From: Candidatus Gottesmanbacteria bacterium
GTDB lineage: Bacteria > Patescibacteriota > Microgenomatia > UBA10105 > UBA927
Direction of reading: 5' to 3'
Length of the DNA: 64,000 nucleotides
NCBI GenBank assembly: GCA_023245355.1
Contig: JAHFKN010000001.1
Span: 139,528-203,527, forward strand
Made by a program: the position numbers and the translations under genes
Shown: positions 1 to 64,000 of the stretch, one piece after another
Position numbering within the stretch: the first letter of the stretch is position 1
Layout of the letters: the number at the start of each line of letters is the position of its first letter
The notes under the pieces: model-generated
What the model saw: only the letters and a program-made list of their open reading frames with translations
Told to the model about the DNA's origin: nothing
Database searches by the model: none

Positions 1-683
1 TTGGTAAACAGATTCGGAGCGAATCCTCCCTCGTACCCAACCGAGTAAACGGCATTTCTGTACTTTAGAATCTGCATCACGGATTTATATACACTGACTC
101 CGATATGAAGCGCTTCCGAAAATGCCTTGTTTGATGCGGGGATAATATGAAATTCCTGAAAATCCAGATTTCCGGCTCCGTGCTTCCCTCCGTTTATAAT
201 GTTAAACGTCGGGGTGGGGATGCGTTTTATTTCCGTCTCGACAAACGGACGGAAAAGCTGATTGATATACCGGTACAGCGGCACGCGGCTGGCATTGGCG
301 GAGGCAACTGCGACGGCCAACGAAACGCTTAAAATACTGTTGGACCCGAGATTGTGTTTATCCTGCGAGCCGTCCAGATCAATAAGCGCTTTGTCTATGG
401 CTCCCTGGTCAGTCGCGTCCATCCCCCTGATTTTGGATGCAATCGGGCCTTCGACATTGGCAACCGCTTTCAGCACTCCCATGCCACCATACCGCTTCTC
501 ATCGCCGTCCCGTAACTCGACGGATTCGTATTTCCCGAGCGACGTTCCCGCGGGTACGGATGCTACCCCCCTATATCCGCTTTCCAACACGACCATTGTT
601 TCGATCGTTGGATCGCCACGCGAATCCAGAATTTCCCGGGCTATCAGGCTATGTATTTTTGTGCTTGCTACCATAGGGAACAT
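1..683 (-). CDS. eno: Enolase (phosphopyruvate hydratase), N-terminal part; gene continues beyond window start
   Basis: Manual minus-strand translation from ATG (rc of 681-683): MFPMVASTKIHSLIAREILDSRGDPTIETMVVLESG...GKYESVELRDGDEKRYGGMGVLKAV...SNSILSVSLAVAVASA. This is the canonical enolase N-terminus (SRGxPT, LRDGD, LAV motifs). Not in the ORF track because it runs off the edge. Confidence 0.85.
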   Translation of the reverse strand, partial: MFPMVASTKIHSLIAREILDSRGDPTIETMVVLESGYRGVASVPAGTSLGKYESVELRDGDEKRYGGMGVLKAVANVEGPIASKIRGMDATDQGAIDKALIDLDGSQDKHNLGSNSILSVSLAVAVASANASRVPLYRYINQLFRPFVETEIKRIPTPTFNIINGGKHGAGNLDFQEFHIIPASNKAFSEALHIGVSVYKSVMQILKYRNAVYSVGYEGGFAPNLFT

Positions 684-2950
684 TATCTTTTTGACACCAC
701 CCGGTGTTCAGCAGCTGCGACCGTTGCACGGACATGATCGACTGCATCCGGATTGACTGACACGCTCGTAATCCCCCATGATACGAGCTTTTCGACGAGT
801 TCAGGATAATCCGACGGTGCCTGCCCGCACATCGATGTGGTCACGTTATATTTGGCACACGTTTTTATAACCTTTTCAAATGCCCACATAACCGAAGGGT
901 CCTGCTCTGAAAAATCATGCGCTACTTCGCTGTTATCCCGGTCAGTCCCCATGGTCAGCATCGTTAAATCGTTGGAACCGATGGAAACGCCGTCTATACC
1001 CACTTCCAGAAAATCTTCTATACGGATGACATTCGTCGGAATTTCTACCATCATCCAGAGTTTAAATGTCGATGACCGTGCAAGTCCGCTCGCCGCGACC
1101 ATTTTCTTCACTTCGGCAAGCTCATGCGGAGTACGCACAAACGGAATCATAATCCATAAATTTTTGTGCCCCATTTTATTACGGACAGTTTTTATGGCTT
1201 CCAATTCCAGTTCAAACACTTCAGGGTTGGCGATGTACCGCGCTGCTCCCCGAAATCCCAGCATGGGATTGGGTTCTTCCGGTTCAAAGGCCGCGCCTCC
1301 CTTGAGATTACGGTACTCATTTGTCTTAAAATCCGTTGTGCGGTATATGACCGGACGGGGTGAGAACGCTTCGGTAATAGTTGCAATCTGACCGGCAACC
1401 AGGTCGATAAACATCTGTTGTTTTTTGTCCGCGATTATTTTTTTCGGGTGGATTCCCACACTTGCCATGATAAATTCTGCCCGAAGAAGCCCGACCCCGT
1501 CAGCATCGAATTTACTCACTTCGCGGGCACGCCCTGCCTGAGCCAGATTCATATAGACTTTGGTCGCTGTTTTTACCCGTTCTCCGGGTCTGATTGACAT
1601 GGGTTTCGGTGCGGAAATGGAAACGGCCCCTTTGTAAATCTCTCCCGTACTGCCGTTTACGGTAATGACCACACCGTCTTTTAGCGTTTTCATGGCATTC
1701 GTCGTACCCACAACCGCAGGTATACCAAGTTCCCGTGAGACGATGGCAGCGTGCGACGTCCTGCCTCCGCGCTCGGTTACGATTGCAACCGCCTTTTTCA
1801 TCGCAGGTACGAAATCAGGATTTGTCATCTGGGCTACCAGGATGTCTCCCTGACGCACTTTGCCCAAGTCTTTGGGGCTGTAGAGTATCTGTACCGGGCC
1901 GCTTGCTATACCCGGGCTGGCGGCATCGCCTTTAAGGTATACCTCGTGTGTGCTGGAAATCGACTGTGAGGCCGTCGTCTGCTTGTTGCCAGTCGTGGTA
2001 ACGGGGCGTGTCTGGACTATATAGACCCGATTATCATCAATTGCCCATTCCACATCCTGAGGGAAGAAATAATGTTTTTCCAGCTTCTTTCCTAAGCGCG
2101 CCACTTCCAGTATCTGGGAATCCGTAAGCTTTGCTTTGGAGCCTTTTGCTTTAGGAATTATGCTTATGCTTGTTTTGACTCCCTTACGGGTCATTATTTT
2201 TTCCTGCGTGTTTATATCCTTTTCCAGAATTTTTTCCGACGCTTTGTCTACGACATAATGATCCGGCGTTACGGCGCCCTGCACGATCATTTCTCCCAAC
2301 CCGTAAATTGCATCCACGACTACTTTGCTTTTGTCATTTGTGACGGGATCCAGCGTAAACATGACGCCAGAATACTGCGACTGCACCATGCGCTGCACGG
2401 GAATCGCGATGCCGACTTTAAAGTGATCGAATTTATTGGTAGCCCGGTAGAATATTGCGCGGGCCGTAAATAAACTTGCCCAGGCCTCTTTTACTTTTTC
2501 CAGAAGATTTGCCTCGCCCTCCACATTGAGAAATGTAGCCTGTTGGCCGGCAAATGACGCAGTGGGTAAATCCTCGGCCGTTGCTGAAGACCGTACGGCA
2601 ACAAGCGGATGTTTAAGAAGCCCCCGTTCCAAATGAAAATATGCACGCATCACCTCGGTTGCGATATCTTTGGGAAATTGTGAGCGGGTAATTCTGCGCT
2701 GGATTTCAACGGAAGCATGCTCCAATTCCTTGCTGTTATTGACGTTTAAGCCCCGCAGCAATTCGGCTAAATCGTCCCGCAGTTTCGCTTCATCGAGGAA
2801 ATGAAAATATGCCTGCGCCGTCACGATAAATCCGTTCGGCACCGGAAATCCCGCCTTGGTCATCTCACCCAAATTCGCGCCTTTCCCTCCGACGATACCG
2901 ATATCTTCACGGTCTACATCTTTGAACCAGACGACGAATTTTTTAGCCAT
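683..2950 (-). CDS. ppsA: Phosphoenolpyruvate synthase (pyruvate, water dikinase)
   Basis: N-terminus MAKKFVVWF..VGGKGANLGEM (PPDK/PEPS ATP-grasp); mobile phosphohistidine domain GGRTSHAAIVSRELGIPAVVG; C-terminal PEP-utilizing TIM barrel. About 755 aa from the internal Met at 2950. The stop overlaps the eno start by 1 nt. Confidence 0.9.
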   Translation of the reverse strand: MAKKFVVWFKDVDREDIGIVGGKGANLGEMTKAGFPVPNGFIVTAQAYFHFLDEAKLRDDLAELLRGLNVNNSKELEHASVEIQRRITRSQFPKDIATEVMRAYFHLERGLLKHPLVAVRSSATAEDLPTASFAGQQATFLNVEGEANLLEKVKEAWASLFTARAIFYRATNKFDHFKVGIAIPVQRMVQSQYSGVMFTLDPVTNDKSKVVVDAIYGLGEMIVQGAVTPDHYVVDKASEKILEKDINTQEKIMTRKGVKTSISIIPKAKGSKAKLTDSQILEVARLGKKLEKHYFFPQDVEWAIDDNRVYIVQTRPVTTTGNKQTTASQSISSTHEVYLKGDAASPGIASGPVQILYSPKDLGKVRQGDILVAQMTNPDFVPAMKKAVAIVTERGGRTSHAAIVSRELGIPAVVGTTNAMKTLKDGVVITVNGSTGEIYKGAVSISAPKPMSIRPGERVKTATKVYMNLAQAGRAREVSKFDADGVGLLRAEFIMASVGIHPKKIIADKKQQMFIDLVAGQIATITEAFSPRPVIYRTTDFKTNEYRNLKGGAAFEPEEPNPMLGFRGAARYIANPEVFELELEAIKTVRNKMGHKNLWIMIPFVRTPHELAEVKKMVAASGLARSSTFKLWMMVEIPTNVIRIEDFLEVGIDGVSIGSNDLTMLTMGTDRDNSEVAHDFSEQDPSVMWAFEKVIKTCAKYNVTTSMCGQAPSDYPELVEKLVSWGITSVSVNPDAVDHVRATVAAAEHRVVSKR

Positions 2951-3057
2951 ATAATCAGTATGGGTAATTTGTATAAAAATCGCAAGTGCTATATTGCAAA
3001 AACGAACCCGGGAATTCCCGGCAAACATTGTGGCTGTCGCCCCGAAAAATCCGTCCG

Positions 3058-3975
3058 TTATCCGTTTGCCGGCACGATAACTTCAAACTTCTCCGGTTTA
3101 CCGTACGCCTTCGGACCGTAATCAGTGCAGAACCCCGTTATATGCTCTTTAAAATACTGGGGTTTAGCTCGTTGTATTTGTCCGCAAATGTAATATGTCA
3201 GACATTCAACAAACCCGAAACCTGCGGTAGCCGGCAACGGGATAAACCACCGGTGATCCTTATGGCCGAAATACGGATTTTCGTTACCGACGGAGATGAC
3301 CAGTTCGTTCTCCCACGGATGTACGAATTTGGCGTGGCGGGATATGCCTTGGGAATTAGCCCGAATCATGACATGCGGACCGAACAGTTCATCACGCTTA
3401 ATTTCCACCATAGGGGCAATTGATTGAAATGTATCCGGCAGCACAAATGCATAGGCATCGTACGAGCCGAAATTCGGCGGAAGGGAAACCGACTCAATAA
3501 ACTTTTTTATATCAGCAGGATTCTCGTGGCTGGCAGACAAAATCATTCCAAGATACGTGGACGTGTTATATGTGTACGGCTCGGCAATACTTTTGTAAGA
3601 ATATACCGTGTCCGAAATTTTTGCGGCGGACGATCCCGGCTTACAGGTAAGCAGTGTCGTTTTTAACCCAAGGGATTTCGCAAATTCAATCTCCCATACG
3701 GAATCCTTCTCGCCTGAGGCCGAGATCACGACCGTATCCCTGATCAGTTTCTGAGCTATCGCCTCCTTGTAGGCTTCTGCAAGTGCTTTGAAATTACTTT
3801 CATCGCCGATAATGGCGGCTCGTCCTGAAAAAATAATACGTCCCGTATGTGACGCGTTGCCGCTCCCGATAACGAACGGGTACGAAAAGCTGGATACGTC
3901 AAGTGACGGAGGCAACGAACCGGCAAAAAAATCAAGACTTTGCTTTACTATTTCATCCAATGTCGCTATTTCCAT
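3058..3975 (-). CDS. SIS-domain sugar-phosphate isomerase (possibly bifunctional PGI/PMI family)
   Basis: SIS-like motifs FVIGSGNASHTG and VVISASGEKDSV..AKSLGLKTTLLT. Start chosen at MEIATL, preceded by AAAGGAG. About 306 aa. Confidence 0.45.
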   Translation of the reverse strand: MEIATLDEIVKQSLDFFAGSLPPSLDVSSFSYPFVIGSGNASHTGRIIFSGRAAIIGDESNFKALAEAYKEAIAQKLIRDTVVISASGEKDSVWEIEFAKSLGLKTTLLTCKPGSSAAKISDTVYSYKSIAEPYTYNTSTYLGMILSASHENPADIKKFIESVSLPPNFGSYDAYAFVLPDTFQSIAPMVEIKRDELFGPHVMIRANSQGISRHAKFVHPWENELVISVGNENPYFGHKDHRWFIPLPATAGFGFVECLTYYICGQIQRAKPQYFKEHITGFCTDYGPKAYGKPEKFEVIVPANG

Positions 3976-4001
3976 AGTAGCTCCTTTCACTGATACTGAC
4001 G

Positions 4002-5189
4002 TTAATACGATATGAGTACCTCGGTGTTGCCAACTCCGGCCTGCAGCGTGTACTCTCCGCATGAGGCAGGAACGAACACGGAATGACCCTGACCTGCGCG
4101 GACGGAAACCGTACCGGAAATGACTTCAATTTCACCGCTTTTTACGAACAGATGACGGAATGTATCTATGGATTCCGTAAATTCAGCGTTCTTTGCCCGG
4201 AACCGAATTCTGTCCATGGAATAATATTTGGATTCCAGCAGCCGTTCATGAGAGAACGACGGGCTTTCCGATATCAGGACTGCGCTCCGCATATGGGTTT
4301 TCGGGTCATTTGCTGATTCCGACCGGTCTGCGTACGCAAAGTATTCCTCTATCTGGAGCGGACGCAAATTGCCGTCCCCGGACATTTTCCCCTTATCGAA
4401 ACTCCGGAGTGTTGCCACATCATCCAGAACATTGAGCTGTATTTCATACAGGACATTTCCCAACGGAATTGTTTTGAGATCCTCTTCCCAGGAATGATGG
4501 ATACCACAGGGTGACAAATCCAACAGCGTGCCGGGTTCTACCCTGACCAGATTGACGTATTGCCACGGATCGTATTGTTTAACTAAGTCAGTTATTTTTC
4601 CTTTGGCATCGTCATACGGCATCTTACCGTGGGCGACCGCACGCGCGATATCCTGCATGCGCGCCTCGAGCTCCAGCATCGCGTGTTTGTACGCCTCCCA
4701 GGACACGCCTTTTTTGACGCCGCATGTGATAAGTCCGGGTTCGAAGTAATACCATGATTCGGGTTTCGGTTTCCATTTCGGGTTCTGTATGCCGTCCGGA
4801 ATATGCAGTTGAAACGAATTGCCCAGCGCCTGCGTGTATTTGAGCAACAGATGCATAATCGGGCCGTATTCTTTTGCGATGCGGCTCCCTAACACTGCGG
4901 TTGCATCTTCCGAAATAAGACTCGCTATTGCAACGGAGTACTCAGGCGCGGATTGAACCGCAACCTGCTTGTTATCCGTTATTTCGCCGAAAAAACGCGG
5001 ATCACTGCTGGAAAGCGCCAATGACAGATTGCTTTTGTCGTATAACTCGTAGGATTGTCCGATTTTTTTCCCTGCAAGATCAGGCCTGTTTTGCCAGCCT
5101 TTGCTCTCTGCGATATATGTGCCTCCCCATGTGGGTTGCTCAATGAGCTTCGGAATGACCAGATACGGGCGTGTCAGATTACTCCTCAT
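4002..5189 (-). CDS. Class I mannose-6-phosphate isomerase-like (cupin) protein
   Basis: N-terminal PKLIEQPTWGGTY resembles type I PMI (ManA: ..P.FKE.IWGG..). ATGA overlap with the upstream methyltransferase stop if started at MRSNL. Confidence 0.5.
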   Translation of the reverse strand: MRSNLTRPYLVIPKLIEQPTWGGTYIAESKGWQNRPDLAGKKIGQSYELYDKSNLSLALSSSDPRFFGEITDNKQVAVQSAPEYSVAIASLISEDATAVLGSRIAKEYGPIMHLLLKYTQALGNSFQLHIPDGIQNPKWKPKPESWYYFEPGLITCGVKKGVSWEAYKHAMLELEARMQDIARAVAHGKMPYDDAKGKITDLVKQYDPWQYVNLVRVEPGTLLDLSPCGIHHSWEEDLKTIPLGNVLYEIQLNVLDDVATLRSFDKGKMSGDGNLRPLQIEEYFAYADRSESANDPKTHMRSAVLISESPSFSHERLLESKYYSMDRIRFRAKNAEFTESIDTFRHLFVKSGEIEVISGTVSVRAGQGHSVFVPASCGEYTLQAGVGNTEVLISY

Positions 5190-5878
5190 GGTTTTCTCCA
5201 AATAAGCCCCAGGATTCGCGGCATTTCCCCATCTTCCGATACTTCCTGCATTTGGTCAAGCCGGAGGGAACCTGAAAACGCATTGACATAGGCGGCTACG
5301 GTACGGTGATAGTAGGTAAGTTTCGCTTTCCCCCACAGGGAATGTTTTTCCCGTAATCCTTCAGAGAAATACGACGCGGATGTGATAAATTTGCTGTTTG
5401 TCTTCCCGACAAGTTCCTGTGCCCGCATAAACAGCGCGTGTCCGGGGTGATCCAGCACGACAATTGCCGTGCCGCCGGAGGCCAGAAGTGTCACGACGTT
5501 AGAAACCAAGCCGCCAAGCGACGGAAGATATTGCACCACCATATTACATATCACGACATCAGCCACTCCCGGTTTGAGAGCCAGAGGTTTCGTGATATCA
5601 GAAAGCATGAAAAAGGTAGAAGGCAGTACTTTCGTCCGGTTTTTCGCTTTTTCCAGAAGCTGTGCTGAATAATCTATACCGATATAGGAACCCGGAGAGG
5701 GCAATTTATTGTACAGATATCCGTTGCCGCATCCTAAATCGACGACGGTTTTTCCTGTCGTATCCCCGGCATGTGTCAGAATAAGCGGATCGATATATTT
5801 GGTATGCAGCGCGTCTCCGCCGTCACCTATGCGTTCATCTACCAAATCCGCATACTGATCCCACTGGTTAGTGCTCAT
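5186..5878 (-). CDS. Class I SAM-dependent methyltransferase
   Basis: SAM-binding motif I VVDLGCGNGYL; Rossmann-fold methyltransferase length (230 aa). Confidence 0.7.
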   Translation of the reverse strand: MSTNQWDQYADLVDERIGDGGDALHTKYIDPLILTHAGDTTGKTVVDLGCGNGYLYNKLPSPGSYIGIDYSAQLLEKAKNRTKVLPSTFFMLSDITKPLALKPGVADVVICNMVVQYLPSLGGLVSNVVTLLASGGTAIVVLDHPGHALFMRAQELVGKTNSKFITSASYFSEGLREKHSLWGKAKLTYYHRTVAAYVNAFSGSLRLDQMQEVSEDGEMPRILGLIWRKP

Positions 5879-5885
5879 GCGTCAT

Positions 5886-7304
5886 TTATTGCAGTGCGGC
5901 AGTGTTCACGCCGGACGAGAAATCCACTTCCGCAACGTTATGGAGGATATCCGAAACCTGTTTTTTCAGGATGTCGTACGCCTCCTGGGTTTTACCCTCA
6001 AATTTGACGGTAAGATAGGGCCCGTTCTGGCTGGCCCGCACGATTAACATCTCTTTTTCGGTATCCATGCGTACGCCGTCAATTTCCACATACGCCGCAT
6101 CGGGATAGAGTTTTTTGATCTCTCCGCCGATTTTTTCGCTGACTACAGCAAACTTCACCGCATCGGGGCATCCGACTTTTATCTCCGGACTGGAGACGTA
6201 CTGAGGCAATTCGTCGATAACCTGTGCCAGTGTTTTATCGACTCTGGTCAAATACGCCAAAAGCCGCAACGTGGCGATTGCTCCGTCATCATGGCCGTAA
6301 AAATTATCCATAAAGAAAAAATGTCCGGATAATTCTCCGCCGAACGGGGACCGTGCTTCGCGCACTTTTGCTTTGATAAACGAGTGTCCAGTCTTCCACA
6401 TCACGGGCGTGCCTCCGTGGCTGCGTATGACTTCATCAACCTGTTTGGAGCAAAGTGCGTTATAGACGATGTTGGCCCCCGGCAACGAGCCGAGCACATC
6501 GACAGCAAAGATCGACACGAGGACGTCATTCCAGATAAGTCGCCCCGTATGATCGACAATACCGATCCTATCTCCGTCACAATCATAGGAAAATCCCATA
6601 TCCGCTTTCTCTGCTAACACCCGTTTCGCAAGCCGTTCCTGCACGTCGTGCTCAGTCGGATCGGGTGTTCCCACCGGGAAATTTCCGTCGGGGGTGGTAT
6701 TCTGTTCGATGACCTCACACCCGAATGTCCGCAGAATATCCGGCAGATATATGCCGGTAGTCGCGGCACATGAGTCTACAACGACTTTAAAGCGCTTAAT
6801 CGTGTCTGTGCGGCGCTTCAGATCGTCGATATACTCCTGTTTTATGTCTTTTTGGATCACAACACCCTTAGGGCTTCGGGTAACGAACTTTCCGGATTTT
6901 ACGAGATCCCGGAGATCAATAATCTCCTCCGATAACATCGTCTCCGAAAAACCCATTCCGAACTTAAATCCGTTATATTCTTTCGGATTATGCGACGCGG
7001 TAATCATCACGAGCCCTTTGGTGCGGAAGAAATAGCCGGCAAAGTACGTAATCTGTGAAAGCGTCATGCCGATATCATACACGGTAATTCCTGAGTCAGT
7101 AAGCCCTTTTACCATCGCATCGCGGAATTCCGGACTTGAAAGGCGGCAGTCGTACCCGACAACACAATCATAAATCCTCCGCTGCAACAGCCAGGTGGCG
7201 TAGCCTCTCGCCAGGAGTTCGACGCGCTCGGCATCCAGTTCGCTTCCGACTAACCCCCTCAAGTCATATCCACGAAACACATGATCCGGTATTTGGGTTG
7301 CCAT
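5886..7304 (-). CDS. Phosphohexomutase (phosphomannomutase/phosphoglucomutase)
   Basis: Active-site phosphoserine loop ITASHNPKEYNGFK (TASHNP); Mg-binding DCDGDR; 472 aa. Confidence 0.85.
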   Translation of the reverse strand: MATQIPDHVFRGYDLRGLVGSELDAERVELLARGYATWLLQRRIYDCVVGYDCRLSSPEFRDAMVKGLTDSGITVYDIGMTLSQITYFAGYFFRTKGLVMITASHNPKEYNGFKFGMGFSETMLSEEIIDLRDLVKSGKFVTRSPKGVVIQKDIKQEYIDDLKRRTDTIKRFKVVVDSCAATTGIYLPDILRTFGCEVIEQNTTPDGNFPVGTPDPTEHDVQERLAKRVLAEKADMGFSYDCDGDRIGIVDHTGRLIWNDVLVSIFAVDVLGSLPGANIVYNALCSKQVDEVIRSHGGTPVMWKTGHSFIKAKVREARSPFGGELSGHFFFMDNFYGHDDGAIATLRLLAYLTRVDKTLAQVIDELPQYVSSPEIKVGCPDAVKFAVVSEKIGGEIKKLYPDAAYVEIDGVRMDTEKEMLIVRASQNGPYLTVKFEGKTQEAYDILKKQVSDILHNVAEVDFSSGVNTAALQ

Positions 7305-7315
7305 AATGCCTCCTT

Positions 7316-8005
7316 TTAGAGTTTGATAATGAATTGCTCCAATAATTGCGCAAGCGTAAACGGAGTGGCGCCCGTTTTTATCGCGATGTCGATAGCCAGA
7401 AGTTCTTCATGCATAGCGACGAGTTGTTCAATCGTAAAGTGTCTCGCCTGTGCTGTCAAGCGACCTGCCTGCCAGCTCTGCAGCCCGTCGGGAGTTATGT
7501 GATCCGCCAATTGAATAAGCTGGCGCACGCGCCGCACAATCAGGACAAATACAACCTCAGCTGCTTCGTGTGCTACCGTGTCCGAAAAATACGCCAGTGT
7601 CGTTTTCGCATTGCCCGGCCGCAGGCTGTCCAGAAACTGAAACAATATGACAGGGGTCTTAAAAAGAAACACGGAAGCGGCAGAACCGAGTTTCGCAAGC
7701 GTTGTTTTATCAATCTCTTTCTCTTCATACAGGATAATGTCAGCGGATGAACTTGCGTCCAGAATTTTCGAGAGGGTAGACGCAAACGCTTTTTCGCGTT
7801 TCTTGGCGCTACTTATAAATCCTTCTATGATGACGCATACGTCAGTACCAAACAGCGACGAAGATTCCAGTGCGACGACGAGCGACGTCGGGTCTATATG
7901 CTTGCCGTCTATTTCCCGTACCTCGCGGTTCTTGACCGCCGCTTTGAGCTCGGTAAGCTTTTTCCGTGCCGATTCCGGCTGATCTCCATGCAGTACGTAC
8001 AACAT
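7316..8005 (-). CDS. holA: DNA polymerase III delta subunit-like (short)
   Basis: N-terminal MLYVLHGDQPESARKKLTEL resembles the holA N-terminus (YLLYGEE...). 229 aa is short. Confidence 0.45.
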   Translation of the reverse strand: MLYVLHGDQPESARKKLTELKAAVKNREVREIDGKHIDPTSLVVALESSSLFGTDVCVIIEGFISSAKKREKAFASTLSKILDASSSADIILYEEKEIDKTTLAKLGSAASVFLFKTPVILFQFLDSLRPGNAKTTLAYFSDTVAHEAAEVVFVLIVRRVRQLIQLADHITPDGLQSWQAGRLTAQARHFTIEQLVAMHEELLAIDIAIKTGATPFTLAQLLEQFIIKL

Positions 8006-8011
8006 AATGAT

Positions 8012-8401
8012 TTATTTTCTGCTGCTCATCGCCTCTTTGTATGCCTGAAACAGCCGTTCAACCGTCCGGTGATCGATGTAGGTGTGTCTCCCCCGGTGGG
8101 GAACAAGCGCGCCGGAAAAGTTTTTCGGAATATGCATAAGCTCATGGATAATGACTCGCGTTTTATCATCGTCGGATAAATGATCAAAATGATGGCTCAA
8201 TACCTCGATGACATAATGTGCGGGCAGATGCAGTGCCTGCTGCCAGATCTTGGGGAAGCTCCATATGCGCGCTCTCGCTCTGCTGGTGGCTCCCGTACTG
8301 CGCATACAGACAACGCGCTTCGGATCCACCTGTCCGAATAGCCGGGTTTTCAGCACGGATTTCATGATCTTCGTCACATCTGGTGCGAGCGTTATATCCA
8401 T
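8012..8401 (-). CDS. Putative zinc metallopeptidase-like protein (HExxH)
   Basis: C-terminal VIIHELMHIPKNFSG..HRG motif. Start trimmed to MDITLAP to avoid overlap with the NUDIX gene. Confidence 0.35.
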   Translation of the reverse strand: MDITLAPDVTKIMKSVLKTRLFGQVDPKRVVCMRSTGATSRARARIWSFPKIWQQALHLPAHYVIEVLSHHFDHLSDDDKTRVIIHELMHIPKNFSGALVPHRGRHTYIDHRTVERLFQAYKEAMSSRK

Positions 8402-8406
8402 AATTA

Positions 8407-8838
8407 TTACGCGCTTTTGCGTCCAGGGAGTTTTGTATATGCCTGTTCTAAAAGCGGCACGTTCGTTTTCGGATACCCGATCATACGTTCTGCGTGTTTC
8501 CATTCAACCCATTGTGCCTCGGAAATCCCCTCCTCAACCTGCACATGCGGCGTCTGCAGCGTCTTACTCCTGAACAGGAAATAGTGCACGGTTTTTTTAA
8601 TCGACTTTTTACGGAAATACCAATACATTGTGGGGGTAAGTTCCGCCACATACGTTAGGTTGTTTAATCCCACCTCTTCTTCGATTTCCCGGGTTGCAGT
8701 ATCCAAAAGATGCTCTCCCTTTTCAATTTTTCCCTTCGGAAACGTCCAGTTACCGCTCTGATCTTTCATGATCAGTACGCGCCATGAACCGGTTCCTTTA
8801 TATACGATGATGCCTCCTGCAGAAACCTCTGTATTCAT
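8407..8838 (-). CDS. NUDIX hydrolase
   Basis: Nudix box GKIEKGEHLLDTATREIEEEVGL (Gx5Ex7REUxEExGU). Confidence 0.85.
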   Translation of the reverse strand: MNTEVSAGGIIVYKGTGSWRVLIMKDQSGNWTFPKGKIEKGEHLLDTATREIEEEVGLNNLTYVAELTPTMYWYFRKKSIKKTVHYFLFRSKTLQTPHVQVEEGISEAQWVEWKHAERMIGYPKTNVPLLEQAYTKLPGRKSA

Positions 8839-9092
8839 TCTGTCGTAAGTAAATAAAGCTCGTCGCCCGGCTTTACCGGCTCGTTTACCTGTATGCCGCA
8901 GGACTCTCCGGGTTCGACTTTCAGCACTTTCGCATGTTCTATCTGCATAGATGTAATAATCTGATTAAATTCCTTGTCGTGGCCGGATATTTTTACCGTA
9001 TCACCGACTTTCAGCGACTGATTCATGACTTCTATGACGGCAACCTGCAGCTTGTCATAGTAGTGAGTGACTCTGCCTATCTGTATATCCAT
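8835..9092 (-). CDS. Small beta-barrel protein, EF-Tu domain-2-like
   Basis: 85 aa with VGDTVKISG..VKPGDELYLLT, resembling translation-factor domain 2 barrels. Stop/start overlap with the neighbouring genes. Confidence 0.35.
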   Translation of the reverse strand: MDIQIGRVTHYYDKLQVAVIEVMNQSLKVGDTVKISGHDKEFNQIITSMQIEHAKVLKVEPGESCGIQVNEPVKPGDELYLLTTE

Positions 9093-9099
9093 GTCATAA

Positions 9100-10278
9100 T
9101 CACCCCTTCCTATTGTAATACCTCTTGCCTTTCAGTTTGTCGGGCAACAAGCTTTCGCTTGTGTATGCCTGATATCCGCTGCCGTATCCTAGGTTTTTCA
9201 TAAGTGTGGTCGGGGCATTCCGGATGACGAGCGGAATCGGAAGATTGCCGTACTTTCTCACGTCATCAAGCGCTGCAAAGTACGCATCATAACTACTGCG
9301 GTCTTTTTTCGCAAGGCAAAGATATACAACGCCGTGCGCCAGGTTTTCCTGGCACTCGGGATACCCGATCTTATGACACGCATCGAACACCGCGTTTGCC
9401 ACCACCAGGGCTGTCGGCTGAATAACTCCGATATCCTCTGACGCAAATACGATCATGCGCCTCGCAATAAACAGCGGATCTTCGCCGGCCGCTACCATAC
9501 GGGCAAGATAATACAATGCCGCATCGGTGTCGCTTGCCCGCATGCTTTTGATAAACGCGCTTATCGTGTTGTAATGCTCATCGCCTACCCGGTCGTACTG
9601 GAGCATTTTGCGCTGTGCGGCTTCCTCTATGTCTTTAACGCTTATCTTTTTACCTTTAACGATTGACGCGGCAATTTCGAGTGTTGTAAGGAGTGCACGG
9701 GCGTCCCCGTTTGCCACCTCCAGTAAAAATTTCCTGCCCTCCCTGTCTATGGTCTTTTTCACATAGGTAAGGCCCGTATCTAGAATTTTTGTAAGTGCGC
9801 CTTCGTCCAAGGGCTTTAATACCAGCACGCGACAGCGGGATAACAGTGCACTGATGACTTCAAAAGACGGGTTCTCCGTGGTCGCGCCGATAAATATGAT
9901 GGTCCCTTTTTCGACGTGCGGCAGTAGGGAATCCTGTTGGGCTTTGTTAAATCTGTGGATTTCATCGATGAAAAAGACCGTACGTTTGCCTGATGTATCG
10001 AGGAGTTTTTGTGCGTCGGCAACTATGGCGCGAAGCTCTGAAAGCGTCGTATTGACGGCGGATCTGGAGACAAATTCAGCATCGCTAAGATGTGCCAGTA
10101 AATACGCCAACGTCGTCTTCCCACTTCCGGGCGGACCCCAAAACACCATAGACGGCAGAAAATCAGCACGCAGGAGTTTCCGAATGATGCCTGACGGCCC
10201 GACTAAATGATCCTGACCGATAACGTCATCAAGCGAACCGGGACGGAGAATTTCAGCTAAAGGACGGCTGTCTGCCAT
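9100..10278 (-). CDS. rarA: Replication-associated recombination protein A (AAA+ ATPase)
   Basis: Walker A GPPGSGKTTLA; DEIHRFNKAQQDSLLPHVE; C-terminal MgsA domain. Start at MADSRPLAEILRP avoids overlap with metK. Confidence 0.85.
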   Translation of the reverse strand: MADSRPLAEILRPGSLDDVIGQDHLVGPSGIIRKLLRADFLPSMVFWGPPGSGKTTLAYLLAHLSDAEFVSRSAVNTTLSELRAIVADAQKLLDTSGKRTVFFIDEIHRFNKAQQDSLLPHVEKGTIIFIGATTENPSFEVISALLSRCRVLVLKPLDEGALTKILDTGLTYVKKTIDREGRKFLLEVANGDARALLTTLEIAASIVKGKKISVKDIEEAAQRKMLQYDRVGDEHYNTISAFIKSMRASDTDAALYYLARMVAAGEDPLFIARRMIVFASEDIGVIQPTALVVANAVFDACHKIGYPECQENLAHGVVYLCLAKKDRSSYDAYFAALDDVRKYGNLPIPLVIRNAPTTLMKNLGYGSGYQAYTSESLLPDKLKGKRYYNRKG

Positions 10279-10286
10279 GCTGGCCA

Positions 10287-11402
10287 CTACTTTACCACGT
10301 TCTCCCATGGGAAGCCACTTCGGCCGAAATGCCCGTATCTGGCAGTTTGCCGGTATATCGGCCGGCGCAGATTAAGCCCTTTTAATATACCCGGAACGGA
10401 CAGGTCTATAAGACTCCAGGCATACGCTTCGATATCTGCAATTGGCTTTTTTTCGGTACCGAACGTATCAATCGCTTTCCCCAGCGGCTCACGCTGACCT
10501 ATCACGTACGCCACACGCACCTCCACCCTGTCAGCCAACCCCTTTGCTACGATATTTTTTGCTATAAAACGCGCCGCATATGCCCCGCTCCTGTCTACCT
10601 TGGTCGGATCCTTGCCGGAGAACGCGCCTCCCCCGTGCCGGGAAAATCCGCCGTATGTATCTACAATAATTTTCCGCCCGGTAACTCCGGTATCGGAGGA
10701 AGGTCCTCCGATTTCCCACTGTCCCTTACTGCCGTTGACGACGACATTATCAAGAGACGGAGGCGTCAACTTATACTTTTTGAGCACGGGCTTGATCACT
10801 TTTTCATACAATGCTTTTTTAAGCTCGGCATTACTCACCTTGGGGTCATGCGGAACGGCAAGCACAATGCGCTCTACCGCCACGGGTTTATTGTTTTCAT
10901 AAATTACTTTCACTTCGCTTTTTCCGTCGGGACGCAAATACGGCAGTATCTTTTTCTCCCGCGTTTCGTCCATGCGTTCGACAAGCCGATGCGCGAGCAC
11001 GAGCGGCATCGGCATGTACTCCGGAGTTTCGTTTGTGGCGTACCCGAACATCATCCCCTGATCTCCCGCACCGCCGTCATCTACTCCCACCGCAATATCC
11101 GGTGACTGCTCGTGGATGTATACGGAAATCGGTGACTTATACGAAAAGTTGTATACGCCGTTGGTGTACCCCAAGGATTTAATCGTTTTCCTGGCAATCG
11201 CTTCATAATTCAGTTTCTTTTTGCAGGTCACTTCCCCCGCAAGGACGATCCGGTTTGTCGTAACCAGTGTCTCTACCGCCACCCGTGCTTTCGGGTCTAC
11301 AGAAAGTGCTGCGTCTACGATGGAATCCGAAATCTGGTCGCAGATTTTATCAGGATGCCCGCTTGCTACCGATTCGGATGTAAAATGCGTTATTTTTTTC
11401 AT
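10287..11402 (-). CDS. metK: S-adenosylmethionine synthetase
   Basis: Hallmark GGGAFSGKDPTKVDRSGAYAAR; N-terminal FTSESVASGHPDKICDQISD. Start at MKKITHF (11402). Confidence 0.95.
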   Translation of the reverse strand: MKKITHFTSESVASGHPDKICDQISDSIVDAALSVDPKARVAVETLVTTNRIVLAGEVTCKKKLNYEAIARKTIKSLGYTNGVYNFSYKSPISVYIHEQSPDIAVGVDDGGAGDQGMMFGYATNETPEYMPMPLVLAHRLVERMDETREKKILPYLRPDGKSEVKVIYENNKPVAVERIVLAVPHDPKVSNAELKKALYEKVIKPVLKKYKLTPPSLDNVVVNGSKGQWEIGGPSSDTGVTGRKIIVDTYGGFSRHGGGAFSGKDPTKVDRSGAYAARFIAKNIVAKGLADRVEVRVAYVIGQREPLGKAIDTFGTEKKPIADIEAYAWSLIDLSVPGILKGLNLRRPIYRQTARYGHFGRSGFPWENVVK

Positions 11403-11409
11403 ATATGCC

Positions 11410-11582
11410 TTTCCGCCCTGATAAGCAAAAAATAACCCCGCCAAGCGGGGTAAACTTTTTCCCTACTTCAGGCAAATCATTCCTCGGTATTCTACCGGGA
11501 TTCGTTTTGGCACCGTATCCCAATTTGGCTCGGTTGCCGGGCGGATTATTGAGCGAAATCTCTCCCCGCCACTCTTGATTTA
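11410..11582 (-). promoter_or_regulatory. SAM-I (S-box) riboswitch with intrinsic terminator in metK 5' leader
   Basis: Minus-strand leader reads TAAATCAAGAGTGGCGGGGAGAGA...AATCCGCCCGGCAACC...GGTGCCAA...GAGGAATGATTTG. This matches the SAM-I core (UCAAGAG-GGCGGAGGGA...CCCGGCAACC...GGUGCCAA...AGAUGA) with P1 AAATCA/TGATTT. It is followed by hairpin CCCCGCTTGGCGGGG + UUAUUUUUUG immediately before the metK ATG. Confidence 0.7.
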
Positions 11583-11622
11583 TTAACTTTTTATCTACGT
11601 TACTCTTCCCGGACGTATGTTG

Positions 11623-12915
11623 TCAAGACGCTGTCTCGTGCCTTACCTGTTCTGTAAAGGGCACGTCGGGCAACCCTTGGACGCCGCCGAACGAGATGCG
11701 GTCAAGTACCTTCTGTTCCATGCGTGCCATCCGGGCAGGATATATGACGAAGTCGCCGAATCGGTTTTGTATGGCATCTATCGCGCGTGTTATATCCCGC
11801 TTTCTGTTCTCTTCAGGAAACAGCGATGCCTGCCTATCCGTATCGGAGTGTAATGCATAGCAATACACCGCAAGCATTTTCACCGCCCGTTCGGGAGCAT
11901 GCATGAGCAGGCGCCGCATATTCATATAAAAATCAAAATCAGAAAACATCGGAAATGTTTTTTTCTCCTGGGTATGCCAATGGGAATGATCGATAAACAT
12001 CACGGATATTCCGACTCCGTACGCCGCAAATCCGTCTGCTCTCATTCTTCTGCCCATTTTCATCGTAAGTTGGGTGAGAATCTGCCATAACCGGGAATCA
12101 GTGGGCAGATACGGGGTACCCAATACATATGACTGGCCGAAACTTTTCTGGTCTTCTTTCGTGTCTTTGCTAAATTCCTTATACATGCTCCCATCTTCAT
12201 ACCCGTGAAGCCGGAGCCACCAGTGGTGCCCCACGACAGAATGGAATGCGCGTTTAAGATCTCCTACACTCGCCCGGTAAAACGCCAATGGAGTCATAAT
12301 GCCCGCCTCCATAAGCCGCCTGCCGTTGCCCTCTTTAATACCGCAGAAATCGGTGAGTTTCATCGTCCCGAATGTTTCCAGAATATTTTCGCGCGTGATG
12401 GCAACCAGTCCGTCGGGCTTCTGCAGTCCGGAGGCGACCTTGGCCAGATACCTGTTCGGGGCAATTCCGCACGATACGGTGATCCACTCGCCTATCTCAT
12501 GTTTGATGCGCATTTTAATGTCACGCGCTATATCGAACATATCCTGCCGGTCGAGTGCCGGGGTGTTAGCAAGATTCATCACCATTTCATCAATGGACTC
12601 CACACTGATGTATGCCGTATAGGACTGAAGTAACCTCAGGAGTTTACGGTTTACCACCCGGTATTTCGGCGGATCAGGAGGCAGCACGATCAAATGCGGC
12701 GCTAAACTTCTCCCTTCCCGCACCTGCATGCCTGTTTTTACCCCCAGCTTCTTTGCTTCACGGGAAGCTGCCAGAATACACCCGTAGTCTTTCACGTAGG
12801 CTGCCACAACGACAGGCTTCCCCCGCAGCAGCGGATTTGCCTGCTGTTCCACCGTGGCAAAGCAGGAATTGATGTCCACATGCATCGTGGTAGGGGCAAT
12901 AGGGTTAAAGTCCAT
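11623..12915 (-). CDS. dinB: Y-family DNA polymerase IV
   Basis: N-terminal MHVDINSCFATVEQQANPLLRGKPVVV (UmuC/DinB palm); 430 aa. Confidence 0.85.
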   Translation of the reverse strand: MDFNPIAPTTMHVDINSCFATVEQQANPLLRGKPVVVAAYVKDYGCILAASREAKKLGVKTGMQVREGRSLAPHLIVLPPDPPKYRVVNRKLLRLLQSYTAYISVESIDEMVMNLANTPALDRQDMFDIARDIKMRIKHEIGEWITVSCGIAPNRYLAKVASGLQKPDGLVAITRENILETFGTMKLTDFCGIKEGNGRRLMEAGIMTPLAFYRASVGDLKRAFHSVVGHHWWLRLHGYEDGSMYKEFSKDTKEDQKSFGQSYVLGTPYLPTDSRLWQILTQLTMKMGRRMRADGFAAYGVGISVMFIDHSHWHTQEKKTFPMFSDFDFYMNMRRLLMHAPERAVKMLAVYCYALHSDTDRQASLFPEENRKRDITRAIDAIQNRFGDFVIYPARMARMEQKVLDRISFGGVQGLPDVPFTEQVRHETAS

Positions 12916-12921
12916 AAAATT

Positions 12922-13218
12922 TTAGTGAATGGTATCTACTTCGAGAAGCGTCCACCTCAAACTCTCACTGTCCATCACAAGCTTAAAGAACGTACTTCCG
13001 TCGCTGACCGAAAAGATATGGAAAAGATGCCGCCCTTCCCACACCGTGTGGTGTAATCCGATGGTCGTGATGTGGTACTGGCGTCCGTGCCAATACAGGC
13101 TGTACGGAAGCACTTTTCGGGTCTTATGATTACTCCAGAGAGTAACGGAAACAGGTTCGTTTATGGTTTCGGGCATGGGTATTAAAACCATAATAAACCC
13201 GAAAATAAGAGTCGTCAA
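12922..13218 (-). CDS. Hypothetical protein immediately upstream of dinB
   Basis: 98-aa ORF ending 4 nt before the dinB start, same strand. No recognisable motif. Confidence 0.35.
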   Translation of the reverse strand: MTTLIFGFIMVLIPMPETINEPVSVTLWSNHKTRKVLPYSLYWHGRQYHITTIGLHHTVWEGRHLFHIFSVSDGSTFFKLVMDSESLRWTLLEVDTIH

Positions 13219-13339
13219 CTGGGTGTAACTGTATCAAATAGTACGAAATTCAACCGAAAGTATACCTACGTTTGAATTACCTGTTCCTGATAGATGATTT
13301 GCTATTGTATTCTCACTCTGCTATACTCTCGTATGCACC

Positions 13340-13356
13340 TGTATTGAAACAATACA
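13340..13356. promoter_or_regulatory. Perfect palindrome TGTATTG-AAA-CAATACA in the dinB-operon / helicase divergent promoter region
   Basis: 7-bp perfect inverted repeat with a 3-nt spacer, in the 256-bp divergent intergenic region. Confidence 0.4.
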
Positions 13357-13474
13357 TCTGCTTATTGTAAGTTAACAGTTTGAGAAGTTAAGAGAAAAAA
13401 CGCCCCAAGATTTATTCTTTATTTATCCGCGTCTTTTCCCCTTTTCAGGTATTTTCATTATATAAGCAGCTCTA

Positions 13475-14728
13475 TTGTTTCAACTTTCCGGTTCAACTCA
13501 TATTTTTATGTATCAAAACAACAGACAACGTTCATTTGGTCGTCCGCGGCCGTCATTTGGCAATTCCAGGCCGTCTTTCGGCAGAAACCGCCCGATTAAA
13601 ACCGTGCCGAAAAGCGTCATTTTGGCGACAATTGCCCGGAGCAAGGACAATCATGCAGGCGATATCCAAAGCGAGCCCGTGCCTGTGATGCATCAATTTA
13701 CCGATTTCGGGTTGGACGCACTGCTTGTAGAAACCATCAAAGCAAAAGGGTTTACGGCTCCGACTCCGATCCAGGATACGGCAATCCCGGCAATTCTTTC
13801 GGGGCGTGACATCATCGGAACCGCAAATACGGGAACCGGCAAAACGGCCGCATTCCTGATCCCGCTGATCCAGAAAGTAACGTCTGACAGAAACCAACGT
13901 GTGCTTGTGGTAGCCCCTACCCGCGAGCTGGCCGTACAGATACATAAGGAATTGCGTGATTTCTCACGCGGACTATCCATCAGAAGCGCCATGCTTATCG
14001 GAGGCGCAAATGAATGGCGGCAGCGTTCTGACTTAAAACTTGACCCGCATTTTGTCATCGCGACTCCTGGAAGACTCAAGGATTTCGTGGAATCCCGGTA
14101 TGTCCGGTTATCTACATTCCGGAATGTCGTTCTGGACGAAGCGGACCGCATGGTAGATATAGGATTTATCAATGACATCAAATATTTTATCTCTTTACTT
14201 CCCAAGGAACGGCAATCCCTGTTTTTCTCTGCGACGATATCGGGCAAAGTAGGCGAAATCCTTACGGAATTCGTCCAAAATCCCGTCCGCGTATCCGTCA
14301 AAACTGAGGACGTGGCCACGACAATCCGTCAGGATGTCATTCATGTCACCAACAGGAACGCCAATGCCAAGGTAGAGGCGCTCCATGACCTGCTTATTCA
14401 GAAAGAATTCGATAAAGTGCTTATTTTTGGCCGCACGAAATGGGGAGTACAACGGTTGTCTGACGAACTGGTCAAACGGGGATTCCGTTCAGGCGCAATT
14501 CACGGCAATAAACGCCAAAATCAACGCCAATATGTCCTGGAACAGTTCAAACGGAGCGAAATCCAGATTTTACTGGCCACCGATGTTGCCAGCCGCGGGC
14601 TCGATATTCCCGATGTGTCACACGTCATTAACTATGACCTTCCTGAGACGCTGGATGATTACATCCACCGCATCGGACGCACCGGACGCGCCAATAAGCG
14701 CGGGATCGCGCTGACGTTCGTAGAATAA
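13475..14728 (+). CDS. DEAD-box ATP-dependent RNA helicase
   Basis: Q-motif TPIQ, Walker A TGTGKT, DEAD box VLDEADRM, SAT, HRIGRTGRA. Arg/Gly-rich N-terminal extension; the true start may be internal (about 13688). Confidence 0.9.
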   Translation: MFQLSGSTHIFMYQNNRQRSFGRPRPSFGNSRPSFGRNRPIKTVPKSVILATIARSKDNHAGDIQSEPVPVMHQFTDFGLDALLVETIKAKGFTAPTPIQDTAIPAILSGRDIIGTANTGTGKTAAFLIPLIQKVTSDRNQRVLVVAPTRELAVQIHKELRDFSRGLSIRSAMLIGGANEWRQRSDLKLDPHFVIATPGRLKDFVESRYVRLSTFRNVVLDEADRMVDIGFINDIKYFISLLPKERQSLFFSATISGKVGEILTEFVQNPVRVSVKTEDVATTIRQDVIHVTNRNANAKVEALHDLLIQKEFDKVLIFGRTKWGVQRLSDELVKRGFRSGAIHGNKRQNQRQYVLEQFKRSEIQILLATDVASRGLDIPDVSHVINYDLPETLDDYIHRIGRTGRANKRGIALTFVE

Positions 14729-14730
14729 TC

Positions 14731-15030
14731 CTATCGCACCGAAGAAGACCTCCTGAAACGCTCGTCCTTACGGATCTCGTGGACGTGATCCGCTTCCGAC
14801 TGAAGCCTGTCGGCGAGTGCCGCACCCTGAATGTCCCCATGCCGCACGCTGGATAACACCCGCTCCGCTATAGCCGTAATGCTTTTGGGCAGACGCGGTT
14901 TTTCTTTCTCAGCCGCGGCGCTTTGTGTTCCTGCCATGACCATCACCTCCTCATAAGAACCGGGCACAGTATGCCAAAAGCATACACACGCACGCAATGC
15001 ATCAGGAGTATGCACGGATGCGTGTACCAA
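14731..15030 (-). CDS. Hypothetical small protein
   Basis: 99-aa ORF convergent with the helicase. No motif; weakly supported. Confidence 0.2.
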   Translation of the reverse strand: MVHASVHTPDALRACVCFWHTVPGSYEEVMVMAGTQSAAAEKEKPRLPKSITAIAERVLSSVRHGDIQGAALADRLQSEADHVHEIRKDERFRRSSSVR

Positions 15031-15036
15031 AAAAAA

Positions 15037-15054
15037 GCCCCGCTTTCGCGGGAC
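15037..15054. terminator. Bidirectional intrinsic terminator (GCCCCGC-TTTC-GCGGGAC, A-tract upstream, T-tract downstream)
   Basis: aaaaaaaaGCCCCGCTTTCGCGGGACtttcttttt, between the convergent ORF 14731-15030 (helicase further upstream) and csp. Adjacent palindrome GTTGATA-TTGC-TATCAAC (15062-15079). Confidence 0.55.
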
Positions 15055-15089
15055 TTTCTTTTTGTTGATATTGCTATCAACATGAGTTT

Positions 15090-15287
15090 TTATGCTCGTT
15101 TTACATTTTTAGCGCTTGGGCCTTTCGGGCCGTCTACGACTTCAAACGTGACAGTCTCGCCCACTTGAAGTTCATCAAATGTGACGCCGACCAAATCTTT
15201 AGAGTGGAAGAACAGGTCTTTCGACTCGCCTTCACGTGATATAAAACCAAATCCTCTATCAGTTTTTGTTTTAATTGTGCCGTTCAT
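15090..15287 (-). CDS. csp: Cold-shock protein (CspA family)
   Basis: MNGTIKTKTDRGFGFISREG...FFHSKDL (RNP1/RNP2 motifs). GGAGA RBS upstream of the ATG at 15287. Confidence 0.9.
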   Translation of the reverse strand: MNGTIKTKTDRGFGFISREGESKDLFFHSKDLVGVTFDELQVGETVTFEVVDGPKGPSAKNVKRA

Positions 15288-15333
15288 TGGTATCTCCTTT
15301 CTGTGTAGTAAGTATACCACATCTGAAAGACAA

Positions 15334-16311
15334 TTACCCGACTTGTGCGGATTTGAGGAATTCTGTGAGGACATCCTTAAACGCGGCTATACTCCGCTCA
15401 TCGGTAACAGAGCCGGTAAATACGGGCTTCCCGATTGATGTAAATACCCTGGCAGCGTTCCTGACTGCGTCTTTCGTAACCAAATCCGTCTTGTTTAAAA
15501 ATATGAGTTCCGGCTTTTCCAAAAGTGCCGGATTAAATTCCTTAAATTCATTGCGTACCGTTTCATAGGCGGCAAGGGGGTTTTCGACCGTGATATCGAT
15601 ACAGTGGACCAGCATACTGGTTTTTTCGATATGCTTTAGAAATTTCGTTCCGAGCCCGATACCGCGCGACGCACCTTCGATAAGACCGGGGATATCTGCA
15701 ATCGGATGCTTGCCAAACATGCCGATGGTAGGCTCCAATGTGGTAAAAGGATATGCTCCGATAGCAGGTGTCGCATTGGTGAGGACGGTTAATAAACTGC
15801 TTTTTCCGGCATTCGGAAGTCCGATAAGACCGATTTCTGCTATCAGCCGGAGTTCCAGGCGGATATTTTTTACCTCGCCGGCTCCTCCCAGCTCACGGTT
15901 CGTCGGTGCCTGGTTGGTCGCGGATTTGAACTTGAAGTTTCCAAAGCCTCCGGCGCCTCCCCGCGCGATCAGTACGGGCCTATCAACCTGACTGATTTCA
16001 ATCACTTTCCCACCGTCTACATCCGTAATGCGGGTTCCCAGAGGCACTTCAACCGTCACATGCTGGGCGTTTCTGCCGAAGCCATTGTGTTTGGTGCCGT
16101 GCCCGCCGTTTTCTCCCACAACTTTCTTCTTGTACCGAAAGTACCTAAGGTCATTCACATTGGGAGATCCCTGAAAAAGGACGTCTCCGCCGTTGCCGCC
16201 GTTGCCGCCGTCGGGACCTCCTCTGGCCTTCATGGAAGTGCGTGCAAATGTTGCAGCCCCGTTGCCGCCGTCGCCGGCTTTGACAATAATCGTTACGTTA
16301 TCTATGAGCAT
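15334..16311 (-). CDS. obg: GTPase Obg/CgtA
   Basis: Glycine-rich Obg fold MLIDNVTIIVKAGDGGNG..GGPDGGNGGNGGDV; G-domain GLPNAGKSSLL, DIPGLIEGA, NKTD. Confidence 0.9.
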   Translation of the reverse strand: MLIDNVTIIVKAGDGGNGAATFARTSMKARGGPDGGNGGNGGDVLFQGSPNVNDLRYFRYKKKVVGENGGHGTKHNGFGRNAQHVTVEVPLGTRITDVDGGKVIEISQVDRPVLIARGGAGGFGNFKFKSATNQAPTNRELGGAGEVKNIRLELRLIAEIGLIGLPNAGKSSLLTVLTNATPAIGAYPFTTLEPTIGMFGKHPIADIPGLIEGASRGIGLGTKFLKHIEKTSMLVHCIDITVENPLAAYETVRNEFKEFNPALLEKPELIFLNKTDLVTKDAVRNAARVFTSIGKPVFTGSVTDERSIAAFKDVLTEFLKSAQVG

Positions 16312-16402
16312 TATCCGTATTGTACCATTGTGGCTGCCCGTTTGGCCGTTTCAATCCGTGATTACATGTCTGTACGGGCGGCCGCAGCTACCGGACACAA
16401 GG

Positions 16403-17686
16403 TCATTTACTGAGGGTTTGCCCGGGGCTAAAAGGAGCAAACGGAGGCAAATTTTTGCCTTTGAGCAGCACTCCCCAATCATTAATTTTCCCGTTCTCTC
16501 CCGCCGGGGGATTGATACGGGATGCCTGAAGTACATAGACGACCGGATCGGGGATTTTATTCTTTTCGCGGATTTTATCTTCCCATAGTTCCAGCATGGC
16601 GAGTCCGCCTCCCAGATATATGCGTGTCTCATTTTTGCCTGTTCCGTATACGCGAACATGGGGATTGATCCTGCCTTCCCGGCCTGTGGACAGCTTGTCA
16701 CCCATATCGCCTACCGTAAATAATCCCCGCTCCACCATCTCCGCTTGGGTATTGATAAGGTAATTTGATCCGATTTCTTTGCTGCCTAAACCGTACGACA
16801 ATGCCCCGACGCGGATAAGCAGCGGAGTTTTCCGCTCCAGCGCACGCTTGACTGCTATCGAGATACCTTGTGTAGAAGCTACCGCTACACGGATTTCCTC
16901 CAGGGTTTTGTCGTGGCGATTCCCCATCGCGTCATCAACTTCCTGATCGCCGATAATAGTCGCACCCGAGGCCAGACAGTCGTCAAACCGCGTCAGACGC
17001 GCATATTCATACAGTCCCAACCGTTTCCGGACCGCTGTAGCACCTTTTGCACTGAATTCTCCCAGACATTCGCTTACCGCCTGCCGGTACCGAAGCTTTT
17101 TTTCCGGATTCATGTCGGGATCGTTACCGAGCGTGGTTAATTCCTGCATGACCGGTGACATGGAACCGTTCCGGATCTCAATAATGATTTTCCCCTCAGC
17201 ATCATTTTTTATGGCGCGCATAATGGGCAGTTCTTCCTGAGGAGACACGGCACTACACGAATCGCGGGAAGATATAGCCTGTACTGCCTGGCTGTCTGTA
17301 TACGTTCTGCCGCTTCCGTCCTCGCAGACAAAATTCAGAGCCCGCAGCCCTTCCACAAGCGCCTCAGGAGACAGGCGCGTTCCCTCGATGGACTCGATAA
17401 GCAGCGGACCGAACAACACTTCTGCGTCACCGGTATTGGGCTTGCCGTATTTTTGTGCTCCGTGCCATTCCTCCGGAATACGGAGGTGCTCCCCGTCTTT
17501 TGCCACACGGATACGTATGTTTGCCGGCTTCCATTGCGTGTCGAAATGCCGGAAAATTTCAGCCATGGAGATGTCACGCAGTGAGGCACTCAGTTCTTTC
17601 GCATCCATGATCGGTTTTACTTCTTTTCCTGGCTCCCGCCTGCCTGGCCGTATATCATGTGATGGGGTATGAGATTCTTTACCCAT
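16403..17686 (-). CDS. Conserved hypothetical protein (427 aa)
   Basis: Long clean ORF with no family motif I could place from memory (LGSKEIGSNYLINTQ, VGDMGDKLSTGREG). Confidence 0.5.
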   Translation of the reverse strand: MGKESHTPSHDIRPGRREPGKEVKPIMDAKELSASLRDISMAEIFRHFDTQWKPANIRIRVAKDGEHLRIPEEWHGAQKYGKPNTGDAEVLFGPLLIESIEGTRLSPEALVEGLRALNFVCEDGSGRTYTDSQAVQAISSRDSCSAVSPQEELPIMRAIKNDAEGKIIIEIRNGSMSPVMQELTTLGNDPDMNPEKKLRYRQAVSECLGEFSAKGATAVRKRLGLYEYARLTRFDDCLASGATIIGDQEVDDAMGNRHDKTLEEIRVAVASTQGISIAVKRALERKTPLLIRVGALSYGLGSKEIGSNYLINTQAEMVERGLFTVGDMGDKLSTGREGRINPHVRVYGTGKNETRIYLGGGLAMLELWEDKIREKNKIPDPVVYVLQASRINPPAGENGKINDWGVLLKGKNLPPFAPFSPGQTLSK

Positions 17687-17836
17687 AGTTTGTGCGATAG
17701 TAATATGTTTGCCGGGGAATTACAACAACCGATTTAGCCTTGTGAGATACCGTACTTTTCGTGGTATTCCCGAATATACCGGGTAATTTATATACTATTA
17801 CAAAATAACCTATAATATATGCGCTGCTTGTATATA

Positions 17837-18229
17837 TTACGCAGTCCTGCGGATGTGACGCGAAAAATACATAAGCACAAGAGATAACGCGGCAACAGTT
17901 ACTTCAAGAAGCGTATACCCAAGCGGCGCCACCTCCGGCTGCATAAGGTGCATCTGATCTGCAATAACCTGGAGAATATTGAGCACTGCAGCCGCAACGG
18001 CAAATTTGGCTCCAAGCAACGGACGTTTCAGGATCAGGGGTATTGCGGCGATTTCCGTAATCAAAATAGTAAGAAAAAAGAACAACCAGTATATCGATAC
18101 CCCGGATTGAGGTCGGATTTCAAATCCGATCGGAGGGGGAAATTCCAGAACCGTTACGATGAGAATGGCGACAATTGTTGCGACCGCGCCCTTTTGTGCA
18201 AATGATATATTCATGCGTATATAATACAC
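17837..18229 (-). CDS. Hypothetical integral membrane protein
   Basis: Four predicted hydrophobic helices; 130 aa. Confidence 0.45.
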   Translation of the reverse strand: MYYIRMNISFAQKGAVATIVAILIVTVLEFPPPIGFEIRPQSGVSIYWLFFFLTILITEIAAIPLILKRPLLGAKFAVAAAVLNILQVIADQMHLMQPEVAPLGYTLLEVTVAALSLVLMYFSRHIRRTA

Positions 18230-18239
18230 GATAATTCAT

Positions 18240-18548
18240 ATGCATAAAATATTGTATGATACACATCATATGCAAAAAGATGTAAAGAAACGTGACGGGA
18301 GTACTGAAGCGTACGAAGAAGATAAAATTGCACGCGTTGTGACAACTGCGGGACTCGCACCCGATAAGGCGCATGGTCTTGCCGCGGCCGTATCCGCTTG
18401 GGTGAATAGTCTGCCCGATACCCACATCTCTTCATTGCAGATACGGGACAAGGTGCTGGAGTTGCTAACCGCAGCAGACACTAATGCAGCAGATCTGTAC
18501 CGCTGGTACGAAACCACCAAAGAACCGCAGAAAAAAGACGCAAGCTGA
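18240..18548 (+). CDS. ATP-cone domain protein
   Basis: DVKKRDGSTEAYEEDKIARVV matches the ATP-cone N-terminus (V.KRDG..E.F...KI). Confidence 0.6.
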   Translation: MHKILYDTHHMQKDVKKRDGSTEAYEEDKIARVVTTAGLAPDKAHGLAAAVSAWVNSLPDTHISSLQIRDKVLELLTAADTNAADLYRWYETTKEPQKKDAS

Positions 18549-18603
18549 GTACGCGTGTTGGAACTCAATCGGAACGTATATTCAGTCCTATAACGTTTTG
18601 CCT

Positions 18604-18844
18604 GTTGCACTGTGAGTGCAACTATTGTATGTTATCAGTGGTGCAAGTGCACTAGCTCTTTAAAACCGGAATATTTGTTTTTTGCCAAAAAACTTTCGCG
18701 CGGCGGAGGCTTACGCCTTCATAAAAACGGGGCATCATAGCCAACAATTATCGGGTATTGCTATATAGTTATTTATATTGCTATTACTTGCTATTTGGCT
18801 ATGTATATGTCTGATTCTTGTATGGATGGTGCAATCAAATGCAC
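18604..18844. promoter_or_regulatory. Operator-like palindromes with GTGCA/TGCAC half-sites: TTGCAC-tgtga-GTGCAA (18604-18622), GTGCA-ag-TGCAC (18641-18652), GTGCA-atcaaa-TGCAC (18829-18844)
   Basis: Three related inverted repeats upstream of the island 1 operon. The third lies about 50 bp upstream of the first gene's RBS. Confidence 0.45.
18757..18803 (+). repeat. Iteron-like direct repeats (A)TTGCTAT x3 + GGCTAT, phased 20/10/10 bp
   Basis: ATTGCTAT at 18757 and 18777, TTGCTAT at 18788, GGCTAT at 18798. Confidence 0.5.
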
Positions 18845-18895
18845 GGTCAATTTCAAACATTTTTTTGAGAGCTGCGAAAGGAGGTGAAATACCAT

Positions 18896-19180
18896 ATGGC
18901 AAAAAACAATACTGATGATTTAGTAGTTCCGGTTTCGGTCGCACATACATTGGTCGCAATATTCTTTGCGGATTCCAATAAAAAGGATCGGAATGTTGAT
19001 GAAATACATGCTGCGCTTTTTATAGCTGATAGGCTGAAGCATCGAGCAGAAGTATCTGAAGATGGATTCGTCCGAATTTCCGATGAGGAAGCGGTGACAA
19101 TTCTTCGTGAGCTTTACGCACGATTGTCTGACCCCTACAAACTAAAGAAAATAACGGATATGTTAACGACCCGAGGCTAA
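18896..19180 (+). CDS. Hypothetical protein (island 1, first gene)
   Basis: Strong RBS AAAGGAGGTGAAATACCAT-ATG; 94 aa. No known motif. Confidence 0.55.
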   Translation: MAKNNTDDLVVPVSVAHTLVAIFFADSNKKDRNVDEIHAALFIADRLKHRAEVSEDGFVRISDEEAVTILRELYARLSDPYKLKKITDMLTTRG

Positions 19181-19220
19181 CCCCTCCATCTTACAAAGCA
19201 ATTTACGTGTATAAACATCT

Positions 19221-19517
19221 ATGAAATTTGGAAAGGCCATAAATAAGTATCGCAAGGCTAAGAAGCTCTCTCAACGTGAGTTAGCCTTTATTGTGGGCGT
19301 AACACCCACATATTTATCTGCATTGGAAAACGACCGAAAAGAGCCAAGTATCAAGCTGATTCAAGAAATTTGTAAATCCTTGTCTATTCCTAAAGAAATA
19401 TTGTTTTGGGAGTCTCTCAACATGGTGGAGGGGATGACTCAAGATGATAAAAAAATTGTTTCTTCCGCAAAAGAAATCGTTAATAGTTATTTTCTTAAAT
19501 ATTCACATTTATCATGA
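19221..19517 (+). CDS. XRE-family HTH transcriptional regulator
   Basis: Cro/C1-type HTH LSQRELAFIVGVTPTYLSALENDRKEPSIKLIQEICKSLSIP. Confidence 0.8.
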   Translation: MKFGKAINKYRKAKKLSQRELAFIVGVTPTYLSALENDRKEPSIKLIQEICKSLSIPKEILFWESLNMVEGMTQDDKKIVSSAKEIVNSYFLKYSHLS

Positions 19518-20464
19518 TGGCTGCAAAAGCCTCTAAGATTATCACTTCCTCGTACAAAAGTTTTTGTGATTATCTGCGCATTTCCCCCGATGGTTTGGAA
19601 AAAATAATTCTCGGTCCAGATGCATTTATAGACCATAAATTTTCAAAGACCATAAAAGGAAAAAAACGTGATTTTTTGGTACCGAATACACAGCTTGCGG
19701 GTATCCTAAAGAAGATTGACCGTTTGGTTAAAAAACAAATTCCTCTTCCGTCTTACGTATACGGATGGGTTAAGGGAAAATCATCAAGAAAGAATGCGCT
19801 GTTACATGCGGGTGCTGAATATCTTTTTACCACTGATATAGAAAGTTTTTTTCCAAATATTTCACAACAAAAAATAAGCGACTCTCTTGTGAAGTCTGGT
19901 TTTAATCAAGTTGTCTCTACGAAGATTTCGTTGCTCACTACCTTTGGAGGAATATTGCCCCATGGATATCACTCCAGCCCAACCCTCGCCAATGTTGTCT
20001 TCATAGAAAATGATAGACGATTATATCGTTTGGCTAAGAAAAATCATTTTGTTTATAGTCGTTGTGGTGATGACATATCGTTGAGTGGTGAACGACCCGT
20101 TTATCCCCTTATGGGTACAATTAGCGCGATAGTGAGGCAGAGTGGTTTTATTTTATCTAAGAAAAAAACTATTAACTCGGGGCCTCACGACAAAAAAGTC
20201 ATCACAAAATTAGTTGTCAATTCTTCTCCAAGGCCAGAAAAAAAATACGTTTCAAATTTAAAGAATGATATTCGTTCATTATGGGAAGGTGGGGTTGGAT
20301 TAGCAAAACTTTCAAGGCAGAATGGCATGTCTCCAAAGAGAATGATTAAGAATATATGGGGTAGGCTACACTATGTAAAATCCTCAAACCCAAAATTGTA
20401 TCGGGCTATTCGCGGTCTTTTAGTTAAGGCTCGTACTAAGTTGGATATCGCGCCGCCGCGTTAA
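19514..20464 (+). CDS. Retron-type reverse transcriptase (non-canonical catalytic box CGDD)
   Basis: RT motifs: LVPNTQLAGILKKI; YGWVKGKSSRKNALLHAGAEYLFTTDIESFFPNI (retron 'GFVKGRS..NA..H......DLKDFFPSI'); LPHGYHSSPTLANVVF; YSRCGDDISLS (YxDD position); VITKLVVN (retron VTG region). 316 aa. ATGA overlap with the XRE stop. Confidence 0.7.
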   Translation: MMAAKASKIITSSYKSFCDYLRISPDGLEKIILGPDAFIDHKFSKTIKGKKRDFLVPNTQLAGILKKIDRLVKKQIPLPSYVYGWVKGKSSRKNALLHAGAEYLFTTDIESFFPNISQQKISDSLVKSGFNQVVSTKISLLTTFGGILPHGYHSSPTLANVVFIENDRRLYRLAKKNHFVYSRCGDDISLSGERPVYPLMGTISAIVRQSGFILSKKKTINSGPHDKKVITKLVVNSSPRPEKKYVSNLKNDIRSLWEGGVGLAKLSRQNGMSPKRMIKNIWGRLHYVKSSNPKLYRAIRGLLVKARTKLDIAPPR

Positions 20465-20530
20465 TGCGGGTCAAGGGCGCGTCTTCGCGCTTGCGGAGCC
20501 CTTGGCGCGCATTTGTGTTCCATAATTATT

Positions 20531-20578
20531 TTGGAGGAGAGGATGCTTTCCCAAGCAGCCTCCCTCCAATATTTTTTG
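20531..20578 (+). terminator. Putative intrinsic terminator after the RT gene
   Basis: TTGGAGGAGAGG...CCTCCCTCCAA stem followed by TATTTTTTG. Preceded by the GC hairpin GCGCG-TCTT-CGCGC. Confidence 0.4.
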
Positions 20579-21014
20579 TGTTTGGCGGCGCGATGATGAT
20601 AGCTATCCTATAATTCTATTTGCACTTTTTATTGTCAAGTGTAATAATTCCTTTTGCGAAACCAGTTACCAGTTGTTGAGAGCGCTTGCTACTGTTGCGT
20701 CCATGCATAAAGCATGGAAATTTCATCGGAGTTCGTCCTCAAAATCAAGCTTCTATTGTCGAAGCGGTTTAATCGTGAGATCTCAGATAAAGAAGCGATA
20801 GAGTTCTATCAAAGTCTCTATTACCTCGGTCGGGCTATCGCTCGTTTCCATGCTCCTCGGCATGAAAACACTAAAGCGAGTTAGCTCGTCCTCCCAATTA
20901 TCTTTGCTAGCAGGGGTGGCTCGCGACAGCGAGACCCTATGCTTGACTCCTTTTAGATCATTTCAAAAGGATAGGATAGACGGGTCTAAGGAATATCTTA
21001 AAGGCCGTTTTTTC

Positions 21015-21761
21015 GCCATGCGATCTCGACCATCGACGTTTTGTCGGCAAAATAAGTCGATGCTTCTGCACTACGATAATGGCAAAATTTCACATGCTAC
21101 CTTTTTGCGCATCCCGTGTCGTTCGTGGACGTGTCCCGATTGTGCTCCGACAAAAGCACATCGAGTTACCGCATTGCTTAAGGAGATCATTATCCTGAAT
21201 GATATGAAATATTTTTTGACTCTCACTCTCGATCCAGCAAATATTCCGCCCGAGTATTTGGTTCCAGAGAATCAGACGCATAAATATATAACCAAATTAT
21301 TTAACTCCCTTTTGTCCAATATTCGTTTGATCGAAAAAGATTTGCGTTATGTATGGGTTATAGAGTTTCAGAGAAATGGGAATGCGCATATGCATATTGT
21401 ATTAAATACTCGTCTCGATATCGTGCAGATTCGTAAAATTTGGACGCGTATCGGGGGTGGTGCGCAAAGTCGTGTTATGCAAATACGCGATCTTGTCAGT
21501 ATAGCTGCGTATCTTGCAAAATATGTTGGTAAAAGCTTGCTGGGATCTATTGGTAATCTGCATTATTTTGAGCGACGGTATAGCATTAGTCATTCGTGCA
21601 TGCGTCCTGTTATTTCTAAAGCAAAAACGTTTTATCCTGACCTTTCTCATGTGGGTCATTTGGCTATCTTGAGTCAGATGGGTTTACTTGGGGTATATAA
21701 TAAGCTTCTAATTGGCGACTTTATCGATGGCGAAACAATTTCTGTCGATAGAAAAATATGA
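21015..21761 (+). CDS. HUH-superfamily rolling-circle replication initiator (Rep)
   Basis: Motif I FLTLTLD; motif II HMHIVLN (HUHUUU); motif III YLAKYVGK (compare phiX174 gpA YVAKYVNK, two catalytic Tyr); Cys cluster CRSWTCPDC. The track ORF starts at 20850, but the likely start is the internal Met at about 21015. Confidence 0.65.
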   Translation, partial: AMRSRPSTFCRQNKSMLLHYDNGKISHATFLRIPCRSWTCPDCAPTKAHRVTALLKEIIILNDMKYFLTLTLDPANIPPEYLVPENQTHKYITKLFNSLLSNIRLIEKDLRYVWVIEFQRNGNAHMHIVLNTRLDIVQIRKIWTRIGGGAQSRVMQIRDLVSIAAYLAKYVGKSLLGSIGNLHYFERRYSISHSCMRPVISKAKTFYPDLSHVGHLAILSQMGLLGVYNKLLIGDFIDGETISVDRKI

Positions 21762-23242
21762 AATATTTTGTTTATAACCGTAAATCTACTGATGAATCTG
21801 GTAACCAGATTCTTTCCCTTGAGACCCAACGAGCCATAACCGATCATATAGCTCAACAATCTAGCTTGGAGGTTATAGAGACCATTCAGGAAGCCCGAAG
21901 TGCCAAGATTGCAGGCAATCGTCCGCTGTTTACCTCGATGCTTGTACGTGTTCGAGATGGGGAGGCAGAGGGGATAATTGTTGCGCACTTAGACCGACTA
22001 GCGCGTAACGAGAGGGAGTTAGCAGATATCGTCGAGCTTATGCAGAGTAAAGCGCTAAAAGAAGTTCGTACAAAGGATAAGATTTATGACTCGGTTGATG
22101 ATATTTACTACATGGGTATCGACCTTATTGGTGCAGCACAATTTTCTCGTAAACTTGCTGTTCGGGTAAAAGAGGGCATGCAAACAAAAGTTCGCCGTGG
22201 AGAATTCCCGACTCGCGCGCCGATAGGATATATAAACAGAGATGCAAAAATATATCCCGACCCAAACAACCTAAATTACATCAAATTAGCCTTTTCGCTG
22301 TATGCAGATGGCACGCATTCCCTTAAATCCATCACTTATATCCTGAATGACCGTGGTATGCGCACTCGGTACTCTAGGCAAGAGATACAAAAATCCGTTA
22401 TCCATGGAATACTTTCTAATCCTGTCTATTATGGAGCGATTCGTTCTGGTGGAACTCTCTACAAAGGAATTCACGAACCCATTATAAGCAAGGCGCTTTT
22501 TGATCAAGTACAAGAGGTTATGCACGGACATAATAATCCCAAGAAAGAAAAACATGACTATTTGTATCGCGGGTATCTCAAATGCGGCGTCTGTGGCTGT
22601 TCTCTCACCGCTACGCTTAAAAAGCAAAAACATATCTATTACTACTGCACCAATGCCAAAGGTGGTTGCACCCAGCACAATAAATATCTGACACAAGCAC
22701 AGGTTACTGAAAAAATCCCAGAAGTCTTTAAGCCCTTTTCCGCCTTAGAAGCAGATTTTGCACAGCTTGCTTATGAGACGTATGTGAACGATCTAAAAAA
22801 TGGAAGCGTGTCCGCACAAGATCAAGCAGAAGTGGCGCTAAAAGAGATAGATACTAAGTTGGGACGATTACTCGATCTCTACATTTCAGGGTCAGTCGAT
22901 GAGTCGTTGTATAACGAGAAGCGTAAAAAGTTGTCAGAGGAGCGCGTGAAATTAAGTCTCCAATTAACATCCCAAAAAACCGTAGACCCTACTTTAACTT
23001 TGGAACAAATGGAACGGCTGAAAAAGAGCGCTCTATCAATCTATACGATGTTTTGTGAGGGAGATGACTTAGTAAAGGCTGATCTATTGCGTTCAGCACT
23101 TTGGAACGCGCATTGGGTAAATGGAAACATCACGTCCCAGCAATACAAACCTCTTTGGCAAATACTTGAAAAAGGCCTCAAAAGTACCGATTTTAAAACT
23201 ATGTACCCCCTGCCGGATTCGAACCGGCGATTCACGGGCTGA
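21758..23242 (+). CDS. Large serine recombinase (integrase)
   Basis: N-terminal resolvase domain YNRKSTDESGNQILSLETQ (catalytic Ser region) and IIVAHLDRLARN; recombinase domain; zinc ribbon CGVCGC...YYYC. The C-terminal about 13 codons and the stop are encoded antisense within tRNA-Glu. Confidence 0.85.
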   Translation: MKYFVYNRKSTDESGNQILSLETQRAITDHIAQQSSLEVIETIQEARSAKIAGNRPLFTSMLVRVRDGEAEGIIVAHLDRLARNERELADIVELMQSKALKEVRTKDKIYDSVDDIYYMGIDLIGAAQFSRKLAVRVKEGMQTKVRRGEFPTRAPIGYINRDAKIYPDPNNLNYIKLAFSLYADGTHSLKSITYILNDRGMRTRYSRQEIQKSVIHGILSNPVYYGAIRSGGTLYKGIHEPIISKALFDQVQEVMHGHNNPKKEKHDYLYRGYLKCGVCGCSLTATLKKQKHIYYYCTNAKGGCTQHNKYLTQAQVTEKIPEVFKPFSALEADFAQLAYETYVNDLKNGSVSAQDQAEVALKEIDTKLGRLLDLYISGSVDESLYNEKRKKLSEERVKLSLQLTSQKTVDPTLTLEQMERLKKSALSIYTMFCEGDDLVKADLLRSALWNAHWVNGNITSQQYKPLWQILEKGLKSTDFKTMYPLPDSNRRFTG

Positions 23243-23277
23243 AAACCCGTTGTCCTAGGCCGCTAGACGAAGGGGGC
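23204..23277 (-). tRNA. tRNA-Glu (anticodon UUC)
   Basis: Reverse complement GCCCCCTTCGTCTAGCGGCCTAGGACAACGGGTTTTCAGCCCGTGAATCGCCGGTTCGAATCCGGCAGGGGGTA. Cloverleaf with anticodon loop UUUUCAG. Close to E. coli tRNA-Glu. Confidence 0.85.
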
Positions 23278-23415
23278 TCGTATGTGAATTGTACCAAAAA
23301 CAGGCAGTAAAGAAAATTAGGGCAAAAAAAACGCCCAAATCTAAAATCAAAACAATGCCTCACATTTGGCAAAGTCCTGTATTTAGGCTCGGGCGCAACA
23401 ATGCGGTTATATATC

Positions 23416-23826
23416 TCAATCATCATCAATGTTGTTTAGGGCACGGATAATATGCCTCAGCGGCAAACCGAATATACCCGACCCTACCAGGCAAAAACAT
23501 ACGGTAAACAGTAACTTGCCACCCAGCCACAGCAGATTTTCCGTACTGAAGTCTCCTCCTATTTTCGGAGCAGATATCGTGATGACTGGCCACAGTGCCG
23601 CCTCAAAGACGACAAACAGCCAGAGCCAAATACCCTCATCTATCGCAAGGGCGATGGCTGCAAGAAACGAGTACAACAGCATGACACAGACTCCTACGGT
23701 TTCATTCCCATCGGGAAACAATATATACGTCACAACAGGAATGATAAGTATCAAAAGTACCGCGACTACCGGTCCGTACCGAAATTTTACTTTGCGTTTT
23801 TTGGGTTTCCATTGATTTACTGGCAT
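23416..23826 (-). CDS. Hypothetical small membrane protein
   Basis: Start at MPVNQWKPKKRK with a GGAGGA RBS. Hydrophobic helices; about 136 aa. Confidence 0.45.
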   Translation of the reverse strand: MPVNQWKPKKRKVKFRYGPVVAVLLILIIPVVTYILFPDGNETVGVCVMLLYSFLAAIALAIDEGIWLWLFVVFEAALWPVITISAPKIGGDFSTENLLWLGGKLLFTVCFCLVGSGIFGLPLRHIIRALNNIDDD

Positions 23827-24052
23827 GATGATCCTCCGATCGTAAAAACATATGAATGAAGCGGCTTCACGCACACTCCGGGTATGCAAAAAGCAGCTTC
23901 ATCCACACGATCGGCTCATTCAGAGATACGATTGAGATATGTTAACGTGCGTGATCACTTCCCCCGCAGATTACCCGGCACATCGGGAACAGCGGATGCA
24001 ATAATCCCGCAAATTATACACAAATAAATGGAAAAACAAAACTATGGGGTAT

Positions 24053-24424
24053 TTAGAAACTGCCGCGTTCCAGAAACTGAACCGCCTGCGAATGCCGCCG
24101 GATACGATGAAGCGTATCTACATTGATTTTCCCCCTATATTCAGGAGAAATACCGTATACCTCCACCACTACCTGCGCGATATTCGGGATAATATTGCGG
24201 ATTGCGGCAGGACGCGGGATGGTAAGCTTTTCCTCAATTTCGTCCAGCATGCCGTTCCAGAGCGCTTCCAGAGGAACTTTCCGTCGTAGCGCACCGTAGG
24301 TAAAGCCGACAAACGTATCCCACTGAGTTCTCGTAATACCGTAGTTTACCGACATATCCGGCATCGTTTTATCGGAGATCGCAAAAATCAGCGAAGCCCG
24401 TTTATCGGCATATTCAAGCTTCAT
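24053..24424 (-). CDS. Hypothetical protein
   Basis: 123-aa ORF, same strand as its neighbours. No motif. Confidence 0.35.
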   Translation of the reverse strand: MKLEYADKRASLIFAISDKTMPDMSVNYGITRTQWDTFVGFTYGALRRKVPLEALWNGMLDEIEEKLTIPRPAAIRNIIPNIAQVVVEVYGISPEYRGKINVDTLHRIRRHSQAVQFLERGSF

Positions 24425-24518
24425 AGAATCAATAGTATATCATACTATAGGCTATTTATCACCTTTCACGCTCTGTTTCAGGATAATTTGACTGCAGTGA
24501 AGGCGAAAAAGAGGAAAT

Positions 24519-24764
24519 TTATGACTCCTTCAGGGTAAAACAGGCAATGGTCATGGCCCTATCCAGCTTGCTATGCATCGCATTTACCGATGCGGTGAAA
24601 CTGCCTGTCAGTTTCCGTTTATACAAAGGACTCTGGGGATTATCACAGGTGCCCGTCACCATATAATTCACCCCGTCGGGAAATCCTTCCAAACCGCGCT
24701 TGGCGGCTACAAAAAATCTGCATTCATTACAGGGGTAATCGGCTTCTTTTCGCTGCGATCTCAT
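24519..24764 (-). CDS. Hypothetical small Cys-containing protein
   Basis: ORF with CNEC..C; start trimmed to MRSQRK. Competes with an antisense ORF. Confidence 0.25.
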   Translation of the reverse strand: MRSQRKEADYPCNECRFFVAAKRGLEGFPDGVNYMVTGTCDNPQSPLYKRKLTGSFTASVNAMHSKLDRAMTIACFTLKES

Positions 24765-24786
24765 ATGGTATAGGTCAGTAACACCG

Positions 24787-25296
24787 TTATCGCCTGAAGT
24801 CTTTGGCAAACAATAATTCGTCCTGTGACCAGCGTAGTCCCGCGCGCGATGCAAAATCATTATACCGCGTTACGACATGTTCGGAATCCGCATGCTCGAT
24901 TCCCTCTATCATGACGGGATTGGGCATCGTAAGCCGCCGTATGTCCGTCCGTCTGTTAGTTGCTATCCCGACTGCTTCATCCGCCATCAAATCTATCCAG
25001 CAGACTGCCGTAGCTACCCGAAACGCCCTGGGAGACCGTGCGCCCTGCAGCTGTAACAGCCTCATCTCACGGTCCAGCAGTTCGAAGCTCGTAACCGCCC
25101 CTTCTTTTTCCTTGTACGACAAAAGCAAACTCACATCTCCTGTTACCGGCGTATGCATAGTACCCCGTTCGGCTCCGACCAGGAATGCTAGCGAGATCCG
25201 TGACCTATCCAGCGGAGGCAGAATAAATGACCGCAGATACGTTTCAAACCCCGTTGTTTTCGGAAACATCGACTGAATATGTTCAATTCGTGCCAT
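24787..25296 (-). CDS. Hypothetical protein
   Basis: 169 aa. More protein-like composition than the overlapping plus-strand ORF. Confidence 0.35.
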   Translation of the reverse strand: MARIEHIQSMFPKTTGFETYLRSFILPPLDRSRISLAFLVGAERGTMHTPVTGDVSLLLSYKEKEGAVTSFELLDREMRLLQLQGARSPRAFRVATAVCWIDLMADEAVGIATNRRTDIRRLTMPNPVMIEGIEHADSEHVVTRYNDFASRAGLRWSQDELLFAKDFRR

Positions 25297-25462
25297 ACGT
25301 TAATTACCTTACGAAGCTGAAGTATAGAGCTTTAGCACTGTATTCTCAACTCTTAAGCGCGTCTGAACGCGACGGACGAATTGATTTGCCTCTCATTTTC
25401 CCGTGATATTTGTGTATTCCCCCCTTGCATGTTGGTAGGCATTTGCCTTTAAATAGTTCAAT

Positions 25463-25942
25463 ATGAATGATCAAACATCTTCTGACCCCGTAGAGACCGG
25501 TGAAGTTATAGAGGCAACTCCTGTCAGTACTGCTTCGGATTCGTCCGGCGCTGATACCGTATTGGAACTTGAGAATATGATAAAAAATTCCGTGACGACC
25601 ATCGACCGGAACAAGGCAGAACTCAAAAAACACAAAGAAATGCTGGAAAGCGCGCTGTTAAATGACGAGCCGTACCGTCTGGCAACCGAAAAAACCAAAG
25701 AAGCGGCCAAAGAAAAAGGCAAAGCCAAAATGAATGTCATGCAAAACCCCGCTACCAGACAGATTGCAGAAAAGGTAAAAGATATGACACAGGAAAATAA
25801 AGACCTGCTCGCGGCTCAGTCGGAATATTTGCGCGAGTACGCACGGCTTTCCGGCACGAATGAAATAGAGGGTGAAGACGGAGAGGTCCGGGAAATCGTA
25901 TATGTTGCCAAACTGATAAAGAAAGCCCGGAGAAACAGCTAA
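25463..25942 (+). CDS. Hypothetical Lys/Glu-rich coiled-coil protein
   Basis: Charged, heptad-like composition (KEKGKAKMNVMQNP..). 159 aa. Confidence 0.4.
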   Translation: MNDQTSSDPVETGEVIEATPVSTASDSSGADTVLELENMIKNSVTTIDRNKAELKKHKEMLESALLNDEPYRLATEKTKEAAKEKGKAKMNVMQNPATRQIAEKVKDMTQENKDLLAAQSEYLREYARLSGTNEIEGEDGEVREIVYVAKLIKKARRNS

Positions 25943-25953
25943 GTTTCCCGGCC

Positions 25954-26637
25954 TTACTGCAGGGAGATACCGTTCTTCCTGCGTTCTTCTACCAAAAACC
26001 ATTCCTCTTTGGGTGAGATAAGCCATCTGGCAATCACGCGGAGCGCGTCTTTGTACTGGGTTTTGTGGCATCTGGCTGCCGCGATTTTTTTGGTGAACGT
26101 GCGCTTTACATTTACGATCATGTCTACGTCTTCCCGTTTGAACCCGGGCGGAAAGAATACGAAATATGATTGCATAAGCTTGCTTACTGATTCGCTCACG
26201 CAGTTGTACCAGATAGCATCAATCGAACGGTTCTCGCGGTACACGTAACTCGTAATCATAGAAACGGCGACATGATCCAGATGCCCCGATACTCCGCGGA
26301 GTTCCGTGGTGATGAGAAGTGACGGCTTGTATTCTTTTACCAATACCGTCAGTTTTTCCGCTACTTCGTGATAAAGGTTATTGTTGAGCGACCCGTCCTG
26401 GAAATGCAAAAAATGCACGTGCTGCACTCCGAGTGCTTTCGCGGAAGCACGAAGCTCCTCTATCCGCAGATCGGAAAGCTTTTTCCCCCCGATGGGGTGA
26501 AACCGCGGATCACTGGCTCCGTCGGTGACGCATATTACGTGTACGTCTTCCGTTTTGGCAAGCAGTGCGAGCGTTCCCGACGGACCAAACGCTTCATCAT
26601 CGGGGTGGGCTATCACACAAAATACCGTCTTTTTCAT
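25954..26637 (-). CDS. PIG-L/LmbE-family N-acetylglucosaminyl deacetylase
   Basis: N-terminal VIAHPDDEAFGPSGTLA and HxxH motifs typical of LmbE-like deacetylases. Confidence 0.8.
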   Translation of the reverse strand: MKKTVFCVIAHPDDEAFGPSGTLALLAKTEDVHVICVTDGASDPRFHPIGGKKLSDLRIEELRASAKALGVQHVHFLHFQDGSLNNNLYHEVAEKLTVLVKEYKPSLLITTELRGVSGHLDHVAVSMITSYVYRENRSIDAIWYNCVSESVSKLMQSYFVFFPPGFKREDVDMIVNVKRTFTKKIAAARCHKTQYKDALRVIARWLISPKEEWFLVEERRKNGISLQ

Positions 26638-26638
26638 T

Positions 26639-27586
26639 ATGGTAGATTATAATACACCTATGGACGTATTTACACACTTTGATGAACCTCTGCATGCGCT
26701 CTGGGACGCTGCCATGACTCATGAATCCGTCCCGTGGCCGTTTTTTACCTTTACCTGGCACCAACACTGGCACGATCACTTTAGCGACAACGAACAGCTC
26801 ATGATTATGTCTGACACAAAAAACCAGGTCATTATCCCCGTAAGTATCAGGGACCGCACCGCGCACTTTACCGGCGGCGAGGAGATTGCCGATTATCTTG
26901 ATGCAGTAGGAACCAGTACGCACAAGGCCGCTGCATGGCAGGAGGCGGTGTTGCTGCTCAAAGAGCAGGGAGTCAGTGCCCTGCTGCTCAGAAACATTCC
27001 CGAAGGCTCCCCGACTATCGACGCATTACTTCCTCTTACGGACGTACAAATAACGCAGGAAGATACTACTCCGATACTTACGCTGCCTGATTCGTTTGAT
27101 GACTACCTCTCCTCGCTGGACCGCAAGGACCGTCATGAATTGAAGCGGAAAATGAAAAAGTTTGAAGCAGAGCACCCGGCGCTTTCTTTTGTCCCCCGGA
27201 CCGGGAATTCGACGGATATGCCGTCACTGCTTCGGCTTATGCGCCTCGACACGGACAAAGCCGCGTTTCTGACGCGGGAGATGACAGGCTTTTTCGAAAC
27301 GCTTCCGTCCGTTTTTCCCGGCGATATATGGCAATTTGTTCTGATGCAGCAAGACACCATTATCGCAACGACTTTGGCGTTCCGTGTGCGTGATTCCCTG
27401 CTGCTTTACAATTCCGGATTTGATCCGGACTATCCCGGTGCAGGCTGGTACATAAAAGCAAAAACCATCAACTGGGCCATAGAGCAGTCTGTCCGGTCGT
27501 ATAATTTTCTTCAGGGGAATGAGCGGTACAAATACGATCTGGGCGCCAAAGACTCTGCCGTATACCGGATATCGGTTCCGTTGTAA
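26639..27586 (+). CDS. GNAT-fold acetyltransferase, FemAB/CelD (BioF2-like) family
   Basis: C-terminal YNSGFDPDYPGAGWYIKAKTINWAIEQSVRSYNFLQGNERYKYDLGAK resembles the Acetyltransf_6/CelD family. Start set at MVDYN (26639), abutting the LmbE start. Confidence 0.5.
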   Translation: MVDYNTPMDVFTHFDEPLHALWDAAMTHESVPWPFFTFTWHQHWHDHFSDNEQLMIMSDTKNQVIIPVSIRDRTAHFTGGEEIADYLDAVGTSTHKAAAWQEAVLLLKEQGVSALLLRNIPEGSPTIDALLPLTDVQITQEDTTPILTLPDSFDDYLSSLDRKDRHELKRKMKKFEAEHPALSFVPRTGNSTDMPSLLRLMRLDTDKAAFLTREMTGFFETLPSVFPGDIWQFVLMQQDTIIATTLAFRVRDSLLLYNSGFDPDYPGAGWYIKAKTINWAIEQSVRSYNFLQGNERYKYDLGAKDSAVYRISVPL

Positions 27587-27615
27587 CTCGTTCATTTGCT
27601 ATAATACAAAAACCA

Positions 27616-30165
27616 GTGATACGTACGCCTCATCTATCCAGCGCCGAAGCTGCGCGCAGACTTGAAACGCACGGACCAAACGTTTTGGCCGAAACATCCT
27701 CTCACCCGCCGATTAAAATTTTTATCGGGCAGTTCCAAAGCGTGTTGGTTATCATGCTGCTGGCTGCGACGGTCCTTTCTTTTTTCCTCGGCGATTCGCT
27801 TGACGGAATTCTGATTCTGGCCATCGTATTTCTGAACGCATTGCTCGGATTTGCACAGGAATTTAAAGCGGAAAAAGCGTTGTCTGCTCTCAAACAAATG
27901 ACAACGGGAATCGTAAAAGTACTTCGCGACGGAATCACCATTGAATTACCCAGCACGCAACTGGTTCCCGGTGACCTTATATTCTTAGAAGAAGGAGACA
28001 AAGTACCTGCAGACGCCAAGCTTGCAGAAGCGCTCCACATAGAAATCAACGAAGCGGCCTTGACGGGCGAATCGCTGCCTGTCGAAAAAAATACCGGCAC
28101 GGAATCCGACATATACATGGGCACGATCGTGACCCGAGGCCGGGCCACGGCTGTCGTCACCAAGACCGGCATGCAGACCAAATTCGGTTCCATAGCAGCC
28201 AAACTCGGTGAAATAAAAGACGAGGAAACACCGCTCGAGAAAAAAATGGCCAAACTCGGGGGACAACTGGGTGTCGTCGCGCTGTCTGCCGCATCCGTCA
28301 TATTCGGCTTGGGATTTATCCGTCACGACCCGCTGTTTGAATCACTGCTTACCGCTATCGGACTTGCGGTTGCCGCGGTTCCCGAAGGACTGCCGGCTGT
28401 CGTGACCATTACCCTTGCTGTGGGCACGCAGCGTATGGCCAAACAGCGCTCCATACTGCGTAAACTCTCCGCCATAGAATCATTAGGCAGTGTCACTGTG
28501 ATTGCAACGGACAAAACAGGCACCCTTACCCAAAACGATATGCGGGTGACGGACGTATGGTTTGGCGGTACATCATACAAACCACAGGCTCTTATTTCCA
28601 ACAAACACAGGAATCTCACGCAACTAGTCGATATCGGCGTATTGTGCAACAACGCAAGCATCTCCCGCGCATTTGGGGAAGGTATGCCCTCGGTCATCGG
28701 AGACAAAACAGAGGGCTCACTGCTGCTTTTGGCTCATGCGCTCAATATTTCCATAGACGATCTGCGTTCTGAGGGTAAACTGGCAGAGGAATTTGCATTT
28801 ACATCGCTTCTTAAGATGATGACGGTTGTATGGAAAACCGGCGCCAAAACGACGGTTCTCACCAAGGGCGCTCCGGAGGCAATTCTCTCGGTCTGCGATC
28901 AGATGATGTTGGGCAACAAAACCGTGACACTCACGGAAGCCAGCCGCAAAAAAATCGAATCTGCGTTCCGTTCGTTTGCCGCAAGAGGTCTTAGGATGAT
29001 CGCGTTTGCAACCCGCGATATAGCGTGGAAAAACCAGTCTCGCGAGACAGTGGAATCCGGCCTTACGTTTGTAGGATTTGTCGGTATCGCCGATCCCCCC
29101 CGGAAAGAAATCAACCACGCAGTAGCACTGGCCAAACGTGCCGGCATCATCACCATCATGATCACCGGAGACAATGAGCTCACCGCGCAGGCCATAGGCG
29201 CCGAAGTCGGCATATTAGAAAAGGGCAACGAAGTGCTGACGGGCGCACAGCTGGAATCCCTTTCTGATAAGGAAGCGATTCGGGCGTTAGGAAAAACCCG
29301 CATTTTTGCCCGTACGACTCCGGAGCAGAAATACCGCATCGTATCGCTGCTGCAGCAGATGGGTCATATCGTCGCCGTCACCGGCGACGGAGTCAATGAC
29401 GCATTAGCTCTCAAGCAGGCAGACGTCGGGGTTGCCATGGGCATGGCCGGCACGGATGTAGCCAAAGAAGCATCAGACATGATTATTACCGACGATAACT
29501 ATGCGTCATTGGTCGTGGCCATAGAAGAAGGACGGACAATTTTTGACAACATCAAATCCACGACAAAATATTTAATCGGATGCAATTTGGGCGAAATCGG
29601 CGCAATCACAGGCGGCGTCCTGTTGGGGTGGCCGTTTATTCTGAGCCCGCTCCATATCCTGTATGTCAATCTGGCAACAGACAGTCTGCCGGCGATAGGA
29701 CTTGCTCTCACGCCCAAACAGGGAGACATCATGGCGCGGAACCCGAGAACCGAAACGACGATATTTAACACGCATGACGTGCTTTGGTTTATCGAGGTAG
29801 GAGCGCTCACGATGCTGGCAACACTCATTTCTTTTGTCATCGGATCACAATACGATGTCACCTTGGGGCGTACGCTCGCTTTTCTGGCAATTATCCTCGC
29901 CCAGCAATATATCTTCTATGATATCGCCAGCCGGAATAATACGATTATGAAACTCTCAGTGCGTCAGTTTCCGTGGGCCATACTCCCTATCATCATCATG
30001 ATCATACAGATACTGCTTCTTGAGGTGCCGTTATTCCAGCATATATTTACCCTCGAGGCTCCCCCGATCATATTCTCTGTTTTGAGTGTGGGCATTACCA
30101 GCGCACTGCTGGTCGTTTCGGAACTGCGGAAAAAATATGGACGGCATCTGTATTATCATCACTGA
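27616..30165 (+). CDS. Cation-transporting P-type ATPase (type II, Ca2+/Mg2+-like)
   Basis: Phosphorylation site [12 protein letters not shown]; TGES; hinge [21 protein letters not shown]. 849 aa with 10 TM segments. Confidence 0.9.
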
Positions 30166-30209
30166 TGAATACATGTCTCTGTTGATGTCGTGATGTATAA
30201 TACAGTCAA

Positions 30210-30797
30210 TTGATTATGGACAGGAAAAAAATTATTTATATAGTAGCCGGCATTATTGCCATACTTCTGATCGCGTTCGGCGCATTTATGTTCGGTAAGA
30301 AACAATCAGGCACCGGCACTGCGGCAGAAACGACACCGACACCCACCATAGAAACAAGCCTTATGCCCACACTGGATATTTCCGCGTCACCGTCAATTAC
30401 TCCGACGAAATCCGTTACGACCACACCGACAAAAAAACCAACGGCTACTCCGTCTGTGACACCGACTCCCTCACCGACTCCTACACCCGGAGTTGTGAAT
30501 ATCGAAGCGACCGTCAGCCCGACAACAAGCAGCTCATGTACCCAAAAGTTTACCTTTACTGCCAAAATCTATACCAATGCGGCAGCCACCGTAAAATATA
30601 AGTGGGTACGAAGTGACAATGCCAGCTCTGCCGAACAGACGCTCACTTATACCGAAGCGGGCATGCAGACCGTTACAACGGAATGGACTCTGGGACAAGC
30701 TTCCGGTTCTACATATAACGGCTGGGAACGGATAGAAATCACCAGTCCGGGTTCAGCACTGGGCAACAAAGCAGAATATACTCTCTCCTGCCCGTAA
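30210..30797 (+). CDS. Membrane-anchored protein with Thr/Pro-rich linker and C-terminal globular domain
   Basis: N-terminal TM IIYIVAGIIAILLIAFGAFMF; linker TPTPTIETS...TPTKKPTATPSVTPTPSPTPTPG; C-terminal about 100 aa with 2 Cys. Confidence 0.5.
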   Translation: MIMDRKKIIYIVAGIIAILLIAFGAFMFGKKQSGTGTAAETTPTPTIETSLMPTLDISASPSITPTKSVTTTPTKKPTATPSVTPTPSPTPTPGVVNIEATVSPTTSSSCTQKFTFTAKIYTNAAATVKYKWVRSDNASSAEQTLTYTEAGMQTVTTEWTLGQASGSTYNGWERIEITSPGSALGNKAEYTLSCP

Positions 30798-30821
30798 CTG
30801 CGACAAAGGAATATCTACGAT

Positions 30822-31577
30822 ATGGCGGTCGAACGCATGCGGGCTACCATTGCGCGCACCTTGCCGGAGCGGATGTTTGATATCCGCATGTCCGATTCCT
30901 CACGGGAAAAACTTCAGGATCTCAATCATATACTCCGGGAAAATCCTGCATGGAATGTCATTTTATATTTTAACCATCTGGCATACGGCGATCCCGGCGT
31001 CTGGTCGCATATTGCGCGCACGATCGATCCGGATGCCAGCCGTATCGCCGCCGTCCTCGCTTCGAAGTATCACACCACGTTCCGGAATAACCCTCCCTTT
31101 GCCATAGCAGCGCGGTTGGGCGATATGCTTACCGGAATCCACGTCATTCCGACTATCCAGTCCTACATGGTTGATGACCCCAGATATGGATTTACGGATT
31201 TGGACGCGAAGAAAAATCTAAAGCAGATCATACATACCATCGACAGATACAGGAAGCGAAAGCCACTCATGCTGCTGATTGCTCCCGAGGGGCACCGAAG
31301 CGATGACGGGTCGTTAGGCCCCGCAGAACGCGGCGTGGTATCGTTTAGCTCCATGCTGGCTCCCGTACTGCTGGTTCCGACAGGTGTCTATTATGAAGGC
31401 GATTTCCGAAGAAGCGGCATCAACACCCGCTCACGGAAGCACCCCGTCATCGCGCATGCCGAGGTAGGAGAGCCGCTGTTTCAGGAACGGCGCCAGCACC
31501 GTTTGCCGCTGGAAACCATGATGCAGCATCTGGCCCGCACGCTCCCCAGGGAGCTCCGCGGAGACTGGACGGGCTGA
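30822..31577 (+). CDS. Lysophospholipid/glycerol-3-phosphate acyltransferase family protein
   Basis: HX4D motif FNHLAYGDPG and PEG motif IAPEGHRS. Confidence 0.5.
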   Translation: MAVERMRATIARTLPERMFDIRMSDSSREKLQDLNHILRENPAWNVILYFNHLAYGDPGVWSHIARTIDPDASRIAAVLASKYHTTFRNNPPFAIAARLGDMLTGIHVIPTIQSYMVDDPRYGFTDLDAKKNLKQIIHTIDRYRKRKPLMLLIAPEGHRSDDGSLGPAERGVVSFSSMLAPVLLVPTGVYYEGDFRRSGINTRSRKHPVIAHAEVGEPLFQERRQHRLPLETMMQHLARTLPRELRGDWTG

Positions 31578-31630
31578 TATGAGACGCCCATATGGCTCGC
31601 AACCTGCTTCTTTGATATAATTCCTCTACG

Positions 31631-31701
31631 GGCCTGTAGCTCAACGGTAGAGCAGTAGCCTTTTAAGCTATTGGTTCTGGGTTCGAATCCCAGCGGGCTC
31701 A
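31631..31701 (+). tRNA. tRNA-Lys (anticodon UUU)
   Basis: GGGCCTGTAGCTCAACGGTAGAGCAGTAGCCTTTTAAGCTATTGGTTCTGGGTTCGAATCCCAGCGGGCTCA. Anticodon loop CUUUUAA; T-loop GGTTCGAATCC. Confidence 0.85.
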
Positions 31702-31736
31702 CATACGTTCATGATAAAATAGTACACGGTTGTCAT

Positions 31737-31964
31737 ATGAAAACCTTTATCCTTGTACTTTTCTTCTTAATCCTGGGAATTACTATTGGATTCATGCTCG
31801 GGAAATCAAATTACCAGATTCCGAACATTCTGCCCCTTTCCTGCTCGTTTAACAACAAGACATATAAACACGGAGAATCGTTCCGGGACGACTGTAACAC
31901 CTGCAGCTGCCAAAACGGACAGGTAGCATGCACCATGATGGCCTGCGGCGTACGCCCGCTGTAA
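31737..31964 (+). CDS. Small secreted cysteine-rich protein with VWC (von Willebrand factor type C)-like spacing
   Basis: Signal/TM MKTFILVLFFLILGITIGFML, then CSFNNKTYKHGESFRDDCNTCSCQNGQVACTMMAC (C..G..Y..GE.F...C..C.C..G.V.C....C). The track ORF begins inside the tRNA and was trimmed to the Met at 31737. Confidence 0.45.
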   Translation: MKTFILVLFFLILGITIGFMLGKSNYQIPNILPLSCSFNNKTYKHGESFRDDCNTCSCQNGQVACTMMACGVRPL

Positions 31965-31965
31965 T

Positions 31966-32601
31966 ATGACCACGCAAGACAAAGCACTGGAGATTTTACG
32001 CCGGCTCTCCAAAGCCACGCCGCATCCGAAAGTAGAATTACACTTTTCAACTCCGTTTGAGCTGCTGGTTGCAACCATGCTCGCCGCCCAATGCACGGAT
32101 AAACTGGTCAATACGGTCACTCCCAAACTATTTGCGACATACAAAACCATACAGGATGTTGCCGATGCAACTCCTGAGGACATTGACCGCCTGATTCTCA
32201 AAATCAATTTTCATGCCAATAAAGCAAAAAATATCCGGGCCGCGGCAGCCATGATTATGGACACCTATCACGGGAAAGTGCCCCAAACCATGGAAGAACT
32301 TGACGCGCTGCCCGGGGTAGCAAGAAAAACTGCAAACGTCGTATTGGGAAGCGCGTTCGGCATCGCGTCAGGAATCGTTATCGATACCCACGGCATCCGC
32401 CTATCCAACAAACTCGGGCTTACGAAGGAGAAAGACCCCGTCAAAATCGAACAGAACCTGATGAAGCTAATACCCAAAGATAAATGGATAGACTTCGGGC
32501 ACCTGCTCACGCTCCACGGCAGGTACATATGCACGGCGCGTCCGCATACATGTACGGATTGTCCCTTGGGCGATCTCTGCCCGGAATATCCGTGGACGTA
32601 G
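31966..32601 (+). CDS. nth: Endonuclease III (DNA glycosylase/AP lyase)
   Basis: HhH-GPD fold LPGVARKTANVV; catalytic Lys/Asp region; C-terminal 4Fe-4S CTARPHTCTDCPLGDLC. Confidence 0.85.
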   Translation: MTTQDKALEILRRLSKATPHPKVELHFSTPFELLVATMLAAQCTDKLVNTVTPKLFATYKTIQDVADATPEDIDRLILKINFHANKAKNIRAAAAMIMDTYHGKVPQTMEELDALPGVARKTANVVLGSAFGIASGIVIDTHGIRLSNKLGLTKEKDPVKIEQNLMKLIPKDKWIDFGHLLTLHGRYICTARPHTCTDCPLGDLCPEYPWT

Positions 32602-32662
32602 GAGAGAAACCGCGCCGGCTTCTAACAAGCACAAACCATACGCTCTTTGCTATAATACATAT

Positions 32663-32968
32663 ATGAAGGGATTTATAGATTTTATCCGTGAACAAGGAGT
32701 CATAGGGCTTGCCGTAGGGTTTATCCTGGGAGGTGCGATCACGTCGCTGGTCAAAGCATTTATCGCAGATATCATAAGTCCGCTTCTGGCGATCGGAATG
32801 AGCAATTTAAGCACGCTTACCGAAGCCTATATACAGATCGGCTCTGCAAAAATTATGTGGGGTAGTTTTATAAACGATCTTATCAACTTCCTCGTCATGG
32901 CATTTATCGTCTACTTCGGGGTTAAAATCCTCAAACTCGACAAGCTCGACAAGAAAAAGGACGGCTGA
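32663..32968 (+). CDS. mscL: Large-conductance mechanosensitive channel
   Basis: MKGFIDFIREQGVIGLAVGFILGGA, the canonical MscL N-terminus and TM1. 101 aa. Confidence 0.85.
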   Translation: MKGFIDFIREQGVIGLAVGFILGGAITSLVKAFIADIISPLLAIGMSNLSTLTEAYIQIGSAKIMWGSFINDLINFLVMAFIVYFGVKILKLDKLDKKKDG

Positions 32969-32991
32969 AGAAAGAGAACCGGACGGACGTT

Positions 32992-33681
32992 ATGCTCTTC
33001 AAAAAGAGATTTAATAAATTTGCAGACAAACGGGGTACGTGGTTTCTTCGGAAGCTGGAAGACGCACTCGTCGTTAAAATACTTCCCTTTTTGCCCCCCT
33101 GGCTGGAAACCTATCACCTGACGCTTGCTACCCTGTTCTGGATAGTACTTATCATCATCGGCGGGTACTTCGCCACGGAAAACATGAACTACCTTTGGAT
33201 CATGTCTCTGGGCGTCATGGGCCAATACGTGACCGACCGGCTCGACGGTGAAGTCGGCCGCAAACGCGATACCGGGCTGATCAAATGGGGATTTTATATG
33301 GACCATTTCCTCGATTACCTGTTTTTGTGCTCCATCGTTATCAGCTACTGGTTCCTCACACCCTACGAGTACAAATATATTCTGTTTGTCGTTCTGGCGA
33401 TAAGCGCGGCGTATTTCGTGCATACTATCCTGTATTTCGGCGTGACCGGCCAGTTTGAAATAGCCAGAGAAGGATTCGGACCTTCTGAATTCCGCATTAT
33501 GGTGATTGCCATAAACAGCATGCTTATTTATCTGGACCGCATTATTTTTGTCCCGATGCTGCTTACGTTTTTGAGCGCAAATATCCTGTATCTTATCGTC
33601 AGCATATACAGGGCGCAGCAAACCATATGGGAGATTGATATGACGGCAAAACACAAACTGGTCAAGAAGTTACCCAACTGA
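32992..33681 (+). CDS. CDP-alcohol phosphatidyltransferase family protein
   Basis: DRLDGEVGRKRDTGLIKWGFYMDHFLD fits D(x)2DG(x)2(A/G)R(x)8G(x)3G(x)3D. Multi-TM. Confidence 0.55.
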   Translation: MLFKKRFNKFADKRGTWFLRKLEDALVVKILPFLPPWLETYHLTLATLFWIVLIIIGGYFATENMNYLWIMSLGVMGQYVTDRLDGEVGRKRDTGLIKWGFYMDHFLDYLFLCSIVISYWFLTPYEYKYILFVVLAISAAYFVHTILYFGVTGQFEIAREGFGPSEFRIMVIAINSMLIYLDRIIFVPMLLTFLSANILYLIVSIYRAQQTIWEIDMTAKHKLVKKLPN

Positions 33682-34071
33682 TCATGAGGTCACACTGACG
33701 AGATGCGTAAGCTTGGTTACGGCATACGAAACCGGATCCAGCATGATAGCCACGACATCGATACGCATATCCGGATTCCGTTCGGGATGAAGTAATACAT
33801 AATACTGCGCCGTTTGTATGACATCACGCAGCTTCCCGGGGGTGACGGACAATTCCGGACTTCCGAACGATGCAGTACATCTGGTTTTTACTTCTACAAA
33901 TACCAGCGTGTTACCGTCACGGGCGACAATATCTATCTCGCCGTAGCGTGCTTTGAAATTACGTTCAAGAATGCGGAAATGTTTTGAGAGGAGATACGAG
34001 GCGGCTGCCTGCTCGCCTATAGATCCGACCTTACTTTTTGGCGGGCTGGACTTGGACTGCTTCTGAGACAC
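33682..34071 (-). CDS. YraN-family (UPF0102) endonuclease-like protein
   Basis: [46 protein letters not shown]. Confidence 0.75.
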
Positions 34072-34444
34072 GACTGGCCTCTTTTCCTATCTTGCCGCGC
34101 AGGTAATACAGTTTTGCGCGCCGGACGACTCCGTGCTTTTTTATTTCGATCTTGCGGATCCACGGAGATACAAGCGGGAAAATGCGCTCAATACCGATTG
34201 CCGCGGCACCGATTTTACGTACCGTAAACATGGCGTTTGCGCCGCTTCCTTTGACTGCGATCACGATTCCCTCAAAAATCTGGATACGTTCGCGTGTTTC
34301 TTCTTTTACTTCGCGCTTGGTTTTCCCTGCGACTTTTTCCTTTTCGATAAGTTTGTAGTGCACGCGCACCGTATCGCCGACATGCATGTCGACGCTCAGT
34401 TCCTTGTCCCCGTCTTTTCCTGTCCAAACAATGTGATTAGCCAT
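34031..34444 (-). CDS. rplS: 50S ribosomal protein L19
   Basis: [40 protein letters not shown]. Confidence 0.9.
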
Positions 34445-34462
34445 ATATTGCGTGTAAGAGGC

Positions 34463-36145
34463 TTATTTTATCATTCCGGAGAGCTTGATACAAGCACGGA
34501 CATAGGTGATGAACAACGGGTGCGGTACAAGCGGACTGGACCGGTACTCAGGATGATACTGGGTTCCCAGGAAATACGGGTGTGCACTGGCGGGCAGTTC
34601 CACGATCTCTGCCAGATTCTCGACCGTTGACCGGCCGGAGAAGACAAGCCCTTTATCTTCCAGCTGCTTGGTAAACGCATCGTTAAATTCGTACCGGTGG
34701 CGGTGGCGTTCCCAGACCGTTTTGGTTCCCGGATCCGAATACCCCTGGTTAGAAAGATAACTTTGATCAGCGAGCGATCCTTCTTTTACCTTGCATTCCC
34801 AGCGCCCGAGCCGCATGGTGCCTCCGTAGGCGCGGCGTTTCTGATTTTCTTCCTGCATGGGATTCATATGGATGACGGGAAACGGCGTTTTCTCGTCACA
34901 TTCCGTCGTATTTGCGTCTTTGAGACCCAGGACATTACGTGCGTATTCGACAACAGCCAGCTGCATGCCGTAGCAAAGCCCGAGATACGGGATTTTCTGC
35001 TCGCGTGCGTACCGGATAGCTTCCAGCATTCCCTCAACTCCTCTGGGTCCCCAGCCGATCGGTACGATGACGCCCGACACTCCGAAAAGCAGTGACTCGG
35101 CCGATGCACCTTTTTCGATTTTTTCGGAATTCACCCAGCGGGTTTTGACCGTCACTCCCTCATTCCAGCCGGCATGATCGAGCGCGTCCATAAGAGCCGC
35201 GTATGAATCCCTAAGTTCGTAGTCTCCTGTGCCGAAATATTTTCCTACGATGGCAACCTCGATGACTTTCTTTTTGCTCGCTTTTGCCCGTTCCAGCATG
35301 GAAGTCCAGTCACCCATCTGAGGCGGACGGTCGGGGAGACCAAACAGGGCCAGAATCTTTTGTGCAAATCCCTGCTCCTCGAGCGTCTGGGGTACAATAT
35401 ACGGCGTTGATTCATCCGGATTATTGATCACGTTTTCCGGCGCGACGTTGCAGAACATCGCTAAACGCTCCCGCCTGCGGATATCTATGGCTTTTTCCCC
35501 TCTGCATACGATGAAATCCGGCTGTATCCCCATAGAGAGCAGGAATTTCACTGAAAGCTGCGTGGGCTTGGTTTTGGGTTCACCCAAATGGTGCGGAGTC
35601 GGCAGGTAACTTACGTGCACATGCACGACCGGCGCCTTTTTAACGGTTTTTAATATCCTCGATGCTTCATAATACAGCATGTTCTGGTACTCGCCTGCTG
35701 TGCCTCCGAGCTCAATCACGACAATCTCCGCATCGTCTTTTTTGGCAGCGATTTCAATCCGGCCTAAAATCTCATCGGTAATATGCGGAATTGCCTCCAC
35801 ATCCTCGCCTTTATACTCAAAGTTCCGTTCGCGGCCGATCACTGCCGAATAGATCTGCCCCATCGTGACGAAATTATGGCGGTGCACGTTTTTGCCCAGG
35901 AATTTTTCGTACGTGCCCATATCCATATCTGCTTCCGTGCCGTCATCGCACAGGAACGGATCGCCGTGTTCAATGGGATTGATAAGTCCTGAATCTACGT
36001 TTAAGTAATTTTCAAACTTTATGGGGGTGACTTTATATCCTCTTGCCTGAAGAAGTAATCCGATGGAGGCTGCGGTAATGCCCTTTCCTAATCCCGATAG
36101 CACGCCCCCCGAAACGAATATATACTTGGTTTCTGTAAGGTGCAT
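34463..36145 (-). CDS. pyrG: CTP synthase
   Basis: N-terminal KYIFVSGGVLSGLGKGITAASIG; C-terminal GATase with GLCYGMQL. Confidence 0.95.
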   Translation of the reverse strand: MHLTETKYIFVSGGVLSGLGKGITAASIGLLLQARGYKVTPIKFENYLNVDSGLINPIEHGDPFLCDDGTEADMDMGTYEKFLGKNVHRHNFVTMGQIYSAVIGRERNFEYKGEDVEAIPHITDEILGRIEIAAKKDDAEIVVIELGGTAGEYQNMLYYEASRILKTVKKAPVVHVHVSYLPTPHHLGEPKTKPTQLSVKFLLSMGIQPDFIVCRGEKAIDIRRRERLAMFCNVAPENVINNPDESTPYIVPQTLEEQGFAQKILALFGLPDRPPQMGDWTSMLERAKASKKKVIEVAIVGKYFGTGDYELRDSYAALMDALDHAGWNEGVTVKTRWVNSEKIEKGASAESLLFGVSGVIVPIGWGPRGVEGMLEAIRYAREQKIPYLGLCYGMQLAVVEYARNVLGLKDANTTECDEKTPFPVIHMNPMQEENQKRRAYGGTMRLGRWECKVKEGSLADQSYLSNQGYSDPGTKTVWERHRHRYEFNDAFTKQLEDKGLVFSGRSTVENLAEIVELPASAHPYFLGTQYHPEYRSSPLVPHPLFITYVRACIKLSGMIK

Positions 36146-36224
36146 GGTTTAAGATACCAAAAAATAACCTCCCCGTCAACCCTACTTTCAGATGAAATGA
36201 AACAGGGAATGTTGGTATGTATAT

Positions 36225-36740
36225 TCAATTTTTGCTTGTTCTGACGCGCTTACCTGACTTCCTGGGTTTCCCGGTTGCTGACGCTTTTTTTCCTCCGAAA
36301 TTCTTCCGGAACAGCGAGTAAAAAATGTCCCCTTTGGTAATCACACCGACGACCTGATCGTCGTCGTTTAACACGGGCAACTGGTCCACGTGACGCACGA
36401 TCATACGGGAAAGTGCCCGCATAACCAGCGTGGATTCCCGCGCGAAAATCACAAGTCTGCACATGATATCTTTCGCTTTTACGGGAGCCATTTCGCGAAT
36501 CCTATCTTCCATCGCCTCAAAATCCTGAGGGGTCTCCAGATAATCCATAACGTCCTGATATTTGGGATACAGCCGCTCCAACACGTCTTTACGGGTCACG
36601 ATGCCCACAAGTTTACCTGAACCGTCTACGACCGGAAGCGTATGAATATGCGTGGAAAAAATCTTTTTACAGAGGTCACGATATGTAGTATCTGGGGTTA
36701 CCGTCATTACAGCTCTGGACATGATTTCCGAAACTGTCAT
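36225..36740 (-). CDS. CBS-domain pair protein
   Basis: Two CBS repeats (VMTVTPDTTYRDL..HTLPVVD; IMCRLVIFARES..DQLPVLN). Confidence 0.7.
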   Translation of the reverse strand: MTVSEIMSRAVMTVTPDTTYRDLCKKIFSTHIHTLPVVDGSGKLVGIVTRKDVLERLYPKYQDVMDYLETPQDFEAMEDRIREMAPVKAKDIMCRLVIFARESTLVMRALSRMIVRHVDQLPVLNDDDQVVGVITKGDIFYSLFRKNFGGKKASATGKPRKSGKRVRTSKN

Positions 36741-36799
36741 AGATACGTTTTATGAAGTATACCACACGATAAAATACCGATGTCAATACGCGACGGGGA

Positions 36800-37228
36800 T
36801 TACTGCGGACGGAACGGAGTGGCTTTACGCCTGCGCTTACTCACTTTGAGTTCCAGAAGTGAACGGTGGAGCACTGCTATAGCTGCTGCCAATTCCTCTC
36901 CTTTTGCCTTCCGGGCGATCAGGGATTTTGCTGACTCCATGGCTTTTTTGATCTCTGCTTCGTTGATCTCGTCAGCGTGGACGGCTCGGGATACGAGGAT
37001 AGACACCTCCCCTTTCGGGCGCACTTCCATAAATCCGCCGCCGATTGCCAGGAAAAATTCTTTGCCTGCTGATTTGATTTTGGCCTCCCCCGGCGCCAGC
37101 TGGGTGAATAACGGTTCGTGGTTAGCCAGCACCTCGATAGTGCCGTCCGGAGTCGGTACGGAAACCGATTCCACTTTTTCGGAAAACGCTTTCCGCTGCG
37201 GTGTGATGACCGAAAGAAGAAATTGCAT
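36800..37228 (-). CDS. atpC: F1Fo ATP synthase epsilon subunit
   Basis: VITPQRKAFSEKVESVSVPTPDGTIEVLANHEPL. Confidence 0.85.
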   Translation of the reverse strand: MQFLLSVITPQRKAFSEKVESVSVPTPDGTIEVLANHEPLFTQLAPGEAKIKSAGKEFFLAIGGGFMEVRPKGEVSILVSRAVHADEINEAEIKKAMESAKSLIARKAKGEELAAAIAVLHRSLLELKVSKRRRKATPFRPQ

Positions 37229-37230
37229 GG

Positions 37231-38652
<1,422 letters not shown>

Positions 38653-38661
38653 CTACATGAT

Positions 38662-39519
38662 TTACTCTACCGCAAGTCTCGCGGTCACCATGTCGGTAAT
38701 TTCATACGTAATCTTCTCCTGCCGCGCTTTATTGTACTGCAGGGTAAGGTCATCCTGTAAGGAATTGGCGTTATCCGTCGCATTGTGCATCGCGATCATA
38801 CGGGCAGAATGCTCCGCTGCTTCTGCCTGAAGCACTGCATCCCGGATCTGATTCTCCACATAATGAGGAAGCAGCGCATTAAATACTTCCTCGACGGACG
38901 GCTCAATTAAAAATTCATAGGACCCTTCGGTATCTGCTGCTGCAGCTTCCCCGCTGATCGTAAGCGGCAGGACGGTTTTTACCCTCGGAACCTGTTTGGA
39001 TACGGACAAAAATTCGTTGGATACCAAATCGACTGCATCGAATTCACCCGATAGAAATTGCTCGGTCAGATATTCGACAAGCGCCGGAACGACGCGCTCC
39101 CAGGGTGTCGTGTCGGAAAAATCCGCCCGCACGCCGTGGCCTAATCTGGTCACAAAGTCAGCGCCCTTTTTGCCTATCGAAACGACTTCATATTTCGCCC
39201 CTACAGCGTATTGTTTCATAAAAAACCGGAATAACGACGTGTTCAGACCTCCGCATAATCCTTTATTTGTCGAAAGCAGCACAACCAGCCGTTTACCTGT
39301 CGGACGCGGCGTCATCAGCAGCCTATGGCTTCTGAAATCCGTCCGTGACGCAAGTCGTGTCACCATTTCGAAAATTTTCTGTGCATACAGCTTGCCGGCC
39401 AGTGCAGCTGCCTGGGCTTTTTTCATCTTCGCGGCCGCCACCAATTCCATGGCTTTGGTAATCTGTGCGATATTTTTCGCACTTTTAATTCTCCGCTTGA
39501 TAAGACGAATATTTGCCAT
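38662..39519 (-). CDS. atpG: F1Fo ATP synthase gamma subunit
   Basis: N-terminal MANIRLIKRRIKSAKNIAQITKAMELVAAAKM; C-terminal ITYEITDMVTA. Confidence 0.9.
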   Translation of the reverse strand: MANIRLIKRRIKSAKNIAQITKAMELVAAAKMKKAQAAALAGKLYAQKIFEMVTRLASRTDFRSHRLLMTPRPTGKRLVVLLSTNKGLCGGLNTSLFRFFMKQYAVGAKYEVVSIGKKGADFVTRLGHGVRADFSDTTPWERVVPALVEYLTEQFLSGEFDAVDLVSNEFLSVSKQVPRVKTVLPLTISGEAAAADTEGSYEFLIEPSVEEVFNALLPHYVENQIRDAVLQAEAAEHSARMIAMHNATDNANSLQDDLTLQYNKARQEKITYEITDMVTARLAVE

Positions 39520-39527
39520 ACCACCTG

Positions 39528-41042
39528 TTATTTAAACGACTTTTTAAAATCGGAAATCGCTGCTTCGAGTGCTTTTTCTATCTCAGGAGACAGCACTTTT
39601 TCTTTGGCAATGGCAGTCAGCATTTTGCGGTGCCGGGCATTCACGTAGCTTACAAACTGAGATTCAAACTCCGTGATACGATTGACAGGAATATCATCAA
39701 GATGTCCTTTGCTCCCTGCCCACATGATCGTCACCTGGCTGGCCACGGATGCCGGCTGGAATTGACCCTGTTTGAGCAGTTCCATCATGCGGCTGCCGCG
39801 TGCAATCTGTTTTTTGGTGATCTCATCGACGTCGGAAGCAAATTGTGCAAATGCCGCCAAATCCCGGAATTGCGCCAAATCGAGCCGCAGGTTCCCGGAC
39901 ACTTTTTTCATGGCCTTTATCTGCGCACTTCCTCCCACGCGGGATACGGACAATCCGACGTTGACCGCCGGCCGCTGCCCGCTGTTGAAGAGATCGCTTT
40001 CCAGGTAAATTTGTCCGTCAGTAATGGAAATTACGTTTGTCGGAATGTACGCAGACATATCTCCGGCCTGTGTTTCGATAATGGGAAGTGCGGTAATGGA
40101 TCCGCCTCCACGTGCTTCGGAAAGCCGACACGCACGCTCCAGCAACCGGCTATGAAGGTAGAACACGTCTCCCGGATATGCCTCGCGGCCGGACGGCCGG
40201 CGGAGCGTAAGCGATATCTGCCGGTATGCCCAGGCGTGTTTGGATAAATCATCGTAGATCACCAACACGTCTTTGCCTTTGTCCATAAAGTATTCAGCCA
40301 TTGCGGATCCTGCATACGGAGCCAAATACTGATATGTCACGGGATCGCTTGCGGTCGCTGCCACGATAATCGTATGTCCCATGGCATTATGCTTTTCCAA
40401 ATCCGCGATAACCTGAGCCACACGCGCCGTTTTCTGGCCGATAGCCACATAAATACAGATCACGCCTTCGTCTTTCTGATTAATAATCGTATCGACGGCA
40501 ATGGCGGTTTTCCCGGTGCTTCTGTCTCCGATAATCAGTTCGCGTTGGCCGCGGCCGATCGGGATCATCGCGTCGATGGCTTTGATACCCGTCTGAAGCG
40601 GGGTAGTCACCGGCTGCCGGTGTACCACGCCTGAGGCGATCTGTTCCATGGGATAACGGGTTTTGGACGGGATGACGCCTTTGGCATCAACTGGTTCTCC
40701 CATCGGATTGATTACACGTCCTAAATAGGCTTCCCCGACCGGGACAGACAACAATGTCCCTGTGCTGCGCACTTCGTCGCCTTCCTTAAGCGTCAGGTAA
40801 TCGCCGAGCACCATGATACCCACTTCTTCTTCTTCAAGATTTACGACCACTCCCTGTACTCCGTTCGCAAACGTCACAAGCTCGAGATATTTGGCGCCCG
40901 GAAGCCCGGAGGCTTTCGTAACACTATCAGCAAGCGTCGTGATGTATCCCACTCTTCTGGCTGTGGCGGACGAATCAAAACTCTCGAGTTTTTTTACTAA
41001 TTCCTTTGCGATAAGGGATGCCGTGTTTGTTTTCATACTCAT
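39528..41042 (-). CDS. atpA: F1Fo ATP synthase alpha subunit
   Basis: [19 protein letters not shown]; 504 aa. Confidence 0.95.
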
Positions 41043-41045
41043 ATA

Positions 41046-41417
41046 TTAGGAAACAGTGACAATACGCGCCATGTCGTTCAGTTCGTTTCTGATGCTGGAA
41101 TCCATAACCCAATCTGCCATCGTAACCCGGAGACCTCCGATAAGAGACGGGTTTACGACACTGGTCAGACTCACCTCATGGCCTGCTATACGGGAAAGCG
41201 CCCGGGCAATACCCTGAAGCTCAACCGACGTCAGTTTGACCGCGGATTCGACTTTCGCCTGATGTTCGTGCTTTGCGGAAGCCGACATCTTAAGCAACAG
41301 CGACTGCACTTTGGGTGTCATAGGGGTAGCCTTGCCACCCCGTTTTAAATGACTTATAACCCCGTCTACAAATCCACGGGCATCTTTGGAAACAGATTTC
41401 ATACGCGTATTAGTCAT
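41046..41417 (-). CDS. atpH: F1Fo ATP synthase delta (OSCP) subunit, short form
   Basis: C-terminal OSCP-like region VSLTSVVNPSLIGGLRVTMAD. Only 123 aa. Confidence 0.7.
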   Translation of the reverse strand: MTNTRMKSVSKDARGFVDGVISHLKRGGKATPMTPKVQSLLLKMSASAKHEHQAKVESAVKLTSVELQGIARALSRIAGHEVSLTSVVNPSLIGGLRVTMADWVMDSSIRNELNDMARIVTVS

Positions 41418-41424
41418 CCTCGTA

Positions 41425-41940
41425 TCAGGACTTCTTTTCCTCCCGTGCTGCCCAGGATTCCAGATCTTTTACCCGCTTGGAAATAAGGGCATGCTGTTCT
41501 TTGGCGCCCATAACAGAAGAAAGCAGACGCTTGGCCATAACCACCGCCAGATCGATAGCTTCACCCGCGATCGCTTTTTTGGAGGATTTGTGTGTTTCTT
41601 CCGCCTCCTGCTTCGCTCGGGCAATAATTGCTGCCGCCTGCACGTGGGCTTCTGCCAATAATTCCTTTTCCACTTCTTTCGCCTGCTTTTTGGCGTCTTC
41701 TATGATGGCCAGCGCATCTTCCCGCGCTTTGTTCAGTGCCTTTTCCTGCTTCACGATAAGCTTTTCTTCCTCGTCCTTGAGTTTTGCCGTGAGCTCAACG
41801 CCGTCGGCAATTTCGCGTCTGCGTTTCTCAAGCATGGTGAGAATCGGCTTATACAGCAGTTTTTGCAACACAAATATGATAACCAAAAAATTAACTACCT
41901 GTGCTGCCAACAATGTTGGTTCAATACCTAATTTATCCAT
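41425..41940 (-). CDS. atpF: F1Fo ATP synthase subunit b
   Basis: N-terminal TM then long charged helix (EEKLIVKQEKALNKARED...). Confidence 0.8.
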   Translation of the reverse strand: MDKLGIEPTLLAAQVVNFLVIIFVLQKLLYKPILTMLEKRRREIADGVELTAKLKDEEEKLIVKQEKALNKAREDALAIIEDAKKQAKEVEKELLAEAHVQAAAIIARAKQEAEETHKSSKKAIAGEAIDLAVVMAKRLLSSVMGAKEQHALISKRVKDLESWAAREEKKS

Positions 41941-41957
41941 GATTTCGACCTAATCGT

Positions 41958-42185
41958 TTATACGAATTTTATAATAAGAGCCGCCACGAGTGAGTAAATA
42001 GCAATAGCTTCTGCGAATGCTATACCCAAAATCATACTTGTGCGGATTTCGTTCGCTGCTTCAGGATTTCTCCCCATAGCCTCGAGCGCTTTTCCTGTCA
42101 ATAAACCGATAGCGATAGCCGGGGCAATACCTCCGACTGCTACGGTTATACCCATCATAATCATACGAATTATTGCTTCATCCAT
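41958..42185 (-). CDS. atpE: F1Fo ATP synthase subunit c
   Basis: Two-helix hairpin GLLTGKALEAMGRNPEAANEIRTSMILGIAFAEAIAIYSLVAALII (conserved carboxylate E). Confidence 0.9.
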   Translation of the reverse strand: MDEAIIRMIMMGITVAVGGIAPAIAIGLLTGKALEAMGRNPEAANEIRTSMILGIAFAEAIAIYSLVAALIIKFV

Positions 42186-42309
42186 TTTCCACTCACCCCC
42201 TTTTCATAATGCCCGGAAAACAGTAGTCCTCCGTGCGTACAATGTTTATAAGTATACTGATTATCCTGCCTCATGCAATATGCATCACTTTGATGCATAT
42301 AAATACGCT

Positions 42310-43194
42310 TTAGGCGTGTTCACCCTCTCCGTGCGATACCGCCACGCTGAAAAACGCTGTAGAAAGCATCGAAAACACCAGAGCCTGGATAAGGCCGACA
42401 AATAACTCCATCATCAAAAACGGCAACGGTACGATAAACGGCATAAGGAACGCGATCACGGCAAGCAGTACTTCACCTGCAAAAATATTTCCGAACAACC
42501 GGAATGCAAACGATATGACCTTGGAAATATCGGAAACAAGTTCCAGTAGTCCGACGCTGAACTGTATCGGATCCTTAAAGCTGATAAACCGGCTCAGATA
42601 GTGTCCGCCCAAATTGGCAAAGCCGAAATACTGCATGGCGATCACGGCTACGATGGCAAGGGCAAGCGTCATGTTCAGATCAGCGGTAGCGGCTCTGAAA
42701 AGCGGCACGAATTCGGTCTTTCCTTCTTCTTTCCCGGCTTCCTCTTTTCCGGCCGTTGCCGTGGCTGATTCCGCTTTGGGTTCTTCTGTTGTTTTGGCAT
42801 GCGTATCCGCTGCAGCTTCCGGTTTCACTTCTTTAGCCGGTTCCTTTGTGACTGCTTCAGCCGCACTCTCAGACCGATAGAACCCGACGGTTGATACTCC
42901 GGGGAGTAAACCTACCCAGTTTGCAGCCAGAATAAACAGGAAAAGCGAAGCGACAATGGGGAAAAACTGCTTGATGTGCCGGCCTGCGATTGCGCCGAAG
43001 AAATCATACAATCCGCCCACAATGGTTTCCCCGATCAGCTGTGCATTCCCGGGAATCACCGACATGTTGCGGGTAGCCAAATACGAAAGCACTATGAGGA
43101 TAGCCATCACGACCCACGTCGTGATATATGCGTTCGAAACAGGCAGCCCGAAGACTGTCCATAATGTTTCAGCAGCCAATGATATATGCAACAT
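42310..43194 (-). CDS. atpB: F1Fo ATP synthase subunit a, with Ala/Glu/Lys-rich insertion
   Basis: C-terminal helices with LAVIAFLMPFIVPLPFLMMELFVGLIQALVF. About 55-aa hydrophilic insert AAEAVTKEPAKEVKPEAAADTHAKTTEEPKAESATATAGKEEAGKEEGKTE between TM helices. Confidence 0.85.
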   Translation of the reverse strand: MLHISLAAETLWTVFGLPVSNAYITTWVVMAILIVLSYLATRNMSVIPGNAQLIGETIVGGLYDFFGAIAGRHIKQFFPIVASLFLFILAANWVGLLPGVSTVGFYRSESAAEAVTKEPAKEVKPEAAADTHAKTTEEPKAESATATAGKEEAGKEEGKTEFVPLFRAATADLNMTLALAIVAVIAMQYFGFANLGGHYLSRFISFKDPIQFSVGLLELVSDISKVISFAFRLFGNIFAGEVLLAVIAFLMPFIVPLPFLMMELFVGLIQALVFSMLSTAFFSVAVSHGEGEHA

Positions 43195-43226
43195 GATTTC
43201 TTAAATAATGACAAGTAATCCCGGTA

Positions 43227-43553
43227 TTATCTGCTATTGAGTGCATCACGCACAATACGTATCAGTGATGCACATGAGATCACACATCCCAGGCCAAACA
43301 ACAAAAGCGTCGCCTTCGGGCGTGTTCCCCACCGCTCATCCAGCTTCACGCCCCCAACCAGACCCAACACCATAGGCAACGCTATGTCAAAGCCGACTTG
43401 CCCGGCGACTGATGCAAACTGCCATCCTCCGCCGCGTTCAGACGACTTTTTCTCAACTGCCTTCACTTTCCGGGGACGGATGCCTGTTTCCACATCTTCC
43501 AAAATCACGTCAAAAAGCTCGCCCTCCGGAAGCTTCGTCTGTTCGTCTTTCAT
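43227..43553 (-). CDS. atpZ: ATP synthase protein I / AtpZ-like small membrane protein
   Basis: GWQFASVAGQVGFDIALPMVLGLVGGVKLDERWGTRPKATLLLFGLG (AtpZ/ATPase_gene1 pattern). First gene of the atp operon. Confidence 0.65.
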   Translation of the reverse strand: MKDEQTKLPEGELFDVILEDVETGIRPRKVKAVEKKSSERGGGWQFASVAGQVGFDIALPMVLGLVGGVKLDERWGTRPKATLLLFGLGCVISCASLIRIVRDALNSR

Positions 43554-43592
43554 AAATAATTGTATAGCAGACGACTTTTAGCCGTCAATACA

Positions 43593-46500
43593 TTAAGCTG
43601 TAAACGAGTTTGCCAGATTCAGCGGACGCACGTCATCGGCCAGAATTACCAGCCTGTCATCTTTTTGATCCACTTTACCGGTGATGATCACACAGGCATC
43701 ACGCACCCAAATCCGCGCCGAGCGCGCATACATCTTGGGGAAAATCACCACTTCGATATTGCCCGTCAGATCCTCGAGGCGGATAAACGCCATTTCGCTT
43801 CCGCTGCTTTTGGTAACAATTTTTTTCACCTGAGCGATCAGACCGACAATCTGAATTCTGTCGCCTACCCGCTCTTCCGAAATCTGGGATATCGGCGTCA
43901 TGGCTTCGGTGTCACCCATCGACTTCAATGTTTTCTCGAGCGGATGAGCAGTCAGATAAAATCCCAGCAGTTCTTTTTCAAAGCCGAGCAGCTCGTGGCT
44001 GGCAAGTTCAGGCACATGCGGCAGATGATCGAGCACTGAAGTTTCTTTAGTGTCCCCTGTATCAAACAGCCCGGTCTGCCCGACAGACGCGGCTTTTCTG
44101 TCCTTGTGTATCTGATCCAGCATGTCTTCCACAACCGAAAGCAGCGCGGCCCGCGTCCCGAACGCTTCCATGCCGCCTGCCTGGATAAGGCTTTCAAGCG
44201 TCTTTTTGTTTACCTTGGATACGTCAACGCGGCGCAGAAAATCCGAAAATGTGGTAAACGACCCGTCGTGCCGGGCCCGCAGAATACTCTCGATAGCCGC
44301 TTCCCCGACGTTTTTGATGGCAGACAATCCGAACCGGATCCTGCCGCTTTCTATGGAAAATTCGATATCAGACATGTTGATATCCGGGGGGAGCAGTTGG
44401 ATGCCGGTACGCTTACACTCTGCGACAATCATGGCGATTTTTTCGCTCCGGGTATCCCCGGTATTAGCCCGCGATTCAGCTGTCAACACGGCCGTCATGT
44501 ACTCTACCGGATAATTTGCTTTCAGATAAGCCGTCTGATAGGCGATGACGGCATAACAGGCCGCATGCGCTTTGTTAAATCCGTACCCCGCAAACGGTTC
44601 GATCAGATGGAAAATTTCTTCCGCTTTGTTTCTGGTCATGCCGTTTTTGACACACCCCTCGACGAATTTTTCCTGCTGTTTTTTCATTTCGGACGGGATC
44701 TTTTTTCCGACGGCCTTGCGCAGCTTATCCGCGTCCCCCCAGCTGTAGCCTGCCAGCGTGATAGCGGTAAGCAGCACGTCATCCTGATAACAAATGAGGC
44801 CATATGACTGCTTCAGGACATCTTTGAGCCGTGCGTCCGGATATGTGATGCTTTCCGGATTATTTTTACGCGCGATATACTGCGGGATCACCTGCATGGG
44901 GCCCGGACGAAACAGGGCAACCATCGCCATAAGGTCGAAAATAGTGGTCGGCTTGAGTTCTTTAATATACCGGCGCATACCCGCCGACTCCAGCTGGAAT
45001 ACGCCCGTCGTTTCGCCTATCGCCAGCATTTCAAACGTTTTTTTATCGGTGAGCGGAATATCATAGACATCGATTATTTTTCCTTTTACCTGTTCGATAA
45101 ATTTAGTGGCGGTTGCCATGATCGTTAAGTTCCGTAGTCCCAAAAAATCCATTTTCAAAAGTCCCACACCGTCCTCACCGACGGTATACATATCGTATTG
45201 GGTGATAATGCGGTCGCCTTTGCTCTCACGCTGGAGCGGCGTATATTCCACTAGCGGCTTGTCGGCGATGACGACTCCTGCAGCATGTACCGATGCATGG
45301 CGGGCTACCCCTTCCAGTTTGCGGGCAACATCGAGCAGCCGTTTGGTATCCGGTTCGCTTCGGTAGGCGGCAGAAAGCTCCGGCGTCATGTCTATTGCCT
45401 TGTCTATCGTCATGCCGAATCCCTGCATGCCCGGAGGAATGAGTTTGGCGATACGGTCCGGCTGGATGTACGGCATACCCAGCGCACGTCCGGCATCTCG
45501 TACGGCACCTCTGGCCTCCATGGTTCCGAAGGTTATGATCTGGGCTACTTTGTCATCACCGTATTTTTGCGTGACGTAGGCAATCACCTCATCACGTCGG
45601 TCGTCGGCAAAATCCAGATCGATATCAGGAGGACTCGGCCGGTGGGGATTTAAGAACCGTTCAAACGGCAGCCGGAAAAACAGAGGATCGATACCGGTAA
45701 TTCCCAATACGTAGGAGATAACACTTCCCGCTGCTGATCCGCGGCCCGGACCGACACCGATTTTTTGGCTTTTGGCCCAATTCACGAAATCGGAAACGAT
45801 TAGAAAGTACGTGGAGTATCCTTTTTTCGTAATAATGTCGAGTTCGTAGTTTATCCGCTCGTTTATTTCATCGGTTACTTTTTCGTATCGTTTCGGCAGC
45901 CGCTCTATCACCAGCTCGCGCAGGTATTCTTCCGGAGTCTGATGCTCGGGAACGGGAAACTTAGGCAGAATCCATTTGCCGACGGACAACGTGATATCGC
46001 ACATGGACGCAATTTTTACCGTATTTTCAATCGCCTCGGGGTACTGGGCAAACAATTCCGACATCTCCTCCGGGCTCCGAAGGTAAAAGTCTGGAGATTC
46101 CATCATCGATAACGGCCGGTTTTTCTCAACGATGGTCCGCTGCGTCTGAACGCACAGCAGAATTTCCTGCGCTTCCGCATCGTCGGCTTTTACATAATGC
46201 ACATCGTTTGTCGCGACCAGCGGCAGCCCAAGTTTGCGGGACAGTGCGATAAGCTTTTCGTTTACTTCCTCGATTTTGGGTATATGCGGATGCTTCTGTA
46301 ACTCGATATAGTAATGATCAGGTCCGAACAGCTCTGCGTATTTTGTCGCAACTTCCTCGGCTTCGCGGATTTTATCCTGCATCAGAAGCTGAGGCACTTG
46401 GCCGGCCAGACAGGCGGAAAGACAAATGATCCCCTCATGATGTTTCTCGAGGAGGCCCCAATCGATACGGGGTTTGTAATAATACCCGTCCAGGTGCGCG

Positions 46501-46823
46501 TACGTCACGAGCTTCATGATATTGCGGTACCCGGTATCGTTTTGGGCAAGCAGCACCAGATGATAGGGATCCGTATCGATTTTTCCTTCTTTATCGAGTC
46601 TGCTTCTTCTGGCAACATACGTCTCCACGCCCAGAATCGGTTTGATGCCTGCCGCTTTGGCTTTGAGATAAAACTTGAAGCTACCGTACATCGCCCCGTG
46701 ATCGGTAATCGCCAGCGTATCCATGCCCATTTCTTTTGTGCGGGCAATCAGCTGGTCCAGCTTGCCTAACCCATCCAACAGGGAAAACTCACTGTGGACA
46801 TGAAGATGTACGAATTTTGCCAT
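43593..46823 (-). CDS. dnaE: DNA polymerase III alpha subunit
   Basis: PHP domain FVHLHVHSEFSLLDG; polymerase core; OB fold. 1076 aa. Confidence 0.95.
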   Translation of the reverse strand: MAKFVHLHVHSEFSLLDGLGKLDQLIARTKEMGMDTLAITDHGAMYGSFKFYLKAKAAGIKPILGVETYVARRSRLDKEGKIDTDPYHLVLLAQNDTGYRNIMKLVTYAHLDGYYYKPRIDWGLLEKHHEGIICLSACLAGQVPQLLMQDKIREAEEVATKYAELFGPDHYYIELQKHPHIPKIEEVNEKLIALSRKLGLPLVATNDVHYVKADDAEAQEILLCVQTQRTIVEKNRPLSMMESPDFYLRSPEEMSELFAQYPEAIENTVKIASMCDITLSVGKWILPKFPVPEHQTPEEYLRELVIERLPKRYEKVTDEINERINYELDIITKKGYSTYFLIVSDFVNWAKSQKIGVGPGRGSAAGSVISYVLGITGIDPLFFRLPFERFLNPHRPSPPDIDLDFADDRRDEVIAYVTQKYGDDKVAQIITFGTMEARGAVRDAGRALGMPYIQPDRIAKLIPPGMQGFGMTIDKAIDMTPELSAAYRSEPDTKRLLDVARKLEGVARHASVHAAGVVIADKPLVEYTPLQRESKGDRIITQYDMYTVGEDGVGLLKMDFLGLRNLTIMATATKFIEQVKGKIIDVYDIPLTDKKTFEMLAIGETTGVFQLESAGMRRYIKELKPTTIFDLMAMVALFRPGPMQVIPQYIARKNNPESITYPDARLKDVLKQSYGLICYQDDVLLTAITLAGYSWGDADKLRKAVGKKIPSEMKKQQEKFVEGCVKNGMTRNKAEEIFHLIEPFAGYGFNKAHAACYAVIAYQTAYLKANYPVEYMTAVLTAESRANTGDTRSEKIAMIVAECKRTGIQLLPPDINMSDIEFSIESGRIRFGLSAIKNVGEAAIESILRARHDGSFTTFSDFLRRVDVSKVNKKTLESLIQAGGMEAFGTRAALLSVVEDMLDQIHKDRKAASVGQTGLFDTGDTKETSVLDHLPHVPELASHELLGFEKELLGFYLTAHPLEKTLKSMGDTEAMTPISQISEERVGDRIQIVGLIAQVKKIVTKSSGSEMAFIRLEDLTGNIEVVIFPKMYARSARIWVRDACVIITGKVDQKDDRLVILADDVRPLNLANSFTA

Positions 46824-46825
46824 GA

Positions 46826-48148
46826 TTATAATTTGCCTGTCAGGAGATCCATCACCTTTTGCTTATCGCCTTTTCCTGCGAGCCTCTTTAACACAGTACC
46901 ATAAAGGAACATCTTTGATTGCTCTTTGCCCGCCTTATAGTCAGCGACCGCTTTGGGATTTTCAGAGAGCACCGCATCAATAGCAGCAATAAGAACGCTG
47001 TCATCAACGTGGGTCACCTGTTTACTCTGTATGATTTGTTCGGCGACGTGCGCCGGGCTCACGCTAGATGCATCCGGAACTTTATTTATGATCCAATTAG
47101 CAACGGCTGGTCCCGAAATAGTTGCTTCCTGCACGGCAGGCAGCGAAACGGTACCGGAAAACAGCTTCATTTTCCCGAAATCCTCGGATAACACATTTGC
47201 CTGATTGTCGTTCAATCCGTATTTGGCTTTCACTTCCGCTTTATATGCATCCGGCAATTGCGGCATATGCGTTCTGATATTTTCTATATAGGCGCCCGTA
47301 AACCTCATAGGCGGAATATCGGGCTCCGGGAAATACCGGTAGTCCGCTGCTTCTTCTTTCGTCCGTTGGGATACAGTTGCATTTTTGGCTTCATCCCACC
47401 CGCGTGTTTCCTGCGTCGGTGTCGTTCCGTTGTCCAGCAGGAGGGCATGGCGTTTGATCTCATACTCTATTGCCATTGCCGCAAACCTGAACGAATTTAT
47501 GTTTTTCACTTCCACTTTATAGTTAGGCAACCCTTTCTCCCCTGCTTTCCGTAATGAAATATTGGGTTCAAGACGCATGGAACCTTTTTCCATGTCGGCA
47601 TCGGAAATCCCCAAGAACCGCACGATCTGATGCAGCTTCTTGAGAAATTCCTTTGCCTGTTCGCTACTTTTGATATCCGCTTCCGTGACAATCTCCACAA
47701 GAGGAACTCCGGAACGGTTAAAGTCTACAAGCGTTACTTTCTTTCCATCGACCGTCGCATGCTGCAGCTTCCCCGTATCTTCCTCAAGATGCACCCGATG
47801 AATTCTCACATCCCCAAACGATGTAGCGATCATCCCTCCGCGGCACAGCGGTTGGTCGTATTGAGATATTTGGTAGCCTTTGGGAAGATCGGGATAAAAA
47901 TAATGCTTCCGGTCAAATTTAGAAACTTCAGAAATTTCGCTTCCGAGAGCTAACCCCAACATAATCGTCCATTCAACCGCTTTTTTATTCGGCACGGGGA
48001 GCGCTCCCGGAAGCCCCAAACAGACAGGGCATGTGGCCGTATTGGGCTCTTTGGCAAAATGATCCGCCGGACAGCCGCAGAACATGCCGCTCTTGGTTTT
48101 AAGCTCCACATGTATTTCAAGTCCGATAACCGGTTCGTAGGTATTCAT
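46826..48148 (-). CDS. gatB: Asp/Glu-tRNA amidotransferase subunit B
   Basis: YEPVIGLEIHVELKTKSGMFCGCPADHF...CPVCLGLPG. Confidence 0.95.
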   Translation of the reverse strand: MNTYEPVIGLEIHVELKTKSGMFCGCPADHFAKEPNTATCPVCLGLPGALPVPNKKAVEWTIMLGLALGSEISEVSKFDRKHYFYPDLPKGYQISQYDQPLCRGGMIATSFGDVRIHRVHLEEDTGKLQHATVDGKKVTLVDFNRSGVPLVEIVTEADIKSSEQAKEFLKKLHQIVRFLGISDADMEKGSMRLEPNISLRKAGEKGLPNYKVEVKNINSFRFAAMAIEYEIKRHALLLDNGTTPTQETRGWDEAKNATVSQRTKEEAADYRYFPEPDIPPMRFTGAYIENIRTHMPQLPDAYKAEVKAKYGLNDNQANVLSEDFGKMKLFSGTVSLPAVQEATISGPAVANWIINKVPDASSVSPAHVAEQIIQSKQVTHVDDSVLIAAIDAVLSENPKAVADYKAGKEQSKMFLYGTVLKRLAGKGDKQKVMDLLTGKL

Positions 48149-48151
48149 AGA

Positions 48152-49600
48152 TTATTTGGCCCATTCATTCCAGTCGGTTGCCTGCTCGTACGCTGCAGCT
48201 GCCTGCAGTATTTTTTCTTCCTGCCATTGATCTCCCATGATATTTAATCCTAAAAATAAATTTGTTTCCGGATTTCTCCAGCACGGAACGCTGATTCCGG
48301 TATTTCCTACTAATGAACTCGGCTCCACTAACATGTCCTGCAGTTCCCCAAACAGCGGATCCCCGTTGGAAGCGCCTGACGGCAACGCGTATCCGGGTGT
48401 CGGAGATGAGAGCAGCACGTCGTACGTCGAAAACAGATCTTCAAAATTCTTGCGATACAGACTCCGCACCTGTTGTGCACGGACATAATATTTGTCCGCG
48501 TATCCTTTGGAAAGAGTAAATGTTCCCAGCATGATGCGGTTTTTCGCCTCATGGGCAAATACGGATCTGTCGGCTCCGTACCGCACACCGTCGTATCGTG
48601 CCAAATTACTCGACACTTCCGAGCGTTGTACCACGGTGTAGACCCCGATGGCATAATCGGGAGCCAGTATCGTACCCTTTTTCCCGTCGCGGGACATGGG
48701 AATCATATCGACACGGGCGCCCATTTCCTCAAACACTTTTGCGGCCTTGAGTATTGCAGTATCCAAATCCGTTCCTTTTATGTTGGGGTGATCCATGTAA
48801 CAAATTCCCATTTTCATTCCCTTCACGCCTTTGGTGAGTGCCTTGGTATAGTCGGGGACCGGCCTGGGAAGCGTGGTTCCGTCATACCGGTCATGACCGG
48901 CCATATGGGTAAGCATAATTGCACAGTCTTCTACCGTTTTCCCGATCGGCCCCGGGCTGTCTGTCGATGAAGCCATCGCGATGACGCCGTACCGGCTCAC
49001 GCGGCCATAGGTCGGCTTGAGTCCGACGACACCGCACCACGAAGCAGGTTGCCGGATCGATCCGGCGGTTTCGCTTCCGATTGCTCCTATCGTAAGATTA
49101 GCCGCTATGGCAGCTGCACTCCCACCGCTTGAACCTCCGGGCAGATATTCGGGGTTTCGGGGATTTTTGGTCGGCCCGAAATCACTTGTTTCCGTACTGC
49201 TGCCGTGCGCCCACGCATCCATATTGGTTTTCCCGATCACGACGCTGCCTGCTTTCTGCAGTTTTTTCGTCGCGGTCGAATCGAACGGGGGCCTGAATCC
49301 TTTGAGCACGAACGATGAGGCGGTGGTAGGAAGCACAGTCGTTAAAAAATTATCCTTTACCGCAATCGGGATACCGGCCAGCGGAGTATCCAGGAGCGCG
49401 TCGGCTTTGGACACTGCCTCTGCATCAAGCGAAAGATAAATATTATACAGACTGTTTTTTTCGGCGATGGCATCATGAAGATCTTTGTACAGCTCGGCAT
49501 GCGAGAACTCCTTTTTTTTGAGTTTCGTAATCGCGTCTTTTACCGTGAGGTGATTGAGTTTCATAACACTGTTACTGTTCCAGTACCTGATCGACGACAA
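48152..49600 (-). CDS. gatA: Asp/Glu-tRNA amidotransferase subunit A (amidase)
   Basis: Amidase signature GGSSGGSAAAIAANL, Ser-cisSer-Lys triad. Confidence 0.95.
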   Translation of the reverse strand: MSSIRYWNSNSVMKLNHLTVKDAITKLKKKEFSHAELYKDLHDAIAEKNSLYNIYLSLDAEAVSKADALLDTPLAGIPIAVKDNFLTTVLPTTASSFVLKGFRPPFDSTATKKLQKAGSVVIGKTNMDAWAHGSSTETSDFGPTKNPRNPEYLPGGSSGGSAAAIAANLTIGAIGSETAGSIRQPASWCGVVGLKPTYGRVSRYGVIAMASSTDSPGPIGKTVEDCAIMLTHMAGHDRYDGTTLPRPVPDYTKALTKGVKGMKMGICYMDHPNIKGTDLDTAILKAAKVFEEMGARVDMIPMSRDGKKGTILAPDYAIGVYTVVQRSEVSSNLARYDGVRYGADRSVFAHEAKNRIMLGTFTLSKGYADKYYVRAQQVRSLYRKNFEDLFSTYDVLLSSPTPGYALPSGASNGDPLFGELQDMLVEPSSLVGNTGISVPCWRNPETNLFLGLNIMGDQWQEEKILQAAAAYEQATDWNEWAK

Positions 49601-49877
49601 AAAAACCTTTGTGTACCCGTTTGCCGTTTTTGAGCGCCTCTTCCTGCGTGAATATACGCGTCTTGTCTATCTCGTCTTCCCGGAAAACATTTTCAAGTCC
49701 CGTCACCTGATTGGTCGGGGTAACTCCGGTGACATCTACTTCGGAAAGGGTATCCACAACTTTTAAGGTTTTGGTAAATCCCTCTGCCAAATCCTGTGCT
49801 TCTTCATCCGTCACGGGAATGTTTGCCAGGCCGGCGATTTTCCGCACGTCCGATGTCGTGAAGGTGGTGTCTTTCAT
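49572..49877 (-). CDS. gatC: Asp/Glu-tRNA amidotransferase subunit C
   Basis: Small acidic protein upstream of and overlapping gatA, start at MKDTTFTTSDVRKIAGLANIPVTDEE. About 101 aa. Confidence 0.8.
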   Translation of the reverse strand: MKDTTFTTSDVRKIAGLANIPVTDEEAQDLAEGFTKTLKVVDTLSEVDVTGVTPTNQVTGLENVFREDEIDKTRIFTQEEALKNGKRVHKGFFVVDQVLEQ

Positions 49878-49961
49878 GGGCTCATTATAGCGGAAATTAC
49901 TATAGTGCAACATGGGTTATGTTCTTGCCAAAAGAAAGACCTTTGAGGTACGCTACCCTAT

Positions 49962-50249
49962 ATGAGCAAATACAGGGCTGCAGTGCAGCAAATGCTGGAA
50001 GAAAACAAGGAATTGTTTGACGAATTCAAGCCCATTCACGACGCGTATGTTCTCAACCCTCAGGCCAATCAGGCCAAGTATAACGCCATAGGCAGCACGG
50101 TGATGGACGTTATCCGCGACTATGAACGCAAACTCTGCGCCAAAATGGGAGCCGGGCAATACAGTAAGTTCAGTATGAACCTTTCCGAAAAATTCATGGA
50201 GGAAATAAAAGGCATCTACTCCAAAATCATGTTTATCGGCGTGGAATAA
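49962..50249 (+). CDS. Hypothetical protein
   Basis: 95-aa ORF, the only plus-strand gene between the gat and HAD genes. Confidence 0.4.
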   Translation: MSKYRAAVQQMLEENKELFDEFKPIHDAYVLNPQANQAKYNAIGSTVMDVIRDYERKLCAKMGAGQYSKFSMNLSEKFMEEIKGIYSKIMFIGVE

Positions 50250-50271
50250 TATCGGCTCCGGACTACCGGCA

Positions 50272-50910
50272 TTATTTCTTTTTCTGCAGTCTGTTTCTGA
50301 TGTTTCGGACCGACCGCTTCAGATCAAAATAATCAAACAGTTCCGCATGCCAGCCCAGAGACAGTGCCGCATCGATATTTGGTTGCCGGTCATCAATAAA
50401 TAAAATTTCGTCGGGATTCACACGGGCTTTTGTCCGGGCAATATCGTATATTTTGCGGTCTGGCTTTACGGCACGGACCTGAGCCGATTCGATAATCACG
50501 TCCCATCCCACATCCGGGATCTTCCCTTTACGAAGCAGCGCGTCAATAGTTCCCAGCTCCGCATTGGACAGAATGCCGAGCCGGTATCCGCCGGTAAGTT
50601 CGTGTATGAGATCGTGCGTCTCCTGATAATGCCCCTGATATTCAGTGATAAAATCCACAAAATCGTCTTTGGGGTGCTCAATCCGGAACGTGGCTTTAAA
50701 ATCCCTAAGATACGCTTTGTTGTCCAGATTCCCGAGACACGATTCCCGCCAATTTTCATCAAAAAACGTCTGGATCGCTTCGGCATCCAAATGAAATTCC
50801 CGGGCTAAACCGCGTTTCGTCTGCTCGTTATCTATGACAACCCCGCCCAGATCGAAATAAATAAAAGAAATCTTTTTTTTCATACGGACTATGGCATCCG
50901 GGCGGATCAC
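50272..50910 (-). CDS. HAD-superfamily hydrolase
   Basis: Motif I FIYFDLGGVVID; motif III/IV region FIDDRQPNIDAA. Confidence 0.75.
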   Translation of the reverse strand: MIRPDAIVRMKKKISFIYFDLGGVVIDNEQTKRGLAREFHLDAEAIQTFFDENWRESCLGNLDNKAYLRDFKATFRIEHPKDDFVDFITEYQGHYQETHDLIHELTGGYRLGILSNAELGTIDALLRKGKIPDVGWDVIIESAQVRAVKPDRKIYDIARTKARVNPDEILFIDDRQPNIDAALSLGWHAELFDYFDLKRSVRNIRNRLQKKK

Positions 50911-50915
50911 CCTAC

Positions 50916-51638
50916 TTAGCGCACCGACTCGTTCGCTTTCTGTTCCAATGTATCGTTTAGCAAAGCGAGCGTGCCAAGTGCTTTCTCAAGAAGCCAATCG
51001 GCAATCGCAGGATTTTTCGGCAGCAGGGGACCATGGAAGTAACTGCCGATCGCGTTTTTATATATTACCCCTTCCCACCCGTCATCGCCGTTGTTCCCGT
51101 TTCCGCTGATTACTTTTGCAAGCGGTTTCATTTTGGGACCCAAATGCGTCCTGCCGCCGTGGTTTTCAAACCCGACAATAACCGTTCCTGCGAGTACATG
51201 CGGATTCACGATTTCGGCACGCACGTTACCGATAAGTCTTTTTGCCTGATCTCCGGGATGTTCGGTCGTAAGGTCAAAAATGCCGGCACCGGGAATAGTA
51301 TCCCCCTGATACGGCTTATAATAGCGCCCGACAAACTGATATGCAGCGCAGACAAACAACGCGGGGATATTGCTTTCTACCATCTTTTTTACGACGGGAC
51401 CTTTCCGTTTCAGGAAATCCTCACCGGCGAGTTTCTGCTGCCGGTCCTGTGCGCCCCCCATAAATATCAGACCGCAGGATTCCAATACGGATACCGGCGT
51501 TTCCAGGGTAACCGGTACAATATCCGCCCGTACACCGCGCCAGGAGCTTCGTCTTTCCAGCACTATCACGTTCCCGCGGTCTCCGTACGTACTCATGAGA
51601 TCGGGATACAGCCATGCAATGCGGATTGATTTTTTCAT
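50916..51638 (-). CDS. gatD: Lipid II isoglutaminyl synthase, glutamine amidotransferase subunit GatD (CobQ-like GATase)
   Basis: Class I GATase Cys region LIFMGGAQD..FVCAAYQFVG and His HGGRTH. Overlaps the upstream Mur-ligase-like gene. Confidence 0.7.
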   Translation of the reverse strand: MKKSIRIAWLYPDLMSTYGDRGNVIVLERRSSWRGVRADIVPVTLETPVSVLESCGLIFMGGAQDRQQKLAGEDFLKRKGPVVKKMVESNIPALFVCAAYQFVGRYYKPYQGDTIPGAGIFDLTTEHPGDQAKRLIGNVRAEIVNPHVLAGTVIVGFENHGGRTHLGPKMKPLAKVISGNGNNGDDGWEGVIYKNAIGSYFHGPLLPKNPAIADWLLEKALGTLALLNDTLEQKANESVR

Positions 51639-52963
51639 AAAATCTTTCTCCCTTTCAGGATTTTCCGCGCTTCCAGCATGGCAGAATACGTCGCCAGTAC
51701 ATACAGCGGCTCATGAGTGTTACGTTCCCGCGCATGCATAAAAGCCAGAGACAGATCCGTAAATACCTGAGGCTCTCTGCCGGCGGGAGACGCGTATTTC
51801 AGCCTGAGTGCCATATCGTATGCCCTATCCCCACTTACCAAAACGGTGGCAGAGGGCGGAACCGTTTCGAAATCCACATCCCAAATCCAGCTTACGTCTC
51901 TTCCGTCAGGAATACGGTCATTTAATACAAACAGCAGCTCTTTGGCTCCCATATCCAGTACGGTACGCAATGAGGCGTTAAACCCGGCCGGATTTTTCGA
52001 CAAAAACAGTTTGACGGTTTTACCCGCCGACTCTATCTCTTCCTGACGGCCGAACGCAGGGGCAAATGACTGGAGTGACTTTTTGATCGCTGATTCCGGA
52101 ATACCCAGGGATTTGGCCAGGGCGACGGCGGCCAGCGTATTATATTGGTTATACAGCCCCGGCAGCGTGCTCGGCCAGCGGTTCACTGTCGGATCCGGAC
52201 GCGTAAATGAGCATCCCGTGCACTTCCATACGCCGATATGCGAATAATACACGCCGCGGTACGTTAACCTGCGGCCGCAGCTCGGGCAAAACGTCGAATC
52301 CGTGGCGTGCTCCCTGACGCTAAGATACTTTCCGGCGTCATTTAATCCGTAATAAACGGCCTTACCTTTGACGGACGTGCCGATAAACGCCACGGCCGGG
52401 TCATCGCTGTTGAGAATAAACACGGTTTCCTTCGGAAGTGCAGACAACGCACGGATCCATTTTTCCACGATCACGTCTACTTCGCCGTACCGGTCCAGCT
52501 GATCGCGGAACAGATTGAGGAGAATTACCCGCTTGGGCGTCATGTACCGCAAAATGACGGGAAGTGAATTTTCATCAATCTCAAAAATACCCACGTCCGC
52601 GCGCACGCGCCCCAGCCAATCTGCATTCCGTATGAATGATGAAACCACGCCGTTTATCAAATTGGCGCCCGTCGCATTATGCACCACGCTGTCACCGATA
52701 TGTTCAAGGATTGTTTTTACCATCAGCGACGTCGTCGTCTTACCGTTGGTGCCGGCTACCAGGATTACGCCGTCTGACAGCCGTTCTGAAAGTGCAGTCG
52801 CGATATTTGGCCGCAGCATGAGGGCCACTTCCCCCGGCCAGGTTTCTCCTGCTCCCAACCCAAGCAGCGTGCTGGTGAAAGATACAAGTTTCGTGAGAAT
52901 AACTACGAGGCGGTCAAACAAGCCCATACCCTCATTATCGCGCAACATGGGCTCGCAAGGCAA
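51635..52963 (-). CDS. murT: Mur ligase family protein MurT (lipid II amidation)
   Basis: Mur ligase central domain VAGTNGKTTTSLMV; C-terminal Cys ribbon CPSCGRRL...CTGCSF typical of MurT (DUF1727). Confidence 0.75.
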   Translation of the reverse strand: MPCEPMLRDNEGMGLFDRLVVILTKLVSFTSTLLGLGAGETWPGEVALMLRPNIATALSERLSDGVILVAGTNGKTTTSLMVKTILEHIGDSVVHNATGANLINGVVSSFIRNADWLGRVRADVGIFEIDENSLPVILRYMTPKRVILLNLFRDQLDRYGEVDVIVEKWIRALSALPKETVFILNSDDPAVAFIGTSVKGKAVYYGLNDAGKYLSVREHATDSTFCPSCGRRLTYRGVYYSHIGVWKCTGCSFTRPDPTVNRWPSTLPGLYNQYNTLAAVALAKSLGIPESAIKKSLQSFAPAFGRQEEIESAGKTVKLFLSKNPAGFNASLRTVLDMGAKELLFVLNDRIPDGRDVSWIWDVDFETVPPSATVLVSGDRAYDMALRLKYASPAGREPQVFTDLSLAFMHARERNTHEPLYVLATYSAMLEARKILKGRKIL

Positions 52964-52965
52964 AC

Positions 52966-53457
52966 TTATGCTATCGGCGCATTGAGAAATACGTGGACAA
53001 AAACTTCCTTCCCTTTATAGGTAACCGTCTCTACGCCGACCGAAACGGGCACGTCGGGATAATCCTCAACGATCCTGTACCGATACTGCCAATCTCCGTC
53101 CGCCGGAGGAGTCACCTCTTCATGCAAACGCGTTTTGTCGGCAAATACTGACAGCTGTTTTTTAAGATACGCGATAACCTGCGATTCATGTATGCCGAGA
53201 GCTGATAGTTTTTCCGGAGACACAATGCCGCCGGCAAATACCCGGGTTGCCATATCAGTACCGATACGGGCAATCTCCTGACCGCCTCCCACACGTTTGA
53301 CTATCCAGTGATCATTGTATTCCGCTTGAAGTTCGGGAAACGACAATTCCGCCGCTTTGAGCGTAAACGGTCCGCGTGGCACATCCTGATACACACTTGT
53401 ACCGGCGTACCCGGATTTCAATCCTTTGGTCAGTATGTTTTCCGCATTACTCTTCAT
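52966..53457 (-). CDS. Hypothetical protein
   Basis: 163 aa. No motif recognised. Confidence 0.4.
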   Translation of the reverse strand: MKSNAENILTKGLKSGYAGTSVYQDVPRGPFTLKAAELSFPELQAEYNDHWIVKRVGGGQEIARIGTDMATRVFAGGIVSPEKLSALGIHESQVIAYLKKQLSVFADKTRLHEEVTPPADGDWQYRYRIVEDYPDVPVSVGVETVTYKGKEVFVHVFLNAPIA

Positions 53458-53460
53458 GAT

Positions 53461-54357
53461 TTACATGGAACGGAGCCGTTTAATTCTGTCTTCCAGCGGA
53501 GGATGCGTATTAAAGGCATTGGCAAACCATGCCCCGAAATTCTTGCCTTTGAACGGATTCGTGATGTACAGGTGTGCCGTCGCGTTCGTTGCCGCTTCCA
53601 GCACCTCTTTGTCCCGTCCTAATTTTTCCAGTGCGCGGGCTAACCCTTCCGGATAGCGCGTCAGTTTCGCTCCCGATGCATCGGCCAGATATTCACGGTT
53701 GCGTGACGCGGCAAGCTGGATAAGAGAAGCAATGATCGGCGAAATAAGTGCCAACACGATGCCGACGATCAGCATGAGACCTCCCAATCCGCGGTCATCA
53801 TCTCTGTCCCTGTGCCCGCCCCACCATAATGTTCTCAAAAATATATCAGCCAGATACGCTACCGTACCGACGAGAACCGCAATAACCGCCATGAGCCGGG
53901 TATCAAAATTCTTAATATGCGACAACTCGTGCGCGATAACTCCCTCGAGCTCCCTGCGTTCAAGCTGCGCTAAAATCCCCGTCGTGGCGACGACGACCGC
54001 GTGCTGAGGATCCCGCCCGGTAGCAAAAGCATTCATGGCCGTATCTTCGATGACATATAACCTGGGCTTGGGAATTCCCCCGGCGATTGCTAAGTTTTCG
54101 GCAACCGTGTAAAAGTCAAAATCCCGTTTTCTGTCTGCAGGACGCGCTCCCGACATAGCCAAAATAAGGGAATCCCCCCAGTAATAACTGACAAAGCTGG
54201 AGATTACGGAAAACAGCACGGCAAACCACATGAAGCTGGTGCCATATCCCAGTGACACGCCCAGCACGTACGAAACCAGGATAACAAATGCCACGAATGC
54301 GGCCATGATCACATACGTCTTAGTGACGTTAGACTGTATGGCAGAGGAAATTGTCAT
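53461..54357 (-). CDS. htpX: M48 zinc metalloprotease HtpX homolog
   Basis: IAHELSHIKNFD (HExxH) with N-terminal TM helices. Confidence 0.85.
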   Translation of the reverse strand: MTISSAIQSNVTKTYVIMAAFVAFVILVSYVLGVSLGYGTSFMWFAVLFSVISSFVSYYWGDSLILAMSGARPADRKRDFDFYTVAENLAIAGGIPKPRLYVIEDTAMNAFATGRDPQHAVVVATTGILAQLERRELEGVIAHELSHIKNFDTRLMAVIAVLVGTVAYLADIFLRTLWWGGHRDRDDDRGLGGLMLIVGIVLALISPIIASLIQLAASRNREYLADASGAKLTRYPEGLARALEKLGRDKEVLEAATNATAHLYITNPFKGKNFGAWFANAFNTHPPLEDRIKRLRSM

Positions 54358-54953
54358 TATTCGAAGCTAACTTTCACACTCTTACGTTCTGCTTCGTCGG
54401 CTGCGAAGAATTCCTTCTCATGAAATCCGAGCATTTCGTTCACTAACGTATTGGGGAACGTACGGATCTTGATGTTGTAGTCGTTTACGACGGAATTGTA
54501 ATACTGTCTGCTGTAGGCTACTTTGTCTTCCGTATCCGAAAGTTCTTTCTGCAACTGGGTAAAATTTTCATTTGCCTTAAGCTGCGGATAATTCTCTGCG
54601 ACGGCAAACAGCTTGCCGAGCGCTCCTGTCAGCATATCGCTTGCCTTAGCCTTATCCGGCAATGATGTCGCACCCATCAGGGCGCTCCTGGCTTTTGTCA
54701 CATCGGAAAATACCGTTTTTTCATGTTTGGCATATCCTTTGACAGTGCTCACGAGATTCGGAATCAGGTCCGCCCGGCGCTTAAGCTGGATATCAATCTG
54801 ACTCCATGCTTCTTCTATCTGCGTTTTGAGCGTCACTAATCCGTTATACAGTGTCCAGAAATACGTAAGGAGAAGAGCAATTGCGCCGAGGATAATCCAC
54901 AATGTATTCATAAAAATTCTCCTTCCGGTTAACCCGCATTTTTGGTTAACCAC
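54357..54953 (-). CDS. lemA: LemA family protein
   Basis: N-terminal TM + LYNGLVTLKTQIEEAWSQIDIQLKRRADLIPNLV. Confidence 0.85.
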   Translation of the reverse strand: MVNQKCGLTGRRIFMNTLWIILGAIALLLTYFWTLYNGLVTLKTQIEEAWSQIDIQLKRRADLIPNLVSTVKGYAKHEKTVFSDVTKARSALMGATSLPDKAKASDMLTGALGKLFAVAENYPQLKANENFTQLQKELSDTEDKVAYSRQYYNSVVNDYNIKIRTFPNTLVNEMLGFHEKEFFAADEAERKSVKVSFE

Positions 54954-56707
54954 GATGTGAAATCATTATAGCCTAAGGTATTTGTGATGTCACGTTTTTG
55001 GGCCCATCCCCGGCGGGCGACCGATACCCCGTATTGCATGAGGTCCATGTGTTCTGACGCATGAGCATCAGTATCTATAACCAGGCGGATCCCATCTTTG
55101 ACAGCATCGTATACCAGCGTATCGGGCAAATCGAGCCGCTCAGGAAACGCGTTGATTTCGAGGGCAATATCATGCGCTTTAGCCACCGCAAACACTTTGG
55201 GCCAATCCGCGTCCACTCCTTCACGGCTCCCCAATAGTCTGCCGGTCGGATGCCCGAGAATGCGTACCTTCGGGTGCTTTGTAAGAGCACTGATAAGCCG
55301 CGCGGTAACCTGTGCCTTCGGCTGGGTAAATGCCGAGTGAACCGATACGATCACCGCATCGACATAAGCAAACGCTTTCTCCGGCAGCGCTAAGCCGCCG
55401 TCCGGCAGGATATCCACTTCACACATCAGAAACATACGTACGCGTTGCTTTTGCGTTGGCTTCCAGGAAGCATATTGCGTTTCATACGCATCTTTTCTCC
55501 GCTTCATGATATCCACTATTTCGTTTGCCGTCTGATTGGCCCGCGGATTATGATCGGAAAATCCTATGTATTCGTACCCTAACTGTTCGGCTTTGGTAAG
55601 CAATTCATGGACGGAATTTTTCCCAAGGTCGTGCGACGAATGCAGATCATAATTGGAATGTACATGCAGGTCTCCCAGGATATCGCCGGGTGCTACCAGT
55701 TTGGGAAGCTTACCTGTCTTTGCCGCAGCAATTTCCCCTTTGTCTTCCCGCAATTCCGGCGGAATCATCGGCAATCCGACCGCTTTATAGAACGCCTCTT
55801 CGGTGCTGTATTTTTTGATTTTGCCGGTTTTCACATCTTTGATGCCGTATTCATTGAGGGATTTACCCTGTTCGAGAGCCAGTGTGCGCAACTGGATATT
55901 GTGATTCTTGCTGCCGGTAAAATACTGCAGCATCGCGCCGTATGCTTCGGGCGTCTGTACCCGAAGATCCGCCTGCCTGCCGTTTGACAGCAACAGCGTG
56001 GCTCCCCTGGGGCCATGATCGATTATTTTCTGATGGGGAAAGGTGAGGAACCGTTCCAAAACGGCTTCCGGTTTGCGCGTTGCCACTGCAATATCGATAT
56101 CCCCGACCGTCGATACCTGACGCCTGAGACTCCCGAGGACATCTATCCGCTCAGTCCCACCGCCTTTTTCAATATACGAGATGACTTCACGTGCGACTTG
56201 ATCCGCATACGGCAGCGGCATACGGTTTTCTTTGATTGCGCCGCGTTTATAAATGCCGATTGATTCTAAAATTACGGACTGGGATTTCTCGCCGAATCCC
56301 TCTATCGGAGCAATTTTTCCTGCCTTTGCGGCCTTTTCCAAATCCGCAATCACGGTATTTGCATTCTTGAGCTTCAACGTAGTTACCAGTTGATAGGCTT
56401 TTTTCGGGCCCAACCCCGGTACCAACAGCAGCGGGAAAATCGCCTGCGGCACGCTGGCAAATACCGTTTCCCAATGCTTTGATTTCCCGAAACGGAACAG
56501 TTCATCCAGATTGCTGGCAATTCCCCCGCCTACTCCGGGGATTTCCTCGAGCTTATGATCGTCCCAATAATCCTTCACTTCGCTTGTTAGATGTTCAATG
56601 CTGTCTGCTGCGCGTTCGTACGCGATAATGCGGAAACGGTTCTCTCCGAGTACTAAATATGCCGCGGCAACTTTCCGAAGTATCGTCGCTATTTCGAGGT
56701 TTGTCAT
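54929..56707 (-). CDS. polX: DNA polymerase X family with C-terminal PHP phosphoesterase domain
   Basis: Pol beta-like N-terminal HhH (EIPGVGGGIASNL), nucleotidyltransferase GSLRRQVSTVGDIDIAV, PHP HVHSNYDLHSSHD. Start at MTNLEIATILRK. Confidence 0.85.
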   Translation of the reverse strand: MTNLEIATILRKVAAAYLVLGENRFRIIAYERAADSIEHLTSEVKDYWDDHKLEEIPGVGGGIASNLDELFRFGKSKHWETVFASVPQAIFPLLLVPGLGPKKAYQLVTTLKLKNANTVIADLEKAAKAGKIAPIEGFGEKSQSVILESIGIYKRGAIKENRMPLPYADQVAREVISYIEKGGGTERIDVLGSLRRQVSTVGDIDIAVATRKPEAVLERFLTFPHQKIIDHGPRGATLLLSNGRQADLRVQTPEAYGAMLQYFTGSKNHNIQLRTLALEQGKSLNEYGIKDVKTGKIKKYSTEEAFYKAVGLPMIPPELREDKGEIAAAKTGKLPKLVAPGDILGDLHVHSNYDLHSSHDLGKNSVHELLTKAEQLGYEYIGFSDHNPRANQTANEIVDIMKRRKDAYETQYASWKPTQKQRVRMFLMCEVDILPDGGLALPEKAFAYVDAVIVSVHSAFTQPKAQVTARLISALTKHPKVRILGHPTGRLLGSREGVDADWPKVFAVAKAHDIALEINAFPERLDLPDTLVYDAVKDGIRLVIDTDAHASEHMDLMQYGVSVARRGWAQKRDITNTLGYNDFTSWLTKNAG

Positions 56708-56783
56708 AGTACAAATGCTTTCCTGATCATAACAAATCGCTTGAACGGCCTCAATTATCATGATAAGATTGTGGTCAGTTCCT

Positions 56784-56858
56784 GGGATCGTAGCTCAGCC
56801 TGGTTAGAGCGCCTCCCTGTCAAGGAGGAGGTCGCCGGTTCGAGTCCGGTCGGTCCCG
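56784..56858 (+). tRNA. tRNA-Asp (anticodon GUC)
   Basis: GGGATCGTAGCTCAGCCTGGTTAGAGCGCCTCCCTGTCAAGGAGGAGGTCGCCGGTTCGAGTCCGGTCGGTCCCG. Anticodon loop CUGUCAA. Confidence 0.85.
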
Positions 56859-56906
56859 CAACACATGGGGTTTTCTATCACTGCCTGGAACGGAGGAAAT
56901 TGAATA

Positions 56907-57452
56907 ATGGTAGAACAGCTCAAGAAGAAATTAAGCAATCCCGATTCATTGGTCTCACTCTTTTTAGGCATAGCAGTCGTCGCGGTTATCGGCGTCATGA
57001 TTTTTAATTACATCAAGGAACGCAAAGCGCCGGATGTCACACAGTCTGAAACAAAAACAGAACAGAACGCGACCGGTTCTGCTGCATCTGCTTCACACAC
57101 GGTCATCGCAGGGGAAACATTGTGGAGTATTGCAGCCAGCACCATCGGAAGCGGGTATAACTGGGTAGATATACGGGACGCAAACAAGCTGACGAGTCCG
57201 GACAAGATTGAAGTCGGCCAGAAACTGCTTATTCCGCAGGTTGCCAAACGCGAGCCGGGGCAAATTAATGCAGCATCAGTAGAAGTGAAACGCCCGGCAG
57301 ACGGCAAATATACAGTGGCAGCAGGTGATTCATTGTGGAATATATCGGTCGCAGTGTACGGCACCGGGTTCCGTTGGACGGAAATTGCAAAAGCAAATAA
57401 TTTATCGAATCCGAATCTTATTTTTCGCGGCAATGTCTTAACGCTGCCGTAA
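56907..57452 (+). CDS. LysM-domain protein (two LysM repeats)
   Basis: N-terminal TM; HTVIAGETLWSIAAS..YNWVDIRDANKL and YTVAAGDSLWNISVAVYGTGFRWTEIAKANNL. Confidence 0.8.
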   Translation: MVEQLKKKLSNPDSLVSLFLGIAVVAVIGVMIFNYIKERKAPDVTQSETKTEQNATGSAASASHTVIAGETLWSIAASTIGSGYNWVDIRDANKLTSPDKIEVGQKLLIPQVAKREPGQINAASVEVKRPADGKYTVAAGDSLWNISVAVYGTGFRWTEIAKANNLSNPNLIFRGNVLTLP

Positions 57453-57467
57453 ATTTTTTTTGATACA

Positions 57468-59120
57468 CTAAAAAGGGAATCCTACACATGGGAATCCCTT
57501 ATAGCGGGCGTAGTACACTGGTAGTATATATCCTTCCCAAGGATAGGAAGAGGGTTCGATTCCCTTCGCCCGCTCCATATCGGAATTATTTTTCGAAAGT
57601 GAGCCTTTATCCCCATTTATCGACCCTTTTTCGGGTCCGAGCCGACCTTTTTCATCATCGTACTCATTTTCAATCTTTTTTAAGTAGATAAATGCTTTTT
57701 TGCCGTCAATTCGCACTAATCTGTCTTTTAAAACCAGGTCCGAGCCAAGAATCCTTAGTACCATTCTTTTAACCTCAATATCGTCAACATTGAAGATTTT
57801 GGTGACATTTGCAGCAAAGTTTAGAGTCTCTTCCATAGACTTTGTCCAGGAGGCTAAGCCGTCGGTTTCTATACTTTTTTTGGTTTGTTTTTCTTCGGTG
57901 AGGAGTCGAGTCTTTTCCTTTTGATACTCTTCCTCAGTAATCATTCCGTCGATCTTCATACCATAAAGAGATTTTTTCTCAACAAGAATTGTATCGAGTC
58001 GTTTTGTCTGTTTACCCTTTTGGGTACGTTCAAAGGCAAACTCTCGTTCATTCCGGCGCCTGAGGTTATTTTTTACCCATTCAACAAAAGCGGGGCGTAT
58101 TTCTAAACTGGCAACAAACTCTCGCACCTGTTTCTCGACCTCAATGCCATTTAAATAAGGTTGGTGGCATGGTCCCTTCTTTTTTGTACATCGAGCATAA
58201 ATAAAGGTCTGTGATGTCCCACCTTTATAGTGCTTAGTCTTTTTCTCGGCTGTAATCGCTGCACCACATTCGCCACATTTTAAGATTTTCATAAAGTAGA
58301 AGTTGTTGTGCTGAGTGAAGACTCGTTTCCGGCCGTCAATAATATCCTGAACCCTTTGATATTCGTCAAGCGTAATCATAGGTTGGTGTTTACCCTCATA
58401 TCTCTCACCAGCATAGTCAAACATCCCAGTGTAAAAAACGTTCCTAAAGAACCTAAACGATTCAGTAATGCTGACTGGTCGTCCAACTCTTCTTCGACTT
58501 CTTAACCCTAGCAAGGTTATTTTTTCGAGCGAACTAATTACGGTCTCGTCTCCAGTTAACATCAGGTCCCACCACTTTCGGCACAGGTCAAATCGTTCAG
58601 TATCAACAAGAACTTCCTTTTGACCCTTTGGTTTGAAGTAATCATTGAGGTAACCAAGCGGAGCATTTCCCGGTCTCCAGCCATTTTGCACTTTGGTATT
58701 CATGCCTCTTTTAACATTGTCAGAAAGATCCTTACTAAACTTGGTAGCCATACCAAACTCAATAAAAAGGAATGTTGAATTATTGCGATCGTAGTCCATA
58801 GTAGGGGTGACGATCAACATACCGTTATAATCGACGTGATCGATCAGAGTGCCGCCCTCCTTGGCATTACGACAGAGCCGGTCGGCTTTCCAACAGAAAA
58901 TGTGTTTTACTTCGCCTTTGGAAACTCGCTCAACCATAGCTTTAAACTCTGGACGACGGTCCGGACGTTTGGCTGATTTACTCTCCTTATAGATGCCTAT
59001 GACCGCAAAACCCTTGTCTTTAGCAAGTTCCTTACAAGTACGCTCCTGATCATCGAGGGAGAGAATTTGGCGGTCCTTATCCTCAGAGGATTTCCTACAA
59101 TAAATAAAACAAGTATTCAT
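57468..59120 (-). CDS. Large serine recombinase (integrase), paralogous to the island 1 recombinase
   Basis: MNTCFIYCRKSSEDKDRQILSLDDQE, CWKADRLCRN, zinc ribbon CGECGA...YARC. The C-terminal about 36 codons as called are antisense of tRNA-Gly and the flanking sequence. Confidence 0.85.
   Translation of the reverse strand: MNTCFIYCRKSSEDKDRQILSLDDQERTCKELAKDKGFAVIGIYKESKSAKRPDRRPEFKAMVERVSKGEVKHIFCWKADRLCRNAKEGGTLIDHVDYNGMLIVTPTMDYDRNNSTFLFIEFGMATKFSKDLSDNVKRGMNTKVQNGWRPGNAPLGYLNDYFKPKGQKEVLVDTERFDLCRKWWDLMLTGDETVISSLEKITLLGLRSRRRVGRPVSITESFRFFRNVFYTGMFDYAGERYEGKHQPMITLDEYQRVQDIIDGRKRVFTQHNNFYFMKILKCGECGAAITAEKKTKHYKGGTSQTFIYARCTKKKGPCHQPYLNGIEVEKQVREFVASLEIRPAFVEWVKNNLRRRNEREFAFERTQKGKQTKRLDTILVEKKSLYGMKIDGMITEEEYQKEKTRLLTEEKQTKKSIETDGLASWTKSMEETLNFAANVTKIFNVDDIEVKRMVLRILGSDLVLKDRLVRIDGKKAFIYLKKIENEYDDEKGRLGPEKGSINGDKGSLSKNNSDMERAKGIEPSSYPWEGYILPVYYARYKGFPCVGFPF
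57504..57577 (+). tRNA. tRNA-Gly (anticodon CCC)
   Basis: GCGGGCGTAGTACACTGGTAGTATATATCCTTCCCAAGGATAGGAAGAGGGTTCGATTCCCTTCGCCCGCTCCA, with encoded CCA. Near-identical acceptor and T arms to E. coli tRNA-Gly(CCC). Confidence 0.85.
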
Positions 59121-59395
59121 AATTTAGTGGCCACATCTGGTAACCGGTTGGTGTTGATGTTAACTCTTCCACGAGTTGATTCAAGTCGTTTTTTAACTAG
59201 GGCGTCAAAAAGATTGAGAAGGGCCGTGGCTTGTTCGAAGGCTTGGCTGTCCGTTAGCTTAATTCCATACTCTTTTAAGGCTATTGCTTTAAATTCATCC
59301 AATTCATCTCTGGTAATGAGCGAGTTGGTGAGTATTAATTCGTCTGTGTCCTTAGCTGGTTCTTTAGCTGAAGTTTCTGTCATTGTATATAACAA
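59117..59395 (-). CDS. Hypothetical small protein upstream of the recombinase (possible recombination directionality factor or regulator)
   Basis: 92 aa; 4-nt overlap with the recombinase start. More protein-like than the antisense ORF 59067-59426. Confidence 0.4.
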   Translation of the reverse strand: MLYTMTETSAKEPAKDTDELILTNSLITRDELDEFKAIALKEYGIKLTDSQAFEQATALLNLFDALVKKRLESTRGRVNINTNRLPDVATKL

Positions 59396-59626
59396 ACGTA
59401 CAGAAACTGGTGGTTTATCTCAATAAACTTTGTGGATTTTTATGTCCACATAAGTAGACTAATGTAAGTTTCTCTCCAATTTAGCCTGGGAGGTTCGATT
59501 GACAGAAGGGGGTGAAATTTGGTATATTACTAGTACCGAATGATCTCGGTGGTGAAAGTACCTTTTAAGGGAGCGAATGTCGGCACAGAAATGTGATCCG
59601 TCTTGGCCACAGGGATCGAACTTTTT

Positions 59627-60256
59627 TCAGTAAGGTTTCCACAAGTCTTCTTCCCTCTTTTTAATCATCTTATAGAACGTGTCGTCACTTCGATTGTATT
59701 TCCGGTAAATTGCCCCACAGACCATATCCGCCAGTTGCAGCAAGTTGTTGCTTTTAGAGTCTTTGTGTCTAATCTGGCCCAAGAGCTTCTCGATGTCAGT
59801 GTTGAGTTTCTTCCTTAAGTACCCGTTAAACTCCCGTATAAAGTGTTTACTGGTCAAATCGACGAACAACGATGCGTGGTTAATCCGATTCTGAGCTCTC
59901 ATAAAGAGTTGGTCAGCCACCAACATATACAAACTGTCAGTTGGGTTGAGAGGTTCTCTTTTGAGAAGCTTCGTTTTATCGATAATAACTGAGCGGTAAT
60001 GAAAATCAAAGCGGGACAATTTTCGCAAAAAGACTTCCTTCTCGTGATTTGAGGTGCCGGTGCTGAATTTAAACTCTCTTCCCGGATGAAACTTGAGATC
60101 CTTTTTAAGTTGGTTAATGGCGTCGTTGGCTTTCTCGGCTGCGTCTAAGTCGTCAAATATAACGATGGTCAAGACAAAATAGGGACTGGAGACTCTCTTA
60201 AAGTTGAATCCGGTGTCACCTGACTCATCCATAAAGATGAGCATGGCTAGTGACAT
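59627..60256 (-). CDS. DUF3800-family protein
   Basis: N-terminal LIFMDESGDTGF and C-terminal LLQLADMVCGAIYRKY (DUF3800 hallmarks). 209 aa. 10-nt overlap with the ImmA-like gene. Confidence 0.75.
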   Translation of the reverse strand: MSLAMLIFMDESGDTGFNFKRVSSPYFVLTIVIFDDLDAAEKANDAINQLKKDLKFHPGREFKFSTGTSNHEKEVFLRKLSRFDFHYRSVIIDKTKLLKREPLNPTDSLYMLVADQLFMRAQNRINHASLFVDLTSKHFIREFNGYLRKKLNTDIEKLLGQIRHKDSKSNNLLQLADMVCGAIYRKYNRSDDTFYKMIKKREEDLWKPY

Positions 60257-60699
60257 AGATCCCCCTTTTGAGTTGTTCCAAACCCCAATTTCAAAAAATT
60301 TTTAGTAACGAGGAAATAGTCAGCTGCAGTTGCAAGAGGGAGCTGATTTGTTTTAGTCAGTAATTCGCGGGGCATTAACAACTCTGTGGCAAAACACTCC
60401 GCTTCATACTCCTGTTTAAAATTAACAAATTGATCACAACTTTCGAAATAGAGTTGATTCCCTGTATGGAGAAAGTGATGACCTAAGGCGTGGGCAATGA
60501 GCTCGCGCCTTTTTCGTTTATCGGTGTGTGAGCGAATGCCAATACTATCACCTAAATAGACTTCCTTTACGCGGCCACCAAATGACCACTCGTCCAAGGT
60601 TAGCCCTTCGGCGGTAACAATTTTATGTAAATCTATTGGGGCAGTAGATAGATCGTACTTGCGTAAAATCTGTCTAGCCCTTCTTTGGGCCTTTATCAT
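60247..60699 (-). CDS. ImmA/IrrE-family (COG2856) metallopeptidase-like protein, HExxH Glu replaced (HALGH)
   Basis: ELIAHALGHHFLH...EAECFATELLMP matches the ImmA pattern (F.IAHELGH..LH...E.EA..FA..LLMP), with Ala at the catalytic Glu position. Confidence 0.65.
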   Translation of the reverse strand: MIKAQRRARQILRKYDLSTAPIDLHKIVTAEGLTLDEWSFGGRVKEVYLGDSIGIRSHTDKRKRRELIAHALGHHFLHTGNQLYFESCDQFVNFKQEYEAECFATELLMPRELLTKTNQLPLATAADYFLVTKNFLKLGFGTTQKGDLCH

Positions 60700-61141
60700 A
60701 TTTTTGTCGGCGTCGGGTTTTTACATACCCGATATAGTCCATGACCGACTCCTTCTCGCTATTGGTCATGTCCTGAACTTCTTTAAGCATTAGCGTAAAT
60801 GAGGCATCCTGCTTGAGCTTGTCGCTGGTCTTATCCAAATACCCAGCTTTATTTAAAAGAGTCTCGTTGGGAATTTGATAAACAAATGCCAATGCCTTCA
60901 GCTTAAGCGGTGAAGGATGTTGATATTTTCCTAACTCAAGGTTGGATAGATATCCGCGCGAAACAGCAGACTGGGGATCCAATTTACCACTTTTAATTGC
61001 TGCCTTGGTTGACTCCACTACCGAACGGAGAGTGAAATCTTTTGCTTCTCGAAGTTTGCACAAATACTCACCAACCGTAGCAAAATCGTCGGGTCCTTTT
61101 AATGTGGTTTCTTTGTTTGTTTTTGTCTTCATATAGGTCAA
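60674..61141 (-). CDS. XRE-family HTH regulator (ImmR-like)
   Basis: HTH VGEYLCKLREAKDFTLRSVVEST...RGYLSNLELGK. Overlaps the ImmA-like gene start. Confidence 0.7.
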   Translation of the reverse strand: MTYMKTKTNKETTLKGPDDFATVGEYLCKLREAKDFTLRSVVESTKAAIKSGKLDPQSAVSRGYLSNLELGKYQHPSPLKLKALAFVYQIPNETLLNKAGYLDKTSDKLKQDASFTLMLKEVQDMTNSEKESVMDYIGYVKTRRRQKYDKGPKKG

Positions 61142-61286
61142 TAAACTCGCTGATTTTTATTGTAACAGAAAAAGTAAGTAATTACTTATTATTCATATTA
61201 TAATGATAGTTGTCTACATAAATGGACACAAACAATCATAAAGTTTATTGAAGTAAATTGCAAGAATTTGTACCTTTGTATATAAC

Positions 61287-61556
61287 ATGACAAAAACGAA
61301 ATCTAAAAAAACAATATTCATCAATAAGGACAAGAGAGTTAACAATGAGCTGTTCGATGAAGTCAGACTCACCAAAGGACTATCTCGATTTCAATTGGCT
61401 GTAGAGGTCGAGCTTTCTCCCCAAACAGTTAGACGAGTTTTAGTTTCCGACGAAGACCCACGACCATCAACGGTTAAAAAGGTGGGTGACTTTTTAGGAA
61501 TACCGGCAAAAGAATGGTACTTAAAAAGAGAAAGCAAGGAGGTGAACCATGGATAA
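61287..61556 (+). CDS. Cro-like small HTH protein (divergent from XRE)
   Basis: LSRFQLAVEVELSPQTVRRVL...VKKVGDFLGIP. 89 aa. Confidence 0.5.
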   Translation: MTKTKSKKTIFINKDKRVNNELFDEVRLTKGLSRFQLAVEVELSPQTVRRVLVSDEDPRPSTVKKVGDFLGIPAKEWYLKRESKEVNHG

Positions 61557-61704
61557 AGCAATGAAATCTAGGATCCGTGCAAGGAAGCGAAGATATTACC
61601 TCTACCGCCTAAAGATATTTATGTGGAAATGGTTGGCGATATTACTTGGCATCTGGATTATTTACCAGCTTCTAGGGACATTTTTCCACCGATGCTGGTT
61701 GTGA
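61549..61704 (+). CDS. Small hydrophobic protein (51 aa)
   Basis: Strong RBS AAGGAGGTGAACC-ATG overlapping the Cro-like stop; MDKAMKSRIRARKRRYYLYRLKIFMWKWLAILLGIWIIYQLL. Below the ORF-track threshold. Confidence 0.35.
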   Translation: MDKAMKSRIRARKRRYYLYRLKIFMWKWLAILLGIWIIYQLLGTFFHRCWL

Positions 61705-61762
61705 ATATAACAACAATTAACACAGAAAATGATTATGTCCAGCAAAAAGTTAAATCAAAACA

Positions 61763-62485
61763 ATGATGGCAAGAATCAACTACACCACAATCAATCACGA
61801 GGCTCGAGCCAGGTTGGGTTTAACCATCAATGAATACTGTGTGTACGATTTAATCCACAACTTGGCGAGTAACCCCAAAAACATTCAGATGGGCTGGTGC
61901 TATGCCAAGAAAGAAACGATTGCTGATTACTTAGATCTTGGTCGAGCCACTGTCTTTCGAGCCATTAAAAAAGGCTTGAAAATAAATCTCCTTGAAAAGC
62001 ATCCCGAACAACCGGCGTTCTTAAAAGCCACCAGCGATTGGTATGACTCGGTGATGATTAAAACAGAGTCTCAAAATGAGACGGCTAGTATCAATATGAG
62101 ACGAGAGGCGTCTCAAAGTGAGATAAAACCGCATCTCAAAATGAGACTGAACAAAGATATAGAGAACAATGAAAATGACAACAGAGAAATTGTCAATTTA
62201 AAAAAATCTTCAAAAGGTATTGTTTCGATTGGTCAAGTGATTGCAAACCACCAACACAGCTTACTCGGAGTAGAAAACGAATGGGAAGTGGAGGCCATAC
62301 GACTCTGGCATGAGTTAAGTTTGTCAGGAGATCCGAGCGAGTCGTTCGTAAAACACATCCATCGATATATCAAAAAGAATTTACAGGTAAAGCTTTCCGT
62401 TGCTCTTTCATATTGCAAAGATGCAACCAAAGTTCGTGATAGAGAAAAGTTATTTTATTGGCGCTGTGCTAACGAGCCAGCGTAA
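61763..62485 (+). CDS. Hypothetical protein, possible winged-helix replication/organiser protein
   Basis: N-terminal ARLGLTINEYCVYDLIH..KETIADYLDLGRATVFRAIKKG (wHTH-like); acidic low-complexity middle. 240 aa. Confidence 0.4.
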   Translation: MMARINYTTINHEARARLGLTINEYCVYDLIHNLASNPKNIQMGWCYAKKETIADYLDLGRATVFRAIKKGLKINLLEKHPEQPAFLKATSDWYDSVMIKTESQNETASINMRREASQSEIKPHLKMRLNKDIENNENDNREIVNLKKSSKGIVSIGQVIANHQHSLLGVENEWEVEAIRLWHELSLSGDPSESFVKHIHRYIKKNLQVKLSVALSYCKDATKVRDREKLFYWRCANEPA

Positions 62486-62499
62486 AGGAGGTGATTATT

Positions 62500-62652
62500 A
62501 TGGTAACAACCAAAACCAAATACCATTTTGAAGGCAGTAAAAAAGATACCAAGGGTAATCCTGTGTATATCGTTATTGAGTTAAAGACTGGAAAACTTCT
62601 GGAGTGGGACCAGAAAACTTACGATGCTCATAAAGAAGAAATTGAATATTAA
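62500..62652 (+). CDS. Small hypothetical protein (50 aa)
   Basis: Strong RBS AAGGAGGTGATTATT-ATG; MVTTKTKYHFEGSKKDTKGNPVYIVIELKTGKLLEWDQKTYDAHKEEIEY. Below the track threshold. Confidence 0.35.
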   Translation: MVTTKTKYHFEGSKKDTKGNPVYIVIELKTGKLLEWDQKTYDAHKEEIEY

Positions 62653-62657
62653 AACCT

Positions 62658-62915
62658 ATGACTAGAACACGCAATCAATTACTAGAAAAAATTTATAACT
62701 CGGTCCATGAGGAAAAACTCCGAATGGAAATTGCCATTGAAACGCTGGCTGATGTTGCTGATGACAAGATTATTGAAACTGTCACACATCGGTCCCCTTT
62801 GGGAGCCAGAGAGGAAAACTTAACCAAGAAAGATGTGGTTGCTAAATACACCCAAGATATCGAGAAGCGCAACAAGGTGTTGGTAATTATTGAAAGATTA
62901 TTAAAAGAAAAATGA
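62658..62915 (+). CDS. Hypothetical protein
   Basis: 85-aa ORF; its stop overlaps the next gene's start (ATGA). Confidence 0.4.
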   Translation: MTRTRNQLLEKIYNSVHEEKLRMEIAIETLADVADDKIIETVTHRSPLGAREENLTKKDVVAKYTQDIEKRNKVLVIIERLLKEK

Positions 62916-64000
62916 AAACAATAAAGTATCCAACCATCGCCATAAACCTACTACACTTCGCCGAATACAATCCGCGTAAAGTTACCCGGAGCGTCATCGA
63001 GCAGCTGAAGAATTCATTAACTGAGTTTGGTTGTCCGGTCCCGATTGTTATCAATTCATATAAAGGTCGAGAGAATGTGGTTGTGGGTGGAGAAAAGCGG
63101 ATCCGGGCAGCAACCGAACTCGGATGGACAGAAATTCCTTACAGTCTCGTTTGTATTCCACTACAAAAGGAAAAAGCGCTTAACTTGGCATTAAACAAGA
63201 TTGAGGACCAGTGGGATGATGAAAAACTAGCCCAAGTTATAACTGAACTGACTAAATCAGATTTTGATTTATCTCTGACCGGATTTAACGAAGTGGAAAT
63301 AAGTAATCTCCTCGATACAACAATGCTCTTACCGGAGGATGAGCAGGAGAAGGAATGGGATACCCAAAAAGAGCTTGATGAGATTACCAAGCCAATCTCC
63401 AAATACGGCGAAGTCTACCAGCTGGGTCCACATCGGCTGATGTGTGGAGATGCTACCAAACCTGAAGATATTCAGAAGCTGATGGATGGCAAAGTAGCTG
63501 ACATGATCTTCTCCGATCCACCCTACAACGTGGCTCACAAAAGCATGGAAAAAGCGGGAAAGTTTCACACCAAGGAAGGAATCATCCTAAACGATGATAT
63601 GAGTGATGAGGCCTTTATCAAGTTCACTCAGGGCTTTTTCACCAGCTTTAACAGTGTCCTAAAACCGGGTGGAGCCATTTATGTTTGCACTGGCTATTCT
63701 TCCTACCCATTATTTTATTACCAGATGTTAAATAACAATTTTGTTTTCAGCTCTACCATCGTCTGGGTCAAGCCCTCCTTTGCTATTGGATGGGGTGACT
63801 ACAAAAAACAGTACGAACAAGTGATGAAAGGGAAACGTGGTCCTGGTAAATCAAAAGCAGAACCAATCCTATATGGCTGGAGGCAAGGAGAGAATCATAA
63901 GTTTGAAGGAGACGCTAATGAAAGCGATGTTTGGGAAATGCCAAGGAAAGCTGTCACTGAGATGGTCCATCCAACCGAGAAGCCGGAGTGGCTGATTATG
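62912..64000 (+). CDS. ParB-like nuclease domain fused to N6/N4 DNA methyltransferase (partial, runs off window)
   Basis: Manual translation: ParB/Srx N-domain NPRKV...VINSYKGRENVVVGGEKRIRAATELGW; methyltransferase motif IV SDPPYN and HPTEKPEWL (N6_N4_Mtase). No stop before position 64000. Confidence 0.75.
   Translation, partial: MKTIKYPTIAINLLHFAEYNPRKVTRSVIEQLKNSLTEFGCPVPIVINSYKGRENVVVGGEKRIRAATELGWTEIPYSLVCIPLQKEKALNLALNKIEDQWDDEKLAQVITELTKSDFDLSLTGFNEVEISNLLDTTMLLPEDEQEKEWDTQKELDEITKPISKYGEVYQLGPHRLMCGDATKPEDIQKLMDGKVADMIFSDPPYNVAHKSMEKAGKFHTKEGIILNDDMSDEAFIKFTQGFFTSFNSVLKPGGAIYVCTGYSSYPLFYYQMLNNNFVFSSTIVWVKPSFAIGWGDYKKQYEQVMKGKRGPGKSKAEPILYGWRQGENHKFEGDANESDVWEMPRKAVTEMVHPTEKPEWLIM

Follow-up and report, generated by a model that had tools for sequence, protein, structure and literature searches.

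A probable 4.66-kb integrative element at tRNA-Glu with separable retron cargo and Rep/serine recombinase backbone

In the window, by which we mean the whole 64,000-nucleotide stretch of DNA analysed here, six plus-strand genes, in the order SP, HTH, RT, orf56, Rep and LSR, lie beside a tRNA-Glu gene in a block whose GC content is 38-43%, against about 50% in the flanks. An earlier note on this DNA had named five of these genes and the tRNA, all of which were confirmed in identity and position, but it had overlooked a sixth conserved ORF, orf56. Two sequences serve as the main comparators, namely L054, a close relative without the element, and L055, which carries a second copy elsewhere. The features are as follows.

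18548-18578, plus strand: conserved left end (attP' arm), AGTAC[G/A]CGTGTTGGAACTCAATCGGAACGTA; 30 of 31 nt identical to L055 56-86
18549-18552, no strand: inferred attL crossover core GTAC; homology to L054 stops at 18548, homology to L055 starts at 18548
18579-20448: cargo module (structured leader RNA, SP, Cro/C1 HTH, retron RT)
18579-18895, plus strand: non-coding, highly structured leader; possible msr-msd portion of a hybrid RNA like that of Type VI retrons
18896-19180, plus strand: SP, small protein, 94 aa; ORF 18884-19180, likely start ATG 18896
19221-19517, plus strand: HTH, Cro/C1-type, 98 aa; HTH_3 2.3e-14, PADLOC HTH_VI 5.3e-21
19514-20464, plus strand: RT, retron-type, 316 aa; RVT_1 1.2e-7, PADLOC retron RT models about 5e-49
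20449-23206: backbone module (structured GC-rich region, orf56, HUH Rep, LSR)
20445-20625, no strand: GC-rich, strongly structured backbone start; L055 backbone homology starts at 20449
20714-20884, plus strand: orf56, conserved small protein, 56 aa; overlaps the Rep start
20862-21761, plus strand: Rep, HUH rolling-circle initiator, 299 aa; ORF 20850-21761, homologues align from ATG 20862
21758-23242, plus strand: LSR, large serine recombinase, 494 aa; Resolvase, Recombinase and Zn_ribbon_recom domains, phrog_95 integrase 2.1e-72
23203-23206, no strand: inferred attR crossover core GTAC; homology to L054 restarts at 23202, L055 backbone homology stops at 23209
23203-23277, minus strand: tRNA-Glu(UUC), integration target; ARAGORN, Rfam 56.8 bits

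The translational coupling once proposed for the whole gene series holds at HTH/RT and Rep/LSR, each an ATGA overlap (of the HTH stop with the RT start in the first case), and at orf56/Rep, but not between SP and HTH, which are spaced by 40 nt, nor between RT and the next gene, where a 250-nt gap is the border of the two modules. The stretch 18549-18915 has a computed folding energy of -108.8 kcal/mol (z = -4.27), with none of 100 shuffled sequences as stable. A perfect 13-bp pairing of 18675-87 with 18897-909 masks the SP start codon, and a 16-nt repeat with 81% complementarity (18849-64 with 19213-28) flanks the SP coding sequence and extends to the HTH start. The leader had no Rfam match, and no homologues of it were found. 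The SP start at ATG 18896 lies 10 nt downstream of AGGAGG (18880-85); the protein matched nothing in Pfam, PHROGs, PADLOC or NCBIfam and had no homologue among 5.8e9 clustered proteins or 1.84e9 cluster representatives, and its single-sequence structure model is mostly helical at low confidence (pLDDT 63). Its position makes SP a candidate retron effector or toxin, and, because the protein is an orphan, the toxin label derives from position alone. The HTH protein, a candidate antitoxin or RT partner, aligns with positions 2-87 of the 92 in the PADLOC HTH_VI profile, which an unrelated HTH protein also matches at 3.5e-14, over the HTH domain only.

The earlier calls for the RT, Rep and recombinase all passed profile searches (RVT_1 and retron RT models; REP_ORF2-G2P and PHROG; Resolvase). 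Each of the 15 PDB sequences matched by the RT is itself an RT; 12 carry a retron RT name, no other RT class is named among them, and Ec86 matches best (4e-23). The PADLOC models score nearly equally (RT_III-A 3.5e-49 vs RT_VI 5.9e-49), and the protein is very divergent, its nearest homologues being at most 36% identical and located in a different operon type. Its motifs include NALLH (NAxxH), CGDD in place of YADD and V-I-T in place of VTG, with the catalytic DD kept; the loss of the most conserved glycine of VTG and the YADD change mean that RT activity may be altered or lost.

Compared with published systems, the cassette matches the Type VI retron layout, while the RT itself, which scores equally on III-A models, is only a candidate member of that type. 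The layout and mechanism of Type VI retrons have been described previously (PMC7736814; bioRxiv 10.1101/2025.10.22.683967; 10.64898/2026.04.27.721009), and Retron-Vpa2, Retron-Sen3 and Retron-Eco12 (Mestre et al. 2020 classification) have the same order of SP, Cro/C1 HTH and RT. Also shared are the HTH/RT overlap, an HTH length within the reported range of 91-110 aa (PMC7736814), the NAxxH motif, a structured leader upstream of SP that hides its start, and an inverted repeat around the SP coding sequence. The differences concern the RT (its low identity to others found, its III-A score, the missing VTG glycine and CGDD), the SP (94 aa and without homologues here, 55-79 aa in Type VI retrons) and the hosts, which are Proteobacteria or Bacteroidetes for Type VI retrons and mostly candidate-phyla-radiation bacteria for the backbone relatives of this element and hence probably for the element itself. 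The earlier view of an RT under XRE control, as in defence modules, was apt in that the XRE/RT pair is defence-like, but the HTH protein of published Type VI systems is more than an RT regulator, acting as antitoxin or partner of a small toxic protein (bioRxiv 10.1101/2025.10.22.683967; 10.64898/2026.04.27.721009).

The backbone begins with the region 20445-20625, which, folded as ssDNA, reaches -48 kcal/mol (z = -6.98) and may be a replication origin (dso/sso) or a terminator/insulator; structures of comparable strength occur in only some backbone relatives. The orf56 product had no family match in Pfam, PHROGs or PADLOC profile searches; it may be a recombination directionality factor or an accessory protein of Rep. 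Rep matched REP_ORF2-G2P (1e-14) and a PHROG rolling-circle initiator family (2.9e-18), and both its motifs (HUH and YxxxY) and its HUH fold were confirmed; its nick site was searched for and not identified. The label "phiX-like" is fair for motif III, a two-tyrosine YxxxY, yet structure comparison ranks other HUH nucleases as the nearest solved folds. That motif, together with the phage association of the Pfam (PF23343) and PHROG families of Rep, might point to an ssDNA prophage, microvirus-like or inovirus-like, or to a satellite of such a phage. We regard this as very improbable, given that Pfam and PHROG profile searches of the 4.66 kb detected no gene for a capsid, morphogenesis or packaging, that no Rep relative occurs among 2.9 million IMG/VR viral contigs, and that the relatives are chromosomal cassettes beside tRNAs. 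In LSR, the N-terminal YNRKST motif is present and, as read from the sequence, is expected to contain the nucleophile.

Sequence comparison places the crossover of the element at the 3' terminus of tRNA-Glu. GTAC is identical at attL, where it immediately follows the stop codon (18546-48) of a chromosomal ATP-cone gene, and at attR, where on the tRNA strand it corresponds to acceptor-stem positions 71-72, the discriminator (73) and one trailer nucleotide; this placement is based on two comparisons (L054 and L055), and no matching core was found at the left end in the L020/L022/L025 lineage. Contrary to the earlier supposition that the element ends inside the tRNA, the proposed core falls on the final bases of the tRNA gene, which remains intact and has the same sequence as its counterpart in element-free L054. 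Only the LSR frame continues inside, overlapping the tRNA by 40 nt, so that its last 13 codons, past the attR core, are antisense tRNA-Glu. Since LSR ends in ...MYPLPDSNRRFTG here and in ...MYPI in L055 (92% identical LSR), its C-terminal tail depends on the sequence past the core. The left end matches L055 despite a differing chromosomal flank on its left and differing cargo on its right, and includes AATCGGAAC (18567-75), which recurs imperfectly in inverted orientation as GTACCGATT (23184-92); the two may tentatively be regarded as half-sites.

Comparison of the loci indicates that the block is a mobile insertion, because L054 lacks it and L055 has a second copy elsewhere with other cargo. 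In keeping with the earlier proposal of an integrative block, the locus in L054, bordered on either side by sequence of 93-96% identity, is occupied by a 1.27-kb segment with rsgA in place of the 4.65-kb block, with homology breaks at 18548 and 23202. As this is not a clean empty site, and rsgA is absent from the locus in the element-bearing sequence, an extra deletion or replacement must be assumed. The L055 element, in tandem with a second LSR element and adjoining tRNA-Glu, has a backbone with 91% nucleotide identity (96.5% for the Rep protein) and shares the 31-nt left end; where the retron stands here, it carries two unrelated genes, including one for a TPR protein and none for an RT. Homology to L055 is interrupted between 18578/18579 and 20448/20449, and these breaks on both sides mark the retron as a discrete cassette.

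The element was present in all four metagenome contigs of the source organism, and a search for an excised circle or attP junction found none. The lack of both a circular form and an empty site in the source population, the missing rsgA and the non-canonical RT motifs could be read as signs of a decaying, immobilised remnant, in which the retron has lost its function (CGDD, no VTG) and the element can no longer leave the chromosome. This seems quite unlikely in view of the six intact ORFs with their catalytic residues (HUH and YxxxY in Rep, YNRKST in LSR, DD in RT), the 91% identical copy in L055 with precisely conserved ends, and a GC content still 8-10 points below that of the host. Our reading is that positions 18549-23206 are probably a 4.66-kb integrative element at tRNA-Glu composed of two separable modules, a retron cargo and a Rep/LSR backbone, which upholds the compact integrative element with retron-type RT, HUH Rep and large serine recombinase described earlier.

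Rep-LSR was found in 18 further loci, mostly in candidate-phyla-radiation genomes, with orf56 homologues immediately upstream of Rep in 15 of them and the LSR frame ending in an antisense tRNA (Glu, Gln, Ser, Arg, Asp or Val) in 14; two related elements that are 89-90% identical, each 3.7 kb, adjoin tRNA-Asp (L020) and tRNA-Ser (L022). Family members are chromosomal cassettes of 3.7-5.3 kb, and their upstream slot holds variable cargo, such as a candidate defence pair of PDC-M50 (a ThsB-like TIR protein) and an S24 repressor in L009, a Gp49/HTH toxin-antitoxin pair in L017 and a protein of about 250 aa without known family in nine loci. Locus comparison shows that the backbone is mobile and that a family of small elements, most of them from candidate-phyla-radiation genomes, has it in common.

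The earlier note had raised the possibility of a functional link between RT and Rep; the RT would then aid replication of the element or make msDNA from its transcripts for Rep. Both enzymes make or act on ssDNA, are co-directional on the same element, and the final RT codons extend into the beginning of the conserved, structured backbone sequence (20449-20464). However, no RT or SP homologue occurs in any of the 18 related backbones, the L055 backbone has different cargo, no Rep gene is described with the nearest RT homologues examined or in the published Type VI retron operons consulted, and the cassette, which follows the published SP-HTH-RT layout, brings a leader and partner proteins of its own and is set off from the backbone by the 250-nt gap. 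Cooperation thus appears largely refuted by the comparative data, and we give it hardly any weight. As the two halves of the element are separable, RT is in our judgement most likely a passenger and Rep its vehicle, without partnership; they would share an element because the cargo slot carries defence cassettes.

Several known elements resemble this one in part. AICEs likewise use tRNA 3' ends as integration sites, leaving the tRNA functional, replicate after excision by a phage-like rolling-circle Rep, and can form tandem arrays at a single tRNA (PMC2440964), but they have a tyrosine integrase with Xis, a size of 9-24 kb and FtsK-like transfer genes, in contrast to the large serine recombinase, 4.66 kb and lack of transfer genes here; Rep scores 18.9 bits against the RepSA Pfam model, far below the 34-bit threshold. 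Firmicutes IMEs with a serine integrase and/or an RCR-initiator-type relaxase are also small and combine an integration module, an RCR-type initiator and passengers, and, as a further resemblance, very short direct repeats border the serine-recombinase IMEs (PMC5704250). Serine-recombinase IMEs are, however, reported to insert within genes, disrupting them, tRNA and 3'-end targets being typical of tyrosine integrases (PMC5704250), whereas LSR here targets tRNA 3' termini, Rep belongs to PF23343 and not to Rep_trans or Rep_2, and no conjugative helper is known in the hosts. Pipolins, P4-like satellites and PICIs share a conserved maintenance/integration backbone with an exchangeable defence or toxin-antitoxin slot (PMC11551731), but their backbone enzymes are unrelated, and this element is far smaller and has no sign of helper-phage dependence.

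With regard to function, SP-HTH(-RT) could be mainly an addiction or stabilisation module that keeps the small element in the population, anti-phage defence not being its main role. In Retron-Sen3, toxin-antitoxin action of HTH-SP is reported to be independent of RT and ncRNA; the same slot in L017 holds a classical toxin-antitoxin pair, and the element is retained in every contig of the source organism. Nevertheless, characterised Type VI retrons act in anti-phage defence and the L009 pair is a TIR-type defence candidate, and the two roles are compatible; addiction as the main role is rather unlikely. If Retron-Vpa2 and Retron-Sen3 are a guide, SP in a passenger cassette with a defence role would be a toxic effector restrained by HTH and/or by the RNA fold masking its start codon; RT would reverse-transcribe a section of the leader to ssDNA, and phage interference would release the toxin and cause abortive infection. 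In the backbone, LSR would act on an attP lying across the 3' end of the LSR gene and recombine it with the terminal bases of the tRNA gene (core GTAC here), leaving the tRNA intact, and orf56 may determine the direction of recombination. After excision, Rep would nick an origin, possibly the 20445-20625 structure, and the circle would be copied by rolling-circle replication; alternatively, Rep may serve as a relaxase. The main point of interest lies in the orf56-Rep-LSR backbone family, of which we found no prior description in the literature.

The tRNA-Glu locus of this contig carries a 4.66-kb element (18549–23206, in window positions) composed of a cargo half, the retron cassette, and a backbone half formed by a small open reading frame, a rolling-circle initiator and a large serine recombinase.

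Genes of the element and the adjoining tRNA gene
18884–19180 (best start ATG 18896, behind AGGAGG), + strand, small protein (SP), 94 aa
19221–19517, + strand, Cro/C1 protein (HTH), 98 aa
19514–20464, + strand, reverse transcriptase (RT), 316 aa
20714–20884, + strand, orf56, 56 aa
20850/20862–21761, + strand, HUH rolling-circle initiator (Rep)
21758–23242, + strand, large serine recombinase (LSR), 494 aa
23203–23277, − strand, tRNA-Glu(UUC), intact

The block has a GC content of 38–43%, compared with approximately 50% on either side, and the identical locus is present on four metagenome contigs. An earlier note, made from the sequence, had described these genes as a compact mobile element at tRNA-Glu and had suggested that RT and Rep form a functional pair; its observation is confirmed, whereas its interpretation is partly supported. 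The gene calls for HTH, RT, Rep, and LSR are borne out by profile searches (Pfam, PHROGs, and PADLOC). The proposed translational coupling holds for HTH/RT and Rep/LSR, which share ATGA overlaps, but not for SP–HTH and RT–orf56, which are separated by 40 nt and 250 nt, respectively.

The mobility of the block, also claimed in the earlier note, is substantiated by a close relative without it (L054), a 146-kb JGI contig reached through P0071 by a right-flank route, in which both flanks are 93–96% identical to the window. Homology between the two stops at 18548 and restarts at 23202. In another genome region, L055, a second copy of the backbone (91% nucleotide identity to 20449–23209; 96.5% for Rep and 92% for LSR at the protein level) lies next to a different chromosomal sequence, with the same 31 nt at its left end as window 18548–18578 and two unrelated genes in place of the retron, whose products have 268 aa and 272 aa, the latter giving weak TPR matches that stay below threshold. 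Comparison with L054 and L055 together gives the limits of the element (18549–23206) and of the retron cassette (18579–20448). The presence/absence polymorphism and the occurrence of the same ends in different contexts argue for a site-specific integrative mobile element. Since the L055 copy is followed by a second LSR element and then by the 3′ end of tRNA-Glu, it represents a tandem array. Two different LSR elements in tandem at one tRNA are found in L055 (4642–9625) and also in L016 (15956–18608), another backbone locus, and the inter-element junction in these arrays retains a GTACCCC core.

The sequence common to both junctions is limited to GTAC, the putative crossover core (attL 18549–18552, attR 23203–23206); the classic att signature, a repeated 3′ half of the tRNA at the left end, was not found in the window. 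A decayed tRNA 3′ half at 18541–18570 was considered and rejected, with 15/38 matches and no T-arm. The earlier statement that the element ends inside the tRNA requires qualification, as the tRNA is intact and the LSR reading frame alone continues into it. The LSR ends in ...MYPLPDSNRRFTG here versus ...MYPI in L055, and its tail in the excised circle would be different again. The predicted attP junction reads ...GATTTTAAAACTAT-GTAC-GCGTGTTGGAACTC..., and the predicted attB junction reads ...GCAAGCTGA-GTAC-CCCCTGCCGG.... Searches for the excised form returned no circular contigs, and nothing in JGI metagenomes matched attP or the left arm, a weak test given that the collection is without samples of this organism. 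Assembly-graph branching occurs near both element ends, where one contig of the locus (L004) covers 18511–23229 and another (L006) stops at 23200, overlapping by 30 nt; the contig ends do not fall on the junctions obtained from L054 and L055, and hence are not evidence for att sites.

Exactly at the position of the element, L054 carries a 58-aa ORF and rsgA, encoding a ribosome-biogenesis GTPase (reverse complement 8519–9786), which together fill the 1.27 kb from the stop codon of an ATP-cone gene to the 3′ end of tRNA-Glu. No rsgA was detected anywhere in the 64-kb window, implying either that a housekeeping gene was lost or moved along with the insertion or that this site is a general hotspot. 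In a third relative (L051/L052), reached via ATP-cone variants, yet other genes occupy the insertion locus; it shares the left flank (85% identical) but was rejected as an empty site because its right-hand genes are unrelated. The ATP-cone gene beside attL (18240–18548) is approximately 75% identical to that of L054, versus 93–96% for the flanks; its relatives start at an internal Met11, and C-termini differ (...PQQKS versus ...PQKKDAS), which suggests local recombination or faster divergence beside the insertion site.

Both backbone enzymes have intact catalytic motifs. In Rep, motif I, HUH motif II, tyrosine motif III, and the HUH fold are all present, and the protein matches REP_ORF2-G2P (PF23343) and a rolling-circle initiator in PHROGs, with no sequence relative in PDB and no PADLOC match. 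An ssDNA prophage (Microviridae/Inoviridae) was rejected as an explanation of the block, since the element contains no capsid or morphogenesis genes and Rep has no relatives among IMG/VR viral contigs. LSR exceeds the cutoffs of PF00239 (Resolvase), PF07508 (Recombinase), and PF13408 (Zn_ribbon_recom), and matches the phrog_95 integrase at 2.1e-72. The product of orf56 is similar in size to the small recombination directionality factors (RDFs) of TP901-1 and SPbeta. At the boundary between cargo and backbone, a GC-rich segment (20445–20625), which overlaps the last RT codons and is conserved in L055, has a predicted ssDNA fold of −48 kcal/mol (z = −7.0, rounded from −6.98) and may serve as the origin for Rep or as a terminator. 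A comparable structure is found in some relatives only rather than family-wide, and no nick-site motif common to the relatives was detected upstream of orf56.

A scan covering one genome per species recovered 40 Rep loci, and family counts were taken from the 18 closest, which are mostly in genomes of the candidate phyla radiation (Levy-, Roizman-, Woese-, Gottesman-, and Amesbacteria, WWE3, and Saccharibacteria). Rep is followed by LSR in all 18, and an orf56 homologue lies upstream in 15/18. The LSR frame ends in or crosses an antisense tRNA in 14/18, the tRNAs being those for Glu, Gln, Ser, Arg, Asp, and Val; in four loci (L008, L013, L019, and L022), it crosses the entire tRNA before its stop codon. 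The length of the C-terminal extension thus depends on the target and varies between 9 nt and the entire tRNA. Minimal elements of 3.7 kb, 89–90% identical, are represented by L020 (8638–12319), L022 (3074–6755), and L025 (8639–12319), which consist of a ~250-aa protein gene, orf56, Rep, and LSR and lie beside tRNA-Asp, tRNA-Ser, and non-tRNA sequence, respectively. The right arm that these elements conserve terminates in ...ACATGGCGG, corresponding to the CCA end of the tRNA, and no matching or common core was found at the left junction in this lineage. More distant Rep relatives (L027–L044; 29–35% identity) occur in Acidobacteriaceae with no adjacent LSR, indicating that this family of Reps extends beyond the integrative elements.

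The window contains a second low-GC island of the same geometry (57468–64000), which runs past the window end and has no Rep.

Features of the second island
57468–59120, − strand, LSR with Resolvase, Recombinase, and Zn ribbon domains, reading antisense through tRNA-Gly
57504–57577, tRNA-Gly, through which this LSR reads antisense
next genes, 92-aa ORF, then DUF3800 protein (59627–60256)
60247–60699, ImmA-like Peptidase_M78
60674–61141, HTH protein

The slot upstream of orf56 accommodates different cargo in the related backbones.

Contents of the cargo slot in related loci
~250-aa uncharacterised protein, 9 loci
PDC-M50 pair (candidate defence system), L009 6657–8276: ThsB-like TIR protein (5.9e-66) and partner (3.4e-48), with an S24 LexA/CI-like repressor
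Gp49/HTH toxin–antitoxin pair with a DUF6941 protein

No homologue of RT or SP was detected in any of the 18 closest backbone loci, and the idea of RT and Rep as a functional unit accordingly finds no comparative support. The pairing is one of cargo (the RT) on a vehicle (the backbone with Rep).

The cargo itself centers on an RT whose profile and structure matches point to retrons rather than to group II, DGR, Abi, or UG RTs. It matches RVT_1 and, at approximately 5e-49, retron RT models of PADLOC, where the best 25 of 51 matches are all retron RT models, down to 3.5e-49. The top NCBIfam match is retron St85, with Drt2 and Drt3a reaching only 1e-3 to 1e-5; each of the 15 sequence matches in PDB is an RT, 12 being named retron RTs and none another class, and the top one is Ec86 (4e-23). 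The retron NAxxH motif in region X, between RT2 and RT3 (PMC7736814), is present as NALLH at residues 94–98, just before TDIESFFP. In the alignment, the protein departs from canonical motifs, showing CGDD (with the catalytic DD kept) where homologues have YADD/YVDD, and V-I-T at the VTG triplet where homologues have V-H-G. Clade assignment from homologues failed, as the search returned only five matches including RT itself, the others being at most 36% identical; the closest of these are encoded in 166aa-245aa-55aa-RT operons, unlike the operon type here. In PADLOC, RT_VI (164.8 bits) and two RT_III-A models (165.5 and 165.1 bits) score nearly equally. On these alignments, the RT is isolated and far from all characterised retrons.

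The defining feature of Type VI retrons is a 91–110-aa Cro/C1 HTH protein beside the RT, and many of them also have a small auxiliary protein that is helical (PMC7736814). Their gene order is SP–HTH–RT, in which SP is the toxic effector and is neutralised by HTH, and msr-msd and the SP coding sequence are joined in one structured hybrid RNA, which hides the ribosome-binding site (RBS) or start codon of SP (10.1101/2025.10.22.683967; 10.64898/2026.04.27.721009). The present cassette resembles them in its 98-aa HTH with an ATGA overlap with RT; a 94-aa SP candidate with a good RBS is positioned upstream of HTH, and the leader upstream of SP, in whose predicted fold the start codon is paired, may be the counterpart of the hybrid RNA. 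HTH matches HTH_3 and PADLOC HTH_VI (5.3e-21, profile positions 2–87 of 92), a model also matched by an unrelated HTH protein at 3.5e-14 through the HTH domain alone. For SP, no homologues were found among 5.8e9 clustered proteins and 1.84e9 cluster representatives, and its predicted model is helical with low confidence. Known SPs have almost no shared identity (1.9% between those of Sen3 and Vpa2), which limits what sequence searches can say about SP. The 317-nt leader has a strong predicted fold (18549–18915, z = −4.27; a further fold z-score is −3.84); a perfect 13-bp pairing of 18675–87 with 18897–909 spans the SP start codon, and a 16-nt imperfect inverted repeat flanks the SP coding sequence and reaches the HTH start. 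No homologues of the leader for covariation were found, and no retron or other RNA family of Rfam was matched within the block. Elsewhere in the window, a SAM-I riboswitch (11471–11584, − strand; 48.1 bits, over the gathering score) lies upstream of an S-adenosylmethionine synthetase gene. Because SP is an orphan with a weak model, the RT clade is ambiguous, and HTH_VI is also hit by a generic HTH, we name the cassette Type VI-like by architecture, which is what it looks like, rather than assigning the RT to that clade.

Judged by genome comparison, the modular structure, the mobility of the backbone, and family-wide tRNA-associated insertion (with the tRNA 3′ terminus in the element here) are well established. 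In the proposed mechanism, LSR would recombine an attP overlapping the 3′ end of its own gene with the tRNA terminus, Rep would copy the excised circle, with the structure at 20445–20625 as candidate origin, and orf56 could be a directionality factor; the retron may, by analogy with Vpa2 or Sen3, act through abortive infection. We tentatively read orf56–Rep–LSR as defining a family of integrative elements in candidate-phyla-radiation bacteria that are minimal in size (3.7–5.3 kb) and of the rolling-circle type. Their LSRs would target the 3′-terminal nucleotides of many tRNA genes and have frames completed across attR, so that the C-terminal tail shifts with the integration state, and the elements would be plug-in carriers of defence cassettes, the cassette here representing a retron lineage that is new and deeply divergent, laid out much like Type VI but with the non-canonical motifs CGDD and V-I-T and with an orphan as its effector. 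Taken as a whole, this joint reading is plausible, if slightly short of probable.

Closest in logic are AICEs (e.g., pSAM2), which combine tRNA integration, a rolling-circle Rep, and tandem arrays. AICEs integrate by a tyrosine integrase together with Xis and carry FtsK-like genes for transfer, whereas the present element has a serine recombinase and no transfer genes in its 4.66 kb. IMEs are also close; serine-recombinase IMEs are reported to insert inside genes, and 3′-end targets to go with tyrosine integrases (PMC5704250), whereas the element here sits at a tRNA 3′ end with an LSR. Bimodular elements with defence cassettes are already well known (e.g., pipolins). No description of the Rep–LSR family was found in searches of the searchable literature, which is weak evidence.

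The analysis replaces the unsupported idea of an RT–Rep machine with a testable modular picture, and its interest, which we consider moderate, comes chiefly from the family of backbones and from how far the retron has diverged. The divergent retron with its orphan putative effector widens the sequence space for comparing the two Type VI mechanisms published so far, one of translational derepression and the other of post-translational toxin–antitoxin control. LSRs whose attB is a tRNA 3′ end, apparently with several tRNA identities, are unusual and possible integration tools. The mobile elements of candidate-phyla-radiation bacteria are poorly known, and a 3.7–5.3-kb element with a defined cargo slot offers a simple model for defence-gene movement in these organisms.

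What the first reader, a model, noticed from the sequence alone, without database searches (positions are those of the whole stretch)
18604..18844. Three GTGCA/TGCAC operator-like palindromes plus helically phased TTGCTAT iterons upstream of the island 1 operon
TTGCAC-N5-GTGCAA, GTGCA-N2-TGCAC and GTGCA-N6-TGCAC lie in the leader of the XRE/RT operon, the first two about 33 bp apart. Between them and the operon are four TTGCTAT-type direct repeats phased 20/10/10 bp (18757-18803), like plasmid iterons or phased repressor sites. A TTGCAC half-site recurs 3' of the RT at about 20616. This looks like a regulatory or replication control region for the XRE protein or the Rep.
Basis: seen in the sequence. 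Interest (0 to 1): 0.55.

Follow-up and report, generated by a model that had tools for sequence, protein, structure and literature searches.

The report
Structured leader RNA of a retron
The "operators and iterons" are mostly stems and loops of the structured RNA at the start of a type VI retron (a reverse-transcriptase anti-phage system), so this is a new, divergent example of a recently described kind of element, not a protein-binding or replication control region.

Summary
All the motifs are present and are more frequent than chance. The repeat spacing is 20/10/8, not 20/10/10, and palindrome 1 has its half-sites in the opposite order to palindromes 2 and 3.

Downstream lies a type VI retron: a small protein (SP, 18896-19180), an HTH (19221-19517; PADLOC HTH_VI, 5e-21) and a retron RT (19514-20464). 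Published type VI retrons carry a structured RNA in exactly this upstream position.

Four homologous SP-HTH-RT loci from metagenomes allowed comparison:
- **Palindrome 2** is a 6-bp stem with a 4-nt loop. All six pairs show compensatory changes.
- **Palindrome 3 and the TTGCTAT repeats** lie inside a strongly folded domain (z about -6.6). Long-range helices to the SP start codon and codons 11-14 close this domain. Neither motif is conserved in sequence.
- **Palindrome 1** is the only motif conserved in sequence. It overlaps the only promoter candidate shared by all five loci (TTGCAC, 17 nt, TATGTT). The predicted transcription start falls at the foot of palindrome 2. It may also be an operator.

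The nearby Rep is not linked to this region in the relatives. Verdict: a new member of a known kind, of moderate interest.

The parts
18604..18622 (+). Palindrome 1 (GTTGCAC-TGTGA-GTGCAAC). A sequence-conserved DNA element that overlaps the predicted -35 box and spacer. Candidate operator.
   Evidence: TTGCACT..AGT..AA is invariant in 5 loci. There is no covariation, and 4 of 5 loci have a C.A mismatch. Two similar palindromes lie in tandem upstream of a Rep gene in viral contig L026. One search also flags it as terminator-like.
18605..18633 (+). Predicted promoter: -35 TTGCAC (18605-10), 17-nt spacer, -10 TATGTT (18628-33). Transcription start inferred near 18639-18641.
   Evidence: It is the only promoter candidate at the same position in all five loci. 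In three loci a TG precedes the -10 box by one base. This is an inference with no expression data.
18639..18654 (+). HP2, which is palindrome 2: a stem-loop (UGGUGC-AAGU-GCACUA) at the predicted 5' end of the transcript.
   Evidence: 6 of 6 pairs have changes on both sides and 100% of cells are paired in 5 loci. RNAalifold predicts it independently. Retron-Sen3 has an equivalent conserved stem-loop just 5' of its ncRNA that is required for defence.
18655..18672 (+). Box A (GCTCTTTAAAACCGGAAT; GCTCTTTGACAGCTG in relatives). Its 3' half is the 5' strand of long-range helix P0.
   Evidence: Conserved block in A4 and A5. P0 pairing shown.
18663..18935 (+). Helix P0: 18663-18672 pairs with 18926-18935, which are SP codons 11-14.
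   Evidence: MFE fold. Relatives have CAGCUG/CAGCUG where the window has CCGG/CCGG, giving 6 positions changed on both strands with pairing kept. RNAalifold predicts it. Absent in L016.
18675..18909 (+). Helix P1: a 13-bp perfect inverted repeat, 18675-18687 with 18897-18909. It covers the U and G of the SP start codon and codons 2-5, and resembles a retron a2/a1 closing stem.
   Evidence: (I6). The cognate 5' segment/initiation-region duplex is -28.4 kcal/mol, z = -5.0. Each relative pairs a different 5' sequence with its own SD/AUG.
18692..18885 (+). Helices 18692-97/18880-85 (which covers the SD GGAGGU) and 18699-704/18871-76.
   Evidence: MFE fold. SD pairing probability is only 0.68 here, no better than shuffled controls, but about 1.0 in the four relatives.
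18705..18720 (+). HP4 hairpin (GGAGGC-UUAC-GCCUUC). It starts at the invariant CG-R-AG box.
   Evidence: Every locus has a hairpin of different sequence at this point.
18721..18821 (+). Central long hairpin that contains the TTGCTAT repeats (18758, 18778, 18788) and TGGCTAT (18796). Candidate template for reverse transcription (msd-like).
   Evidence: MFE helices. Repeat 4 pairs with CAUAGCCAA at 18736-44. The region varies in sequence and length in relatives. The repeats are found only in the window. TRF reports a weak period-12 array. The template role is by analogy with Sen3 SL3.
18825..18848 (+). HP5, which is palindrome 3 (GAU-G-GUGCA-AUCAAA-UGCAC-G-GUC).
   Evidence: MFE fold. All four relatives have a 7-8 bp hairpin of unrelated sequence at the same place, just 5' of box B.
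18851..18870 (+). HP6, which includes box B (UUUCAAACAUUUU), the most conserved 3' motif.
   Evidence: RNAalifold instead pairs CAUUUU with the SD through G.U pairs.
18880..18898 (+). SP ribosome-binding site (GGAGG 18880-84, within the conserved GAAAGGAGGTGA) and start codon (18896-98).
18896..19180 (+). SP, a 94-aa small protein and predicted toxic effector.
   Evidence: Sits immediately 5' of the HTH. Weak homology (16-27% identity, shared N(L/R)NV(D/N)E motif) to the SPs of relatives. No family hit. The toxin role is by analogy.
19221..19517 (+). HTH protein (Cro/C1 type; type VI retron HTH).
   Evidence: PADLOC HTH_VI 5.3e-21. Pfam HTH_3 2.3e-14. 39-49% identical to the HTHs of relatives, with a near-invariant recognition helix.
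19514..20464 (+). Retron reverse transcriptase (316 aa; CGDD in place of YADD).
   Evidence: PADLOC RT_VI 5.9e-49 and RT_III-A 3.5e-49. Pfam RVT_1. The nearest relatives are 36-39% identical and all sit in SP-HTH-RT loci.

Best explanation
The interval 18604-18844 is the promoter plus the structured 5' domain of the transcript of a type VI retron with the layout ncRNA-SP-HTH-RT. The proposed chain of events is as follows.

1. A sigma-70-like promoter (TTGCAC, 17 nt, TATGTT) starts transcription near 18640 (inferred). Palindrome 1 overlaps this promoter. It is a conserved DNA element and may also be an operator.
2. The RNA begins with a terminal stem-loop, which is palindrome 2 (structure shown by covariation).
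3. The next ~250 nt fold into a multi-helix domain. It is closed by long-range helices between 18663-18704 and the SP ribosome-binding region, start codon and codons 2-14 (predicted, with comparative support).
4. Inside this domain lie a short hairpin, a ~100-nt central hairpin holding the TTGCTAT repeats, and palindrome 3 as another hairpin.
5. By analogy with Retron-Sen3 and Retron-Vpa2, the RT, together with the HTH, binds this RNA and copies its inner part into single-stranded DNA.
6. Also by analogy, the fold restrains translation of the toxic SP, and/or the HTH neutralises SP, until phage infection.

Steps 5 and 6 are inferred, not shown here.
For: Gene content:
- HTH matches PADLOC HTH_VI at 5e-21 and the RT is a retron RT at ~1e-49. 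The order is SP-HTH-RT.
- The closest RTs among 1.8 billion representative proteins are all in SP-HTH-RT loci, and their HTHs also match HTH_VI.

Literature: type VI retrons have a structured ncRNA within ~280 nt of the SP start. It has terminal inverted repeats, a sequestered SP ribosome-binding site, a conserved stem-loop 5' of the ncRNA that is required for defence, and a transcript that runs into SP.

Folding:
- Window 18638-18941 folds at -101.4 kcal/mol, z = -6.6. All four relatives also fold well, z = -3.4 to -7.0.
- A 13-bp perfect inverted repeat joins 18675-87 to the start codon region.

Comparative:
- HP2 has 6 of 6 compensatory pairs, 100% paired, and 0 of 500 shuffles reach the covariation score.
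- P0 shows 6 double changes that keep pairing.
- RNAalifold finds both helices unaided.
- Every locus pairs a different 5' sequence with its own SD/AUG, and SD pairing probability is ~1.0 in the four relatives.
- The sequences of palindromes 2 and 3 and the TTGCTAT repeats are absent from relatives, although the HTH recognition helix is near-invariant.
- The TTGCAC promoter is the only candidate positionally conserved in all five loci, and its predicted start falls at the base of HP2 in each.
Against: - Only five distinct loci were available. No expression, RT-DNA or defence data exist for any of them.
- In the window the SD is no more paired than in shuffled controls (0.68 against 0.75).
- The cognate versus non-cognate duplex test is only suggestive: 2 of 120 permutations.
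- The minus strand also folds well, so folding energy does not fix the strand.
- The 3' strand of P0 is coding sequence, so part of its conservation could come from the protein.
- HP2 covariation alone cannot separate an RNA hairpin from a DNA palindrome.
- No branching G or priming site could be identified.
- No Rfam family matches.
- The RT scores RT_VI and RT_III-A equally.
- The TTGCAC -35 matches the consensus at only 3 of 6 positions.
- The reason for three TTGCTAT copies remains unexplained.
Confidence: 0.82

Rival explanations
1. The three palindromes are operators for the XRE protein, and the TTGCTAT repeats are phased iterons or repressor sites that control transcription of the operon or replication by the Rep.
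For: The motifs are real and over-represented. An XRE-type HTH is encoded in the operon and a Rep lies on the same island. Palindrome 1 is conserved in sequence.
Against: - The palindromes differ in half-site order and in spacer length (5, 2 and 6 nt).
- The sequences of palindromes 2 and 3 differ completely in four homologous loci, whose HTH recognition helix is near-invariant.
- TTGCTAT repeats are absent from relatives, are 7-nt units spaced 20/10/8, and lie inside predicted helices.
- The Rep is HUH-type, lies 2 kb away behind its own promoter-like site, and has no homologue in the held sequence next to the homologous retrons.
Confidence: 0.05
2. A sub-claim compatible with the main model. 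Palindrome 1 (TTGCAC-N5-GTGCAA) is a true operator through which the retron HTH, or another XRE-type repressor, controls the retron promoter.
For: - The spacer of the predicted promoter is conserved beyond what a promoter needs: AGT..AA is invariant.
- The half-sites are 11 bp apart centre to centre.
- The HTH recognition helix is conserved in step with the site.
- Two such palindromes lie 20 bp apart upstream of a Rep gene in viral contig L026, one sharing a 16-mer with the window.
- The best NCBIfam similarity of the HTH is to RstR and to type II antitoxins, which autoregulate, though all hits are below cut-off.
Against: - The palindrome is imperfect in 4 of 5 loci.
- Neither preprint read mentions an operator or autoregulation; a search of the two texts for those words returned nothing. 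There the HTH binds RT, RNA and SP.
- The Riemerella type VI locus lacks the motif.
- TTGCAC alone also serves as a -35-like hexamer at 20620.
Confidence: 0.3
3. Palindrome 1 is simply the intrinsic terminator of the upstream ATP-cone gene, which ends at 18548.
For: The consensus scan calls it terminator-like: a 7-8 bp stem followed by TATTGTATGT, 56 nt after the stop codon.
Against: - The same element, at the same distance from the SP gene, accompanies the retron in four loci with other upstream genes. There the stem carries a C.A mismatch and a G.U pair.
- The T-run is interrupted.
- The scan finds as many such sites in shuffled sequence (3 found, 2.9 expected).
Confidence: 0.1

Closest known systems
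Retron-Sen3 and the cl2075 lineage of type VI retrons (Garcia-Rodriguez et al., bioRxiv 10.64898/2026.04.27.721009)
   Same: - SP-HTH-RT gene order.
- A structured ncRNA within ~300 nt of the SP start, closed by terminal inverted repeats.
- The SP initiation region lies in the basal stem.
- A short covarying stem-loop lies just 5' of the ncRNA.
- A long, variable central hairpin.
- RNA structure extends into the SP coding region, and a conserved element follows the SP stop codon.
   Different: - No sequence-level relationship was found for the ncRNA or the SP.
- The best non-self RT match of any kind is 36-39% identical.
- The host is unidentified. Its strong GGAGG sites suggest, as my inference only, that it is not an enterobacterium.
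- Here the outer helix uses SP codons 11-14.
- Whether single-stranded DNA is made constitutively is unknown.
Retron-Vpa2 hybrid RNA (hyRNA) (Zhang et al., bioRxiv 10.1101/2025.10.22.683967)
   Same: A single structured transcript combines the reverse-transcription template with the SP ribosome-binding site, start codon and coding sequence. Translation of SP is plausibly masked by structure. RT, HTH and RNA are expected to form a complex.
   Different: - The conserved 7-nt direct repeats of Vpa2 (one in an msd loop, one in the riboregulator loop) have no demonstrated counterpart here.
- The window's TTGCTAT repeats all lie in the central hairpin and are not conserved.
- In the window the SD itself is only weakly masked; the start codon and codons 2-5 are the strongly paired part.
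Canonical retron msr-msd RNA (for example Ec86/Eco1)
   Same: An inverted repeat (a2/a1-like, 13 bp) closes a domain of short hairpins plus one long hairpin next to a retron RT gene.
   Different: - No Rfam match.
- No identifiable branching G next to the 5' arm.
- The 3' arm lies inside a protein-coding gene.
- Two genes separate the RNA from the RT.
Plasmid iterons and phage Cro/CI operators
   Same: Short repeated or palindromic DNA motifs lie upstream of an operon that encodes an HTH protein, on an element that also encodes a Rep.
   Different: - Units are 7 nt rather than ~17-22 bp, with irregular spacing.
- They are not conserved in homologous elements.
- The palindromes differ in geometry.
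- Only palindrome 1 behaves like a conserved DNA site.

Membership tests
Type VI retron (Mestre et al. 2020 classification) | Retron-clade reverse transcriptase | tested here: met
   PADLOC retron RT models score 1e-49 to 1e-31, and Pfam RVT_1 hits. An NAxxH motif is present (NALLH). NCBIfam retron RT models hit below cut-off.
Type VI retron (Mestre et al. 2020 classification) | RT falls in the type VI clade rather than another retron type | tested here: inconclusive
   RT_VI (5.9e-49) and RT_III-A (3.5e-49) tie for the window RT. Among relatives, RT_VI is clearly best for P0009 and the Riemerella RT and near-tied for P0008 and P0011. No phylogeny was made.
Type VI retron (Mestre et al. 2020 classification) | Cro/C1-type HTH (cluster cl2_1) directly upstream of, or overlapping, the RT gene | tested here: met
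   PADLOC HTH_VI 5.3e-21 over residues 3-86. The HTH stop overlaps the RT start by 4 nt, 19514-19517.
Type VI retron (Mestre et al. 2020 classification) | Small accessory protein (SP) gene upstream of the HTH | tested here: met
   A 94-aa ORF at 18896-19180 with a strong ribosome-binding site. Positional and weak sequence homologues occur in five related loci. Membership of the named SP clusters could not be tested.
Type VI retron ncRNA / hyRNA | Structured RNA within ~280-300 nt of the SP start, closed by inverted repeats that involve the SP initiation region | tested here: met
   z = -6.6 to -6.8. 13-bp inverted repeat onto the start codon. P0 shows compensatory changes. RNAalifold agrees. 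SD masking is weak in the window itself.
Type VI retron ncRNA / hyRNA | Conserved short stem-loop immediately 5' of the ncRNA | tested here: met
   HP2 at 18639-18654: 6 of 6 compensatory pairs in 5 loci. The Sen3 counterpart is described in the text read.
Type VI retron ncRNA / hyRNA | RT-dependent single-stranded DNA, SP toxicity, phage defence | not testable with these tools
   Needs experiments.
Canonical retron msr-msd | Match to known msr/msd covariance models; branching G next to the a2 arm | tested here: not met
   No Rfam hit even at E <= 10. The 5' arm is followed by AAAAAAC, with no G.
Plasmid iterons | Several direct repeats of ~17-22 bp at regular helical spacing, next to the rep gene or origin, and conserved among related replicons | tested here: not met
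   7-nt units spaced 20/10/8. They lie 2 kb from an HUH-type Rep and are absent from homologous loci. TRF score is 35, below the usual threshold.
HTH (Cro/CI/XRE) operator set | Sites share half-site sequence, orientation and spacing, and are conserved where the recognition helix is conserved | tested here: not met
   This holds for the set of three: orientations and spacers differ, and palindromes 2 and 3 are not conserved although the recognition helix is near-invariant. For palindrome 1 alone the test is inconclusive: it is conserved in sequence.
Intrinsic terminator (palindrome 1) | Stable GC-rich stem followed by a U-run at the end of the upstream gene | tested here: inconclusive
   The consensus scan flags it. 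However, the element travels with the retron rather than with the upstream gene, and is mismatched in relatives.

The most novel reading that the evidence does not exclude
The conserved TTGCAC-N5-GT(G/A)(C/T)AA palindrome may be a real operator bound by the retron's RstR-like HTH. The same operator type guards the Rep promoter of a phage-like element: contig L026 has two sites 20 bp apart. The retron HTH and a mobile-element repressor would then share DNA specificity. That would tie expression of the retron (or of its SP toxin) to the presence or state of a Rep-encoding phage or satellite. This would add a DNA-binding, transcriptional layer that has not been described for type VI retrons.
Probability: 0.1. 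Interest if true: 0.7.

Novelty: new member of a known kind. Interest (0 to 1): 0.4.

Why it matters
Type VI retrons were long thought to lack a recognisable ncRNA. Only two preprints, on proteobacterial systems, describe one.

This locus and its four metagenomic relatives belong to a divergent lineage:
- The best non-self RT match is 39% identical.
- The SP has no detectable family.
- A search of 185,579 representative genomes with the conserved DNA motif found only chance hits.

Despite this divergence, the lineage keeps the same architecture: a 5' stem-loop, an RNA domain closed onto the SP start region, and structure reaching into the SP gene. That supports the view that the hybrid RNA design is ancestral to the type. 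It also gives an independent sequence set for testing which helices matter.

For annotation, it shows that clusters of short palindromes and repeats upstream of an HTH-RT pair should first be read as retron RNA.

Tried and rejected
- **Word-indexed protein searches.** Searches with SP, HTH and RT returned only the query itself, plus distant RTs at 31-36% identity. Those RTs belong to a different architecture (166-aa, 245-aa and 55-aa genes before the RT) and were set aside.
- **Contigs carrying the identical SP.** They are identical in the upstream region and give no variation.
- **The search for related loci with RT alignments.** It failed or found nothing in genomes and viral contigs, and found one locus (L017) in metagenomes.
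- **DNA-pattern scan of the representative genomes.** It gave two chance hits inside unrelated genes.
- **Viral scans.** They gave chance hits except L026.
- **tblastn of the RT against plasmids and phages.** Nothing closer was found. The Vibrio HTH hit (L012) is an HTH-cupin protein, not a retron.
- **Rfam.** No family match.
- **Box A as a promoter.** It contains TTGACA in three loci, but no conserved -10 box follows it (reading).
- **Organism name.** A cluster look-up gave none.
- **Covariance model of the whole 304-nt domain.** Not built, because calibration would exceed the time limit.
- **Alignment of the central region.** MAFFT alignments there are not structure-aware, so HP5 and the inner helices were compared per locus, not column by column.

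Full report
**Observation**

- TTGCAC-N5-GTGCAA is at 18605-21. It extends to a 7-bp-arm palindrome at 18604-22.
- GTGCA-AG-TGCAC is at 18641-52.
- GTGCA-N6-TGCAC is at 18829-44.
- TTGCTAT is at 18758, 18778 and 18788, and TGGCTAT is at 18796.

They are not chance.
- GTGCA-N(0-8)-TGCAC occurs three times in 64 kb, two of them here, against 0.45 expected.
- The pentamers and TTGCTAT are 10 to 40 times over-represented in the 347-nt intergenic region.
- Against local composition, three TTGCTAT copies are matched by only 6 of 500 shuffles.

Two details are wrong or were overlooked.
- The spacing is 20/10/8, not 20/10/10.
- Palindrome 1 has the order TGCAC..GTGCA, and the other two have the opposite order. 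The spacers are 5, 2 and 6 nt.

**Context**

The gene upstream (18240-18548) encodes an ATP-cone protein. Downstream lie:
- a 94-aa ORF with a perfect extended Shine-Dalgarno sequence (18896-19180);
- an HTH protein (19221-19517) that matches the PADLOC model for type VI retron HTH proteins at 5e-21;
- an overlapping retron reverse transcriptase (19514-20464; RT_VI 6e-49, tied with RT_III-A).

An HUH-type Rep, a large serine recombinase and a tRNA gene follow.

Two recent preprints describe type VI retrons as ncRNA-SP-HTH-RT systems.
- In Retron-Vpa2, one structured "hybrid RNA" carries both the reverse-transcription template and the masked SP start.
- In Retron-Sen3 and its lineage, an ncRNA lies within ~280 nt of the SP start. 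It has terminal inverted repeats, an SP ribosome-binding site inside the basal stem, a long variable central hairpin, pairing that reaches around the SP gene, and a short covarying stem-loop just 5' of the ncRNA. That stem-loop is required for defence.

**The thing itself**

A 13-nt perfect inverted repeat joins 18675-87 to 18897-909, which is the UG of the start codon plus codons 2-5.

The stretch 18638-18941 folds at -101.4 kcal/mol, z = -6.6. In the minimum-energy fold:
- palindrome 2 is a stem-loop at the predicted 5' end of the RNA (18639-54);
- 18663-72 pairs with SP codons 11-14 (helix P0);
- the 13-bp helix follows (P1);
- two 6-bp helices then cover the SD region.

Inside this closure are a short hairpin (18705-20), a ~100-nt hairpin (18721-18821) that holds all four TTGCTAT-type repeats, palindrome 3 as a hairpin (18825-48), and a hairpin that contains a conserved UCAAACAUUUU box.

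**Relatives**

Word-indexed searches found only the same sequence. An exhaustive HMMER search with the RT found relatives at 36-39% identity. Every one of their contigs that reaches far enough upstream shows SP-HTH-RT, and their HTHs also match HTH_VI. Four of these contigs (L013, L016, L017, L018) include the upstream region.

*Palindrome 1 is conserved in sequence.*
- TTGCACT..AGT..AA is invariant.
- As a helix it carries a C.A mismatch in four of five loci and shows no covariation.
- It therefore behaves as a DNA element.
- TTGCAC, a 17-18 nt spacer and a TAnnnT box form the only promoter candidate at the same position in all five loci. In three loci a TG precedes the box by one base.
- In each locus this promoter puts the start at the first bases of the next hairpin.

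*Palindrome 2 is conserved only as structure.*
- All six base pairs change on both sides and every cell stays paired. None of 500 shuffles reaches the covariation score.
- RNAalifold predicts this hairpin and helix P0 without guidance.
- In P0 the relatives have CAGCUG on both strands where the window has CCGG. That gives six double changes that keep pairing.
- Each locus pairs a different 5' sequence with its own SD and/or start codon. SD pairing probability is about 1.0 in the four relatives, against 0.66-0.78 with shuffled upstream sequence.

*Palindrome 3 and the repeats.*
- Palindrome 3 corresponds to a 7-8 bp hairpin of unrelated sequence at the same place in every relative.
- The TTGCTAT repeats have no counterpart. 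No relative has an over-represented k-mer in its central region.
- TRF sees only a weak period-12 array in the window.

**Why most of it is not an operator or iteron region**

- The HTH recognition helix (T-S/P-T-Y-L/I-S-A-L/I-E-N-N/D-R-K-E-P-S) is almost invariant across the loci. Any operator should therefore be conserved in sequence. Only palindrome 1 is.
- The three palindromes also differ in geometry.
- The repeats are 7-nt units lying inside helices.
- The Rep is an HUH enzyme 2 kb away, behind its own promoter-like site. That site explains the TTGCAC at 20620.
- No Rep or recombinase homologue is present in the held sequence next to the related retrons.
- None of the motifs occurs in the second island.

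The spacer of the predicted promoter is conserved more than a promoter needs, and the half-sites are one helical turn apart.

A viral contig (L026) has two such palindromes 20 bp apart. One shares a 16-mer with the window. They lie upstream of a Rep gene of the same Pfam family as the window's Rep. Palindrome 1 may therefore be a genuine operator type, perhaps for the retron HTH. The best curated similarities of that HTH, all below cut-off, are to the RstR repressor and to type II antitoxins.

Neither preprint reports DNA binding by the HTH; a search of both texts for "operator" or "autoregulat" found nothing. This stays a hypothesis at about 0.3.

The terminator reading of palindrome 1 is unlikely, because the element travels with the retron and not with the upstream gene.

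**Mechanism proposed**

1. Transcription starts at about 18640 (inferred).
2. A 5' stem-loop (structure shown by covariation) is probably needed for RNA stability or recognition, as in Sen3 (by analogy).
3. The RNA domain is closed onto the SP start region (predicted, with comparative support).
4. RT and HTH bind this RNA and copy its inner part, roughly 18721-18870, into single-stranded DNA (by analogy).
5. SP acts as a toxin, held in check by RNA structure and/or by the HTH until infection (by analogy).

**Weak points**

- Only five loci were available, and there are no expression data.
- In the window the SD itself is not better paired than in controls.
- The duplex permutation test is only suggestive.
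- Folding energy does not fix the strand.
- No priming G was identified, and there is no Rfam match.
- The RT profile is tied between types VI and III-A.
- The three TTGCTAT copies have no explanation beyond a local duplication.

**Verdict**

The finding is real as an observation. It is best explained as the promoter and structured leader RNA of a divergent type VI retron. That makes it a new member of a recently described kind, of moderate interest.

Noticed in passing
L026 2269-2306 (IMGVR_UViG_3300027542_000848): Two palindromes of the palindrome-1 type lie 20 bp apart (TTGCACTGACAGTTCAA and ATGCACTGTGAGTGCAA). The second shares a 16-mer with window 18606-21. They sit about 130 nt upstream of a REP_ORF2-G2P Rep gene that is distantly related to the window's Rep. 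No retron genes occur in the 7.4 kb held.
   Followed up: partly
window 19181-19187; also L016, L017 and L018 just after the SP stop codon: A CCUCC-type sequence complementary to a Shine-Dalgarno site (CCCCTCC in the window) directly follows the SP stop codon in 4 of 5 loci. The HTH gene has no recognisable ribosome-binding site. This could be the 3' arm of a long-range pairing around SP, like IR2 of Sen3.
   Followed up: partly
window 18857-18863 with 18880-18886: RNAalifold pairs the conserved box B (CAUUUU) with the SD (GGAGGUG), mostly through G.U pairs. These are possible only in plus-strand RNA. This is an alternative, local mask of the ribosome-binding site.
   Followed up: no
window 18840-18844; L013 and L017 at equivalent places: A copy of the 3' arm of the 5' stem-loop (HP2) lies 10-25 nt upstream of box B in three loci. 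This would allow an alternative long-range pairing with the 5' arm of HP2. It was seen by eye, with no statistics.
   Followed up: no
window 20063-20074 (RT residues 184-187): The RT catalytic box reads CGDD instead of the usual YADD. The relatives have FVDD, FIDD or YGDD.
   Followed up: no
window 20850-23277: The retron sits on a small island with an HUH-type Rep (20850-21761) and a large serine recombinase (21758-23242). The 3' end of the recombinase gene overlaps a tRNA gene on the opposite strand (23204-23277). GC content is 41% on the island against 48% for the window.
   Followed up: no
window 20447-20594 and 20619-20648: GC-rich inverted repeats lie right after the RT stop (20463-78/20498-513 and 20447-57/20584-94). 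A promoter-like site follows (TTTGCA, 18 nt, TG-AATAAT) ahead of the Rep gene. These are probably the retron terminator and the Rep promoter or origin.
   Followed up: no
window 11471-11584 (minus strand): A SAM-I riboswitch (48 bits) lies upstream of the gene at 10287-11444. It is unrelated to the finding.
   Followed up: no
L011 2724-4135 (Riemerella anatipestifer plasmid pRCAD0416RA-1): An annotated plasmid carries an SP-HTH-RT type VI retron. Its HTH is 40% identical to the window's, and RT_VI is clearly its best RT model. It lies next to floR and IS elements, and it lacks the palindrome-1 motif.
   Followed up: partly

Follow-up and report, generated by a model that had tools for sequence, protein, structure and literature searches.

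The DUF3800 gene in this 64,000-nucleotide stretch of Candidatus Gottesmanbacteria DNA (the window) probably sits in the lysogeny operon of a temperate phage inserted at a tRNA-Gly gene, where it would form, together with a small convergent RNA, a cargo cassette for an RNA-controlled nuclease. The conserved backbone of the element would comprise an XRE-family gene (XRE), an M78/COG2856 gene (M78), a small ORF (orf92) and a serine integrase, with divergent Cro-like and replication genes. The cargo would be placed between M78 and orf92 in two parts, DUF3800 and a convergent RNA of ~92 nt, the terminator of which abuts the DUF3800 stop codon. We propose that XRE acts as an ImmR/CI-type repressor and M78 as its ImmA-type partner.

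Organization of the operon

The genes and associated features of the element are as follows.

57468..59120, minus strand: large serine recombinase (prophage integrase), 3′ end overlapping tRNA-Gly; Resolvase 7.9e-23, Zn_ribbon_recom
57504..57577, plus strand: tRNA-Gly(CCC), probable integration site and left prophage edge
59117..59395, minus strand: small ORF of 88–92 aa (orf92), overlapping the recombinase gene from just upstream; backbone gene
59431..59450, minus strand: terminator-like hairpin with a weak T-run, possible end of the XRE-M78-DUF3800 transcript
59627..60256, minus strand: DUF3800 protein, 209 aa, RNase HII-like fold; cargo gene
60247..60699, minus strand: M78/ImmA-like protein, 150 aa, peptidase domain only, HALGH replacing HEXXH
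60674..61141, minus strand: HTH protein of the XRE family and putative ImmR-like repressor of the prophage; 155 aa with the TTG start, 152 aa with the ATG at 61132
61287..61556, plus strand: Cro-like HTH gene, divergent from the XRE operon and first of the early/replication genes; HTH_3 4.4e-5

A preliminary description of this DNA had reported three overlapping genes, and both the ORF list and our reading of the sequence confirm the coordinates. XRE and M78 share 26 nt (XRE stop TAG at 60674-60676, M78 ATG at 60699), while M78 and DUF3800 share 10 nt (M78 stop TAG at 60247-60249, DUF3800 ATG at 60256), and the Shine-Dalgarno sequence of DUF3800, AAGGGGGA, lies within the 3′ end of M78. These overlaps suggest that the three genes are co-transcribed and translationally coupled. 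XRE is called as the 152-residue form (ATG 61132) in L002. Within the 66–97% identical clade, M78 immediately precedes DUF3800 in 74 of 75 loci, and XRE is likewise present in 65 of the 66 loci with enough sequence; thus, the gene order is not due to chance.

Island 2, the element carrying this operon, is most likely a prophage integrated at tRNA-Gly in the genome of an uncultured Patescibacteria bacterium. In the identical contig L001, the large (phrog_675, 2e-90) and small terminase subunits are encoded just past the position of the window end, along with a ParB-methyltransferase and a sigma factor. The lysogeny module with DUF3800 is also found at the ends of eight IMG/VR viral contigs. The recombinase matches the phrog_95 integrases (9.7e-62), and the GC content falls from ~0.50 to 0.38–0.44 rightward of the tRNA-Gly. 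On the divergent side, the Cro-like gene matches PHROG repressor families and is followed by a replication-initiator-like gene (61763-62485). The small ORF orf92, present as a small ORF in 34 of 54 clade loci, found no family match in the Pfam and PHROG profile searches and is possibly a directionality factor.

A probable lysogeny switch that also occurs without DUF3800

Profile searches bore out the family assignments made for the operon. For M78 the match was to PF06114 Peptidase_M78 (E 4.7e-11, 43 bits against a cut-off of 22), with further matches to the phrog_87 metalloprotease (3.6e-18) and PADLOC capP (5.3e-12, covering only profile positions 4-120 of 242). XRE matched HTH_19 (E 9.4e-6, under the Pfam gathering score), PADLOC capH (3.3e-5) and HTH_VI (1.5e-3). 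The active-site motif of M78 is HALGH, not HEXXH, and all 12 relatives compared keep the alanine (A71). M78 retains its His ligands and the third Glu ligand, and CapP has HELGH at the aligned site. The loss of the catalytic glutamate makes ImmA-style repressor cleavage doubtful, and documents a conserved ImmA-like family without this canonical residue.

We compared the operon to a related element that lacks DUF3800 (L172), in which a cro gene diverges from XRE-M78-orf81-serine recombinase with an identical 26-nt XRE/M78 overlap. The backbone proteins are 50–68% identical to those of the window (XRE 51%, orf92 to orf81 50%, recombinase 65%, Cro-like protein 68%). Two further elements, L163 and L175, have the same layout without DUF3800, and a search with our covariance model R2 (below) found the small RNA to be absent from all three. 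Since this backbone exists without DUF3800, we interpret XRE-M78 as an ImmR/ImmA-type lysogeny switch and not as a dedicated DUF3800 regulator.

The layout agrees with the ImmR/ImmA module of ICEBs1 and phage phi105, as summarized from Bose et al. 2008 in a bioRxiv account (10.1101/2022.04.27.489752) and in PMC8960796. In the module as outlined there and in the window, the genes for an HTH repressor, an M78/COG2856 protein and the integrase follow one another in this order on one strand, with the excision or early genes transcribed divergently, and the M78 protein is short, lacks a GAF domain and is encoded in an integrated mobile element. The window differs from that outline in the HALGH motif of M78, in the DUF3800 and RNA genes that lie between M78 and the integrase region, in the large serine recombinase and in the Patescibacteria host.

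Repeated short sequences in the intergenic regions are consistent with a switch.

61241..61251, plus strand: operator-like 11-mer AAGTTTATTGA, also recorded with the inverted repeat I1
59420-59430, minus strand: copy of AAGTTTATTGA upstream of orf92-integrase
61138-61148, minus strand: copy of AAGTTTATTGA with one mismatch, at the XRE start

Six matches to the 11-mer occur in the window against 1.44 expected, with 3 to 4 in the 6.5 kb of island 2. The regions upstream of the cro-like gene and orf92 also have TGTACnTTTGT(T)ATATA..ATG in common. The cro-like gene and orf92-int are preceded by paralogous promoters, and this regulatory DNA looks switch-like, with AAGTTTATTGA as the putative operator.

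A predicted structured RNA gene convergent with DUF3800

Downstream of DUF3800, on the opposite strand, we identified a structured small RNA with its own promoter-like site.

59499..59528, plus strand: promoter-like site for the small RNA (TTGACA, 18 nt, TG-TATATT)
59535..59627, plus strand: convergent structured small RNA of ~92 nt, predicted 5′ end; from covariation and model R2
59542-59552 with 59607-59617, plus strand: stem P1
59561-59563 with 59569-59571, plus strand: stem P2
59579-59586 with 59593-59602, plus strand: stem P3
59622-59627, plus strand: U-run, touching the DUF3800 stop codon

This RNA gene is a fourth component of the locus, absent from the preliminary description. In alignment A4, 93.2% of cells pair, compared to 30–48% when the partners are slid, and compensatory changes occur at 11 pairs, compared to 1–2. 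The plus strand is favored, with 52 G-U pairs versus 9. The promoter has 11 of 12 consensus matches plus an extended −10, is the best site in 59050-61700, and the clade alignments show conservation of its −35 and TGnTATAnT elements. R2 scores 95 bits at the small RNA, its sole significant match in the window, and the RNA was found in all 71 clade loci with available sequence. Three loci outside the R2 training set (L178-L180) also carry the RNA, antisense at the DUF3800 stop codon (E 9e-12 to 2e-8).

At least 11 unrelated-looking structured RNAs that accompany DUF3800 genes have been on record since 2017 (Weinberg et al. 2017, PMC5737381). The conserved RNA adjoining DUF3800 in the window is, by position, member-like of these DUF3800-associated ncRNAs, without a curated Rfam match. 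No DUF3800 RNA family was found by an Rfam scan of the whole window at gathering scores, or at E up to 10 in 59380-59680 and 57000-64000. The locus adds a further DUF3800-associated RNA motif with clear covariation. The literature searched describes no function for DUF3800-associated RNAs.

The closest parallel is DUF3800-IX (Rfam RF02968, PMC5737381), which is carried by 60 of 64 distant DUF3800 loci and there likewise converges on the gene, its U-run reaching the stop codon. Both RNAs consist of an outer stem closing two hairpins, with GAA after P1 and UAG/UGG before the P1 3′ strand. They differ in length (~92 nt versus ~67 nt) and in the conserved 5′ leader ACCGAAUGA of the window RNA, which lies within a prophage repressor operon, whereas DUF3800-IX occurs in arbitrary chromosomal contexts. 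The two covariance models do not detect each other: a DUF3800-IX model (R1, built from 25 loci) found no match in the window or in 16 clade genome loci, and R2 found none in 67 distant loci. Neither RNA showed excess complementarity to the DUF3800 translation start relative to shuffled sequences (median z 0.02 for the small RNA; −0.24 for DUF3800-IX, by duplex energy).

Two other candidates were rejected. Nine extra IMG/VR contigs, from a scan for the RNA 5′ signature, proved to be chance matches when tested with R2. A tRNA-like or att remnant, suggested by GTTCGATCC, was ruled out, as ARAGORN and Rfam found no tRNA and the covariation outlines another structure.

The DUF3800 protein and its homologues

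The DUF3800 protein matches PF12686 over the full-length profile (positions 1-149, E 1e-19, 72.1 bits against a gathering cut-off of 21). Its motifs are intact, namely FMDESGD (D10, E11) and LQLAD (Q174xxD177), and across 28 sequences E11, E61, D133, Q174 and D177 do not vary and D10 hardly does. The best structural matches are RNase HII/HIII, indicating an RNase H2-like fold, and the gene is under purifying selection. A PDB profile search detected no solved relative by sequence, and tblastn against 50,697 records of cultured phages gave no match. The only PADLOC matches are PDC-M04A and PDC-S51; the literature searched describes no function for PDC-M04.

DUF3800 had been proposed to be mobile-island cargo. 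This is plausible, as every occurrence in this lineage falls within the lysogeny module of the prophage. It is kept throughout the prophage clade and is not patchy, a pattern that a core phage function would also fit.

Outside the clade, the protein occurs without the switch. In L178-L180, DUF3800 is 46–48% identical and has no M78 or XRE neighbor, and the 64 distant loci also lack XRE/M78. In these 64 loci, 154 Pfam families are represented among 88 flanking ORFs, no family being found in more than two, and neither the M78 nor the HTH families are among the 25 commonest flanking families listed. The distant homologues are flanked mostly by housekeeping genes and not by defence islands, which favors a selfish or toxin-antitoxin (TA)-like reading over classical defence. 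Backbone and cassette are thus seen both together and each in the absence of the other, a natural experiment which indicates that protein and RNA form one unit.

Weighing the alternatives

XRE and the ImmA-like protein might instead be a dedicated CapH/CapP-like sensor-regulator under which DUF3800, as a toxin or defence effector, stays silent until the DNA is damaged or the cell is infected. CapH/CapP, the DNA-damage-responsive pair of CBASS and other defence operons, belongs to the same two protein families, capP and capH are the top PADLOC matches, and such pairs adjoin many defence operons (bioRxiv 10.1101/2022.04.27.489752). Furthermore, the three overlapping genes stay joined in 74 of 75 clade loci, and the XRE operon promoter would set DUF3800 output even in the prophage model. 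[quoted passage not shown] The pairing also comes apart in both directions: XRE-M78 occurs with its 26-nt overlap beside the same integrase family without DUF3800 (L172, L163, L175), and DUF3800 with its RNA occurs without XRE/M78 (L178-L180 and the 64 distant loci). The suggestion that XRE and ImmA are dedicated to DUF3800 did not hold, and we consider this explanation unlikely. A link to retrons had also been suggested, with DUF3800 as a type VII-like effector occupying the slot of the reverse transcriptase (RT) in a sister island, or acting in trans with the RT of island 1. Type VII retrons do have DUF3800 as their accessory domain (Mestre et al. 2020, PMC7736814); they share with the window locus the RNase H2-like fold and a non-coding nucleic acid partner, and a retron RT lies 39 kb away in the window. 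Against this, no RT is found near DUF3800 in 57.5-64 kb, in the 10 kb past the window or in the inspected clade loci, so that the expected co-occurrence with retron RTs failed to appear; Q174xxD177 is present whereas retron-VII DUF3800 lacks the Q; the RNA shows no sign of msr-msd; and no PADLOC retron model matched, though the library includes RT-DUF3800_VII-A1 and RT_VII-A2. Island 1, an element of 4.5 kb, carries a rolling-circle Rep and a complete type VI retron, whose RT (1e-49) has its own HTH_VI partner (5e-21), while island 2 is a prophage with terminase genes. Their recombinases are 27% identical and their XREs have no detectable similarity. The islands are not sister elements with alternative cargo in one slot, and the retron reading is largely refuted, with scarcely any probability left to it.

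The remaining alternatives concern the nature of the cassette. DUF3800 could be a phage nucleic-acid-processing enzyme, such as a replication or repair RNase H, with the RNA an ordinary cis-antisense regulator of its mRNA. The RNase HII/HIII structural matches, the presence of the gene in every prophage clade member under strong purifying selection, and the convergence, which makes the 3′ UTR of a read-through mRNA fully complementary to the RNA, are in line with this. Yet the gene belongs to the repressor operon, which runs opposite to the replication genes, and close backbone relatives lack it. Its distant homologues are solitary chromosomal genes, each with a dedicated RNA in which loops and junctions stay the same from phylum to phylum; plain antisense pairing would not need such invariance, and the lack of excess complementarity to the translation start for either RNA also speaks against it. 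We regard this explanation as quite improbable. It is very improbable that the conserved stretch downstream of DUF3800 functions as a DNA site, or that it forms a structured 3′ UTR in a transcript from the DUF3800 strand. On that strand 87% of cells still pair, but the 52 plus-strand G-U pairs turn into A-C, and the eleven compensated pairs, the polarity of the promoter and U-run, and the same position, orientation and topology of the DUF3800-IX sRNA in distant homologues all argue for a separate RNA gene.

A proposed role for the cassette

We therefore return to the lysogeny operon with an RNA-controlled nuclease as cargo. The temperate-phage repressor operon suggests when DUF3800 is made: being translationally coupled to the repressor, it should be produced in the lysogen. 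The small RNA would be driven by its own promoter, probably constitutively, and would bind and restrain, or otherwise specify, the DUF3800 nuclease. Most likely the compact cassette (~0.75 kb) would help the lysogen or the prophage, acting in exclusion/abortive infection or as a TA-like addiction module.

The RNA may work like a type III antitoxin, i.e. as an RNA restraining a nuclease, although the ToxIN-like arrangement of tandem repeats upstream of and co-oriented with the toxin gene is not seen, the RNA being single-copy, convergent and downstream. With type I TA systems the locus shares the convergent geometry alone, since it encodes a 209-residue soluble RNase H-fold protein and no small hydrophobic peptide. 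More broadly, and tentatively, DUF3800 proteins and their cognate convergent RNAs could perhaps constitute a widespread class of RNA-gated RNase H-fold nucleases, a new TA/abortive-infection type across phyla in which an RNA, not a protein or msDNA, holds or directs the nuclease; the prophage version would be wired into a lysogeny operon with a HALGH anti-repressor.

Prophage 'moron' or exclusion genes can be co-transcribed with the repressor, as with lambda rexAB and cI. As there, the accessory gene of the window lies in the predicted repressor transcript near the integrase end, in a slot that is variable among relatives; unlike rexAB, the cargo, which is not known to cause exclusion, pairs an RNase H-fold protein with an RNA partner. 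Among the related loci, L115 adds an RHH protein and an ABC1 kinase to the slot and L031 has a DUF2726 protein. The window locus documents a lysogeny-module architecture and a cargo hotspot for Patescibacteria phages.

Overlapping genes in a prophage operon

The operon at the right of the window, in island 2, comprises three genes whose ORFs and overlaps of 26 nt (XRE/M78) and 10 nt (M78/DUF3800) were confirmed by reading the junction sequences. A strong DUF3800 Shine-Dalgarno sequence, AAGGGGGA, lies within the 3' end of the M78 gene.

Features of island 2
57468-59120, -, large serine recombinase (phrog_95 integrase, 9.7e-62), 3' end overlapping tRNA-Gly
57504-57577, +, tRNA-Gly, opposite strand to the recombinase ORF
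59117-59395, -, small ORF (orf92), downstream of DUF3800
59627-60256, -, DUF3800 protein (Pfam DUF3800, E 1e-19)
60247-60699, -, M78/ImmA-like protein (Pfam Peptidase_M78, E 4.7e-11)
60674-61141, -, XRE-type protein (Pfam HTH_19, 9.4e-6, sub-threshold; PADLOC capH, 3.3e-5)
61287-61556, +, Cro-like HTH gene, upstream of and divergent from the XRE operon
61763-62485, +, replication-initiator-like gene, divergent from the XRE operon

Profile searches bore out the DUF3800 and ImmA-like identities proposed in the preliminary description. All Pfam matches of the XRE protein to HTH models, such as HTH_19, were sub-threshold, and its assignment is supported by the capH match and its conservation among relatives.

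The surroundings are those of a prophage. To the right of the tRNA-Gly, GC content drops from ~0.50 to 0.38-0.44, and an identical public contig (L001) extends beyond the window end into a ParB-methyltransferase, small and large terminase subunits (the latter phrog_675, 2e-90) and a sigma factor. The same module is found at the ends of 8 IMG/VR viral contigs. Over its last ~37 codons (57468-57577), the recombinase ORF traverses the tRNA-Gly gene, which lies on the other strand; thus, the attachment site seems to lie inside both genes. Names given to the relatives' proteins indicate a Patescibacteria host near Daviesbacteria. Five public contigs with the Patescibacteria prophage module (L018-L020, L023, L031) are labelled Pseudomonadales or Gammaproteobacteria, which is probably bin mislabelling.

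Backbone and cargo

We compared neighbours across 77 loci with DUF3800 proteins 66-97% identical to that of the window (the clade), with denominators varying by locus coverage. M78 lies immediately upstream of DUF3800 in 74/75 loci, XRE was found in 65 of 66, and a related recombinase follows within 1.5 kb downstream in 52/54. The same backbone exists in a Microgenomates locus, L172, arranged cro<>XRE-M78-orf81-serine recombinase, from which DUF3800 is absent; identities to the window are 51% (XRE), 53% (M78), 50% (orf92 to orf81), 65% (recombinase) and 68% (Cro). L163 has XRE-M78 with a 26-nt overlap and the recombinase directly next, and L175 is laid out similarly, with an HTH_17 excisionase-like gene. 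XRE-M78 is prophage backbone and DUF3800 is cargo. The proposal that the XRE/ImmA-like pair is DUF3800's own regulator is not supported, since L172 has the same pair and the same 26-nt overlap. Of the suggested regulated toxin/defence module, the island-borne regulated operon and its candidate effector stand, but neither the regulator role of XRE-M78 nor the retron connection does.

The interval between M78 and the integrase behaves like a cargo hotspot, its contents varying among relatives. Beyond the DUF3800-RNA cassette, L115 (6792-8538) and L109 carry extra cargo, an ABC1 atypical kinase together with an RHH protein, encoded in L115 on the other strand; L031 (6812-7330) adds a DUF2726 protein. 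A new result of the comparison is that DUF3800 and its RNA form a cassette separable from the Patescibacteria prophage lysogeny operon into which it is inserted.

A convergent structured RNA

DUF3800 is separated from the next downstream small ORF by 231 nt. All clade members conserve the ~125 nt 3' of the stop codon, irrespective of the following gene. This stretch is predicted to encode a convergent RNA of ~92 nt (59535-59627, +), a component absent from the preliminary description.

Features of the window RNA
59499-59528, +, promoter-like site (TTGACA, 18 nt, TG-TATATT; 11/12 matches, best of region)
59542-59552 with 59607-59617, +, outer stem P1, 11 bp
between the P1 strands, +, hairpin P2, short and invariant
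59579-59586 with 59593-59602, +, hairpin P3, covarying
59622-59627, +, U-run, touching the DUF3800 stop codon

Across 28 distinct sequences, 93.2% of paired cells are standard pairs, against 30-48% when partners are slid, and 11 pairs show compensatory changes against 1-2. The plus strand is favoured over the DUF3800 strand (93.2% versus 87.0% of paired cells; 52 versus 9 G-U pairs). A covariance model of this RNA, R2, scored 95 bits at the window RNA, its sole significant match in the window, and matched 71/71 clade loci having sequence. R2 also hit L178-L180 (E 9e-12 to 2e-8), where the RNA again meets the DUF3800 stop codon from the antisense strand; these loci lie outside the training set, encode DUF3800 proteins only 46-48% identical and have no XRE or M78 neighbour. 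DUF3800-less backbones gave no R2 match. The motif, linked to DUF3800 and absent from Rfam, is new.

DUF3800 homologues at a greater distance, with 32-43% identity, come from Verrucomicrobiota, Acidobacteriota, Planctomycetota, other Patescibacteria and one archaeal MAG. No protein neighbour is conserved among them: 88 flanking ORFs gave 154 Pfam families, each in at most 2 loci, and M78 and HTH families are not among the 25 commonest listed. In 60/64 distant loci, the Rfam motif DUF3800-IX (RF02968) is encoded opposite to DUF3800, with its end at that gene's stop codon. R2 did not match DUF3800-IX loci, nor was DUF3800-IX found in the window. The two RNAs share an outer stem closing two hairpins, GAA after P1, UAG/UGG before the P1 3' strand, the U-run, position and orientation; given this common topology and placement, the window RNA is a divergent relative of DUF3800-IX or else its functional analogue. 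It fits the many different RNA structures that accompany DUF3800 genes (Weinberg et al., PMC5737381). Four loci (L032/L009, L044, L047, L054) had neither RNA at the thresholds used and may carry yet another motif; one of them, a 43% identical Anaerolineales locus, has a 253-nt downstream gap. Two DUF3800-IX copies lie 2.3 kb apart in L036 (Verrucomicrobiaceae; 6635-6710 and 8940-9015), and two Acido-Lenti-1 RNAs (10791-10836 and 16070-16115) lie near the DUF3800 gene of L013 (Acidobacteria).

The DUF3800 protein and the retron proposal

E11, E61, K94, D133, S167, Q174 and D177 are invariant in a 28-sequence alignment and D10 nearly so, giving the canonical DE...QxxD signature. A PDB search by sequence returned no relative. 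We compared an AlphaFold model (pLDDT 85.7) with solved structures, and the matches are consistent with earlier predictions (PMC7736814; PMC10910872). Within the clade, purifying selection on the gene is strong (median dN/dS 0.06 among unsaturated pairs; dN 0.026 and dS 0.913 between the window and L017).

Island 1 (18884-23277, 18.9-23.3 kb) is a small integrative element of ~4.5 kb with a complete type VI retron.

Features of island 1
19221-19517, HTH_VI (5e-21)
19514-20464, retron RT (~1e-49 to RT_VI and RT_III-A models)
20850-21761, rolling-circle Rep
21758-23242, large serine recombinase, ending inside tRNA-Glu

The islands had been described as sister elements that may carry alternative cargo, RT or DUF3800, in one slot. 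They are not sisters: island 1 is an integrative element, island 2 is a prophage, their recombinases are 27% identical and their XRE proteins have no detectable similarity. The shared-slot reading is not supported. A trans-acting retron effector is likewise unsupported: retron-VII DUF3800 proteins lack the Q of QxxD, whereas the window protein keeps it, and PADLOC matched the latter only to PDC-M04A and PDC-S51, neither of which is a retron model. In or near island 1, two perfect inverted repeats (18675-18687 with 18897-18909; 20447-20457 with 20584-20594) are candidate msr-msd brackets.

A proposed repressor switch with an atypical ImmA-like protein

The layout of island 2 corresponds to that of immR-immA-int in ICEBs1 and phi105. 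The 11-mer AAGTTTATTGA flanks the divergent promoter region on both sides and recurs upstream of orf92-integrase, being shared by the regions upstream of the cro-like gene (61222-61290, +) and orf92-integrase (59415-59451, -). TGTACnTTTGT(T)ATATA directly precedes the ATG of both orf92 and the Cro-like gene, which suggests paralogous, co-regulated and possibly leaderless promoters. This is the pattern expected if one repressor controls early and excision genes, and we infer that AAGTTTATTGA is its putative site.

HALGHH replaces the HEXXH of ImmA, IrrE and CapP both in the window M78 protein and in each of the eleven relatives aligned with it, including those of DUF3800-less elements; in 12/12 sequences the catalytic glutamate is alanine and the zinc ligands are kept. 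Thus, the layout is that of ImmR/ImmA, yet one defining feature of active ImmA is missing. The protein may rely on a different base for catalysis, or may be a pseudo-protease that works non-proteolytically; it is too short for the linker and GAF domains of CapP. This HALGH ImmA-like family is new.

Proposed working of the cassette

On this prophage, a repressor-type operon carries an RNase H-fold protein and a dedicated structured RNA, inherited together as a cargo cassette. XRE, expressed in the lysogen, would repress the early and excision promoters, and DUF3800 would be co-expressed with it through translational coupling. The window RNA, transcribed from its own promoter, would bind, restrain or specify the nuclease, and the pair could function in exclusion/abortive infection or in addiction. 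Distant DUF3800 genes have random, mostly housekeeping flanks, a distribution closer to that of toxin-antitoxin cassettes than to that of defence islands.

A pairing test did not support a simple trans-antisense mechanism in which the RNA acts on the translation start of DUF3800. A weak hairpin lies at 59431-59450, and an mRNA reading through to it would have a 3' UTR wholly complementary to the window RNA; in that case a cis-antisense component may therefore contribute. Elsewhere, the host part of the window contains a SAM riboswitch (RF00162, 48.1 bits, 11471-11584, -).
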